Shown here: positions 1-64,000 of the stretch, in pieces
Numbering within the stretch: position 1 is the stretch's first letter
Layout of the letters: each line of letters opens with the position of its first letter
Source: Laetmonice hystrix
Lineage: Eukaryota
NCBI GenBank assembly: GCA_965235115.1
Contig: OZ249441.1
Location: 33,790,001 to 33,854,000, forward strand
DNA: 64,000 nt
Direction of reading: 5' to 3'
The notes under the pieces: model-generated
The model's input: only the letters and a program-made list of their open reading frames with translations
What the model was told of the DNA's origin: nothing
Database searches by the model: none
Translations under genes and position numbers: made by a program

Positions 1-58
1 CCGTGTAATAACAGGGGAATTCCCACGCTGAGTTTCAGTGCTGCGCGCCTCTCACAGT

Positions 59-216
59 CAGCGCCCCTCCCGGAGAGCGGAGGCAAATTAAAACTCCTGC
101 TAATTATCATGTTTAGCTTCGGTCCGAGTTTTAGTTAACAAAAATCATCATACTGCAGTATTGCAGTAACAGTGTGTCTTCATATAGATGTCATATGTGA
201 CTATAGGGACAGGTAA
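59..216 (+). repeat. Dispersed ~160-bp repeat, copy 1 (inverted copy at 6527-6686)
   Basis: GCGCCCCT...AGGCAAATT.AAACTCCTGCTAATTATCATGTTT.AGCTTCGGTCCGA...CATCATACTGCAGTATTGCAG...AGTGTGTCTTCATATA matches the reverse complement of 6527-6686. Confidence 0.8.
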
Positions 217-1188
217 GTGTTTTATTCTCGAATATACTAAAGATGCCACTTTAAGAACTCCGTCCCTGCTATGTCTTACCTCGTCAAAATCTTAGGCCTA
301 CCTTCTGTCCCGAGGATACTTCCTAGGTTTAATGTACGTATATATTGTTAACAGACAGCAGCGAAATGCGCTGTCACCTTCACATTCCACATTTCTTGTC
401 GGGAGCACTCAAAAACAACGCTGCTTTTCGCCATCGGGAATGTGCGTTGCAACGGGTGAGATGATCACGTGATTGCGGCTATAGTCTCGCGTTCTGTGAA
501 AAGGGTGTAAAGTCGCCCGGCTAAAATTCTATCGCGTAGGTGGGCTGCAGGTCTATAGGAAAAGACGCGCGTCATTCCAAACTTGCTGGGTTTTTTTAAA
601 TATTTAAAATAAATATTCACGAAATCCAAACAGGCAAGTAGGCAGTGCTATGGGACACAATTACCAGACTATATACAAGCAGTATTTTTGTAAAATCTAT
701 ATGAAATAATTGACACTATTCCTTTAATGGATATTACACTTTCCCCTTCAGATCCACCTTGAGGTTCTATATCTGATGTGAACAAACACCTAAAATAGGC
801 CATGACGTATCCGCAAACATAATTCAGGTTAGGCTACGATCTGGGCCTGGCTTTCAACTTCAGCATGGACCTGGCTGTTGGATGCAGCGGTTTGGCTAGC
901 AGCAGACAAGCATGTCCTGGGTGCTGATTCGCTGCACAGAGTAGGCCAGGATCTATAGTTTACAGGACCAACGGAACTGCTCTGACGTCATGACGTAGAG
1001 GAAGAAGTTGATGGCGTAGTTCATCAGTCCAAGAATCAGGCTGCAGATTTCGGTGAAAACGTGACGAGGTCCCTGGACATTGACGGAATGGGAGAAAATA
1101 TCAGCAACCAAACGACGTGATATTTTAAGGTTCGAGAGGATTCGTGAAGATTTAAAGGAAAACACTTGTAAAATGAATGTTGTAGGTA

Positions 1189-2118
1189 GGGGAGACCGGG
1201 GCTAAAACAAAAGTCACAGGGGTTGGTTGTCACATGCGTTGTAGTTCCTTTACTAGCCACAAGGGGAAGTATTGACACGGCTTAGTTCTTGCAGTAGACT
1301 GTCATACTTCAACAAACGTCATTTCCGTCGTCAGCACGTCTTGGGTAAAAAGTTGTGTCAACTTTTATATAATAATATTTTTTAGTAATTTTTGAGTATT
1401 TTACTAATATTGTAGGCCCCCCTAATTGGAAGTACACTGCTACAGATAGATACGAAGTAAATAACCAATTGTATAGGCCCCTAAAGGCTAAAGACATATG
1501 CTTGCTGCATAATGGTAGGGAACTTAAGTCACCATGGTAATATAGTTGGCCTACATAGACCGGGAAATGTAACAAAGTCTGCTGGGGCTGGTTGTCACGT
1601 TAGATTTGGGGTCACATGTGACAACCAACCCCAATGGCATTTCCAATACAAAAATCCCTAATCGTAATCACTATTAGGGTAAGGTCGGGTAATATGGGCA
1701 ACCCTTTTACAATTGACTGTAGAATGAAAACAACATATGATAGCATAGACTCTATTCTCCCAATGTTTATATGAACAATTGTTGACTTTTCGATCCGAAG
1801 CGTGCATAATAATGTGTGTGTTTGACAAGCTAAAAATATTATTGACAAGATATTTATCGATTCTGCCCATATTAATCATTCCCATGTACTGTGACAACCA
1901 TCCCCCTCATGGGGCTGGTTGTCACATCATGGAATAAATATTTGTTTAGGCCTATTCATTTAATATTATTTCCGTTTATAATACGGGGCTAATAAAATGC
2001 ATGAGACTACCCAAGATATTATATTTGTTCATGGTAAGGCTAACACAAAGTGTCGTATTTACTGGGGCCCAAAAAATATAAAAGTGTAAAAAGTGTGACA
2101 ACCAGCCCCGGTCTCCCC
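1189..2118. mobile_element. Non-autonomous DNA transposon (TA-flanked, Tc1/mariner-pogo-like) in GPCR intron
   Basis: TIRs GGGGAGACCGGGGCT (1189) and AGCCCCGGTCTCCCC (ends 2118), with TA on both sides. The subterminal motif GGTTGTCAC recurs about 6 times in both orientations. No transposase ORF. A related single end (CCCCATCTTCCCTA) lies near 4546-4560. Confidence 0.8.
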
Positions 2119-2337
2119 TACCTAGGCCTATCTACTGTCCATCCAACCTGCGTACGGAGAAAGGTGCATCACTGACCTGTTCTACGAAGTTCTGTGTTAC
2201 GAACACATAGCCTACATGGGGGCACAGTGGTGCATAATAATAGGCCAAGGGCAAGGAAATCGATAATAGTCACAGTCACCTATAAAATACAAACGACATG
2301 TCTGAAACACTAAAAAGATAATAATGCATGACCGTAT

Positions 2338-2545
2338 CAGGCGCGTGTTCAGGATTATCAGCGAGGGGGGGTCTCAGAAATTTTTTAAAAAACAAAAGCT
2401 CTGAGACGCCATTCCTCGCCATTTAGGGGCAATTTTAGGGCATTAGGCCTATATTTTGTGGATTGCGAGAATGCCTAGAAAAAATAGCCCTATGGGAGTA
2501 GGGGGTCCGGACCCCCTAGAACCCCCCCCCCTGGACACGCCCCTG
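2338..2545. mobile_element. MITE, CAGG(G/C)GCG...CGCCCCTG family, 5-bp TSD
   Basis: Ends CAGGCGCGTGTTCAGG and CCTGGACACGCCCCTG are inverted repeats. Flanks CGTAT / CGTAA. Internal GGGGGTCCGGACCCCC palindrome. Confidence 0.7.
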
Positions 2546-5039
2546 CGTAAAAGGATTCTCATTGAATGCAAAGCGGTAGAGAAAGGGCGTTGAGATCATG
2601 AAAAATATAGATCTAGGCAGGCGTGATCGGGCGTCAGGGGGTCATAAGCATTGGGGACACGATCGGCACGAAGCACTCCCGATCGCCCGCCAATCGCTCC
2701 TCGATTCGCCTCCCGGCCCGAACGGGCGCCGAACCGATTGTCACCAATCGGTTCGGGGAGGGCAGTGCGTCATAGCCTTTACAATGTCGATTACATGTCC
2801 TGTATCAAAATGACAGATTGTTTTATTCAAAGATACTATAAAGAAAGGAAAAGGGACATCCCCTTACCTTGTGTGTTTTTTAACCGTCCTTGGCTACCTC
2901 TGCCATCATTCCCCTCACGCCTAGATTCAGCCCGAGTTAGTTTCATGATGATACTAACGTTACGGACGAGTAATGACCGGAATGTAGGAGTAGAGAACGG
3001 CTGTCAAGCACGGACTCACGTCGTTCATAAACATCTCATGGCGTCGTGTTGGTTCACACTTCCCGCTCTCCTCTCCAACATTCCGTAATGATTGTTAAAA
3101 CTGAAAGGAGGTTGTCAACAGGTTCAAAACGGCGGAAATGCTTAGAAAAAATCGCTGAACGGGTTCAAAACGGCGGAAATGCTTAGAAAAAATCTATGCT
3201 CTGTGGGAGCAGGGGGGGGGGGTCCGACCCCCTGGACCCCCCCCCCCCCCCCGGACAGAGGCGGGCCTTCAGCGGAAAGTTGATGGCGATGAAACGCTCA
3301 AATGTCACGCCCACAATGGACCACGCTGACGTCGTGTAACACACGTTGAAAAACCTCAGTACAAACCCAAAAACTCACAGCGATACATGTCTACAACTTC
3401 TACATGAGAATACGGGCAAGGCTACGGGCAAGGAACCCGTGAAATGGCGAGGTTGTAGGCCTATTCTGCCGTGACATGACAGAAGGAAGCAAGTCCAAAA
3501 GTTCAAGTTTCGAGAAATGGACATAAACAAGTTGTCTCTACAGTGCAGTTGGATGGACGTGCCTCCTTCTGTCATGTGACTGATAGCTTCATAGAAGGAT
3601 GTGTAGCAGAAATACACCCATTGATAGATAGGGCTTACTTCCCTGAATCCAAATTTACACTTAAGTCGATTTTGGTGAAAGTTGGACTTGCTTCCTTTTG
3701 TCATTTCACGGCAGTATTGCTCAGTATGGTCTCTTATAGCTCTGAAAAAAGTTGAGCCAAAATGGTTTTTTTTCAAACCGTTGAAGATCCTAGAAAGGAT
3801 TGGAAAAGTGATTACAGTGTAACAAAACGATTTCAAGACGTAATTAAATTTATAAACGAATCTTACCATCTGTGGAAGAGACAGAATCCGTAATTGCCCA
3901 TGAGGTAGATATTGAGTTGCAGGGAGAGCCAGTTGTTGAGGAAGTCCAGGACCAGCACCAAAGTATCGGCCACAGCCAGACCGGCAAGCATACAAACGCA
4001 ATTAGCTGCTGCCATCTAGCGTTGACTATATGTACTGTTAGTCTATGTGATGTACGTCTTGGAACAAGCCATGCAGACGACGTCAGTTCATCCAGTGCCC
4101 GATGATCGAAGTCAAAAAGTGACGTCTCTGACCTATAAGATAGACCTAAGTATGGCAGACTAGATGTCATCACTTGTAATCAAGACAGCCTGGAGTGATT
4201 GTACCCATTGATAAGTCAGTTAGTGAACTAATTTATAGGATAAAAGAATCCAACTCTCTCATGCGTACCTCCTGTATGACATTGACAGAACATGTGAGTT
4301 TGAAGGTGGGGCAATATTAATTTTACCCCATATAGGTGGGCCATTTTGTACAACCCATTGGACAAAATGGCCCACTTTGGCAAAATATTTCTTGGCAGAT
4401 TTTCCTGGAAATGGCTTGTAGGATTCATGTTCACTTCATCTATGTTGCTGCTGATAAGGTCATGTTTCAATTGCATATAGTCAGCTCCTCTTCGTAGTGC
4501 ATTAACTTATTGAAAAATCACCCTGAAGCTTAAGGTGGCCATTTTACCCCATCTTCCCTACAACCTCTCCCCTTCGTGCGAATCACAGGGTGATAAATAA
4601 AAGACTGAATAGCGATTACAGCAAAGAGTGTACTATCATACTACACTCTTTATACAAGATCTGTTCACCAGGGGCTTTATGGGGATTTTTTTAATTGACT
4701 TCCCTACATCACTGACCCTGATTCTTCGGTTAACTGGTCACAATTAATGACCTAATCTCATCCTTGGTCATCCAATAATGTAAAAAAACCCAGACATTTT
4801 CTTATGTACGCTTTTGGGGGGAGGGGGGGGGGGTCATCAAAAGGAGTACACTTTGTAGCCTACGCTTGTGAAAATGTTGAAAATGTTGAACCACCCCTAA
4901 GTTGAACAAGTTTGCTGATGTTGCATGACATGGGCCGATGTAAATACGATATATTCAGCGACGATTGAGGGAACGAACTGTAGATGGCAGATCCGCATGT
5001 CACAAGACACAAATATGAGTTAAATGGAAGGAGAGAAAC

Positions 5040-5375
5040 GTGTTTACGCGTGAATTTTGTCGATTTGCTTGCCAGTCCTATACCTGCTTATTAAAGCATC
5101 TAGAGACACATCAGATATCCAAAGATTCAAAAGTTGCGTGTGGTTATCCAACATGTTTTGCAACTTATTCAAGCATTAAAAGTCTGAGACGACATCTCCG
5201 GAAAAAGCCTAGAGATTGCTATCTAGGATATCCTGAAGTGAATCAGTGTGCAGATGATAATGCACAAGAAACTCATCCTGAAGTAATGGTAGAACCACCA
5301 AATTATCCCCAAGAACAGGAACTCGAGGAAGAAGTTGAGGACAGTACTGATTATGAGAGGTCTGGGGCATTGTAA
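5040..5375 (+). mobile_element. Two degenerate C2H2-like zinc fingers, probably the N-terminus of a decayed transposon-encoded protein
   Basis: ORF contains C..C/A..Y..LLKHLETH and CGYPTCFATYSSIKSLRRHLRKK, then an acidic stretch and an early stop. No further exons found; nearby DNA has degenerate direct repeats (5570-5725). Confidence 0.35.
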
Positions 5376-6526
5376 AAAAAATAGCTCAGACACTTTAAAG
5401 CTTTTTTGAGATGGAAAATGGCGTTGACATCTTATGGTTCATTTATATGTGCAAGTTCGTGCCAGTGGATCTGTAAATGATCTTTTGAAAAATATATAGT
5501 TTAACACGAAAGTAGCACCGTTTATTTATTATTGACTGTGAATTGCAGTTCGTGTCAGTTTAGTTTAATCTGACTAACTTTGTATTCCAAACATAATCAC
5601 ATTGACCTCGGTTAGACAAAGAAAAACCGTGTAAGGTAATCGTCGAAGTCAAATGGTCAGTTAGACAATATGACTAACTTTCTATTCCAATAGTCACATT
5701 GACCATGGTTAGACACAAAAAAAACTTGGAAACTTCGGAAAAATAGCCACAGTCATATTTGCTAACAATTTGGCAAATACTTAGTAAATTCGACTAACTT
5801 TCTAACATCATTTTTTTCTGTACTGATGCAGGATTTTGCAACCCGGGAGGGGGCTATAGATAGGTCTGTAGATGTGGGAGGGGGCCTTGCAGGTTCGGAT
5901 CCTCTCCGCCCAGTGCCACTGCCGGGGTAAGGTTGGGCGTGTAGTGCATAGCCCTATATGCAATGTTAAAGTTCCATCGTTAGTATCTTCGGGAATAAAA
6001 CACTTACCTGTCCCTAGCCTACGTAGTAAGCCTTGCGCCGAGCCAGCAAGGCTTACAGGCAGTCGAATTAAATTCCTGGCGGGTCAGACCACACCCAGGC
6101 CAGACCACCACCGCTTGCACTGATCAACTCACCGGCATCCATTTATCTCGACAGTAGGTGTGTGGGGTCCTGAAGCAGTGTTTCTAATAGTACAACGTCA
6201 AATTCATGTCTAGATCACCCGTTTAACGGCGTTTTACCGGCCGCCATGTTGCTTTTGATATCCCAGCATGCATCTCTCCGACGGTTAACGAGCATTGAAA
6301 TTTCTCGGTTCGAGAGATGTGACTGTCTTTATTGTGTCGCATCGTGCTTTTCCAGCTTGCAGATATGAGAGATAAGTTATTTTGAGATGATTTATCAATA
6401 TTTCATCAACATATAGAGACAAGGGAGGGCTTTTCATGGAAAACAGAGGATTTGTCCGGGTACGCTCGGAAATTCTGAATGGCGACCTTCGGCTCTGTAC
6501 AGAGCACAGAGCCGAATTCTTTGGCT

Positions 6527-6686
6527 AACCTGTCCCCTATAGCCACATATTGACATATATATGAAGACACACTGATGCTGCAATACTGCAGTATGATGGT
6601 TTCTGTTAACTAACATTCGGACCGAAGCTAAAACATGATAATTAGCAGGAGTTTGAATTTGCCTCTGCTTTCCGAAAGGGGCGCTG
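6527..6686 (-). repeat. Dispersed ~160-bp repeat, copy 2
   Basis: Reverse complement aligns colinearly with 59-216, with scattered substitutions. Confidence 0.8.
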
Positions 6687-7902
6687 CAAATGACGTCGAA
6701 CAACATCCCATAATAGTCCTAGGTCTTCAGGTATCGCTCCACCATTTTGATCATCATCATACGCTTGCTCAGTAAATATGCATCCGAGGGACGAAAGTCG
6801 ATGTATGCAACAGAATCAGCTAAAATGCTGAGAAAGAATGAGTTGGACGGAAGACGTGACCGTGCTCGTGGCATTGAAATAGGTCGGTGGATGGCCTTGA
6901 AACCCCACGCTCCGACTCGTCTGAGCGTCACCTGAGACTGAAACTGAGCGTGGGAATCTACGATTATCCAAAATGGCCAAGCGGTTTGAAGGTAGAACGT
7001 TGGATTGTAACGGAGCCAGCTGAGCGTTCTCACATTGTATTTGGTTGGTCTCACTTCAATTTATTTGAGTTTTACATGTGACACTAAGCTGATTTATATG
7101 GCAGGATGTCGATATTACAGGTTTTAAAAACAGTGGACCTTTAATCAATGGCGTCGATTAATTGGAGGGATACCCTTTCTTTTCGAAAGCTAGTAAAGGA
7201 AAGCTAAGTGTCGTAAAAAAGTTTAGAAAAGTTTGATCTGAATTTTTATTTTTAAATTCGAAATTTAGCTTTAATAATGGTTTCTTGGGGGGGGGGGTAA
7301 CATTATTTATGCATCTACGTCCATGCCCCCAACATCACCACCAACAAGGTTGGTGTAACAGAATAGCCAATGTGTTCTGTCCACTACTTCCAGATTTGCT
7401 ATCATACAAGTTGCAATAAAAAGTCGAACAGAAATGTATTATAGAACTTCAAACTATTCATCTAACAAACTATCGTTTAAATCTGAGGCTTGAAGTGATT
7501 GCCATTAATTCTGTGGAGGCTACATAAGTACAACAGAAGGCGTGTATTATATATCGGTTGTCATTAGGATCGGGGTTAGGCAGGATAACACGAGTTCTTA
7601 ATGTTACATTCGCGTACACATGTGCTTAAAAAAAGTTCAACTAAATATCACTCTATCAGTTTTGACATTTATTTCGCAATCCCGAACTCTGTAAAACCTC
7701 GGTAACCCTGCGCATCCGGTAACACAGATTGTTTTTGTACGAAAAAAAAAACTTAGTGCACGTTTTTATTCCATTTTCCAGCTCATAAATATTTTTTATA
7801 CATAATATATTCATTTCAGTGGCGCGGTATCCACAAAGTCTCGCCATGGACGTGTATATAAAATAAGACACCGGCTGGTATATATAGTCCCTAATTGTAA
7901 TC

Positions 7903-10554
7903 TCACTGCACGCACACCTTCTTAACGTCATCGAATACCAGATTGGGAGGACAGGCCAAGTAGAACGCCTTGCAGCATGTGCATGGCTTGCCGCTGGAGA
8001 AGGAGCAGCCACATTGGATGAAATTGTTGGGTCGGGTCGGGTCGGCGTACAGTCCGGACGGGTTATCGTGACAGTTGCCATCACACGGGTCTGAAACACA
8101 AACATTATATCAAAGTTCCTCATCATTATTATGCTCTCTTTCATTGCCTTTCTATAGGCCTAGGCCTACTCTTTCCGTGGTGTGATATTTCAGCGCACAG
8201 CTGCCCGCGGGATTTATTCGAAATTTATATTATATCAGGAACGATGGGATTTGCATAAGTCCCCTGGGTATAGGTTAACATGCTGCAGGACTTTTATTTC
8301 AGACCCAAAGAATTCTAACAAAGCATCACTAACCATATGCAGGTTTAGGGGATGAGTTGTCTTGCAGAGTGTTCTTACTGTAATCGTCTTGAACCTCATA
8401 TTGTCGGTTCTCATCCTTGTAGTGTCGGCTCTCGTCCTTGTAGTGTCGGTTCTCGCCCTTGTACGGCCGGTTTCCATCCTTGTAGTGGCGGGTATCATCC
8501 TTGTAATGTCGGGCCTCATCCTTGTAGTGTCGGCTCTCATCCTTGTAGTGCCGGTTCTCACCCTTGAAGTGTCGGCTCTCATCCTTGTAGTGCCGGTTCT
8601 CACCCTTGAAGTGTCGGCTCTCATCCTTGTAGTGCCGGTTCTCACCCTTGAAGGGTCGGCTCTCATCCTTGTAGTGCCGGTTCTCACCCTTGAAGTGTCG
8701 GCTCTCATCCTTGTAGTGCCGGCTGCCATCCTTGTTCTGTCGGTTCTTATCCTTGTAGCGCCGGTCCTTTGACTCTGACATGTAGTTACTCTGACCGTAC
8801 GGTAGCATACTGTAGGCGTACCAGCCGGACCTAAGGTAGGGATAGCCCGGGTAACCGAAATACCTGCCATGGTAGGGACCGTAGTAATTCGCCCCATTGT
8901 TAGGTTTTACACGAGTCGGCGTCTCGGTGGTGTCCCCCTCCTCCTGAGAATCGTCCGGTGGCCCGTCAGTCGGCAGGTAGTCCTGGGTCTGCAGGTCCGA
9001 CCCGTCAGTCGGCAGGTAGTCCTGGGTCTGCAGGTCCGACCCGTCAGTCGACAGGTCGTTCTGGGTCTGCAGGGCCGACCCGTCCGAGTAGAGGGCAGGG
9101 GCGGGAGGACTCCCACACATTTGTTCGCTTTCGCCTAAAACAAAATTGTAGAAGACGTTAAACCTTTTACTTCTCTCACCGTTTTACGTTATCATGCTTT
9201 GGAAAAATAGGAAAGAGATTACGTCTACACTTACAATAGGATCTCTTTTTTTATCACATGACAATAAATTCAAAGGTCAACTCGACCTATGTAGCTGTTG
9301 TACGTACCGATTTGTCCGCCGTTACAGAGATGGCCCTCACAGAACCACCAGAGGGATTTGGCCGGTCCCTGGTATTTACAGTTGGTGTCTACGTTCACCA
9401 GCCAGGGCAAGTTTTTCATGTCAGCGCAGCCACGATAAACCACTAGGGAATTCACAATTATAGAATTAGGTATTAGAGCCGGTAGCAAGCCTCCCCTCGA
9501 AGCTGCACTAGCAAAAATTAAAATTTTCCGTGGAAATGGTACACTGCCCCCCCCCCCCCCCGTAAAATATTGGACAGGTAGCAGGATCAAATCGCTATCC
9601 TAATATTTCACTAGAGTGGTATCATCCTATAGAGTGCTCTAGTCCTCGGTTCAGAGCACTCTAGAGCGATTTCATCCTAGGATCAGAACACTCTAGAGTG
9701 ATTTCATCCTAGGATCAGAACACTCAAGAGTGAAATCATCCTAGGATCAGAACACTCTAGAGTGATTTCATCCTAGGTTCAGAACACTCTAGAGTGATTT
9801 CATCCTAGGTTCAGAACACTCTAGAGTGATTTCATCCTAGGTTCAGAACACTCTATAGTGATATCATCCTAGGTTCAGAACACTCTAGAGTGATTTCATC
9901 CTAGGATCAGAACACTCTAGAGTGATTTTGTCCTAGGTTCAGAACACTCTAGAGTGATTTTATACGGGGTAGTGATTTGATACTCATACACCGGACCCTG
10001 GACCTGCTTTAGTCTATTCCAAGTTGCCCTTGCACTTTCCACTTTATATGTCATGACATAAAAGGACCCTATACTTACATCCGTTGTCTTCCTTGCGTAT
10101 GAAGCAGCGTCCAGACTCACAAGGTCTCTGTGAGACGGCACTCCACTGTTCGTCGTCCTTGACCAGGCTACATCTCTGAAAGCCCACCTCAGCCACCGGC
10201 CCCGCCCAGCTTTTGTAGCCCTTGATGAAACCGGACGGAGCATAGTTACAGTCGTAACATTTGCTCCCTGCAGGATTTAAAGCAACATTAATTCTGATCC
10301 GATCACAGAGGAACAATGCCGGATGAAGCTAAATAAAAGATTAAACAAAAGTAACACTTGGGATTGGAGGGGGGGGGGGGAGATCACTAATGTTTGGGTT
10401 AAACAGAAATTGGCTTTATCCTATCAATTTAAACATTTGAATTCCAATAGTTTGTGAATTCGTTAAGTAAACAAAAATGACAACCTGGTATCCTCTGGTA
10501 TGTTTCTCTGGCCAATGCCGAAGTGGCCAGCATCAAAACTAGCATGACACTCAT
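7903..10554 (-). CDS. Secreted protein A (~460 aa): signal peptide + Ly6/uPAR-like 10-Cys domain + Tyr-rich and H(Y/F)K heptad repeats + variant chitin-binding type-2 domain
   Basis: Exons (minus) 10554-10485, 10267-10079, 9442-9308, 9134-8334, 8090-7903. All are GT-AG and phase 1, and they sum to 1383 nt with an open frame. Signal peptide MSVMLVLMLATSALA. Domain KCYDCNY..GFQRCSL..PCESGRCFIRK..NGLVYRGCAD..NC..WWFCEGHLCN..MCG. Last exon DPCDGNCHDNPSGLYADPTRPNNFIQCGCSFSSGKPCTCCKAFYLACPPNLVFDDVKKVCVQ*. The exon-3 donor could alternatively be 9287 (same phase). Confidence 0.85.
8404..8760 (-). repeat. Coding 21-nt tandem repeat: 17 heptads, consensus H-(Y/F)-K-(D/G)-E-(S/N)-R
   Basis: Counted in ORF 8329-9120 from RYKDKNR to HYKDENR. 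The central part alternates HYKDESR/HFKGENR (42-nt higher-order period). Confidence 0.95.
9578..9985 (+). mobile_element. Inverted-repeat-bounded element carrying a 32-bp tandem array (intron 2 of protein A)
   Basis: About 10 units of CTCTAGAGTGATTTCATCCTAGGTTCAGAACA, bounded by ATCAAATCGCTATCCC and GGGGTAGTGATTTGAT. A second copy lies inverted at 19248-19721. Confidence 0.75.
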
Positions 10555-10603
10555 CGTTGCGCCCAGTGAGTGGACTGTCCCCCTCAGATCATCCTGAGAG
10601 GTG

Positions 10604-10611
10604 TATTTAAA
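10604..10611 (-). promoter_or_regulatory. TATA-like box of protein A gene
   Basis: TTTAAATA on the minus strand ~50 nt upstream of the ATG, with an Inr-like CAGT about 30 nt downstream. Confidence 0.35.
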
Positions 10612-10863
10612 GTCTGAGAACATCTGTTGCCAGGTTTTGACGTCCCACGCTTGACCCGGGTCCAGCGGATGAACTTAACAACCGAAGGTAGACGTGACAC
10701 AAGTTTGGCACCGTCCGACCACCGGGGGAGGACACAACATCCAGGCAGCCGTTGCCCCCCCCCCCCCCCGAGGTACTCCGTGCTTGCGTCATGTTGTCGC
10801 ATTTCTCAATATAGCATCATAATACACGGTCACAAACGGGTGGTAGTCTATACTCCATAGATC

Positions 10864-11120
10864 CAGGGGCGGATCCAGGATTTTGGTAAAGGGGGGTGTT
10901 TAAGAGGGAGAATTTGCTTGGGGGGTTAGCATGGTCAATTTAGAAATTTCAATGGTGAAAAAAGACAAATTGGCTGCCGGGGGGGGTGTAAATAAAACAA
11001 AAACTTGTAACGAACTCAAATTTGAGCCCAGAGCAGAAGGGGCGGAAGACCGGTCACTACCGAGTCAGTTTGGTCAAAGTTATGGAAATAAAAAAAAACC
11101 CTCCCCCGGATCCGTCACTG
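10864..11120. mobile_element. MITE, CAGGGGCGGATCC family
   Basis: CAGGGGCGGATCC ... GGATCCGTCACTG inverted ends. Flanks AGATC / GGATC (5-bp TSD with one mismatch). Confidence 0.7.
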
Positions 11121-11221
11121 GGATCGGGATCATTATACAGGGGGTATTGGCTGAGAGTAATAGTTGCAGATCTTCTCTCAGGGTTCCGTGCATTTAGAAT
11201 CCATTCAAAGTTGAGCTTGAG

Positions 11222-12170
11222 AACCCAGCCAGCCAACCTGATGGGGGAGGACCCAGCCAGCCAACCTGATGGGGGAGGACCCAGCCAGCCAACCTGATGG
11301 GGGAGGAACCAGCCACCCAACCTGATGGGGAGGACCCAGCCACCCAACCTGATGGGGGAGGACCCAGCCACCCAACCTGATGGGGGAGGACCCAGCCACC
11401 CAACCTGATGGGGGAGGACCCAGCCAGCCAACCTGATGGGGGAGGACCCAGCCAGCCAACCTGATGGGGGAGGACCCAGCCAGCCAACCTGATGGGGGAG
11501 GACCCAGCCAGCCAACCTGATGGGGAGGACCCAGCCACCCAACCTGATGGGGGAGGACCCAGCCACCCAACCTGATGGGGGAGGACCCAGTCAGCCAACC
11601 TGATGGGGGAGGACCCAGCCACCCAACCTGATGGGGGAGGACCCAGCCACCCAACCTGATGGGGGGGGGGGGGGACCCAGCCACCCAACCTGATAGGGAG
11701 GACCCAGCTAGCCAACCTGATGGGGGAGGACCCAGCCAGCCAACCTGATGGAGGAGGAACCAGCCACCCAACCTGATGGGGGAGGAACCAGCCACCCAAC
11801 CTGATGGGGGAGGACCCAGCCACCCAACCTGATGGGGGAGGACCCAGCCAACCTGATGGGGGAGGACCCAGCCAGCCAACCTGATGGGGGAGGACCCAGC
11901 CAGCCAACCTGATGGGGGAAGACCCAGCCAGCCAACCTGATGGGGGAGGACCCAGCCACCCAACCTGATGGGGGAGGACCCAGCCACCCAACCTGATGGG
12001 GGGGGGGGGGGGACCCAGCCACCCAACCTGATAGGGAGGACCCAGCTAGCCAACCTGATGGGGGAGGACCCAGCCAGCCAACCTGATGGAGGAGGAACCA
12101 GCCACCCAACCTGATGGGGGAGGAACCAGCCACCCAACCTGATGGGAAGGACCCAGCCAGCCTGATGGGG
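11222..12170. repeat. 28-bp minisatellite, ~33 copies
   Basis: Unit ACCCAGCCA(G/C)CCAACCTGATGGGGGAGG, with variable G-runs. It explains the repetitive ORFs at 11057-12370. Confidence 0.95.
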
Positions 12171-12631
12171 GGGGGCACTAAATGATGTTTTACCTCACAC
12201 CTCTTGGGAGGGGGGGGGGGCTCCCCCTGTTCCGACAGAATGCCCCAAAAGGCTTCTTTCGGGCCTGTGCTAGTCAAGGGGAGAAAACGAATAAACCCCC
12301 GCCCCTCCTCCCCCCCCCCCCCCAAAAAAAAAGTCACATAGCTTAATCCGGTTTTACACACGATTAACACCTAGTTGCGCGGATCATGCCATACGTGTAA
12401 GGGAGCATGTTTGGGAGATTTGGATCATGAGTCACCCGTAACCATGGTAACAGACAGTCTGCCACATCAGTGTTTTGTTAACTACTGATGGAAGGGTCAC
12501 AGGCCAAGCTACCAGAGGTGTCACAGATGGCGCTGCAGTCGGAACCGTAGGCTGACCAAAGGCAGGGCGATCTGCCAATCACCTTCTATGACTCGTTAAA
12601 TGGTAGGAGGTATTAATTTTGATTTATTTTA

Positions 12632-12801
12632 NNNNNNNNNNNNNNNNNNNNNNNNNNNNNNNNNNNNNNNNNNNNNNNNNNNNNNNNNNNNNNNNNNNNN
12701 NNNNNNNNNNNNNNNNNNNNNNNNNNNNNNNNNNNNNNNNNNNNNNNNNNNNNNNNNNNNNNNNNNNNNNNNNNNNNNNNNNNNNNNNNNNNNNNNNNNN
12801 N
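12632..12801. other. Assembly gap
   Basis: Run of N. Confidence 1.
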
Positions 12802-13942
12802 AGACACTGTTTTCGTCATGTCGGCAACTATAACAAGTATGTATAAGGTCTTCTTCAGGGCAAAAAGATGGTTTTAGCAAAGATTACCGAAAAGTGCCCT
12901 GTTTCCTTACTAAAGAGTTCCTTACTAGAGTGTAGAAGAAGATACGATAATTCAAACTGAAAGAGTTAGTATTGAAAAAGTTTGAAGTTAGCTATTGTTG
13001 GCTTCACTATGCAGTCCTCGATCACTGAGGGCGGTGGGGTTGAAAATGAAACGTGAAATCTTACTTTAACAATATCAAACAATGTAAAATAAATCCCCCT
13101 GCACAAAGAATGTGTAAATTGAGATCCTAGGGTGGGGGATATTATAAAGATATACTATCAAAAAAGTAACCTATTCATTGTTACAATTATTATGCTCGCA
13201 CTTTATAGGATTTCAGTCCATTTAGGCTAGGCGCTTAAATATAATATTTGGACTGAGAAAACAGTGTCTTATTTTATAGCTCTTGTCTTAACCCAATCCG
13301 AATTATATCAAATAAATATGATTGAACGGGAAATGATGCCTGTTTTTCTTATCTTGTTGGCATGTATGTACATATGCGTAAACTGATTTAGCTTGTGGGC
13401 ACGAGTTTGTTATAGACTGACCGTATAAAACTGCGTTCGGTCCCGACCCTGAGCTGCCTTTTACTCTAAATCTGTTGAATTTTGAAAGGTTGCTCTCTTA
13501 CCCAACCCTATACCCAATATAATTCTATAACCTCTGCTGGAAAGATAACGTAAAGATGGGGTACCAACATCAAAGTTTATTCCAAAAGAAAATCCTCGAA
13601 ATTCTTTCATCAAGCGTGTACATGTACTTCCAAATATTATAAAGGAGTTCTTGAATGGTGAAATTGACAACGTCAATTTATATTAAAAACATCTATAAAT
13701 CATTCTTACCATCTCACTTAGTTTGTATGAGTTGATCGGTGAATATCTATTTAATCGCTATTTCCAGGTGAGGCAGAATCCACTATATATACATACATGT
13801 ATTATCATAAGTGTAGCATACATATGTTTCACATCGGTGGGGTGTATTCGTGGCATCTATACAGGCGTCACGACAATTCCATTTTTATGTTTTCTACACA
13901 ATGGCAATTCTCATAACATCGAAATCAAGATTTTAACTGGAT

Positions 13943-16900
13943 CTAATAATAATATTCATTGTCGGAGTCGAAGTCTATTGTCTTGTATTGTGGGCCGTTG
14001 ACCTGAGTGCCGCCCACCTGACTACACACCCCGGAGTAAACATCGAAGGTGGTCCCCCGTGGGCAGATCCGCTCGAACGGCTGGCAACACTCGCACGCCT
14101 GGCCGCGGTGGTGGCCTGACCCGCATTGGATGTAGTGATCGGCCTTGGTTGGGTGGGCGAACAGCATCTGACTGGACTGGCACTCCCTTGGGCACACGTC
14201 TGTAAAACGAAAAACGTCGGGACAATGATTTTGTTAACAAGTGAAAATAAACATTTTGAAGAAGAGCAACAGTTTGAATTGTTTCAATTATGAAATTCAC
14301 GTTTGGCCGTTTGCAAGAACCTTTGGTAAAGTTACGCCAGAGAGGGCGTTAAAAGTCTTGTAAAAACAGTGCAGTTGTGCTAAAATAGGGGCCATGGTTA
14401 TTGGGATCATTCATTGAAAGCTGGAAACTTTTGACTTTCTTGCAACGGGGAATAAATGACCAACCCACTGAATATCTACATATATGGCCTTGTAATCGGT
14501 CAGTTTTCGATATTGATCTAAGATATTTTAAAGTCATAATATTCTTTTGCATCGGCAGAGGGACTACCTCGCTTGCATTCCTAATCAAATGTCTTCCCCA
14601 TAAAAACAGTTATAAGGGAAAAATAATTTCTGCTTCACCTGGGCCAACATAGGAATCAATGCTATGGTCTGGTTGGTGAACGTTGTCCATGTTGAAATTA
14701 TCGTAGTAGGTTAGAAAATCCGCTTCATTCATTGGCTGATCCGGAGAGTTCCCCTCGGCTTGCACGTTGTATTCCGCGCCGTCTGCCTCTCCCGCTGACG
14801 TCATCGCGTCATCCCAACGTCCGTCGTCAATAACAACGTCATCTTTCACGTCATCGCTCGCCTGGAAGTCGTCTGTCGAGTAGAGGGGACTCTGGTAAGG
14901 TTCCTTGCCCTGAGGCAACGGTCCGTCTTGGTCTGAGGACGTGTAGGTGACCTGCTCGGGGACCCCCTCCAGGTCCACTTCGTCTTTGTTTTGGGGGTAC
15001 TTCGGATGTGTCTGGTAGTGAGGCTTCTGATAATAGCTCGAGATACCACCGCGGTAACCTCCTGTGTCCTTAGGGTGAAATTTGGGATGGGCGTAGGGAG
15101 ATTTCGGGTCGGCTTTCGGATGATGGGATTTCTGGGATTTGGCTGGTCTCTGATCGGACTTTGGTGGAGTGGTTTTTTTGGGATGGTATACCCCAGTAGA
15201 TTTGGGGTGATATTCCTTCGGATGGTGGTAATCGTTCTTAGGACTTGGCATGCTTTTTGACCCCTCCGCTTTGGCCGGCTTATGGGATTTAGGGTGGTAG
15301 TCGGGCATTTTATTCATTGTGGTGTCCTTGGGATGGCTGTTTCTTACCGTCGAGGTTTTAGGATGAAAGTCACTAGGCCCTTTCTGTGGATATCCTTTTG
15401 GGTGGGTGCCATGGTCTTGTGGCTTGTACACCTTTGGTTGGAAATAGACCACTCCTTTCGGCGGATTGTGTTTTGGGTGCTGCTGGTCTGTCGATTTGAC
15501 ATGGCTTTTTCCATGTTCTGGTTGGTGTTTCTTAGGGTGAAAGTTGTTCACCGTTTTGGGGTGTTGGTCGCCTTGGTCTTGCTGTTGGGTAGTTTTGGGA
15601 TGGTAACTACTTTTCCTTCCTTCCTCATTGTTAATGGTTTTCCCTTGGGGTTTATCAATCGACTTGGCGTGACTTGAGCTAGTTTTGCCCACTTTCTGGT
15701 CACTCGAGCCCTTGGGGTGGGGTAGTTGGTGAGTGTGCCAGTAGCCAGCACTGTAAGGCTGGGTGGTGTGTTGGTAATGGTCCGGGCCAGGCAACCATCT
15801 CCAAACCCAGAAGGGAGCGTGACCATATGGGTGTTGCTTCCCTGTCGCTGCGGTGTGTCCCTTTGGGTTATAGTCGACTGGAACATGGCTCTTGGACTGA
15901 TCTGATTTGGGGTGTCCTTTCTTGCCCACCGTTCGCGTGGAGCGAGCCGCTGAGGCCTGAGATTTAGAGACGACGCCATACACCGTTTCTCCCTGGGCGT
16001 GTACGTTATGAGGTTCTGGATTGCTTGTTTCTGGTACCGGGTCTGGAGCCTGATACACGACTCGTGATTTGGGATGGTCCCCACGAAGCACCTCCATCTC
16101 GTCCAGGCTGTGGTCATGGTAGGGCGGTTCAGGGAGTCCTTTAGATCCGACAGATTTCCCTGAGTTTGGCGCAGGTTCTTGGTGCTCGGAGAGACCAAGG
16201 GAACCACAGCGATTGTTGTCAGTCAAGGATCCGTCATTGCAAAGATGGCCGTCACAGAACCACCAGATGGAGCCAGTGGTTTCTTGGCTGGAACAGTTGC
16301 TGTAGGTGTCGACGCCCCATTGAAGGTTCCAATGATCAGCACAGCCGCGGTAGATTTCTAGTTTGGATGAAAAGAAAATGATATCAGTTTTATACATCAA
16401 CAAGAAAGGTCTGAGGAATGAGACGTTACCTATAGAACGGAGTTAGGGAACAAGCAGGCCTAACTAGTCGTAATTCTACAAATAGTAAGCAGTTGCCCTT
16501 TTAATATCAACAGCAGGATTATGTAACTGGGGCCCTAGATGGGGGGAATAGAAATATGACAGATGCCCAGCGAAACTCGGTCTGTCCCTTTATTTGTGAA
16601 TATTAAATTCAAGCACACGGTGGGAATATCTAGTGTTCTTATTAAAACAATTTGGGTTTAACTTACGGCCATTTGGGTCCATCCGAATGAAACACTTTCC
16701 ATATTCACATGTCAACTTATTGATGAAGTAAGCATCATCTGGTTCCGTCAGGGAGCATCTCTTGAAGCCCCCGTAACCGTCCTTTGCTGTGACGTAGTGA
16801 CAGTCGTAACAACTCGCCCCTGCGTGAAAACAAATCCAAAGATTTACTTCATATAACTTTACTTATAGTTGGCGGGTGTAAACAGTAAAACATTTATAAC

Positions 16901-17153
16901 GGAGAAGCAAATGTTCTTAGAACTTCGTACACTCCACCGACGTGCATTTTGAGCGGGTCACTGCGTCAGTATAGGTTAAGGAATTCCAAACGTCGAACTG
17001 GCTGATACCGGTTGTCAAGGATATTCACTATGAGGAGAACATACAAACACCAAAAATCAAACAAAATCACTAACCTTTGTCGCCGTTTGTCCATCCACAG
17101 GCAGCGCCGAAAATAACGCTGAGCTTGATTAACCAAAGCATCACTGTTCTCAT
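13943..17153 (-). CDS. Secreted protein B (~735 aa): signal peptide + Ly6/uPAR-like 10-Cys domain + HPK-rich basic region + acidic region + variant chitin-binding type-2 domain
   Basis: Exons (minus) 17153-17075, 16819-16667, 16357-14639, 14199-13943. All are GT-AG and phase 1, summing to 2208 nt open. Signal peptide MRTVMLWLIKLSVIFGAACG. Domain SCYDCHY..GFKRCSL..TCEYGKCFIRM..NGQIYRGCAD..NC..WWFCDGHLCN..RCG. C-terminus DVCPRECQSSQMLFAHPTKADHYIQCGSGHHRGQACECCQPFERICPRGTTFDVYSGVC. The exon-3 donor (GTGAAG) is weak, but it is in phase and mirrors paralog A. Confidence 0.85.
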
Positions 17154-17254
17154 TCAGGCATTGTAACCGCAGCGAATAAATTTAATTCTTTGCTCAAGGT
17201 CTGACGAACGAAGATGGAGCACCGCACAGTGAGTTCATCCCAAACTGTAGAGTC

Positions 17255-17263
17255 TTTTATTAA
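17255..17263 (-). promoter_or_regulatory. TATA-like box of protein B gene
   Basis: TAATAAAAG on the minus strand, with an Inr-like TCACT about 30 nt downstream and the ATG ~100 nt downstream. Confidence 0.4.
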
Positions 17264-18429
17264 ACTACACCGGACGGTTCCAGGACCCCCAGGTGCCGTC
17301 ACGTGTCGGGGGTTGACGATCGGAGGTTATTTTTGGCGCCGAGCCACGTGATGGGCCGGTGCCGCCAACCAAACAATCAGCGAATTCCGGTCCCCCGCGC
17401 CAGATGGCGACACTGGCGTAAACACTGCTGTCACAGATGACCGCGGCGTTCGCTAATTACGTCGACGTGTGACGTTTCATAATCGAATGACGCACCTGTA
17501 AGGACTGTCGCTGACCAGGACAAGGCGACGAGTTTAAAAAAAAAACACGATCAAAGGACCAGGGTGTGGGAAACGTGGAGGTAACAGAGTATGTTAGGCC
17601 TAGAATTTTGTCTGGTACGACGGGGGATGGTTGGGCGACTGCTACCAAATCTCAACACTGACAGAGAAGTAGACGCGACCATTTAAACACCCGCTGTGTT
17701 CCAAAAGGAGGTTGGCAGAGCGCTTGGCACCATCTGCAATCAGCCTCTCTCACGTACGGCCTGTCGCTTTTAAAAAACCGTATCATGCCAATTGAAATTA
17801 ATACTAAAATTAAAAGTTGAGAGAAGACACCAAAATGATTGAATCAAATAAACTTTTATTTATATTAGAGCAAGATGAAGAACCTACGTAACATAAAACG
17901 CACATACATGTATACTATAGCCTATAGATTATAGTGTATACTCTAAAATGATGACTTCAATGTTTAAGAGCAGATCGAACACACTGTGTCATGGGAATGG
18001 TTTCTGTATAATAGTGCACACAGTGCACAGTAACATGTCAAATAACGAAGTCCTCCCTTAGAACAGTCATAATATATGACAGCTCAACTGTTCGAGGTAT
18101 GTCTCTGTATGGGCGAACTGTCTATCAGTTATATAGGCCTACTCTTTATACTGTAGGCAAAACTTAATATCATTCGTAGTAAAGATACCACCGGGTTGAT
18201 CGTGTAAGTATCATTATACCAACCGTGCAAGGCCTTAACTTATCGTCGGAGTGCCAATAATAGTGAAGGGCTATCATAACTCGGCAGTTCTAATATAATA
18301 GGAAGACGCTTGGGTGTTCGGCGCCCTTCTGCCTTTATATAGAGACAGACGTACAGCGCCCCTCTTCCAGTCAATGGCCGAGAGTTTAGGTGGGTTTTTT
18401 TCTTTGGGGGGGGGGGGAGAGACGGCCCC

Positions 18430-21400
18430 CTATACCGGAAGCTCCTTCTTCATCAAACTTTTACTGCTGACCACATCGTCTTCCCCGCTGTCCTCTGTGG
18501 GAACTTCACTCACGTTCCAGGAACAGTTGCTGGAACAAACGGAATAATGTATTAGGAACGTGTTCGTTGTCTGCACAAAGAATATTATTTCATCGCCCTA
18601 TTGTTTCAAACATTTTCAGATGAAAAGAAAAAAACCTATCAAACCCTTTTTCTAAGTAGACTCTATCGGGAACATTGGGCAGAAACACTATTATCAGTTT
18701 TTTGACAACCATAAAAAGTTTGAAAGATGAAGGAGCCATACGATAAAGGCCTCTATATGACTATAACACTTTGGCGATTCGCTTCCTAACTTAGCAGGAC
18801 TTCCTGTCCCAAATAACAAAGGATGTGTTGCCACGTAAAGATTAAAATATTAACGGTTGATACAGAAAACGGAGTTAGAACTAAAGCTTAAACAAGAACT
18901 AAAGTTTTGGAAAACCGGTTTCTGGCCTACCCTTTCATGTTCTCGACGTCGTCTACGGTCAATGGCAGCGGTCGTCCGCGGGTCTCGGGTAGAAAGAGGG
19001 AGGTGACCCCGGCGGTGAGGGCCAACACGCCCAGTATACAGATCGGGATCAGTGGATCATACCTCGCCTGGAACCGAGCCAAACTCACTCTTCATGGAAG
19101 AACTGGATTCAACAACGGACAACGCACTACTCTGAGGTACACGGGGTGTGTCTTGGGAGGTCATGCAAGTAACTATTTAACTTGGATGGATAGTCTCTCC
19201 GTACAAGATGTAAATTCCGTAACAAAATGTAAAGTTCATGTAAAGTCCTGAACCTAGGATGAAATCACTCTTGAGTGTTGTGAACCGAGGACTAGAGCAC
19301 TCTAACAGTTCTGATTCTAGGATGAAATCACTCTAGAGTATTGCGAACCTCGGATGAAAATCACTCTAGAGTATTGTGAACCTAGGATGAAATCACTCTA
19401 GAGTGATCTGAACCTAGGATGAAATCACTCTAGAGTGTTGTGAACCTAGGATGAAATCACTCTAGAGTGTTGTGAACCTAGGATGAAATCACTCTAGAGT
19501 GTTGTGAACCTAGGATGAAATCACTTTAGAGTGTTCTGAACCTAGGACAAAGTCACTCTAGAGTGTTCTGAACCTAGGATAAAATCACTCTGTGTTCTGA
19601 ACCTAGGATGAAATCACTCTAGAGTGTTCTGAACCTAGGATGAAATCACTCTAGAGTGTTCTGATCCTAGGATGATATCACTCTAGAGTGAAAAGTTAGG
19701 GTAGTGATTTGATCCTGCTACACCTGCCTTTAATAAAGACAGGCCGATGCAACACTTAAAGTATGTAGGCCTACATTCACCTGCATGAATGTATAACACC
19801 TATACTGGGACTCTATCTTACCAGCTGTCCAATGTACGGCGCGATAACTCCTCCCATTCGGCCTGTCGTTGAGCAGATACCCAGTGTAACCTGTCGGAGT
19901 CCTGTGGGAAACAACTCAACCGTGAAGACGTAAGCAGCCGCGAACCCACCGGAGATAGTCAGCTTTCCGATCATGGCCAACGCTGTCCTCACTGTCTTCA
20001 AATCTGATACGGAGAATGTGAAGCAAATTCAGGTGTTTAAAAAAAATCTATTTATCGTAACCATTCAAGACCTTAAAAAGCGACGAGGCAAAGGTAACTC
20101 TTCTCGGGGGAGGGGGGGGGGGTCTGCTCACCCAGAAATAATTTTTAATTCTGGACGTCAAATCGTGCATTCTGAGGGTGAAATTTGACACTTTTAACTC
20201 AGGACAAAAATAGTCATTTAAATGTTGCAAAAAGAACAACTGCTTTTGCATTCTCCCTGTTATCTAGCTTTTACTTCATTTAGTACAGTAAAGGCTGATA
20301 AAAGTATTCGATGAGTTCTGGGAGGGTTAATACGGATAGCTTAGGTCTGAAATCTAAGTTTAATCGTAAATACGATGGCAGACAGAAAATCAATTGGAAC
20401 GAAAAGAAATGTCCGTAGTCAACATGATACCACAGAACATCCCGACAGGGGGCGCCCTACGATCGCAGCGCCATGCTGTGGTGAGAATGTGAAACCATCG
20501 AAACTCTTGCCGCCACTGTTAGGCCTATCTCTAGGTGAAATCGACGGGGTTTTATTCCATTCGGCCCTGAAGTAAAGCTATAACCTCAGAAGGGCGTTAA
20601 GGAAATCAAATCTTTGTTACACTTTGACCTCTCGTTTTGAAACAGCCTTCAGCATGATCACCACCAGGTGGGGCTGCGATCGAAACGTACCCGGAGAAGA
20701 GCATCCGAAGCAATGAGAGTGCTCCCTCCGACAGTCAGTAAACCTACACGCTCTGTCTAGGATGTGCTCCCTCTGACAGTCAGTAAACCTACACGCTCTG
20801 TCTAGGATGTACTCCCTCCGACAGTCAGTAAACCTACACGCCATGTCTAGGATGTGCTCCCTCCGACAGTCAGTAAACCTACACGCTCTGTCTAGGATGT
20901 GCTCCCTCTGACAGTCAGTAAACCTACACGCTGTGTCTAGGATGTACTCCCTCCGACAGTCAGTAAACCTACACGCCATGTCTAGGATGTGCTCCCTCTG
21001 ACAGTCAGTAAACCTACACGCTCTGTCTAGGATGTGCTCCCTCTGACAGTCAGTAAACCTACACACTCTGTCTAGGATGTACTCCCTCCGACAGTCAGTA
21101 AACCTACACGCCATGTCTAGGATGTGCTCCCTCTGACAGTCAGTAAACCTACACGCTCTGTCTAGGATGTGCTCCCTCTGACAGTCAGTAAACCTACACG
21201 CCATGTCTAGGATGTGCTCCCTCCGACAGTCAGTAAACCTACACGCTCTGTCTAGGATACTTACGATCGGGGACGAAGGCTGTAGCCAGGAGGACCAGTC
21301 CAGACCAGACGAGGAAGGATGACATCGTTCCCCGCCGTCCTGGACGCCTGCTCATGAGTACCTGGGTCAGGAAGTAGGCTGGCAGTTCCACGGCGCCCAT

Positions 21401-24400
21401 GATGAACGTATTCAGGTAGACGTTTCCTGCCAGGTCTCCGACGTTTAGTGACAGCCCATAGTAGACGCACGCCGCACAAAACCTGTGTACAAGATGGATA
21501 TGATGAAAAGTCGGCCCGACTTAGATGGTAGAAAAATTCTCGCGGTGCAAAAGGTCCTTACCCGTTATGTTGACTATCTGATTTTTTTTTTTTTTTTCTT
21601 TTTTTTTTTTTTTTGCGAAGCCCAGTGCAGACCAAATAGGCCTATATCCGAAGTCCAAAAGAAGTGGAGCCCACTGATTCCATAAAAAAAAATCCCATCA
21701 GCGTTAAAGAAATAAAAATGATAACTTTTAATTAGATCTATACAAAGAGAATCTGTTGTATTGTCTGAATGATATATCTGAGATCTTTGTAGGGTTTCTA
21801 AAGTATCACGTTTTTTGAGAGGGGTGTAGAGCTATCGGTTCTGACTGAAAGAAACCCCGTGCATATAACCCATCTCTGGCCGTTTTAATGAAACAAAACG
21901 GAACCAGGATTTCCCCACCCGTCCCAGACATGGCATGCCCAGTTTTGTAGGTATAGGTGTCGTGGAGCCGATATGGATGAAGATACGCGCAAAAATATCA
22001 CGGACTGACGACTATTGGAATATAGCTGCAACTAAAAAATGGGTAACCCCACATCTGAAAACTCCCGGGGGTGAAACTCCGCAACCCCTTGTGTTTCTTC
22101 TGAGGCATGAAAGTTATTAATCGCTGTAGCATAGCTTCTCCAACCAAGAGCTACAAATGGTTTGGGGGAAACTCGACCGGGAACAATACTGTCGTGCTGT
22201 TTTGAGGTTCTCTTTTACATGAAGTTATCCTTTTCACAACTCTTGGCGCGTACGTTGGACAAGATAATGTTCTGTGGTGTCGGTTGATGTCAAGGTATGG
22301 TTCCTCTGTACAGATCCTCTGTAGAGATCACAAAGTTTCCTTTGTAACTGTTGCAGATAGTCAACTTGCTGGCCGAGGAGCAGAGTCGACAATACATTCA
22401 GGTCTCGAGTCGTCAAGTGAACGTTATCATAATATTATTGATACTTAAAGTCAACCACCGGGATCGACTGCTGAGTCGTCCCTTTAGAAGACGTGCCTAA
22501 AGTCAACCACTGGGGTTGAGTGGCAGGATAGTCACGTGATGTGCTTAAAAACTGAACCACTGGGATGCGGCGGCTGCGTGGTCACGTGAGAATATGAGCA
22601 GTCACGTGTTGTGCGGAGACAGCCAATCAGATTCGTTTCTCGCGTCGTGACGTCATGGTCCTGCCCTGTTCCGATTGTCCGGTGACGTAATACTCACAAT
22701 ACTGCAATATCGTGTAATATCTTGGATAATACACTAGGTCACAATACAAGGTTAATTTGGGATAATTCCCTGCGCGCCAAGTCCTATTGATTATTTTCCT
22801 CATGTGTTTCGCTCAGTTCCTCTGAACGAAACATGGTAGACCTACGCTACCCTGGTCACGCTACCCTGAAACTGCATTTCAATGTAGCGCTCATTTCAGC
22901 ATTGTTTGAAGGAAGGCTGTAGACAATTCGTTTATAGGTGTTAATATCTCATAATACTTAGATCATGCAGACACATGGGGTTGCGGAGATTTTTTTGTAT
23001 ATTTTTGATCACACAACACAGGACAGTATTCACATCCATCACTCGTATATCGGGGGAAAAACAACAACCAAACGAAAGAAAAATTCTGCGCCCCCCAAAA
23101 AAAACACTTGGTTATTTTTGCATGATGCAAATTAGACAACAACTTAAAACTGTATTAAGGAAGTGTAAGAAAAACTAAAAGTAAAAAGATAGGTTATTTG
23201 TAAACTAGTAACGTCTGACCCTTTACGTGTACTCGCACTCTGTCGCACCCTACCAAGTATAGAGAATGATGATAGCCCGCCTACGCAGGGCTGCGGTCCG
23301 AAGCAGAATGAACGGGTTGGCGATATGATTCTTGCCTGCCTGCGAATAGAAGGTTTGCTAAAAACACACAGCCGACAGGCGTCAACAGGACACGCCCGCC
23401 ATGGCAAAACGTGTCAGGATATGTCACAAGATGCAAGTTAGTCGGTCTGTCCATGGCAGTTGGTATTTGAGATTCCATGCCCCAATCTAGAAGGGCCTTC
23501 CTTTATTTGTATTTTAAAGACGGGGTTCTCCACCCGCGAGATTTGGATTCGTCCTCGCTTCAAAATCAAAATGATCGAATATCTTTCGGACTTAATAGAA
23601 AAGAGTTTCTCAGGCATGTAGTAATTAAAGGAAAGAATAGTTGGAAAGAAAGAATTCAAGTAGCAAACAGGAAAACTAGTTTTTATGGTTACTTGTATTT
23701 CTATATTTCATACTTCAGAATCGCAAGCAGATAAACGAAACCAGATGAAAGGAATCTCAAATGTCCCTCATGCATGTCAATGACGATGGATTGACTGACC
23801 TTGACAGTTAGACAACCGCCAATCGAAAGCATTGCTTTTTCGTTGCAACCCAATGTGTATGTGTGTAAAGGAATCCTGAATTTCTTTTCGACTTGGCCCC
23901 CTAAAATCCTATGAAAATGTCTAAATGTGTTTTCGTGTCTTTATATATCACATGAAATGAATTTGTTCCTCAAAAAATCAAGACCAACGGTGTTTTAAAG
24001 ACTCCCTTAGCATGTTGTATCTTCAGTATACCCAGTAGGCCTATTGGCCCCTATTGAATGACCACAATACCCATACACCCATTCTTCAACCGTCCGTCTT
24101 TGTCAGTTCGGTTGATACTGATTCTATGGAACAACTACGCATGTCAGTGGAATGGAGTTCCCCTTCGTAAAAATATCGGAACGTAATGTAAATCTTTTAA
24201 ACAGACAATCTCGTACGCTACGGAAACAACTTGGTGAAGCTGAAATAGCATTGCTTTCGACTGCAGTGGTGGCCATCGTGAAGTTAGACAGTTCATGACA
24301 CTGAACACCGACTTTCTGTTTCACTAAAACCTTTTCGCCTTGCCATAGAAGGGGCGGGGGGAGAGAATGGGCCGCCTGAACGGAGGGTTCCACGTATATA

Positions 24401-27400
24401 GACCCTAACCAACTATACAGGGCAGACTAATCAGAACTACAGCTAAAGATCAACCTATAGGTCTCAGTATTTGTATGACACACGTTGGGACCACGAGGCA
24501 GTGAACGTTTCCAAAAGACTCACGTTATTAACCATTTTATGTTGTAGTTGTTACCTGGTCATGTATAGGCCTACGTATTCTTTTGCAAAAAGAGTTGCGC
24601 ATCTGTGTTTGTGCAAGCATGCATCTGTGTGTGTGCCATTTGCCCTGTACGTTTATGGACCGAGTTGGAATATCAGCATCCCTTCTTAAGTATAGGCCTA
24701 CCGTATACGCCTACGCGACTATACAGGACACTTGTGAATAAACCAATAGGCCTAGTACGAACGACAGACACTAAACTAGATATACCAGAGCCAGCGGGTT
24801 TCTAAGCTATCCTAATAATTCAGTCTCAGAAAAACCTCCTTCATAATAATATCATTTCAACCTGAAACATTTCATAGTACCTACAACTAGGTCTGAGGGG
24901 CTTCTAAATCTTGCTATATATATATAAGTGTCCCTTTCACAGAGGAGCCCAAAGGACCCTAAAAAGGTCACCGGGTATAACTAAGTATATAAACAAGAGA
25001 TGAATCCTGCAAAGTTTCTCCAAGATCTTATAGTAAGAGCGTTATATCATGCAACTGTAGAAAATCTTCGACACCGGTGTGGTGGAAAATATCAGACGGA
25101 TGCTCATCACCTGTTGCAGTTATTTCAAAATCAGCAAAAAAAAGATATGATCACATCAACACATTATAGCAGGTAAATCGACCATTCCACTTTCAAGGTG
25201 TACACATAGTGCAGCACCAGCGCGCTGTCCTGCGGTTATTCCTCCCCAGATGGCGCTGGTAGTCCCATGTGGGCAGGGCTGAGGTGCGGGCCAGTCGGCT
25301 CAACGCTGAGGAACACACAGCAACACTGCTGTGCAAGATCTTTACATTTCGGCCTAAAGGCCTTGATCCTGACAAAAACTATATGTCTATCTTAAAATAT
25401 ATTATTTTCCCCCTTTATAGAATATTATAGATAAAAAAAAACACATCGTGCCCATTTATTTGTTCTTTGATATATGTAAACATGCATTCATTTTGAAATA
25501 AAAACGGGGGTTTCGGTAAAATGTGGAGCATTTGCAATGGTGGGAGAAAAGTTTCAGTTATTCAGAGAGCGAGGACAATAAAGATGGTAACACATGATTT
25601 AATGCATACAGGTGACATTGCTGAGCCATCTGGAGATGGTAGACTAAAAGAAACAATTCTATAAAAATGCCATACCTTGGAGATCCGCTGGGGTACACAT
25701 ATTAATGAAAAGTTTAAAAATCGAATTACTATCTAGAATTGCACTGCAGGAATAGTATTTGGGATATCTTACCTCGGATACTTCGAACTCTATCCCGTCC
25801 GGAAGATCCCGTCCGTTAACCTTGGCCATCTTTCGTAGTATAGCAAGGGCTTCGTCCTTCCTTCCACGAGCGAGCAACCATCGTGGTGATTCCGGCACGG
25901 CGCTGTCACGCATTCAAACAACTCAATTAAAATTATAGCCCTACCGCCAAAAATATCTACCGTTTCAGTAACAAAAAAGTCATTATAAATATTAGTCAGT
26001 CGCTTTTTTTTTCATTTGCTTCTTAGGATTATAACTTATTATATTAGAATTCATAGGCCTAGATCTCTAAAGCATATTTCGTCATCTGCGCTTGCCTCAC
26101 TTTTCATTTAAAAAAGGAAAAAGTTAAAAATGAAAGCATAACAAAAACTTCACATGTCATAAACACATCAAGTCATGGTACTTGAGTTGAGCCCTAAATA
26201 GGACCGGTCATTCTTGAACAATGACAAAAAATTATCAAATCAGTTTTTCTTAAGTGGAAAGAAAGCGAACTTGGAGAGGTGCCAAATCTTTCTGCCTTTT
26301 TTCAAGCTCGTAAGATTATGGTCAGGTGTAAGCTTACCAGAAGTAGAGGAACACGTAGAGACAGCATCCAGTCAATGTAAGGGTGAGGGTTTGCCAGCTG
26401 GTGTCCTTGAGGCAGTATGCAATGCCTGCCAAGGTCATGTAACCGAACGCCCAGACGACGCACATACCGTTACCCATGAGTACCCGCCATTTGGGACCCA
26501 CCAACTCGGTGCCTGCAGCCGACAATAGATAACATTTCTACATTCTGACCATTCTGGACGTCAGACATAGCGAGATCAACTGATTAGGCCTACAGCCAGT
26601 ATGACAAGAGTGAGGGAGTAGTTGGTGTTTAATTCCCAGTCAGTAGTAGTCAGTATAAAAAGGAGAATTAATAGGCCTATTATTAGGCCACACTGAAAAC
26701 ATTACGAGACAGGGGCCACACGAAAATAATGACCTAGAAACCATTCACTTCTATGTTAAATTTTCGACGTCGTTATTTTCGACCTTTAGTTATAACCGGC
26801 CCCAGTGTTGCTATACCGGATTCCCTCTTCTTCTTTTTCCAAAATAAACCGCACGACTCACCTAGAACAAAGGCCGACGTGTAGGTGTCAAGGTTTGTGA
26901 GGCCAATAAAGAAACGAAGGACGATAAAGAAATAAACATTGGGTGAGAACACCATGATGAGGCGGAATCCAATGGCCATAGCGGCGAAGGCGGCAAGCAC
27001 AGGGCGACGACCGAACCTGGAGATAGAGATGATGTTGTTATTCCAGTTTTACTACTCCCATCAACTATAAAAAAAAACAACCTGAGAACACTGTGTCGTT
27101 CACACTGACACGATTAACTTCAATTCGAAAGAAGTTTCTAAGGCTTTGCGAATTTGAATGGAAAATTACAGCAGTGGGGAGTTCCAACAGTTCGTAAGAA
27201 CTTGTACGAATGCTTGCGACTTCGCAGGTGGCAGTGTGAATGGAGTTCATGAGCAACATTCTTATTCGTAAGATCACCCAGGAACGTTCGAAAATTCCTT
27301 ACGAAGTTTGTATGGCTAAAAAGTTCTGCTTGGTGTGAATGGCTCTGAGATGAACAACTATGTAGAGACTCCTGTGGGAAGTTACCAAGCGAAACCAATG

Positions 27401-30400
27401 ATATACCAAAACATCATAACATGTGCTTTTAATAACACATGGCCTACATGTAGGCCTATGTGCAATCACAATTAGGCCCCAAAAAGAACATTCCCGGTTT
27501 CTGGTCTGAGGCACATTTCAAAAGTGGTGCGGGTTTTTTTAAACATTATTTTTTTGGCGACAGCTGGCTAAAATGGTAAGCCTCATAAGAATTACCATGT
27601 AAATTGAACTCATAAACAAGGACCATGACCTTTCGTATCATCGCTTTGAATACAACACACTTCCGTTGCAGTGTTGGTTAGTTTCAAGCCTTACCGCTAG
27701 GTGGCAGCACAATTCACAGTCATCCAAGGTGAGGGCAAGAAAAAAAAACACTCAATGCACGGCATCTGACCAGAAACCGGGATTTTGTTTTCCTGGTCTT
27801 ATGTGGAAGTTTGCTTGATCTTACCGGTCGGATAAAACTCCTCCTGACATCACGCCAACTAATGTTCCGGCCAGGAAGGCCGAGTTCACAGTAGCAATCA
27901 GCCATCGTCGGTGGCACACGAGATCCCACTGAGGCAAGANNNNNNNNNNNNNNNNNNNNNNNNNNNNNNNNNNNNNNNNNNNNNNNNNNNNNNNNNNNNN
28001 NNNNNNNNNNNNNNNNNNNNNNNNNNNNNNNNNNNNNNNNNNNNNNNNNNNNNNNNNNNNNNNNNNNNNNNNNNNNNNNNNNNNNNNNNNNNNNNNNNNN
28101 NNNNNNNNNNNNNNNNNNNNNNNNNNNNNNNNNNNNNNNNNNNNNNNNNNNNNNNNNNNNNNNNNNNNNNNNNNNNNNNNNNNNNNNNNNNNNNNNNNNN
28201 NNNNNNNNNNNNNNNNNNNNNNNNNNNNNNNNNNNNNNNNNNNNNNNNNNNNNNNNNNNNNNNNNNNNNNNNNNNNNNNNNNNNNNNNNNNNNNNNNNNN
28301 NNNNNNNNNNNNNNNNNNNNNNNNNNNNNNNNNNNNNNNNNNNNNNNNNNNNNNNNNNNNNNNNNNNNNNNNNNNNNNNNNNNNNNNNNNNNNNNNNNNN
28401 NNNNNNNNNNNNNNNNNNNNNNNNNNNNNNNNNNNNNNNNNNNNNNNNNNNNNNNNNNNNNNNNNNNNNNNNNNNNNNNNNNNNNNNNNNNNNNNNNNNN
28501 NNNNNNNNNNNNNNNNNNNNNNNNNNNNNNNNNNNNNNNNNNNNNNNNNNNNNNNNNNNNNNTATAGATCTATAAGCCCACGATTGTCGTATGTGTTGAC
28601 AGAACCACATATGCGTGAGATTCCAAGTAAAGGCTGACATGTGTATATATAATTACATTAGTCTGTATGTTGTGTTGGTCTACTTCACAAGTACATGCCA
28701 AAAACATGAACTGGAAAATTCCATGGTTGATTACTCCAACACAAACTTTCATAGTATAGGCCAGGTCAATACTAAAACTATAATTCAGGAGGTTGCGTGC
28801 GTGTAAAATATCATTTCAATAGCACGCATGCGGGCTGTGTGATCCACTGAGAAGAAATATATTTTATGGGTGCCGATGCCTGCAGTCATTTCTCACATAA
28901 TCGGAGACGTCGGGTGGTCATAGGAAATTCAGGAAATTCATAGGAAATTCAGCAAACGTCAAAACACTATGAATTTGTGCAATTCATTGGCCAGCAATAG
29001 TTTTTTTTAAAAAAACGTTGGAAAGGGTTTTTCCAAGGGTGGATGATGTCTACAATATTTATTTTTCTATATTAAATACGTAAAGTGGCACAAGTCCAGA
29101 GCAGCACATCAAGTTGCGTCAACCTGCCAACGCTCTTGGATGAACCGAATCGATCTTCCCATCGACCCTGCGGATGTGTTTGCGAGTTCGTGTCTGTGAG
29201 ATTATGAACGCCGCGTTCAGCCCTCAGTGGGTAATTTTATTGATCATAGAGCATAATTTATATACGTGGATGGTCTCCGTGAAAGTAGCTCTAACCACGA
29301 ACCACGATTAGCACGATACGTTGGCAGCACTACGTCACGGTTGCTGATTGCGGGGGAGGGGGTGGTGGGGGTCAGACAAGGTCTAGCGCTTGGTGATGGC
29401 ACAGACATATCAAATGTTAGTAGGCAGTAAACCGCTGTGAACCCTTGCAAAGACTTCCAGGACAACATCTAGAAGGATGACTTTTTGATCCATCTGTCGC
29501 GTCTTTGCTCTGTTTCCAGTGGGGACCTAAGTGGATTGTAATCCCCGCTCCCTCCCCTACAACCCGGGCAGTGTTCAGGGGCGGATTTAGGGGGGGGGCG
29601 AGGGGGCCGCGCCCCCCTTTCGTCAGGGTATACCAATCAGAAAAAAGGCAAAATGTTGTTGTTTGCAACTGTAAAAGCACAGGAAATTTCAGGAAATGCC
29701 ATTTCAGAGACTCTAGATGTTCAAAATTGTCTGGGGGAATGCCCTCGGACCCCCTACCAGGGCTCGGCCCCCTTTAATTCCAACCGCCCCCCCCCCCTTT
29801 CCAAAATCCTGGATCCGCCCCTGGTGTTATGAAAATAGCATGGAGGCAGCCTATATATGCGCCGATGCTATACCCAAAGCGCTAGACATTCCATATTCTT
29901 ATGTTTCCAAAGGTCACCATTTCTCCTAGCAACCAGAGTTCCCTGACACGGAGTATAACTAACCCCAAGAAACGTTACTGATGGTAAAGGGCTCAGATCG
30001 CTCCACGCACCTGCATGGACGCTACAGATGTTCTATTTTCTCTCTGGCCACGCCCATCTTGAAATGACGGCCAAGAAATGACAGGTACAAAGTCCAAGAT
30101 CTGCAGAACCTTAAATGGGCCTCTTTGTTCAGACTGTTATTTCTTTATTATTTTACATCATGCTTCATGTATAGTTCATGATGCTGCAGTTAGGAAGACA
30201 TTCCTCTGTCCTGTCCGGCTTTCATGAACTCTATTTCAAGCTAGTCAGGTTCCCATTCAATTTTTACGCCCCAAATAGGCCTATATATCTTCCTATTTGG
30301 TATCTAACGCATGAAATTATCATTGAATTAAATGTGGCATAGAGCCTATGAACCATGGTCGCAGGCCACCTATGCAGTTTTTATAATGTAGGGTATGTTT

Positions 30401-31157
30401 TGTCAATCTCCTGTTTTTATCAGGCGCACGTTATTTTAGTATAATATAATGCAATGGCATACAGTCATGAGACATGACGGGTCACCTCATCTCAACACAG
30501 CAGGGGCGGATCACCAACGGGGAGGGGGGGGGGCGCCACTTCACAACTATCTACAAAAACACTTGGCTATATATATAGTGTCATGAATGAACCCTTTTGG
30601 GGGGACCCGGGTTCACTTTGGTCAAGAATCGGGTTGCTTTATAAACGTGTTATGGTCCATGATCTGATTTATAGGCCTATCAGCAGGACGCCTACCTGTT
30701 TGACGACACCGTTGGCGAACTGAGCATCGCCGTATTCCCACTGCGAGCAGTAGGAACTCGAAGCGTTTTTGGACGCGCGCAACCTCTCAATCGTCGATGA
30801 TACGTTCCCAGCTAACTGTGCTTCTTCAAGATGCTCCCACGCATTGTCGTAGATCTCGCAGTGACTCGACACGCGGCGTCCTTCGATATTTTCAGACGGT
30901 ATCGTCAAAGCAACGATGTCCTCAGACGTTAAGTTAGGATGGCCCGAGAACGAAGAAGACGCGTTGCTGTCAACGGCACCGATCGATACTTGGTTCGGCG
31001 ACGCCAAACACCAATGCTCTGGAATGGCGGTCATGAACACGATGTCCATAACATAAAACGCATTACTGATTGCTACAAGCGTCAGTAGGAAACAAACACG
31101 CTTCTGATAGCGTCCGAACTCCCCGACATGTTGTCTTAGCACGTCGTCGAATTCCAT
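18430..31157 (-). CDS. SLC22-family organic cation/carnitine transporter (Orct-like, MFS), ~582 aa, 10 coding exons
   Basis: Exons 31157-30696, 27928-27825, 27016-26862, 26512-26338, 25902-25773, 23339-23254, 21482-21265, 20003-19822, 19067-18931, 18529-18430 (1749 nt, phases consistent). Motifs: MEFDDVL..VGEFGRYQ, WDLVC, SDRFGRRP, ELVGPKWR, VPESPRWL, VYYGLSLN, VELFPT.LR, LPETRG. AATAAA at 17860-17855. Subfamily not assignable. Confidence 0.93.
19248..19721 (-). mobile_element. Second, inverted copy of the 32-bp-array element (SLC22 intron 8)
   Basis: About 14 units of CCTAGGATGAAATCACTCTAGAGTGTTCTGAA. The end AGGGTAGTGATTTGATCCTGCTAC is the reverse complement of the 9578 end. Confidence 0.8.
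20719..21258. repeat. 45-bp minisatellite, ~12 copies, SLC22 intron 7
   Basis: Unit CTCCCTC(C/T)GACAGTCAGTAAACCTACACGC(TC/CA)TGTCTAGGATGT(G/A). It begins immediately after the GTAAGT donor. Confidence 0.95.
27940..28562. other. Assembly gap (SLC22 intron 1)
   Basis: Run of N, 11 nt from the exon-2 boundary. Confidence 1.
29576..29823. mobile_element. MITE, CAGGGGCGGAT family, perfect 5-bp TSD GTGTT
   Basis: GTGTT|CAGGGGCGGATT ... GGATCCGCCCCTG|GTGTT. Confidence 0.85.
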
Positions 31158-32890
31158 CTTCCAGGCTGAGTTCTATATTGTCATCCGCTGCCTGTGAAGT
31201 CACCCTTCGGAAACCGCAGACGCCAGCGGGAGAAGTTCTGTGCTGATTATATTAGGCCTTTTAGGGATGGTCTGCTGCGGCCGCACCAACTAGCGACACC
31301 TAGTGTCGCACTCTTTGACCTGATGTTGCCTAGAATCGGGCGTTGCATGACGCATTTCGTCCAGCACGGCTACGCCCGAGTATACCGTGACCACATCTGG
31401 GACTATCGATTTTTGGTCAATGAGCGATAGCTCGATGATTTTGAAAGTTTGTATACGTATATGACACATCATCATTATAGGTAAGATAACCGACATTGAC
31501 GATAACTCCAGTCTACATTATTGTTGGACATTTTCTCAATACTAGAGGTATAGTAGGAGCCTTTAAGTGATTAATTAACTGATAAAAGAAGTTAATTACT
31601 TAATTAGGACGCTAAATTTGCAAGAAAATGGGTTGTTTTGGTACTGGCCATCCAATTTCATATGAATTCTCATGAGCGAATCTTTGATCGGTCCAGATCT
31701 GGGAGACACTGAACTAAAGTATCGTAAGCCAGCTGAGGGGAGAGTCTAGGTGAACCATGTGGATTGGCTACGTGCCAGAACGCGTTCAATAAATAATTCA
31801 AGATGGGGAGCTATGAATAAGCCATGTTGTGGTTAGCAACACTGATATAAAAGTCGTCATGGAAACGGAACAATGGACCAGTATGTGGATGTATAGAGTT
31901 CAGTAACCCACTGCCACCTGTGTTTACAATGAAATAGGCCTATGACTTTTTCTTCCAAAAGTTATTAGCAAACGTATTGAATTAAACAATTAACTCATTA
32001 AAGAATGCTATCTTTCTCATGGGGGTAGGCCACTCTGGATCTTTTTCAAGGAATGGACTAATATTTTATATAAAAAAAAGTGGACGTTTTGGGTGAAAAT
32101 AGACGCCTCCATTCCATTCCGCAAACTAACAAGAAAATAAAACTTGCCGTACAACTTCTTTGCATGGAAAAGTGACCCTCTGCCCGTCTAGGGGGAGGGG
32201 GTCGCCCGTCCCCCTCCCCCTCCCCAACTACGGACCTGAACTGTACTTAACGTAATGACATTTGTCCTAAAATTCAAAGGCCGTCAGGGGGGTGGGGGTG
32301 GGGGGGGGGGGGGTTCAGACCCGAAGCTCTAAGCCGCATTTATAAGCGCTAAGCTCTAAGCTTATAAACTTATAAGCAGCTCTAAGCCGCATTTATAAGT
32401 CGGATAACAGCACAGATGTACAAACTTGTAGTTCTCGGGATTCCGTAAATGATTCACCAGTATTTCATCAGTGTGCCATAGACATGGCATATTTCGTGAT
32501 ACTACTCAGATGGGGGACATACAGACACAAGTCTCATAATTAACCTGGACAACAAACCATGACCCGCAGTGAGTAAAAAAGCAACTTTTATGTTGTTATG
32601 AGGGCGGAAAGATGTACATGTGTATGTATAGAATTCGAAACGCTTCATGGAAATAGCCTGCAGGTTAGGTCCTTCTATATATGCGAAAATATAACAGAAA
32701 GGCCAAATTTAAATATTTATATTCTGAACACGTATCGTCCACGATACAAGAAAGTACTTGAATATTTAGAAGATCGGGCACTGCGCCATGCCCCCCCCCC
32801 CCCCCCGGGCTCACATTTGACTTGCCAACAATGATTAAAATTTATGTGGTCAGAAGCCTTCATGATAACTCGCGCCACCTCCAAACCCCT

Positions 32891-33065
32891 GGCCCTGGTT
32901 TTTAGTTTGCAAACTCAGTCTTAAGATTCAAATCTTAAGACTGAACTCTTGTTTCAGAGCTTCTGATTGGTCCTTCAAATAAAGTTAGCCAATGAGAGAC
33001 CATAACACAAGTCAATCTTAAAATTCCAGTCTTAAGATTGGTATAACGAACTAAAAACCGGACCC
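32891..33065. mobile_element. Short palindromic MITE (Harbinger-like)
   Basis: Ends GGCCCTGGTTTTTAGTT and AACTAAAAACCGGACCC. Internal repeated CAGTCTTAAGA motifs in both orientations. TSD unclear. Confidence 0.55.
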
Positions 33066-36000
33066 TGCTGTGGAATCCCGTAGAATCTAGCTCAATGACA
33101 CTTCAACGTTTTGAAAGCCCAATAAAATCCTTCCTAGTTTTTCCCTGGCATGCCTATTCAACACACTGTACCATTCACAAAAAAATGACCTTCAAAGTAT
33201 GTCCTTTTTTGTGCTTTGTCAGTGGCATTGCCCACTGTAAAACCGATTACATTTTATAAATGATTGCATTGAAACCACAGTCTGAATTGCATGGTTCAAC
33301 GGCTCTGAAAACATTCGTGGTAACAATACACTCCCCTTGCCTTCCTTCCGACATTTCCCAGACAAAAACGGACCCAATATTGTGAACTGTATACCTCCTT
33401 TATTATTCCCACTTAATACAAGGAATCTTGCCGATCCCGTAAGATTAGTAGTTCGAAGGTAGGTTCCCTTTTCCTGGAACATAACTTTAATGAAACGCTG
33501 TTTTATAAGATCCTGTTACAGACTTTATGGCCGACTACTATAAATCCATCGCCTTCATACATACATACATGTTCAAATAGGAAAGTAATCCGTTCTTTAA
33601 TCTCGTTTACTTGTCATGTCATGCCGGGACCCGATCTCTGGATCCCGTTTTACCCGTTACGGTAAATAATTATATAACAACGCGCCCTGTCTGAGTCCCA
33701 TTAAAAAAAAATAACAATATATGTCACGTCATGGTTCCCTCTTACATCCATTCCATTAACAATCGATAAAATATCATTGAAGTAATAAAATTGTTGTCAT
33801 TAGTAGTGCATGTTCTTCTTGTACGAGTAACTGCACACTTTGGACACAGAAAGAAAATAAGTAGCAAAGAAGCGAAAACCGACTGATTGCACCCTTGTAT
33901 AGATCAGGTTGTGCTGCCGAACGTTGGCAGTGACCGAGCCTAGCCGGTTCTGACGTACAATAAACTCTCCTGTCCTACACATACAGTCTCTAACTGAACC
34001 CTCCGATACTGCGAGAACATGAGACAGTTCACCTACCTAACACAAACATTTCACAGCGGGACAACTGATATCAGCAAAAACATACAAGTGCGGAAACCAA
34101 AGCAGAACAGACTACAAGAGATACCTCCATGTACTTAAGGACCAGCGGATGTGTGCCCGTTTTGTCGGTGTTTTTTTTTAACACATATCCAACACAAACC
34201 AAAGAAACCTCCAATGTGCTTTTCTTATCAACATCATTGTAGTGTTTCCAATGAAATTACTCAGGGTAGCTCTCTCACATGGTAAACATCATTTCCTTCT
34301 CTGTACACGCCCATGGGGAGTTTCTACGAACTTATACACGGAGCACCCTTGGCGACAATCAGCAGATACATATCATGTATAAATACACTCACCAAAACGG
34401 TAATAATGTAAGTATGCAAGTCTTTCTGGCAATTATTAATTCTATAAAACTTCCTCCACCGTGTAGTCGTAGTACCACACCTGTATGATCATTTGACGGG
34501 TCCCTCCCTCTCAGAAAATTAAACTCATTTCCAAGTCTACCTCCATATTCCGTCTTGCAGAATACACAAACAGAAAGAGAAAACGGTTTTTTACTTCTCT
34601 CTCTCTCTCACACATATTTACATATCAGAGATTTACAAGGTGCAACATGCAATATCTATGAAAACTGACGAAAGGAATTACCGTAAATTTATCACTCAGT
34701 GATAATATTATTATTTTACACTGTCTGGAAGATCTCTGCAACAACACAAGATGCAACAAAGTTAACATATATCATAGTAACATATTTTATCCGGTTTCTG
34801 AACCCTGATTTGTATATCATCTATGCATCCTAATGGCCCAACAGTCAATCAAGAGATCTTTTTTTGACGGATCCCTGCCCCAAGCAAACCAGTTTTCTAT
34901 TCATCCACGTGTGAATAACAAACTACCATACCAAAAGTCTTGAGAGGATAGAAAACCAACCCCTCTGGTAGGACAAGTACCTCTCTGTCTTTCCTCACCC
35001 TTGATTCCGACAGCCCTGTGATGCGTTTTCCCCGCTAACGTCTTTGTAACAAGCATTTGGTTTGCAGCGGTTACAACCATGAATGGGTTCAATGTCCATT
35101 ATGATGCCATACTCTATCATCACTCGGCAATGATATTTTTTAATTATCTCGGTACATGCATTCACTAATAACAATAAATCTAAACCCATTCCATTCACTG
35201 TTAGCTCACTATTTACCACAGATAAATAAATCTTATAGTTTCACGGAAATACATGAAAGAAGACATCGAATTTGACTTCATACAGAGATCAAATACAATC
35301 CACCTTTTCTATCACCAGTCGAGATACCTACATTATATCGTACTGTAATCAGTTACATACATTGACACAAACGTTATGCAAGTCACATCCATCAACATCC
35401 ATTAGTGTGATCTGCTTTTCCTTTATCCTATTAAATAAAATTATCTAATCACGGATATTTTCATCGTTTCTTTCCTTTTCCCTTAGATGTACATTCATCC
35501 AATTCAACCAAGATCTTGATACGAAATTCAAAATTCTATCTACTCTTGTAATGCTAGCATGTTGGAAATCAAAATAAAGGTTTAGAAGACTTTCAAAGTG
35601 TTATGTTTGTTTTACCCGTTTTCCTATCAAAGCAACGTTCCGTGTAAGATACCTTCTTGCTGTTAGTACTGTTACTGAGCCTGTACTTGAAAGAAAATAC
35701 ATGTGTATATAATATACTCTGTTTACAAATTATATAAAGTAGAATTACGGCTCTCAGCATCTGGCTCCTAGCACGTTGTATTCTATATCTAAACATTGTT
35801 TCTTCATGTTGGTTATTTTTTCCCCAAATTATCCACAATTGCCCTCAGAACCTGCAGAATTGAAGTTAATATCGTATGAATCGCGAATATGCATTTCTGA
35901 TAGGAATATAAGCCTGTCTGTTCAATAGAAAAATTAATCCTTTTGTAAAGTAAAGTAGACTGATTGCCCTCCTATGCCCTTTTTCTGGCAGTCATCTGCC

Positions 36001-36348
36001 ACATTGAACAGAAGTTTTTTTTCAAGGGGGAGATGACCGAAAAGGGAGCGAATTTGGCAACATGCAAATTCATTTTAGCCCTTTTATTTCAAAGTGGATA
36101 AAGGGTTCATTAATTACTTAAAATCTTACTCTGCCAGCCTTGTGGGGCACGTCTAATGAGAATCCTCATTAATTAATTATCACATTTTACACAGACGATA
36201 ATTTACACCTCATAGGACTAGATGCAGAAAATGTCACAAATCAAAAGTAGACAATATCTATAATTAAACATACTACATTAAACAAGTAAGAGCATCGAAT
36301 GAACTAGTAGTGTTTTGTAACGAACATCATCACAATCATATTCCTTAC

Positions 36349-39300
36349 TCAGAATTCACTATTGAGAAGACCTGCCTGCCATATGTTATAAAGTCTCCTT
36401 AACAATAACAAAACAATAGCCAGTCCCAGCAGGGCCATGAACAGTATGGCAATGGGGTTTTCACGGTTTGGGGTGTTTGGTGCTGGAATTTCTGCACTGC
36501 CGAATGATGCTGGCGATGAAGTAGGAGGTGTGGTTGTCATAGACGTGGCAGTGCCAGTCCTTTGCCGGAGCCCCGTTGTTGTGGTGTTGGTTTGTGAGAT
36601 GGTGGTGGTTCCGGCCGCAGCGGTCGCGGACGACGTGGGAGCACTGGTTGTCACGGAGGGTGCGGCGGTTGGTGCCGATGGTGATGAAGAAGTCGTGGCT
36701 CCTGTTGAGGATGGTACGGAGGGTTGTGATGACGACGCAGACAGACCTGATGCAGCATTACCTCGACTCTCCTGGTTTCTGTTTGGGGTGCTTCTCGTTG
36801 CTTCATCACTTCTGGGTGTTGACGCGGAGGACGTTGTAGGAACTGATGACGGTGCTGTCGATTGCTCTGGTCTTGACGTGGATACTGGTGCGGCTGGAGG
36901 TACAGTCCTGTAGGGAGACGTAAGGCCAGGTCCTACACCTGGTCCTGCACCTGGTCCTGCACCTGGTCCTGCACCTGGTCCTGCACCTGGTCCTGCACCT
37001 GGTCCTGCACCTGGTCCTGCACCTGGTCCTGCACCTGGTCCTGCACCTGGTCCTGCACCTGGTCCTGCACCTGGTCCTGCACCTGGTCCTGCACCTGGTC
37101 CTGCACCTGGTCCTGCACCTGGTCCTGCACCTGGTCCTGCACCTGGTCCTGCACCTGGTCCTGCACCTGGTCCTGCACCTGGTCCTGCACCTGGTCCTGC
37201 ACCTGGTCCTGCACCTGGTCCTGCACCTGGTCCTGCACCTGGTCCTGCACCTGGTCCTGCACCTGGTCCTGCACCTGGTCCTGCACCTGGTCCTGCACCT
37301 GGTCCTGCACCTGGTCCTGCACCTGGTCCTGCACCTGGTCCTGCACCTGGTCCTGCACCTGGTCCTGCACCTGGTCCTGCACCTGGTCCTGCACCTGGTC
37401 CTGCAGCAGGACTTGCCCCTGCTGACTGGGCAGCTCGTGCGGCCATCATCATCATCATCATTTGTTGGTTCATCATCATTGGATTAAAGAAGGGGGGCCA
37501 CACCCCAGAGCCTGGCGACATGGGGGACCCTGCCGGGTTAGGGGACATAGTCCTCGGGGGCATCGCCCCGGGCCAGAACGGGTTCATCGGTAGCTGAGCA
37601 CCGACGGCGTTCCCATTAGTCATGCCCGGCATCACTCCTCCTGGGGGCATCATCCCTGGTGGCATCATGGGAAAACGTCCTGTGAAGAGCTGTGGAGAGA
37701 ATGGTGGGAATGGGGGCATGGTGGGAGCAGCTGGGGAGGCTGCACCACCACTTGTAGGGGGTACACCACCAGGCTGAGGTACACTTGCTGATGGACCCGC
37801 AGGTGTGGCTGCTGCCGACGCTGAAGGGGAAGGTCCTTGGGCGTCGCCATTTTTTTCTTTTCCTTTGTCCTTTTCCTTCTCTCCCTGTGAACGAAATATA
37901 AATAATATTATAATAGATAAGTGTCATGTCCATGTATTTTCTAATCAAAAGAGTAAACCTCCAAAATGGGCGGTGAGGTGGCGCCCCCTGGTGATGGCAG
38001 ACTGAAGCAGTGAGGGACTGTAAAGTACGGAAACAAAAGCGCCACCTATGGGCTGCAACGGCAGTCCCCCATATCATGTTCGGTTTATTACATTATCTGT
38101 TCATTCATAAAAAAAAATTGTCAATTTTCTTTAAAATTTTCTAGGATATATCCTGCAATACATGGTCTAAGTGCAAAGGAAGAAAGTAAAGAACAAGAGC
38201 TTGTGAATGACTGAGAGACTGAAATTGCTGAATTTAAATTCTTTACTTTTCCACTAGGGGGCGCCACATACTGCTGACGGTTTGAAAAATTAATTATGCC
38301 TGATCCAAAGTCCATTGCAGCAGATGTTACCAAACCTCCACAGTTAAACTAGCACAATAAGATTAAATTTTAACATCTATATAACTCCGAGAATCAGAGT
38401 GGGAAACCAATATTAGGCCTACAGGATTCAGTTCATACCAATTAATTTTGTTTTTATGGGATTCCCAGGTTTACAACACGTACCTGGAAATTAATTTGTG
38501 AGGCGAGTTCCTTGGCCTCTTGACTTGTGGCTTTTGACGCCTCTGTGACTGGTTTCAGGATGGTCCGCACACTGCCACATTCTGGGCATTTCCAGTCTAG
38601 AGACCTGTAACATAACCATATACTTTTAATTTTCATACATTACAACAAAAATCAAATTTTGCACCAAATACCAAATTACCAATTATTGGCAATATTGAGT
38701 GTTTTAACAATCAAGGCACTAGACCATTCCACATGTCTGTACCGAACTTGTTTTATTATTTTTGATTTAATTTTTTTTTCTTTCACCTTCTGAAATTATA
38801 ACCAGTTTGCGTGCCACCAAGATATTTTAGAGAATAAGGTATGGAATACTAAAATGTGAAAGAAAACAACTAACTTTTTAGCAAGCATCTTGCGTTCCTC
38901 GCTGGTGTAATCCAGGGATCCAATAGCACCATTTCCATGTGTTGGCATGAATCCAATGATCGCAAGAAGAGCTGTCCGTACTGCAAGGAAAGTACTTCTT
39001 TTTTTAGTTTCACTTGAAAACTGCTCAGAGTATATTTGTGACCAAGTCCTTAAAGATATTTTCCTTCCAGATTAGCATAGAATTTATACAGATCAAGTTA
39101 TCAAAGTCTACATGAAATTCAATTTTTTCTGTTGTTGATAACTTTTGAACAGCAAGGTCAGATCCATTGACTCTCATGGCAATTAATTTACATTTCGATA
39201 TTTAGAAATCTGGTTCATCAAATAGTAAAATTTAAATTGGAACTTACTTGACCAAGAAGGCTGCCATGACTCTGGATGATGACCTGAGATGCTGAGACAG

Positions 39301-41265
39301 ATCTTTTTGTAGGTTTCAAACCTACCATTGGGCTGAAAAAAGGAAATAACTGATCAACTAACTGATCTGACAAACAAAATGATTTATGCTTTAGCTGCTT
39401 AACAATTAATTTCGTTATCCTGATATGACCTAGAGAAAAAAAATCACCTTGTTGTGCAAATATATATCTACATATACTTACAGTGAGAAGCATGATACTT
39501 GGAGGTTTCATGGGGTATTCTGGTGGTAGAACAATACGTCCATGATATACACCATTGTCAAACTCTGAGTCAGCTGGGCCTCGAATAGTAAAGTGCCATT
39601 CAAATAAATTATCCTGGAAAAAATAAAAGGAAGCATAACTTAGATCAGCTTTTGTTTTTTTTTAAACTGCTCTGAGTTATATCACAACTTTTTCTAGGAC
39701 TATGTATCGCAAATCTATCTACCCTACCTCAAGTGGTTGTGCATAGTACTGCTCTGTGGGTTCCCGCAGCTCTTGGGCTTCTTTCATCAAACGTTTCACC
39801 GCTGAAAAAAAATGCCGACACATTACCATATTTTTTCTTGCTCGTATTGCATGGATGAGAGTGAGGATAACTTAGATGTTGGTTAATACTGAAAGGTCTA
39901 CATACATGTACTTTATTCCTGTGCAACAGTAGCAACCAACAAGCTGGAGTATAACTGTAGTACTGAATCTTATGAATGGGGCGAGGTAAGGCATGGGGGT
40001 TTTGGGGTTCAGTTACACACTGGATGTGACTGGTAGACATGTGATAGGGGGTGGGTCAGACTAACACAGCCAGGCGCAGGGGTTGTAGTCCGAGGGATGC
40101 TTGGTTACCGGCGTCACTAGTGAAAGATGTGGGGGGAAACCGCAAGTTGGCCTTGTGTCTGCAAGGTGCACTAATGGAAGGGCGCATTAAAGTTAGGGTA
40201 CGGTATGCACGAAGGTAGGGGTACAAAAGGGTAGAGCATCTAGATCTAGGGGCTTGGTCAATAATAAATATTGTCTTATTATACATACACTAGATACTAA
40301 TTATCATTAGGTGGTAGTGTATATTTAGCTGGCTAAATAATGGCTAAATAAGATTATTTCAGTTTGACTAATTACTGAATCCAAACAAATTGCTTGGGTT
40401 AGGACTTAGGGTCAGGCCTAGGGATAGTTTTTTTTTGGGGGGGGCAGAAGCTATTTTACCAGCAGATGTTTGATCATTGGTCATGTGACCAAGAATCATG
40501 AATTCTATTGGATTATATTTGCTGGTCAAATAGTTAGGTTTGATAAGACCTCTGAAAAAATGTCTCTTTGCATTTAGTTTGGGCTAAAATTAATAAAGCT
40601 GACGCTAACCCTATCCCTACCACTATTGCACTAACCTTCACTGAATTTCTTAGCTAGCCTTGGGTGCGTTCCTCATCTATCGTTATCCTGTCGTGCGTTA
40701 AAATCCCCATTGAAAACACACTGGAGTTAACGATACGACAAGCTAACGACATGATGAGGAACACCCCCCTAGTTTGTTACTAGTTAGTCAAACTCGTACT
40801 TCCTTATTTAACCAGCCGCTGGTCAAATAGACACTCCCTTTATTTTTGTCTCAAATTCGATGTAGCCTAAAGCCCAGTTTATAGTCCGTAGGCTGACCCT
40901 CGGCCAGCCATCGCTGAACGTTTATTGTTGCAGCGATCCGGCCATCGGCCAACCAATCGCTGAGAGTTAAGTCTACGTGAACTTTGACCGATGGTCGGGC
41001 GATGCTGACATGGTGACGAACTATAAACCGGCCTTTAATTGGATAGTCAGCTATTTAACCATAGAGTATTTTCAAATAGGATTGAAGTTTACTGCTGGTT
41101 AAATATATACTACCAAACTCTAAACTAAACAGTAAATTTCGTAAAGACTAAAGTCAAAACAAAAGTAAAAACTGGAAAGATGAATTCAACTTGAACTTCT
41201 TCCCCCACCCCGGCCAAACCACCATTAAATTTACCTGGACTCCTGAGATTGTATTGCCCAGCCAT
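36349..41265 (-). CDS. UBE2J1: Ubiquitin-conjugating enzyme E2 J1 (ERAD, tail-anchored), ~694 aa with an expanded linker
   Basis: Exons 41265-41235, 39801-39728, 39613-39482, 39332-39248, 38980-38875, 38604-38484, 37884-36349. Reads MAGQYNLRSPAVKRLMKEAQELREPTEQYYAQPLEDNLFEWHFTIRGP..YHGRIVLPPEYPMKPPSIMLLTPNGRFETYKKICLSISGHHPESWQPSWSIRTALLAIIGFMP. C-terminal TM anchor IAILFMALLGLAIVLLLLRRLY. Confidence 0.96.
36947..37402 (-). repeat. 38 perfect copies of a 12-nt unit encoding (GPGA)n within UBE2J1 last exon
   Basis: GCACCTGGTCCT x38 (456 nt) on the plus strand, with no synonymous variation. Followed in the protein by one GPGV and one GPGL. Confidence 0.95.
40458..40567 (+). repeat. Dispersed repeat, homologous to 44943-45045
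   Basis: Shared GGTCATGTGACCAAG.ATCATGAATTCTATTGGAT...CTGGTCAAATAGT.AGGTTT.ATAAGACCTCTGAAAAAATGTCTCT. A second shared block lies at ~40811-40846 vs ~45123-45160. Confidence 0.75.
40871..41034. mobile_element. Small MITE (Harbinger-like) in UBE2J1 intron 1
   Basis: AGCCCAGTTTATAGT ... ACTATAAACCGGCCT inverted ends in a TAA/TTA context. Confidence 0.55.
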
Positions 41266-41379
41266 CACGAATGCTGCAGACCGCACACGCCCAAAGAAAA
41301 TATCGCCTTTGTCACTTGAGGTGCCTAAGTAACCAAGTTTGACATTACGGGATCCTCGGCTCAGATCAGTCCTTCTTCC

Positions 41380-42322
41380 TGTGGCCTCTTCCTGTCCCTG
41401 TTTATGTGGTGTCGCCGAAATATCTGACGTGGCGAATTGACAAAGTTACACGAGTTGTCATTGGTGCGCTCCGATTCTACGGATTCTACGGACCAATCAA
41501 TATCAAGCTTACTCACAATACCGGCACATAGTACTTCCGGTCACGATGAGATTTGGGGGTTGTTCATAATTATGATGCGTGTAAAACAGTTCTCGAGGGA
41601 CCGTCAGACTCAGAGACCTGAGATTACGTCTCTGGTTAGAGCTCAGGGGATAGCTTAATCCTTAAAAAAAAAACTCCTGTAGAGTCTACTGCAGTGTAGG
41701 CCTAACGTTAGTGTAGAAAATATCGGATCCACTCCTGCCAGGCAAAGATATCAGAAAGGAACTTAGATTTATCATAGGAGATGTCTCCTACACATCTAAC
41801 GTTGTAGGCTATTGGTTTCATTGATTAGCCTCAGTCACTGAGTCAGCCTAAAATCCCTAAACAACCATTTTTGTACAAGCAATCTTTGGATGCGTAGAGT
41901 CACACGCTGAATGTATGTGTATTGAAATGTGTGCATGCTTTTTTTTTTATTAGATTTGAACAAAAGGATTTGATTTTAACATACTACTTGCTACGTCTAT
42001 GACCGCACCATGCAGAAAGCCCGACGGTTTGCGATGGCGGCCAGCGTTCGCAACAGATTCGTAAATTGAACAAGCAAGCTACTGTCTCAGATTACTAATT
42101 GTTATAATATTCTAAACAAGCGAAGGAAATTCTAATTTCACCGGCGGCAACTCAAAGAAATATTTTGAGGGCTACAGGATATAGTATTTCAGTCCTGTAG
42201 AAACTTTGATATAGCTATGAAGCAATATGAATCTATCTGGACTACAAGTGGGATTGTGGTTAAATTAAATTTATTGATCTGAGACCCAGAGACACGCGTG
42301 CTCGAAACTCAAAACAAGTGTG
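41380..42322. promoter_or_regulatory. Head-to-head (likely bidirectional) promoter of UBE2J1 and NSUN4
   Basis: The divergent ATGs are 1058 nt apart. Contains TGACGTGG (41425-41432), CCAAT (~41492) and the ETS-type ACTTCCGGT (~41534). Confidence 0.55.
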
Positions 42323-48175
<5,853 letters not shown>

Positions 48176-49600
48176 TCATTCTTTAAACTGTAGATCTTTA
48201 AGGAATACTGTGATTATATGATGTGCTTTGTCTATTTGTTGATACCACTGTACTTGAACCTGCCACATTTCGTACAACTACATGTGTATAAGTTTATTTG
48301 GCCCTCTGTTTGTATTGTACATGTATACATGGTGATTTGTCCATGTACTAAGTGTGCAAACAGCATGACGGACCCTTACGATCTTTGATATACATTTTCC
48401 ACTGTCCATCAGATTTTATGAAAACAATGAAACATATAACCTGTCCAAACAGGAAAACAAACTTCGAATTGTTCTTTGATTTCCCGACATGCCTTAGTTC
48501 AGTTTTACTCAGATCTGAGTACGTGTAGTGTGAGGCCCACACACTACTAATCTGTAGTATACTGTGTTGTACATATTATGTTAGCGGCCCATTGTATAAG
48601 TGTGAGTGTGACTTGTGACCCAACTTATTCATATTGAGTGGAAACATATAACATAGACTCAGTGATATATGTCCGTGTGCCTCACGTCGTTGTCTCAATG
48701 TAGAAATGACGGGAGAGAATTCATTGCATTATTCCGTTTACCTCGCTGTCGATCTCTGAAGGTCATGTGGCTACGTATAAAATTTTCGCAAGGAGAAGCA
48801 TTCCCCTAGCGATAATATATGTTATGATCACACCCCCCCCCCCCCGTCGTCTTTAGTACGCTAGGAAAAACTGGACACAGCCGTCAGTCCGTGACCGATC
48901 GAACACTGCGCCACCTGGTGTACGAACCTAGAATTAGGGTGTCGAGGTAGATCCACACTTGGCGCAAATAAAATCTGCTATTTCGGGTACATGAATGGGC
49001 GTGGACTCCTCATAACTGTTAACGTATATACGTCTGAACTAAATTAATGTCTCAATGGCTCTGATCTTATGGCTAGCTTGGGGTTGTCTTGGGTGAAGAA
49101 TTATAGCGAAGTCTGTAGAAGCCATCCATGTATACACCCCGTACATGTAACCTTGTACATGTCCTTGTAAAAATAAGTCTCAACATGCCCATCCCCACAG
49201 ACCACTTGGAGATCAAGGCTAGAATCATTCCCCCACCACCATCACCACCACCAACAGCACTGGCTGTTCATAAAAGGCGATGGATGGGGCAAGGGCTGGC
49301 GTGGGGAAGCAGTTATTGTATTGCAGAATCATGTGTGTGACTCAGATTAATTGGGGCCTTTCTAGCCCAATTTCTCTCACTCGCCTTCCTCAGTGTTTCT
49401 CAACTTGATCGGCAAAGTATTTTATATGTCCAGTCGTGTCTCTGCGTCTGGGCAGATAAAAGACGTTTGAATGTTTTCTTTTTCACCTTGAAAATGGCTA
49501 AAATCCTGGGAATATGGCGAAACCCAACTCACCATCCATGCAGTGACTATAGGAGTCGGATTTTAACAGAACAAACATTGTTACAGAGCTCTTTGTGATT

Positions 49601-49699
49601 GATATTATGTGGCAGGAATCGGGTTACGTTCCAACATTGAACTGAGTCCGATATTATGTGGCAGGAATCGGGTTACGTTCCAACATTGAACTGAGTCCG
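49601..49699. repeat. Exact 49-bp tandem duplication
   Basis: GATATTATGTGGCAGGAATCGGGTTACGTTCCAACATTGAACTGAGTCC x2. Confidence 0.9.
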
Positions 49700-50665
49700 A
49701 AGTTGTTTGTATGAACCTGGTGCCGGTATTGGCGCGTCTATAGGAGCTGTCGGATATATTCCCACAGAGGTTAGTCTCCTTCACTTCGGGTAAACATGGA
49801 CTTTGGTTTAGTGAGAAACTGTTGATGGTATTCAGATGGATATACGTAGAGGAGGGGCGGGGGAGGGGTTGGGGGTAGAAATAAATTAGATTCTAGGATT
49901 GGAACAACGCCGTGTACCTTTCTCTTTCTGTCCGCGTGCGTGTGGGTACTATATGAATGGTGCAGGTGTGGCCAGATCTGTAATTCAGCAATAAGACAAG
50001 CCGTTTGATATCACTTCATTAACAACCTTGATGCCAAATTGGGCCTGCTTGTGTAGAATTCTCCTCAATCGTCGCTTTAGCTTTCAAGATTGTTCATTAA
50101 TTTCGTTTCAAACAATCTTATATTTTTCCAACGAAAGACGAAAGGCTTTCCCCTCTCTCTGTCTCTCTGAAATCGCTGAAGCTGAAGGGGTGCGTGTTTG
50201 GTGTCGAGGTTAAAAAGCGAGTGTGTGTTTGGTGGCCGTTGGTTGTGGTGTGTCGAGGCCGGGGGCCGGACTACCCCCGGCCCGCCTTGGCCTGGGTCCC
50301 CGCCGAGGTCGACAATCGCCCGATTGAAGTCTGTCCCGTCCACGGTGGCGCCCGTCACTAAACAAGCCGGGAGTCCTGCGCCGTCGCTCCGGGCCCTGAC
50401 CGGGGTCCGTTTCCTTACATTCATCATCATTTTGAGGTCGGTCACCCTGCTCATTAGACATAAAAGGCAGCCAAAGCTTCCCGCTGCTGCCACTGCAATT
50501 TTGCACTCAGGCGTTAGAGTAAAAGCATAGGTTTCGTAACGTGCCAGTTATTGAACTGAAAAACGAAAATAAAAAATCGCAGGCGTAAAACCGTATTAGA
50601 GTATAGCGTTTTCCCGGTGCCGCTGGACACTGACCACAATTAACCTGTAGCACCTTTTTGTGAAG

Positions 50666-50856
50666 GGGTGGGTGGGTGGGTGTTTGGGGTTTTACGCCTT
50701 GCAACAGCCAGGGTCATAATACGGCGGTGAATATGATGATGAAAGTCAGTTTTTATTGGTGGAGGAAACCGGAGTCCCCGGAGGAAACCATTGACCTTCG
50801 GGAAGGAACTGACTGACAAATCTTCCACACATGCAGCCCTGGCTGGGGAGCGAACC
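50666..50856 (-). mobile_element. 5'-truncated tRNA-derived SINE with V/Meta-type core
   Basis: Minus strand: GGTTCG (B-box remnant) ... GGTTTCCTCCGGGGACTCCGGTTTCCTCCACCAATAAAAACTGAC ... GGCGTAAAACCCCAAACA, then a (CACC)n tail. Confidence 0.75.
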
Positions 50857-52860
50857 TTTTTGTGAAGAATAGAGAAGTAATGCTTGGGTATCCGACACGG
50901 TTTCTTGTACCCATCTCGTCGCTAACAGAATGATTTAGGTGATTTGTTGTATTGTATCGCCCTATATTGATAGCCATTGAATGTTTCCTGGGTTTAAAAC
51001 CATGACCTATAATCTATAATTCATTCACACACTCGCTCAGTTGGCGCAAAGAGATGGTCTAATTTCTTTAATTTCCTTCTTTTCTTTTCTTCGCATTTAA
51101 TCTGGATCATTGCTTATAAAATTTTTAATGTGAATTAAATGTCCCTTACACTAAGCGTCATTTGGTAAAGTTTGGTTTTTCTTTTATTTATAAAATCTTA
51201 AAAAGTAAACAGCCGAATTGAGTCTGTTTTGGCGACTTCGAGTGCATTGACCTAGACAACTGCCTCGAGTCGGTAAAAGTCGCCCGGGAACATTACTCAA
51301 GGCGTACAAAAACTTCGTCTTTGTATGCCCCCTAGGCCATTTATATAGTCTACTTGCGTATCAGTTATTGGTCAAAACTTAGATTCATATAGGCAGAAAT
51401 TGGAAACAGATTCATGGATCTTTACGTAATCACTCAAATCAGAAATATTCAAGATATGAATATACGAAACAATACGCTCAGAACTGGAAATGGTTGATGT
51501 CTGGGTATAAGCTATCGGAGGGCATGTTAAAAAGGGTGTGTGTTTTTTAGGTTTGTTTGTTTTTTTCACTTCTTTTTCTCTTCAACAATTATACAGATAT
51601 AGGTTTGTTTCACGAGGTATAATTAGCGATGTTTGCCGTAAGTTTTATAGCATGTATACAGTGTTTTGCAACATTAAGATCTTTCACAAAGATTCCTGAT
51701 AAGTCTTCCGGCAGAAAATATGACAATGAATAGAGAAAGTGGTGAAAATCGCTTTAGAGTATACCTGGGTCGGTTTATACGAAACGTCTGTACAGGCCTA
51801 TACTATTATGTATATACCGACATTACTAATTATTTCAATACAAGGCCAGTATAGGCCTACTTATTTTATGGGTTTGTGGTGTATATATAGCACTATGAGA
51901 ACACAATTGTTGGTGATGAGAGAACCCACCAGGTGCGAGCGGTGCGCCATGGGGTTTATTGTCCTCAGAGTGCTCTACGAGTGTCGCAAACACTAGCCGG
52001 GACAATGCTGCCACGAGGGCGCGCTGCAGTCGGCCGGCGTGGCTGACGCTCGACTTGCTTTGATCAGAATGGTCGGGCGGATGTCGAGTGAGTGTAGGTG
52101 CCGACACATGGATGTTGCTCTCTGTTTGTTGTCGTGGATGGCTTGACACCGAATCGAAGACACCTGGCGTGGTGTCGGGAGGGAGGGCGGTGGGCAACGT
52201 CCCACCAGCCGTGTGGTGTTGGGCTACCGACTTACATATAAAAGCGCTGGTATATACAAAACGATGCGGAAGACCACTTTGCTATTGTCATTGTAGTTGT
52301 GTTGTGATCCCCTGGGGCCGGGGCGGGGGTATGGGGGTTGAGGGTAAATGGATATAACTCTAGGGACACGATCAAAGAGGATCGAGTTTCACAGCTACTT
52401 TTACTTAAAATCCACGGTATGATCACAGGTCACAAAGTAGGGCCTATACTCATCGGATAGTGTCGGCACAGGTCACAAAGTAGGCATAGTTCCCCTACTC
52501 ATCGGAGAGTGTCTGCAGTGTCTGGAACAATAGCCGGGGCGCGGCGGGGGGCTTTGGTTTAGTTTGTTCTGTGAGTTTGTTTGTTTGTTTCTTGAATACC
52601 GATGGTTTAATGGTTCCATAATTGTGGAATAACAATGGATATACACACGTATTCTTTCGTGGGGCAAGGTCATAATCAACCAAGCCATAATCAGTATGCA
52701 TTCATTGAGTGACGCTGAATTAAAGGAATACATTGTATATGGGATGTCCATTTGAGATCAATTCATTAGCCCGTTTAAGAGGCCTGCGAGTAGTATAGGT
52801 CTGTATTAGAGCTATCAGTGGTTACCTATCAGGTATAGGTACAGATAGCCTAAACATTAA

Positions 52861-53378
52861 AGGGGCATGCTATGAAACACGTTTTGGAGGATTTCCGGCA
52901 ATTATCCAACATGACCGTGTACTCGGGATCCAAGTAAATAATCCTACCACAGCATTTTGTCCTCCGACGTGTTTTCGCTGCGTATGCAGCACAAGTAGAT
53001 TCTATACGACCAAACCTATAGATTTCTCCCGATAGCACATCTCCCGCCATAATTTGCTATATCGACAACCTCCCATTACCCGGGTAATTGCATACTATGT
53101 CACATCCTGCGTGTGCACTCTCTGCATGTGCTTAGTCACGTGCTTCGCTTAGTTGTAAACAATTCAGCAGTTGCACTCGATCGTCCGGCATCAGAATGCC
53201 ACCTAAAAAATATTTTACGAAATCGGCAGAAAAGCGGGCAAGGGAGCTTCATAAACTTCGATTTCTCACGCAAAATGAAACTGATAGGTCTGTCTTTGTT
53301 TACCAAAGGATCTCTTTATGAAAACAGCAAAAGTTCTTTGAAATACCGATTTTTCACGTTTCCTCATAATATGCCCCT
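52861..53378. mobile_element. Kolobok-like MITE (TTAA TSD)
   Basis: ACATTAA|AGGGGCAT ... ATGCCCCT|TTAATGT. Confidence 0.8.
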
Positions 53379-55490
53379 TTAATGTCTTCCAGTTTGGCAT
53401 ACCAGAAAACCTCTTCATTTTTATTGACATTTTCAAGGGAAGCGTGAATTCGTGTAACCACTTTAACTTCCTTGGAAGCTTTTGTTAGGATATCTCCCCT
53501 GTATTTGATTAATAAGTTCACATCAGTTTACTATAATTTCTGTCCAGATTTCTTCAATAATTGATCACAATCCCAGTCAACGTGTTAGAGATAGACGGGT
53601 GTTTTGGATAGTGTTTGCCTCATTATCAGCAATTACAGTCAAGCGCGCGTCTTTTACGTTGTGGTCATGCACAAAACACTTAATTGCTGGCACAGGCGTG
53701 TGGCACTTAATTAACAACTTTTAAACTTCCTGTCGATTGGCATTGTTCTCAGCAGATCTTTGACTTCATGGCACGACTTGACTCCAGACCTAGCATCACC
53801 GAAAGGTTTCCAGAGCGTATTTATAATAATTGGTGAATTACGTTACTTGTCAAATGACAGGGTGCAGATGACAAGAGCATATGGGCAACGGGGAAAACTT
53901 GAAAGAAAGTCTGTCGCGTGCGCGAGGTCTTGAGCACGCGCATGTAGGATGTGTGTAGGCCTATAGAGGGCGCTGTAAACCAGGCGTGCACGCTTCACTG
54001 AGAATGGTGCACGCGCGCCCGATAATATGCCGCTTGTTGTGGTCTTGAATGTTAAGTCTTGCATATGACCTTCCCGGTGTGATATGATGGAGACAATATG
54101 GCGGGTTCACGGATGGACGCTGTAATGACGTCTTGACGGCTCGACCAAACTGCGCCCTTTGAACTCGGCCTTTATAGCCCTTGAATAGTTTCATGTCACG
54201 TGGCATTATGATAACACCAGATTCTGGTGTATTGACCTCAGTTATGTATTGAAGTCGATATGTAATTACCTCAAGACGTCGCTCGCATTAACATCTCGAG
54301 AACGTAAAGTTGAATTTGTTCGAATTCAACGGCCTGTTGAAACCAATACATCTGTGTAATGAGGACATATCTGCACACCATACAGGTTGTTAAACGTGTG
54401 CATTTAATTTGCAGACTTTTAAGCATAAGCAGGCGTGGAAAAAAACTTTCGCGGCAGTTGCCTGTATTGTAAAGTGAATTATTGCGTGCATCTAGACCAG
54501 ATGTTTATGTTGATTTGCACTTAAACCATGAACGTCCATTCCGAATAAAACCGGCCTTATAAAGTGCATGCGACCTATAATCCATGTATTTTAACGAGCA
54601 CACATATATATCTGTGTTTGCGTGTAGGTTTGCCAGTGGAAAGACGATTTCACGGTCAATCAGTGTCAATGTAGGAAGAGTTCTATTTGGTTCCGCTGGC
54701 CACAAAGCCCATAATGAACCTTTGAGTTGACAACATGCATGCATTCTTATTGTTCACACTATGTGTGGACCCGATAGGTTCATGTTATCCACGAAATATC
54801 AAGCAGGAGAACATAATAGTCGTATATACCGTGCATGTTCACATCAGCATGTATTGCATTAACCATGGGTCGACTTATATACGTGTGGATTTGTAAAGGG
54901 TTGTGCAGGCCAGGTTATAAAGGTTGGAAAACGACTCCGCCCACAAACTGTGCCCATGATAACAAAAGGTCATCACTGCCGAGGGGTATATAGGGTCAAA
55001 CTTGCTAGAGTATGACTGCATGCATGAACACAAGGCTCAAGGATATGCAATGCATGCCCTCAGATTCCGAAATATACCTTAAGAAAAGGAGGCCGCTTTG
55101 AAATTTGAAATTCAAGTATTATGTCATGATCGAAGGAATTTCGAGTTTGAGTTTAATGTCGGGTCCTGCCGCCAGAGGCCCCCCTCGAGATAAACCCGAA
55201 CCTTGCCCCACGAAGGGGCCACACGCATCAACGTCACTTCGGAATGTCAACCTCAGGCCAATCTCAGAGGCACGTGTCCATGCATGCCATTAAAATGGTG
55301 TCCCGTGTGACACCAAGAAACATACAGCAATAGATATCGTGCTAATATCTGTTTGTCAGGTAGAAGAATTTTACAAGGTGTAGATGACAGTTCATTTACA
55401 TGTATTACATCGGCATTAAGTAAGCACATAAAACCATTATATACCACGTATACAAATGTACTATTGTATTTACCTATAGATTGATATGCT

Positions 55491-55527
<37 letters not shown>

Positions 55528-55801
55528 CTATAGCTATATGTATACCTATACATCGGAAGTCAGTATACTGAGGTCTATTTATAATTGTGTGGATATATTA
55601 TTTTCTCAATGCCTCGCAATGTCCTATAAATCTCAAAGTTTCTTTTTTCATTTCCATGGTTTTATTTACGAAATGAAAACACATCCTGTTCCTTTTTATA
55701 ACCCCTTCCCTTTTCTTCTATCAGTAAAATATTTTATTATTACACGTGCGTTATTTTGTTATGTAGAGAGACAGACAAAGAGAGAGACACGGAGAGAGAC
55801 A

Positions 55802-56130
55802 NNNNNNNNNNNNNNNNNNNNNNNNNNNNNNNNNNNNNNNNNNNNNNNNNNNNNNNNNNNNNNNNNNNNNNNNNNNNNNNNNNNNNNNNNNNNNNNNNNN
55901 NNNNNNNNNNNNNNNNNNNNNNNNNNNNNNNNNNNNNNNNNNNNNNNNNNNNNNNNNNNNNNNNNNNNNNNNNNNNNNNNNNNNNNNNNNNNNNNNNNNN
56001 NNNNNNNNNNNNNNNNNNNNNNNNNNNNNNNNNNNNNNNNNNNNNNNNNNNNNNNNNNNNNNNNNNNNNNNNNNNNNNNNNNNNNNNNNNNNNNNNNNNN
56101 NNNNNNNNNNNNNNNNNNNNNNNNNNNNNT
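55802..56130. other. Assembly gap next to a (GA/GACA)n microsatellite
   Basis: Run of N preceded by AGAGAGACAGACAAAGAGAGAGAC. A (TA)n tract lies at ~55496-55522. Confidence 1.
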
Positions 56131-58270
56131 AGAAATCTTAGTAAGCTCAAACTGTGGGCCAAAGATGTGTATCGTGACGGTGGCCGTTTCGTTCGGTACG
56201 AGTGCAGGCCCTGGGGGCTCGCCTCCCACCACCCTTCGCTATCTGACAACGGCCCGCACTAATTACCCACCTCTAGCAACCCCAGGCAAAGATTAAAACC
56301 CGCCCTTTCAGGCGGCATATGGTAATTGTCAGCTAGAAGACTGCCTATACTTTATACGTTCAAAATGACTGTTTTGTGTTTTTCCGTTGACCACTGGTGT
56401 CTAGATAACGGATTTGTATATGTGGAGTATAGACGTCTCAAAAACGTATTACACAAACAATGGTTTGGTTGTGTCTATGTTGTGTATACATTATACGGAC
56501 AGTCTAACCGTTTTCATACTTGTGTCTTATACAGGCAGTTTTTAATGCCGTTTTCATGCAAAAGCGAGTTTCCTTCGTTCTCTGCCATTTGCCTCGTTCT
56601 GTTAGCTTCAAGACTGTATACTCATCTATAACACTTAAATTGTTTGCCTCAATTAGCAGCATTTTCATTCTCATTGGAAAATGAAGACAATTTCACCATG
56701 CTGTATCCGACGCTGTATCTCTACCCCCCCCCCCCCCCCCCCCCCTCATGCAAAATAAATTATTGTTGACCTATTACACCTGGGGGACCCCCCGACCCAC
56801 CCACCCACCCCACCCCTCAACACGTGATTCACGATGCATATTTCACGTAAATCCTTCCATGGACCCCCTCAAGTCCCTAAATCTGAGAGTTTATTATAGA
56901 TCGCGTAAAGAACTTATTTATTGATTGGGTGGGAGGGGGGCAGCGTGCACCTGTTGCACAATGTGTCCATGAATGAAGGAGGTGGTGTAGTTGGGAAGTG
57001 TCGGGGATCCTACAGAATCTCTTTGATCATTGACAGATGTTGGCCCCGCGGCGGGCCTGTCCGGCCTCACGGGGATTGTTTACAGGCCGCGGGAATAGGA
57101 TGCAGGCGCCTGCAGGTCACTGTTATCAGAAGGCACGGCCTGCAAACAGCCGCCGCTGAGATCGGTCAAATAATATAGCATGGTTTACAAATAAATTATT
57201 TTCAAAACTAACGTCTGTGGGGCAGATCCAGGATTTTGCATTGGGGTAGATTGGGGGGGGGGGGGGGGGGGGTAGATGGGGGATAGATTGGGGGGGGGGG
57301 GGGCAGACCATACATTTAAGGTGCGATAGGTTTTGCGCACTGCACTATATAGGGGGTCGGGGTCAATTTCCAGCAAGTAACGAATGCATTGAGGAGATGT
57401 CATTGTGTATAGTCAGAAGCATAATTTCTAGTGCATGGAATGCAGTAACGGAGATGTTTGCATAATAACGGAAGATCTTGTAAAACCTACAGAAACTAAA
57501 GCGTATAACGAGATTTCCAGTTTGATAGTGCAAACAGCTATAGGTTATACAGCAATAAGACAAAATGACCAAGTCAAAGATTGATTGAACCATTTAGAAC
57601 AGCGGCAACATTTTTATCTTTTTTTTAAGCTGCTACCACGCGATATTCATAGGGGCACCATTTTTCATAATTGTTTCATTAGGGTAATTATGCAAGGGAA
57701 CCTGGCACCTCGACTACGCTGTGGCTCAGATTGCGTTATCAATTTTAATTATGTTAAAAATGTTACGAGGCGGGAGTTACGCTTGGGAGGCAAGTGTTCT
57801 CTCATCGCGACAGCAAAACCTGGTACTGCCATGAGGATAGGACAAACTCTCGGGGGGATACGTGCTGCGGGGGGGGGGGGGCAGTTCCTAAGATCCCCCC
57901 GTACTGAGATGCGGTTCATGCCCCCCCCCCTCCACCCCCCCCCCCACACACACACACAACATGATTAACGAGAGCTAATGACATCATGAGATGAGTAAGC
58001 CAATACTGCCGACTTCAGGACAAACGTTAGTTGAAGCAAAGCAAGACCGACGTTTTATGTTTGAAGAAGCGCTATAGGCCCCGTCTCTATAGGGTATACT
58101 TGCCATGGATATATAACTGTAGTACATTTTCATATGGTTTTATTAAAAGGAAATATCATTGAACGGTCAGCGGGCATGTAAAGTTGAGGGAAAATCTGGA
58201 AAATATAGAAGCACGTTTATATTTTTGGTACGGGGGGGGGGGCGCTTAAAGGTCAATCGTCTGTTCATAG

Positions 58271-58498
58271 ACACGCGGCGCAGGTATCGAATTCATACTG
58301 TCTTCGATACACGCGGCGCAGGTATCGAATTCATACTGTCTTCGATACACGCGGCGCAGGTATCGAATTCATACTGTCTTCGATACACGCGGCGCAGGTA
58401 TCGAATTCATACTGTCTTCGATACACGCGGCGCAGGTATCGAATTCATACTGTCTTCGATACACGCGGCGCAGGTATCGAATTCATACTGTCATCGAT
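58271..58498. repeat. 38-bp minisatellite, 6 copies
   Basis: Unit ACACGCGGCGCAGGTATCGAATTCATACTGTCTTCGAT. Confidence 0.95.
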
Positions 58499-60410
58499 GA
58501 CCTATAAGGAAGGACAAAATCAATAGTCTATGAGCAGAGACAGCCATTCGTTACGTAAGTAGTCTGTGCGCGATCAAGTTCAGCAGAAAGGAAATAAAGT
58601 GACAAAAGAAAAGGATTCACTTGATTCGTGAGATCATAATTTATTAAATTAAAGAAATTGCTCCATATTAATAATTACGTATACACAATAGGCTGATCGA
58701 CTTGCTAGTCAGAATTTGCGCGACTTTGACGCCTCAAAATGATACCCGCAAAAAACACATGGTAAGCAAGAACGATTTAAGAACCGGTCTGAATGATTTC
58801 TTCCAACTTGGCACAGGGAAGACATGGATGATAGGAGTGGCTCAAGTCTAACCATGACCTATTTATATATGTACATTATTTACAGAACAATGCGACCGGC
58901 ACATTATTGTCTAATTCCCAGGTATATAAGGGATTGATATATACTGGCTTACAATCTGCACGATGCAAAATGTCGGTTGTCATGAGTCTCTATAATATTA
59001 TATACACGTACATACATTTTACAGAAGAACGTCTTGACTGGCCTGACCATGATGCTATAGGCCTATATAAGGACCTTCTCCCAAGTTCCACAATCATGTA
59101 TAGTTCGTCAAGCAATATTTCTCATATCTTGGTTAAAATGGACTCGTCACTGCGTACTATATACTTATAGCGGTGTCACTTGTCACTTTTTTCCACCAAC
59201 TAACGTCACATTCGTCATGTGCGTATTAAACAGACAATATGTGCTTTGAGTGGTGTCGTCGGAAGTGGCGTCCGTCGCCGCCGGCGTGTATTAGAGGCCG
59301 ATAGTCTATCCGCTGGCCCGTGTCCCGGTCTACAGACGGTAGGACGTGCGTGTGAACTGGTCGGAGGATATACAAACCCATCCAGCAAAAACAACCGTTT
59401 AGTAAACGTTTCTGGGGTGTTATAATGTCGGTGTAAAACGTTTTGATGACGTTTTATATACGAGTTGGGATTGAGTCTGTGGGGTCTGTCTTCAGGTGCA
59501 CGGCGCCAGGTCTGGCCCGTCGATGGCCGCGTGCGCCCCATCAGATTGCCTCGGGCTGTCCTTCCATCCGTCCGTCCGTCCGCCCCCGGTCCGTCCGTGT
59601 CTGTATCCGCCTGCTTGCATATACCATGGCTGACTGCTTGGGATGCGTATACCCCAATACCTGAACACAACAACAAATACAACACAACGTTAATTGGGCA
59701 TGCATGGGTTGAGGCAGCAAACACACCCCCACCCCCATCTTGAACTAAAAAAAATATAATTACGCTGGACGCTAAACAGCACACCCCAATCTCTGAACAG
59801 ACACTGATTTTTCCACCCATCACTTGTCAAAGCTGACACCTATATGTGGGAAAGATTTGACACCCTGGTATATACATATGTACGCGTGCTGTCAAAAAGA
59901 CAGTCGCGTCTCTTTATTCTATACGAGTCGTACCGTGAGAATACATATGTCAGGGGGCAATGAATGGTAATTCTAAACAAGCTATAGTATACGGCAGGCT
60001 AAACGAAACTAGATACCTCCTCCCAAACTTCCCACACTGACCATCTCATTAGTGTTCCCTATAGCAGCTGTTTGGGTATTCTACACACCCTTTTTGGAGG
60101 GGTATAAGCAATGACGGGGGTAGAGAGGGTTGTTGTGAGTATAGGGTGGTATCGGATCAGGGCACCACCCTGGGGGTTAATTCATTTAATTAGACAAGGT
60201 ACGTCTGCCACCGTCAATGGCTGTAACAGAGGCGGAATGCCATGTATTGTGTAGGCCGCCCGCTGTTTCCACTTTACTTATCCATTTAGGATAAGTCAAC
60301 AGAAAGATTTCCCCCATAACGGTGTCCCGCTGGCAGCCTCTATACTCCCCGTACCACACGTTTCAATGACTGTTCTTGTCTTATCTGTTAAATACAGTGT
60401 AAAGATTCAA

Positions 60411-60779
60411 CATTGGTCATGGATATACATCGTTATCTCTTGATTTATAAGTCATTGGTCATGGATACGTTGTTATCTCTTGATTTATAAGTCATTGGTC
60501 ATGGATACGTTGTTATCTCTTGATTTATAAGTCATTGGTCATGGATACGTTGTTATCTCTTGATTTATAAATCATTGGTCATGGATATAAGTTGTTATCT
60601 CTTGATTTATAAATCATTGGTCATGGATATAAGTTGTTATCTCTTGATTTATAAATCATTGGTCATGGATATAAGTTGCTATCTCTTGATTTATAAATCA
60701 TTGGTCATGGATATAAGTTGTTATCTCTTGATTTATAAATCATTGGTCATGGATACGTTGTTATCTCTTGATTTATAAA
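60411..60779. repeat. 40/42-bp minisatellite, ~9 copies
   Basis: Unit GATTTATAA(G/A)TCATTGGTCATGGATA(C/TAA)GTTGTTATCTCTT. The 40-bp and 42-bp variants occur in blocks. Confidence 0.95.
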
Positions 60780-61217
60780 CCCGATTATAAACTTGATTGA
60801 CGGTATCTTTGGAAGCACGTGCTTGGGCACTTGGGAGTTTTCTTTTCGCTCTTTCGTGACGTGATTCCCATTATATGTGAAGATTACGTCATTATATTCT
60901 GGCTCCAACAGAGGAATGCACTCAGAGAGCAATCAAAGTAATATGAATTCGTAAAAAGGTTCTATCAATAGTCTTTTTTTTTTCGGAATATTTCTCTTCA
61001 GACAGACAGAAGTTGGAGTTGCCCCAAACCGCAAAAACCAGGCCTTGACCTATGCATATTATAGACCCATATTGCGACATGAAATGTTACTTGTTATATC
61101 CATAATGTGTCTTTAACCTTTTTTTTCTTTTTTTCTTTAAATATGAATGAGTGAGTGTTGACGGGAATCGCTTACCTTTTGACTGGCCCCCGGGGGAGTT
61201 CTAGACGTCTTGAAATC

Positions 61218-62087
61218 CTACCCCTCACAGAACCAGTCGACGAACTGTGTAAGGTCGTCACCGTCGTCCGCCTGGTCGTACGTATCATAGCCAGGGTCAG
61301 GCGACATGTCGGACCGTGATCCCGGTGATCCCATCGACTGGGACGGCGACATGGGCGACAAGGGCGGGGAGAAGGGACCGGCTGGCCGGGCTGGGACGGC
61401 CGGAGGGTCGGCGCTGCCGGCGCTGTGTAACGACGACACCGAGGAGAGAGGCGACGGAACCATCGGCGGCCGACCCCCGGCGCCGTTATAGGCCCGGAGA
61501 CCTGCGCCTGCACCGCCCCTCTTCATCCCTCCCCGGCTGGGACCTCCCACGGCCTGCAGGACGTCTGACTCACCCTCCTCGTCCTGGCTGTCCAGGATCT
61601 GCTGCAGGTGGTTGATGTAACGGATGGCCGATCTCAAGGTCTCAACCTTACTCATCTTCTTGTTCTTGGCGGCACATGGGATGTGGTTACGGAGCGTGGC
61701 GAACGTCGAGTTGATGTGCTTCACTCGGTTACGCTCGCGTTCGTTGCGCCTGGCCACCGCTGTCGGGTGTGTCTTGTAGCCGAGTTTTTCTGTCAGATCC
61801 ACTCGTCGCTTACAGCGGAGGATTTCAGCCTGGTCGCCGCGGAACTTCTTGGCTGGCAAAACTGGCATCGTTGACGATCCGCCGCGGTATGGCGACACCT
61901 GCCCGCTGCAGGTCATGCCAAGATAAAAGTTCTGATGGTCAGCGTTGGAGGGTGACATTTGCTGTGTCGCCACTACCATCTTTTGTGGGCTGTGTTGGTT
62001 CACACACATGGCTGGCATTCCGTAGAGGGATTCAGAATATGGCTGGCTGAACCCGTAGTTCTCCACCATTGCATGTGTCTGCATCAT
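61218..62087 (-). CDS. ASCL: Achaete-scute family proneural bHLH transcription factor (ASCa/ASH type), 289 aa, intronless CDS
   Basis: EILRCKRR motif, then [51 protein letters not shown], and the acidic C-terminal motif [10 protein letters not shown] typical of achaete-scute proteins. Confidence 0.96.
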
Positions 62088-62439
62088 CTTTTAAAACTGT
62101 TTCTGAGATCGAATTAAACAAAAGTCCATGAAATAAAATGAGAGAGTAAAAATCGAAATCAAGATGGATAATCTTGAAGATGTCGTTATCCGCCTTGCTC
62201 CTGCTGAAGACAAGCACGGAAGGGTTGGATGAATCCGCAGAACGCAGCAGGTGGGGGGTTACCTTGGAAGTCTCCTGAGAATCTGATGAATCCAACTGTT
62301 CTCCCAAACCGCAAGGTTGACGACGGCAGCGCGTGTCGGTCGTGTGTCGTTGCTGTGTCGTACACTTGAATGAAGATCAGCCGTCGGCGAGGGTACCAAT
62401 ATCGCGGCGTCACGCCTCGCCGGCGCCGGGTAGGAGGAG

Positions 62440-63100
62440 GAGGGTGGGGGTGGGGGTAGGGGTGTGGGTGTGGGGTGGGGCGTGGGTATAGCCGGGCTCG
62501 TGGCCGCTCGGCTCTGGTTGGCTGGCTGCATGGCTGGCGGAGGGACTGACGTCTGACGAGGCGTGCGGCGCGTGCACTCACCTTTACCGTTGTCCCACCG
62601 TCCTGCTCAAGTGCCTATACCCCCACCCCACCCCCACCCCCACCCCCACCCCACTCATGCACTTTCAGGCTATATGTGCCTGCTAACTGCATGCCTCTTC
62701 TATACACATTCAGAGAGCCCGATAGCCGTCTCAACATTTAACAACATAAACCTAATTATAACCAATGCTGAGCGGCGGCGGACACGTTCCTGCATGCATT
62801 CATATACGATATGATATCAAATCTACCGAGATTTAGAACTAATTTACCTGCACATATCTTACATGGATAAATACGCCGACCATTTTTCCATGGCTTGCGG
62901 CAATGGCACAGTTACACTTCAAACGGCCATACCGGCTTTGTGGTCAGCCGACGAAGGGGGAAACCCCGTGGTCGGCATCAAACTGACTTTGTCCCGCCAG
63001 TCTGGCATGCATGCATGGCCCGATCTGGCACCCTGCGCGTGCTCTCAGTTCGGGAGCGCTCGGCCCTTCATAAATACCCGAGGGAACAGCCACGTGCGAA
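62440..63100 (-). promoter_or_regulatory. ASCL proximal promoter with bHLH-Orange (HES)-type sites and GC/GT boxes
   Basis: CACGAG (rc 62497-62502), TGCACGCGCC (rc 62567-62576), CACGCG (rc 63036-63041), CACGTG (63091-63096), and GGGGTGGGG/CCCCACCCC runs. Confidence 0.55.
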
Positions 63101-63247
63101 TTCATCGCGGGCCTCCGATTCTATTATTTCACTTTGATGGGGCGTGTTAGAAAGCCGCAACTTTTACACCCAAGCTGTTTATCACCATTGTCTGTATATA
63201 CGCGTCGGTATCTATAGATACAGCATGCATGTAGACAGCCAATTTGA

Positions 63248-63770
63248 CACTGGAAACTATATATCCTATAGCCGCAGTGCACGGGAAACTATAGGCCTAT
63301 AGCCGCAGTGCACTGGAAACTATATAGCCTATAGCCGCAGTGCACTGGAAACTGTAGGCCTATAGCCGCAGTGCACGGGAAACTATAGGTCTATAGCCGC
63401 AGCGCACTGGAAACTATATATCCTATAGCCGCAGTGCACTGGAAACTATAGGCATATAGCTGCAGTGCACGGGAAACTATAGGCCTAGCCGCTGTGCACG
63501 GGAAACTATAGGCCTATAGCCACTGTGCACGGGAAACTATAGGCCTATAGCCGCTGTGCACGGGAAACTGTAGGCCTATCCGCAGTGCACGGGAACCTAT
63601 AGGTCTATAGCCGCAGCGCACTGGAAACTATATATCCTATAGCCGCAGTGCACTGGAAACTATAGGCCTATAGCCGCAGTGCACGGGAAACTATAGGCCT
63701 ATAGCCGCAGTGCACGGGAAACTATAGGCCTATAGCCACAGCGCACTGTCAACACCTATAGCCACAGTGA
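63248..63770. repeat. ~31-bp minisatellite, ~16 copies, with internal palindrome
   Basis: Unit GCAC(G/T)GGAAACTATAGGCCTATAGCCGCAGT, containing the 14-bp palindrome CTATAGGCCTATAG. Confidence 0.93.
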
Positions 63771-64000
63771 CGGTATATTAACGCACTTTTCAATTTTACG
63801 CACATCAGTTCAACTCGGACATTCATAGCCATGCGGATTTCTCCATATCTTTCCCCGATAAGGTGTACGTTAAAGGTACACACCATGTGATAAGAGGTAT
63901 ATTAGGAGGGCGGTGGCGCGAGCTTCCATTCAAAGGGACTCACTCAGGGGTGACCGATTCCTATGTTGTCTGCCCAATTACGGTCTTATCCGAAATCACC

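Follow-up and report, generated by a model that had tools for sequence, protein, structure and literature searches.

Two adjacent minus-strand genes, g1 and g2, in the stretch of Laetmonice hystrix DNA analyzed here (64,000 nucleotides, hereafter the window), together with a third paralogue, g3, probably represent a lophotrochozoan, mainly annelid family of secreted matrix proteins that would glue and harden a chitin composite. The proteins of this family combine an N-terminal domain of the LU type (predicted three-finger, Ly6-like) with a linker of variable length and a chitin-binding type-2 (CBM14) domain. The family is conserved in annelids and brachiopods, and we found no paper on it; the finding is an uncharacterized gene family, whose function we infer from its domains alone. 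Little is known at the molecular level about the matrix proteins of chaetae in annelids and brachiopods, or about those of other chitin composites in lophotrochozoans, and the family is a testable candidate for a part of this matrix.

Gene Models and Transcripts of g1 and g2

Both genes lie where the initial annotation had placed them, and spliced models in which all introns are GT..AG and all are in phase 1 reproduce the layout that it had described for the pair: a signal peptide, a Cys-rich N-terminal domain, a long low-complexity block, and a Cys-rich C-terminal domain (Table 1). The g1 model comprises five exons and encodes 460 aa, and the g2 model four exons and 735 aa. Intron positions are common to the two genes, with the exception of one additional g1 intron located right after the N-domain, while a single 572-codon open frame of g2 takes in both the LU half and the low-complexity block. 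In g1 and g2, the donor at 8334 or 14639, respectively, is closely followed by an in-frame stop (∼8329 and ∼14610). The g1 splice model is drawn from sequence logic and homologues only, and an in-frame ATG at 10623, upstream of the modeled start, may be its true start codon. The assembly gap between the two genes lies more than 800 nt from the transcribed 3′ end of g2 as marked by the X4 contigs described below; being intergenic and at this distance, it has no bearing on the continuity or frame of either gene, and a gene broken by the gap was ruled out.

Table 1. Positions in the window of the modeled exons of g1 and g2 and of the assembly gap between them.
Feature	Position	Strand	Content
g1 exon 1	10485..10554	-	Start codon (10554) and hydrophobic, signal-peptide-like leader; ends with a phase-1 donor
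g1 exon 2	10079..10267	-	LU-like domain, first half, CYDCNY to CFIRKEDNG
g1 exon 3	9308..9442	-	LU-like domain, second half, YRGCAD to WWFCEGHLCN
g1 exon 4	8334..9134	-	266-aa low-complexity block
g1 exon 5	7903..8090	-	CBM14 (peritrophin-A type) with CxCC motif, then stop codon
N gap (assembly)	12632..12801	.	Intergenic, flanked by the start codon of g1 (10554) and the stop codon of g2 (13943)
g2 exon 1	17075..17153	-	Start codon and signal-peptide-like leader
g2 exon 2	16667..16819	-	LU-like domain, first half
g2 exon 3	14639..16357	-	LU-like domain, second half (16224-16357), then 527-aa low-complexity block, no intron between
g2 exon 4	13943..14199	-	CBM14 domain, 25-aa tail, stop codon (13943)

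Transcript evidence came from RNA-like contigs of run X4, from the same sample, aligned to the g2 locus. The predicted last intron of g2 is reproduced exactly by one spliced X4 contig, in which 14639 is followed directly by 14199; the borders of the 439-nt skip are CT..AC on the plus strand and hence GT..AG on the minus strand. The g2 transcript thus reads on into the last exon, as the proposed layout had it, rather than ending at the stop at 14610, and since the same contig continues past 13800, the 3′ UTR of g2 extends below that position. At 16357 and 17075, X4 contigs stop at most 1 nt from the exon borders of the model, and a contig over 17074–17218 breaks at the donor, so that the 5′ UTR reaches at least 17218. 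Within g2 exon 3, X4 contigs cover 16207–16356 and 14639–15064, and the stretch 15087–16139 is without X4 coverage.

These data bear on the concern that the architecture could be an annotation artefact, with the LU, low-complexity, and CBM14 exons belonging to separate transcripts or the middles being non-coding repeats. We consider this extremely improbable. g1 has no read support, its linker heptads derive from a tandem repeat (see below), and the middle of g2 exon 3 has no X4 contig, all of which would fit an artefact; however, the spliced X4 contig links the g2 low-complexity exon to the CBM14 exon, an LU half and the low-complexity block of g2 share one frame, the splice phases all agree, and in another species a single unbroken ORF on a 1164-nt cDNA-like contig runs through LU, linker, and CBM14.

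We compared the spliced models of g1 and g2 with each other by BLASTP. The N-domains align with an E-value of 5e-30 (36% identity over 190 columns, ∼45% inside the domain) and the C-domains with an E-value of 2e-11, whereas nothing in the middles could be aligned. The homology of both folded domains and the lack of alignable sequence between them, both claimed at the outset, are therefore borne out, and the motifs quoted in support of that claim (CYDCxY, CFIR, YRGCAD, WWFCxGHLCN, IQCG, CxCC, and CP..FD) were all found. The third paralogue, g3, has a short linker and is located on another chromosome of the genome. Each of g1, g2, and g3 clusters with sequences of different species, which rules out a recent local duplication of g1 and g2; the three represent old paralogue lineages, each with conserved orthologues.

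The C-Terminal Domain Is of the CBM14 Type

The assignment of the C-terminal domain to CBM14 held in both genes. The last exons of g1 and g2 score 22.4 and 26.3 bits against Pfam CBM_14 (PF01607), a small margin over the cut-off of 22.1, with the match spanning only profile positions 1–45 of 53; among the homologues, P0051 reaches 27.7 bits and P0037 36.7 bits. The family C-domain has eight invariant cysteines (CxxxC, IQC, CxCC, CP, and C), compared to six in canonical CBM14.

Fold tests were done on the homologue P0003, whose LU and CBM domains are 45% and 59% identical, respectively, to those of g1. In the AF2 model of P0003, pLDDT is ∼90 for the LU as well as the CBM domain and less than 50 for the linker. 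Its CBM residues 180–247 (pLDDT 81–95) match the structures of Avr4 (Z = 7.5), EHEP (Z = 6.5), Der p 23 (Z = 6.1), Blo t 12 (Z = 5.6), and the CBM14 of chitotriosidase (Z = 4.9), and the Foldseek probability of the CBM14 fold matches is 1.0. A model of g2's own CBM14 domain, built from a 3-row alignment, reached a pLDDT of 61 and gave insignificant Foldseek matches, with Avr4 topmost. We expect the CBM14 domains of g1 and g2 to bind chitin.

The N-Terminal Domain Is a Variant of the LU Framework

A three-finger, LU-type N-domain is supported by profile comparisons and by structure prediction, with the fold itself seen only on the P0003 model. LU residues 30–135 of P0003 are predicted with a pLDDT of ∼90. 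In a wide unbiased structure scan with this model, the top 46 rows were all three-finger or CBM14 folds, and the three-finger rows among them had Z-scores of 4–6.2 (short neurotoxin, 6.2; GPIHBP1, 6.1; Lypd6b, 5.9). The best Swiss-Prot fold match was Drosophila Rtv (E = 4.8e-4), only marginally ahead of other Ly6 proteins and toxins; Swiss-Prot fold matches further included Lypd1, qvr, and short neurotoxins. In the ESM Atlas, QVR was the top cluster.

The profile link points to QVR as well. An hhalign comparison of the family LU alignment, which included the spliced window models, with the QVR-passing domains of the sister clade (described below) gave a probability of 99.1% with an E-value of 9e-19 over 72 columns, and a half-domain profile built from the window matches QVR-like loci of the same genome that PF17064 also matches. 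Sister-clade proteins found with the window profile pass the QVR model at 29–40 bits, whereas close homologues fall below the Pfam cut-offs (20–25 bits for DUF7622, cut-off 28.2; 24.6 bits for QVR, cut-off 27.3). No LU model matched the split LU exons of g1 and g2 in a Pfam scan, the g1 and g2 loci were not among the genome-wide matches of PF00021, PF17064, and PF24602, and the LU half-domain profile found nothing among the sequences of the PDB.

The cysteine pattern differs from that of canonical LU domains. The family retains the initial CxxC and the terminal C-x4-CN but departs from the ten-Cys framework ending in C(x)C-x4-CN: the terminal pair has Trp in place of its first cysteine (WWFC in the family versus WCFC in the sister clade), and an additional conserved cysteine lies 7–11 residues past the CN motif. 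The N-domain of the family is thus a variant of the LU framework, and the initial Ly6/LU annotation stands in its fold, as judged on the homologue model, and in its QVR profile link, but not in its canonical cysteine framework. Both g1 and g2 start with a hydrophobic leader and lack a hydrophobic tail at the C-terminus; the proteins look secreted, as had been suggested, and we predict that they are. The absence of this tail from both also rules out a GPI-anchored Ly6 protein.

The fold matches include tachycitin as well as three-finger toxins of snakes and centipedes, as might be expected if these were soluble defence or recognition proteins, either a chitin-recognizing lectin or a tachycitin-like antimicrobial combined with a toxin-like module, directed against fungi, chitinous parasites, or prey. 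We regard such a function as very improbable: the matches to tachycitin and toxins reflect shared folds only, the long Tyr/His/Lys blocks bear no resemblance to effectors, and the three old paralogue lineages with their conserved orthologues favor a housekeeping structural role over an arms race.

The Low-Complexity Linkers Are Biased in Composition and Optional

The linkers of g1 and g2 are built from distinct compositional blocks. The g1 block in exon 4 contains one conserved extra cysteine. Three repeats of 13 aa (DNA 8962–9084) lie in its acidic part (net −17), a further stretch is rich in Tyr and Gly (23% Tyr), and heptads of the form R-H-Y/F-K-D/G-E-S/N are encoded by a 21/42-nt tandem repeat (8402–8765), which is young. 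In the g2 block, a basic part rich in His, Pro, Lys, and Tyr (pI 9.7, 41 His, 18 HPK) precedes an acidic one (net −26). The 18 occurrences of HPK compare with 0.67 expected from shuffles, and no DNA tandem repeat underlies them. Linkers of homologues likewise consist of repeats rich in Tyr, Pro, Lys, and His, e.g., PQPKSY and runs of His.

The initial annotation had treated the long middle as part of the design. This is true of g1, g2, and some homologues, but the long middle is optional, since in g3 and many homologues the LU and CBM14 domains are joined by only ∼20–45 residues. A long linker is thus not essential for the core function of the family.

Arthropod peritrophins, CPAP1, and CPAP3/Obstructor are secreted chitin-matrix proteins in which peritrophin-A domains are combined with low-complexity spacers. 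g1 and g2 resemble these cuticle and gut proteins in being secreted, by prediction, and in joining CBM14 to low-complexity sequence; they differ in that the arthropod proteins have no LU domain and have canonical six-Cys CBM14 domains, often in one to many copies. CBM14 together with low-complexity linkers is the classic peritrophin layout, and g1 and g2 could accordingly be read as peritrophin-like proteins of a gut peritrophic matrix or mucus layer lining the digestive tract. However, their linkers are not of the mucin-like Ser/Thr/Pro type (11% Tyr in g1; 8% His and 10% Lys in g2; Ser+Thr roughly 15%), and peritrophins as a rule have CBM14 in several copies and lack an LU domain, which makes a peritrophic role decidedly unlikely. 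A mucin-type peritrophin linker was itself ruled out, the composition being Tyr/His/Lys/Pro-rich instead of Ser/Thr-rich.

A compositional parallel is offered by proteins of hard tissues based on chitin or protein. The squid beak proteins DgCBP and DgHBP, Nvjp-1 of the Nereis jaw, and the mussel foot proteins are disordered and rich in His, Tyr, Lys, and Pro, and they coacervate, coordinate metals, or cross-link. g1 and g2 share this compositional logic with them but no sequence homology. Furthermore, the squid beak has its chitin-binding and His-rich functions on separate proteins, whereas g1 and g2 carry both on one chain, with an LU domain in addition.

A Proposed Role in Gluing and Hardening Chitin

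A biomaterial role that couples chitin anchoring to a cross-linking or coacervating block is plausible for g1 and g2, and from the features described above we infer how the linker might act and in which tissue. The CBM14 end would dock the protein on chitin fibrils, and the three-finger end would provide a second binding surface, either for chitin, as has been proposed for Retroactive, or for a partner protein. Where the linker is long, this fast-evolving segment rich in Tyr, His, Lys, and Pro, with its separate acidic and basic stretches, would supply cohesion through charge- and pH-driven condensation, through His-metal bonds, or through Tyr/DOPA-type cross-links. Acting together, these parts would glue and harden a chitin composite. 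As to the structure served, chaetae are our best guess, and a tentative one; a tube, a jaw, or the lining of the foregut are possible. For bio-inspired materials made of chitin, the design is of interest because it is compact: a single chain holds an anchor for chitin together with a three-finger module of the type on which chitin organization in insects depends, and some members add a block for condensation or cross-linking.

A functional precedent for the N-domain is Retroactive (Rtv) of insects, a three-finger protein that is required for chitin organization and promotes the trafficking of Knickkopf, and whose aromatic loop residues have been proposed to touch chitin (PMC3561106). Rtv resembles g1 and g2 in its three-finger domain and its association with a chitin matrix, in addition to being the best Swiss-Prot fold match of the P0003 model. 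It differs in being a single domain of ∼15 kDa with a hydrophobic or GPI-type C-terminal end, no CBM14, and no low-complexity block; the sequence relationship seen is at superfamily level only, and the likeness is drawn from the fold. The fold match and the part that Rtv plays in Knickkopf trafficking and chitin organization (PMC3561106) raise the alternative that the family comprises chitin-organizing or chaperone factors rather than structural proteins. The three-finger domain would then order fibrils or escort a matrix protein, CBM14 would replace the membrane anchorage of Rtv, and the linker would be a spacer, in agreement with the short-linker form (g3/P0021) as the conserved core. We hold this alternative to be unlikely, because the Rtv match is barely better than those to other Ly6 proteins and toxins and because the repeated occurrence of long linkers of biased composition, in more than one lineage, suggests material work.

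Distribution and Relatives of the Family

The initial annotation had not recognized the architecture and put it forward as a candidate new family. It is not private to this genome: it is already present in databases, in Capitella, Owenia, and Paralvinella, with a form containing two LU domains and a CBM14 in Lingula and Owenia, under labels such as “uncharacterized” or “Chitin-binding type-2 domain-containing.” A profile of the LU second half matches 63 family representatives. A word-indexed protein search with region 1–60 of g2 exon 3 returned nothing from a collection that lacks window proteins at compatible length, and further word-indexed searches added few family members.

Members with the same order of parts as g1 and g2 include Capitella teleta ELU11957.1 (CAPTEDRAFT_216761), Owenia fusiformis CAH1773026.1 and its paralogues (at least 12 genes in Owenia), and Paralvinella palmiformis KAK2154660.1 (701 aa), whose linker is likewise long (∼490 aa). 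These annelid homologues share the variant LU domain (YRGCA..WWFC..CN and the trailing cysteine) and the CxCC-type CBM14, with domains 35–59% identical to those of g1, g2, and g3, whereas their linkers are unrelated in sequence and range from ∼20 to ∼500 residues.

The sister clade, represented by Lingula anatina XP_013400288.1 and Owenia CAH1788342.1, likewise carries LU and CBM14 in one secreted chain, and its LU domains are homologous to those of the window by the hhalign comparison above. One fold match, A0A1S3IL96, which is of this two-LU type, spans both LU and CBM14 (E = 1.6e-8). The sister-clade proteins differ from g1 and g2 in having two LU/QVR domains with the canonical ten-Cys WCFC..CN pattern that passes Pfam QVR, and a canonical CBM14 that scores ∼41 bits, compared to the 22.4 and 26.3 bits of g1 and g2.

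A literature search on the homologue accessions found no paper that mentions them, and the family is undescribed in the literature that we searched on Ly6 and chitin-binding proteins in annelids, the chaetae proteome, the tubeworm tube proteome, spiralian secretory cells, and chaetoblasts. In a 2026 survey of invertebrate LU/three-finger architectures, LU plus CBM14 is not among the annelid or brachiopod architectures (PMC13719153).

Because the family occurs in the early-branching Owenia as well as in derived annelids, and Lingula has a sister form, it could bear on the homology of chaetae and other spiralian hard parts. In a bolder version of the matrix-protein reading, which we put forward as speculation with the odds against it, the LU-CBM14 proteins would stand in lophotrochozoans for the Retroactive/Knickkopf/Obstructor toolkit with which arthropods organize chitin. 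Both ends would grip chitin, the three-finger domain through aromatic loops and the other end through CBM14, so as to cross-bridge fibrils, a pH-switchable His/Tyr/Lys block-polyampholyte linker would, in the long forms, condense and cure between β-chitin fibrils, and the family would supply a main chaetal matrix protein of annelids and brachiopods. If true, it would constitute a molecular character linking the chaetae of the two groups.

The position of the low-complexity block varies within the family, since in two Owenia proteins, P0033 and P0030, it follows the CBM14 domain, unlike the arrangement in g1 and g2.

Two adjacent genes with homologous ends

Six-frame translation combined with splice-site inspection yielded two complete minus-strand gene models, g1 and g2. 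Both proteins begin with a hydrophobic leader and neither has a hydrophobic C-terminus, a predicted layout of the secreted type. All seven introns are GT..AG and in phase 1; the three of g2 occupy positions common to g1 (after the leader, within the N-domain past "..NG", and ahead of the C-domain), and g1 has one additional intron immediately 3' of the N-domain. When the spliced models were compared by BLASTP, the N-terminal regions (E 5e-30) and the C-terminal domains (E 2e-11) aligned and the middles between them did not, in agreement with the tandem of homologous folded ends and unalignable middles described in the initial annotation. These are the sole loci matched by the gene pieces in the whole window (tblastn).

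Positions of genes and other features in the window and, where prefixed, elsewhere in the genome (G000)
Feature	Position	Strand	Remarks
g1 exons	10554-10485, 10267-10079, 9442-9308, 9134-8334, 8090-7903	minus	CDS 1383 nt, 460 aa
g2 exons	17153-17075, 16819-16667, 16357-14639, 14199-13943	minus	CDS 2208 nt, 735 aa
g3, third member	G000:C12:8810357-8813271 (L011:6357-9271)	plus	LU-like + CBM14, ~20-residue join
N runs	12632-12801, 27940-28562, 55802-56129		
32-nt tandem repeat	9643-9960		within g1 intron 2; 9.9 copies, 93% match
28-bp satellite	11219-12159		intergenic; 33.5 copies, 91% match
Repeat ORF	20617-21204	minus	~12 copies of 15-aa repeat (ACRFTDCQREHILD-like)
456-aa ORF	36349-37719	minus	
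289-aa single-exon ORF	61218-62087	minus	bHLH domain (Pfam HLH, E 6.3e-20)
QVR-type Ly6 exon clusters	G000:C1:65951906-65957569, C11:13289247-13294866, C12:10224986-10240817, C12:26133823-26155734		
Half-domain array	G000:C21:10415880-10429870		~9 weak matches

The last exon of g2 is spliced

None of the sequencing runs is labelled RNA; the RNA-like run X4 and the genome reads share one source sample, and X4 contains just ~1/4 of the words of each of g1 and g2. Assembly of X4 reads on the g2 region (window 13800-17300) produced a 984-nt contig joining 14639 to 14199, which skips 439 nt bounded by CT..AC on the plus strand (GT..AG on the minus strand). The skip coincides exactly with the last intron predicted for g2, and the junction is absent from the DNA run X1. 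X4 contigs also begin at 16356, next to the predicted exon 3 start at 16357, and span 17074-17218, with exon 1 ending at 17075; none lies inside a g2 intron, and X4 coverage is interrupted at 15087-16139. Thus, g2 is an expressed gene in which splicing links the low-complexity and CBM14 exons. The initial annotation had allowed that transcripts might end at in-frame stops (~8329 and ~14610), which lie a few codons past the donors at 8334 and 14639; the g2 transcript is spliced on to the last exon instead of ending at 14610.

We also considered whether the N run nearest the genes (12632-12801) breaks the continuity or frame of g1 or g2. It is flanked by the g1 start codon (10554) on one side and the g2 stop (13943) on the other, BLAST of the gene pieces against the window found no exon-like similarity adjoining it, and the transcribed 3' end of g2 in the X4 contig terminates several hundred bases before it; the gap is therefore intergenic.

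A divergent three-finger domain and an eight-cysteine CBM14 domain

Pfam gave no match on the N-domain exon halves, and genome scans with PF00021, PF17064 (QVR, the quiver-type LU family), and PF24602 found QVR genes elsewhere in the genome and did not match the g1/g2 loci. Close homologues reach only sub-threshold scores for DUF7622 and QVR, and sister-clade proteins clear QVR at 29-40 bits. The family's full N-domain, including the spliced window models, matched the QVR-passing domains with a probability of 99.1% (hhalign, E 9e-19). We further used an AF2 model of the homologue P0003 (45% identical to g1 in the N-domain), based on the 44-row alignment A4, in which residues 30-135 have a pLDDT of ~90. 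Its N-domain matches three-finger toxins, uPAR, CD59, Lynx1, Lypd6b, GPIHBP1, C4.4A, TEX101, and TGF-beta-receptor ectodomains (Foldseek probability ~1 at E ~1e-2; VIA Z 4-6.2). The top Swiss-Prot model match for P0003 is Drosophila Retroactive (Rtv; E 4.8e-4), the top ESM Atlas cluster is QVR, and the AFDB cluster match A0A1S3IL96 spans both domains (E 1.6e-8). The hhalign and fold matches bear out the proposed LU type; the N-domain, with its fold tested on the homologue model, belongs to a divergent unnamed subfamily of the three-finger/LU superfamily. Whereas the sister QVR-type clade carries the canonical WCFC-x4-CN, the window family has WWFC-x4-CN and a conserved extra Cys 7-11 residues after CN (window 9308-9442 and 16224-16357; alignments A1 and A4), which together suggest a re-paired disulfide.

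The identification of the C-domain as CBM14 likewise held: both last exons exceed the CBM_14 gathering score of 22.1 (22.4 and 26.3 bits), with the match ending at profile position 45 of 53. In contrast to the six Cys of canonical CBM14, the family domain (7903-8090 and 13943-14199) has eight, with an N-terminal CxxxC plus CxCC, all invariant among the three paralogues (CxxxC, IQC, CxCC, CP, C). The model of g2's own C-domain, built from three sequences, has a pLDDT of 61 and insignificant fold matches; the CBM14 domain of the P0003 model is confident and matches Avr4 (Z 7.5), EHEP, Der p 23, Blo t 12, chitotriosidase CBM14, and tachycitin. CBM14 domains bind chitin.

Linkers of unrelated repeats

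The g1 middle comprises an acidic part of 74 aa (net -17) containing three 13-aa repeats, a Tyr/Gly stretch with 23% Tyr, and 15 strict R-H-Y/F-K-D/G-E-S/N heptads, whose DNA is a tandem repeat with a 21/42-nt unit in 17.3 copies. The g2 middle consists of an acidic block (114 aa, net -26) and a basic block of 413 aa (pI 9.7, 41 His, 13% Pro, 12% Lys) with 18 HPK tripeptides against 0.67 ± 0.79 expected (5000 shuffles); no DNA tandem repeat was found behind the basic block. In homologues the repeats are unrelated yet compositionally alike (PQPKSY-type, ESPQPIKPSY, and His runs in Owenia P0001 and in P0002), and in some they follow CBM14 instead of preceding it. The linker is therefore an optional module that evolves fast, is rich in Tyr/His/Lys/Pro, and keeps its charges segregated. 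In the P0003 model it is disordered (pLDDT <50).

A mainly annelid family with old lineages

Six-frame searches of the genome found one further close member, g3 (C12, ~8.810-8.813 Mb), whose model here lacks the first exon and the signal peptide. The g3 protein has a C-terminal tail (..GYKYGFE) that recurs in P0021, a transcript-derived protein of another species. Searching 1.84 billion representatives with profile A1 (the second half of the N-domain) retrieved 63 proteins at E<=1e-3, of which 46 reach E<=1e-10; many of the 63 are fragments the size of an exon, taken from eukaryotic contigs that lack annotation. The same domain order occurs at full length in Capitella teleta (ELU11957.1), at least 12 Owenia fusiformis proteins, Paralvinella palmiformis (KAK2154660.1, 701 aa, with a long linker), and the transcript-derived P0003 and P0021. 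The P0003 ORF runs without a break on a 1164-nt SRR2014689 contig, so LU, linker, and CBM14 share one mRNA in another species. Remoter matches have two LU domains plus CBM14 (Lingula XP_013400288.1, Owenia CAH1788342.1) or two LU domains (gastropod and octopus proteins). The strong Owenia expansion comprises no fewer than 12 genes spread over several chromosomes (P0030, P0064-P0068, P0033, P0043, P0096, P0097, P0001, P0052), and some members lack CBM14 and carry two LU domains with a His-rich tail (25% His).

In a half-domain tree, which has few columns and is trustworthy at starred forks alone, a 64-row clade including g1, g2, and g3 is set apart from the QVR-type clade. Within it, g2 groups with P0002, P0083, and P0008 (99/80), g3 with P0021 and P0015, and g1 lies near P0013, P0003, and P0006. 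These separate groupings indicate that all three are old lineages and that the g1/g2 pair did not arise by recent duplication. Judged from the nearest homologues, the host is most probably an annelid.

Possible role in a chitinous matrix

The LU plus CBM14 architecture is conserved among annelids, and a brachiopod carries a sister form. The CBM14 domain would anchor the protein on chitin. Squid beak, polychaete jaws, and mussel byssus contain disordered proteins, rich in His/Tyr/Lys, that condense and cross-link, and by analogy the linker of the long forms may condense or cross-link inside the matrix. The LU domain could provide a second binding face, by analogy with Rtv, a three-finger protein that insects need to organise chitin and that has been proposed to bind it via aromatic loop residues (PMC3561106). 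Chaetae, the chitin structure that Capitella, Owenia, Paralvinella, and Lingula all possess, are on that weak evidence our leading guess for the structure concerned; localisation to chaetae or LU-chitin binding, if true, would raise the interest of the family.

The relatives' sequences are public yet unnamed (all are 'uncharacterized', 'unnamed', or 'Chitin-binding type-2 domain-containing' at source), and the component domains are of well-known kinds. None of the papers searched mentions any of six accessions and identifiers of three homologues, the Capitella, Lingula, and Paralvinella proteins. A 2026 survey of invertebrate LU-domain architectures gives annelids and brachiopods 'LU' and 'receptor kinase' types only and nowhere mentions chitin (PMC13719153). 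The LU plus CBM14 combination and the divergent LU subfamily appear undescribed.

Other features of the window and genome

Pfam matches in the QVR-type Ly6 clusters of the genome break near profile position 41-47, suggesting a mid-domain intron as in g1, g2, and g3. The long GC-rich ORFs in several frames at 11219-12159 arise from the 28-bp satellite and are not genes. Pfam matches of the repeat ORF are all sub-threshold. The 456-aa ORF, with no Pfam match, combines a very long (AGPG)n run with tracts rich in Ser/Thr/Pro and a hydrophobic segment at the C-terminus, and may represent one exon of a membrane protein of mucin-like type; the bHLH ORF looks like an achaete-scute-type transcription factor.
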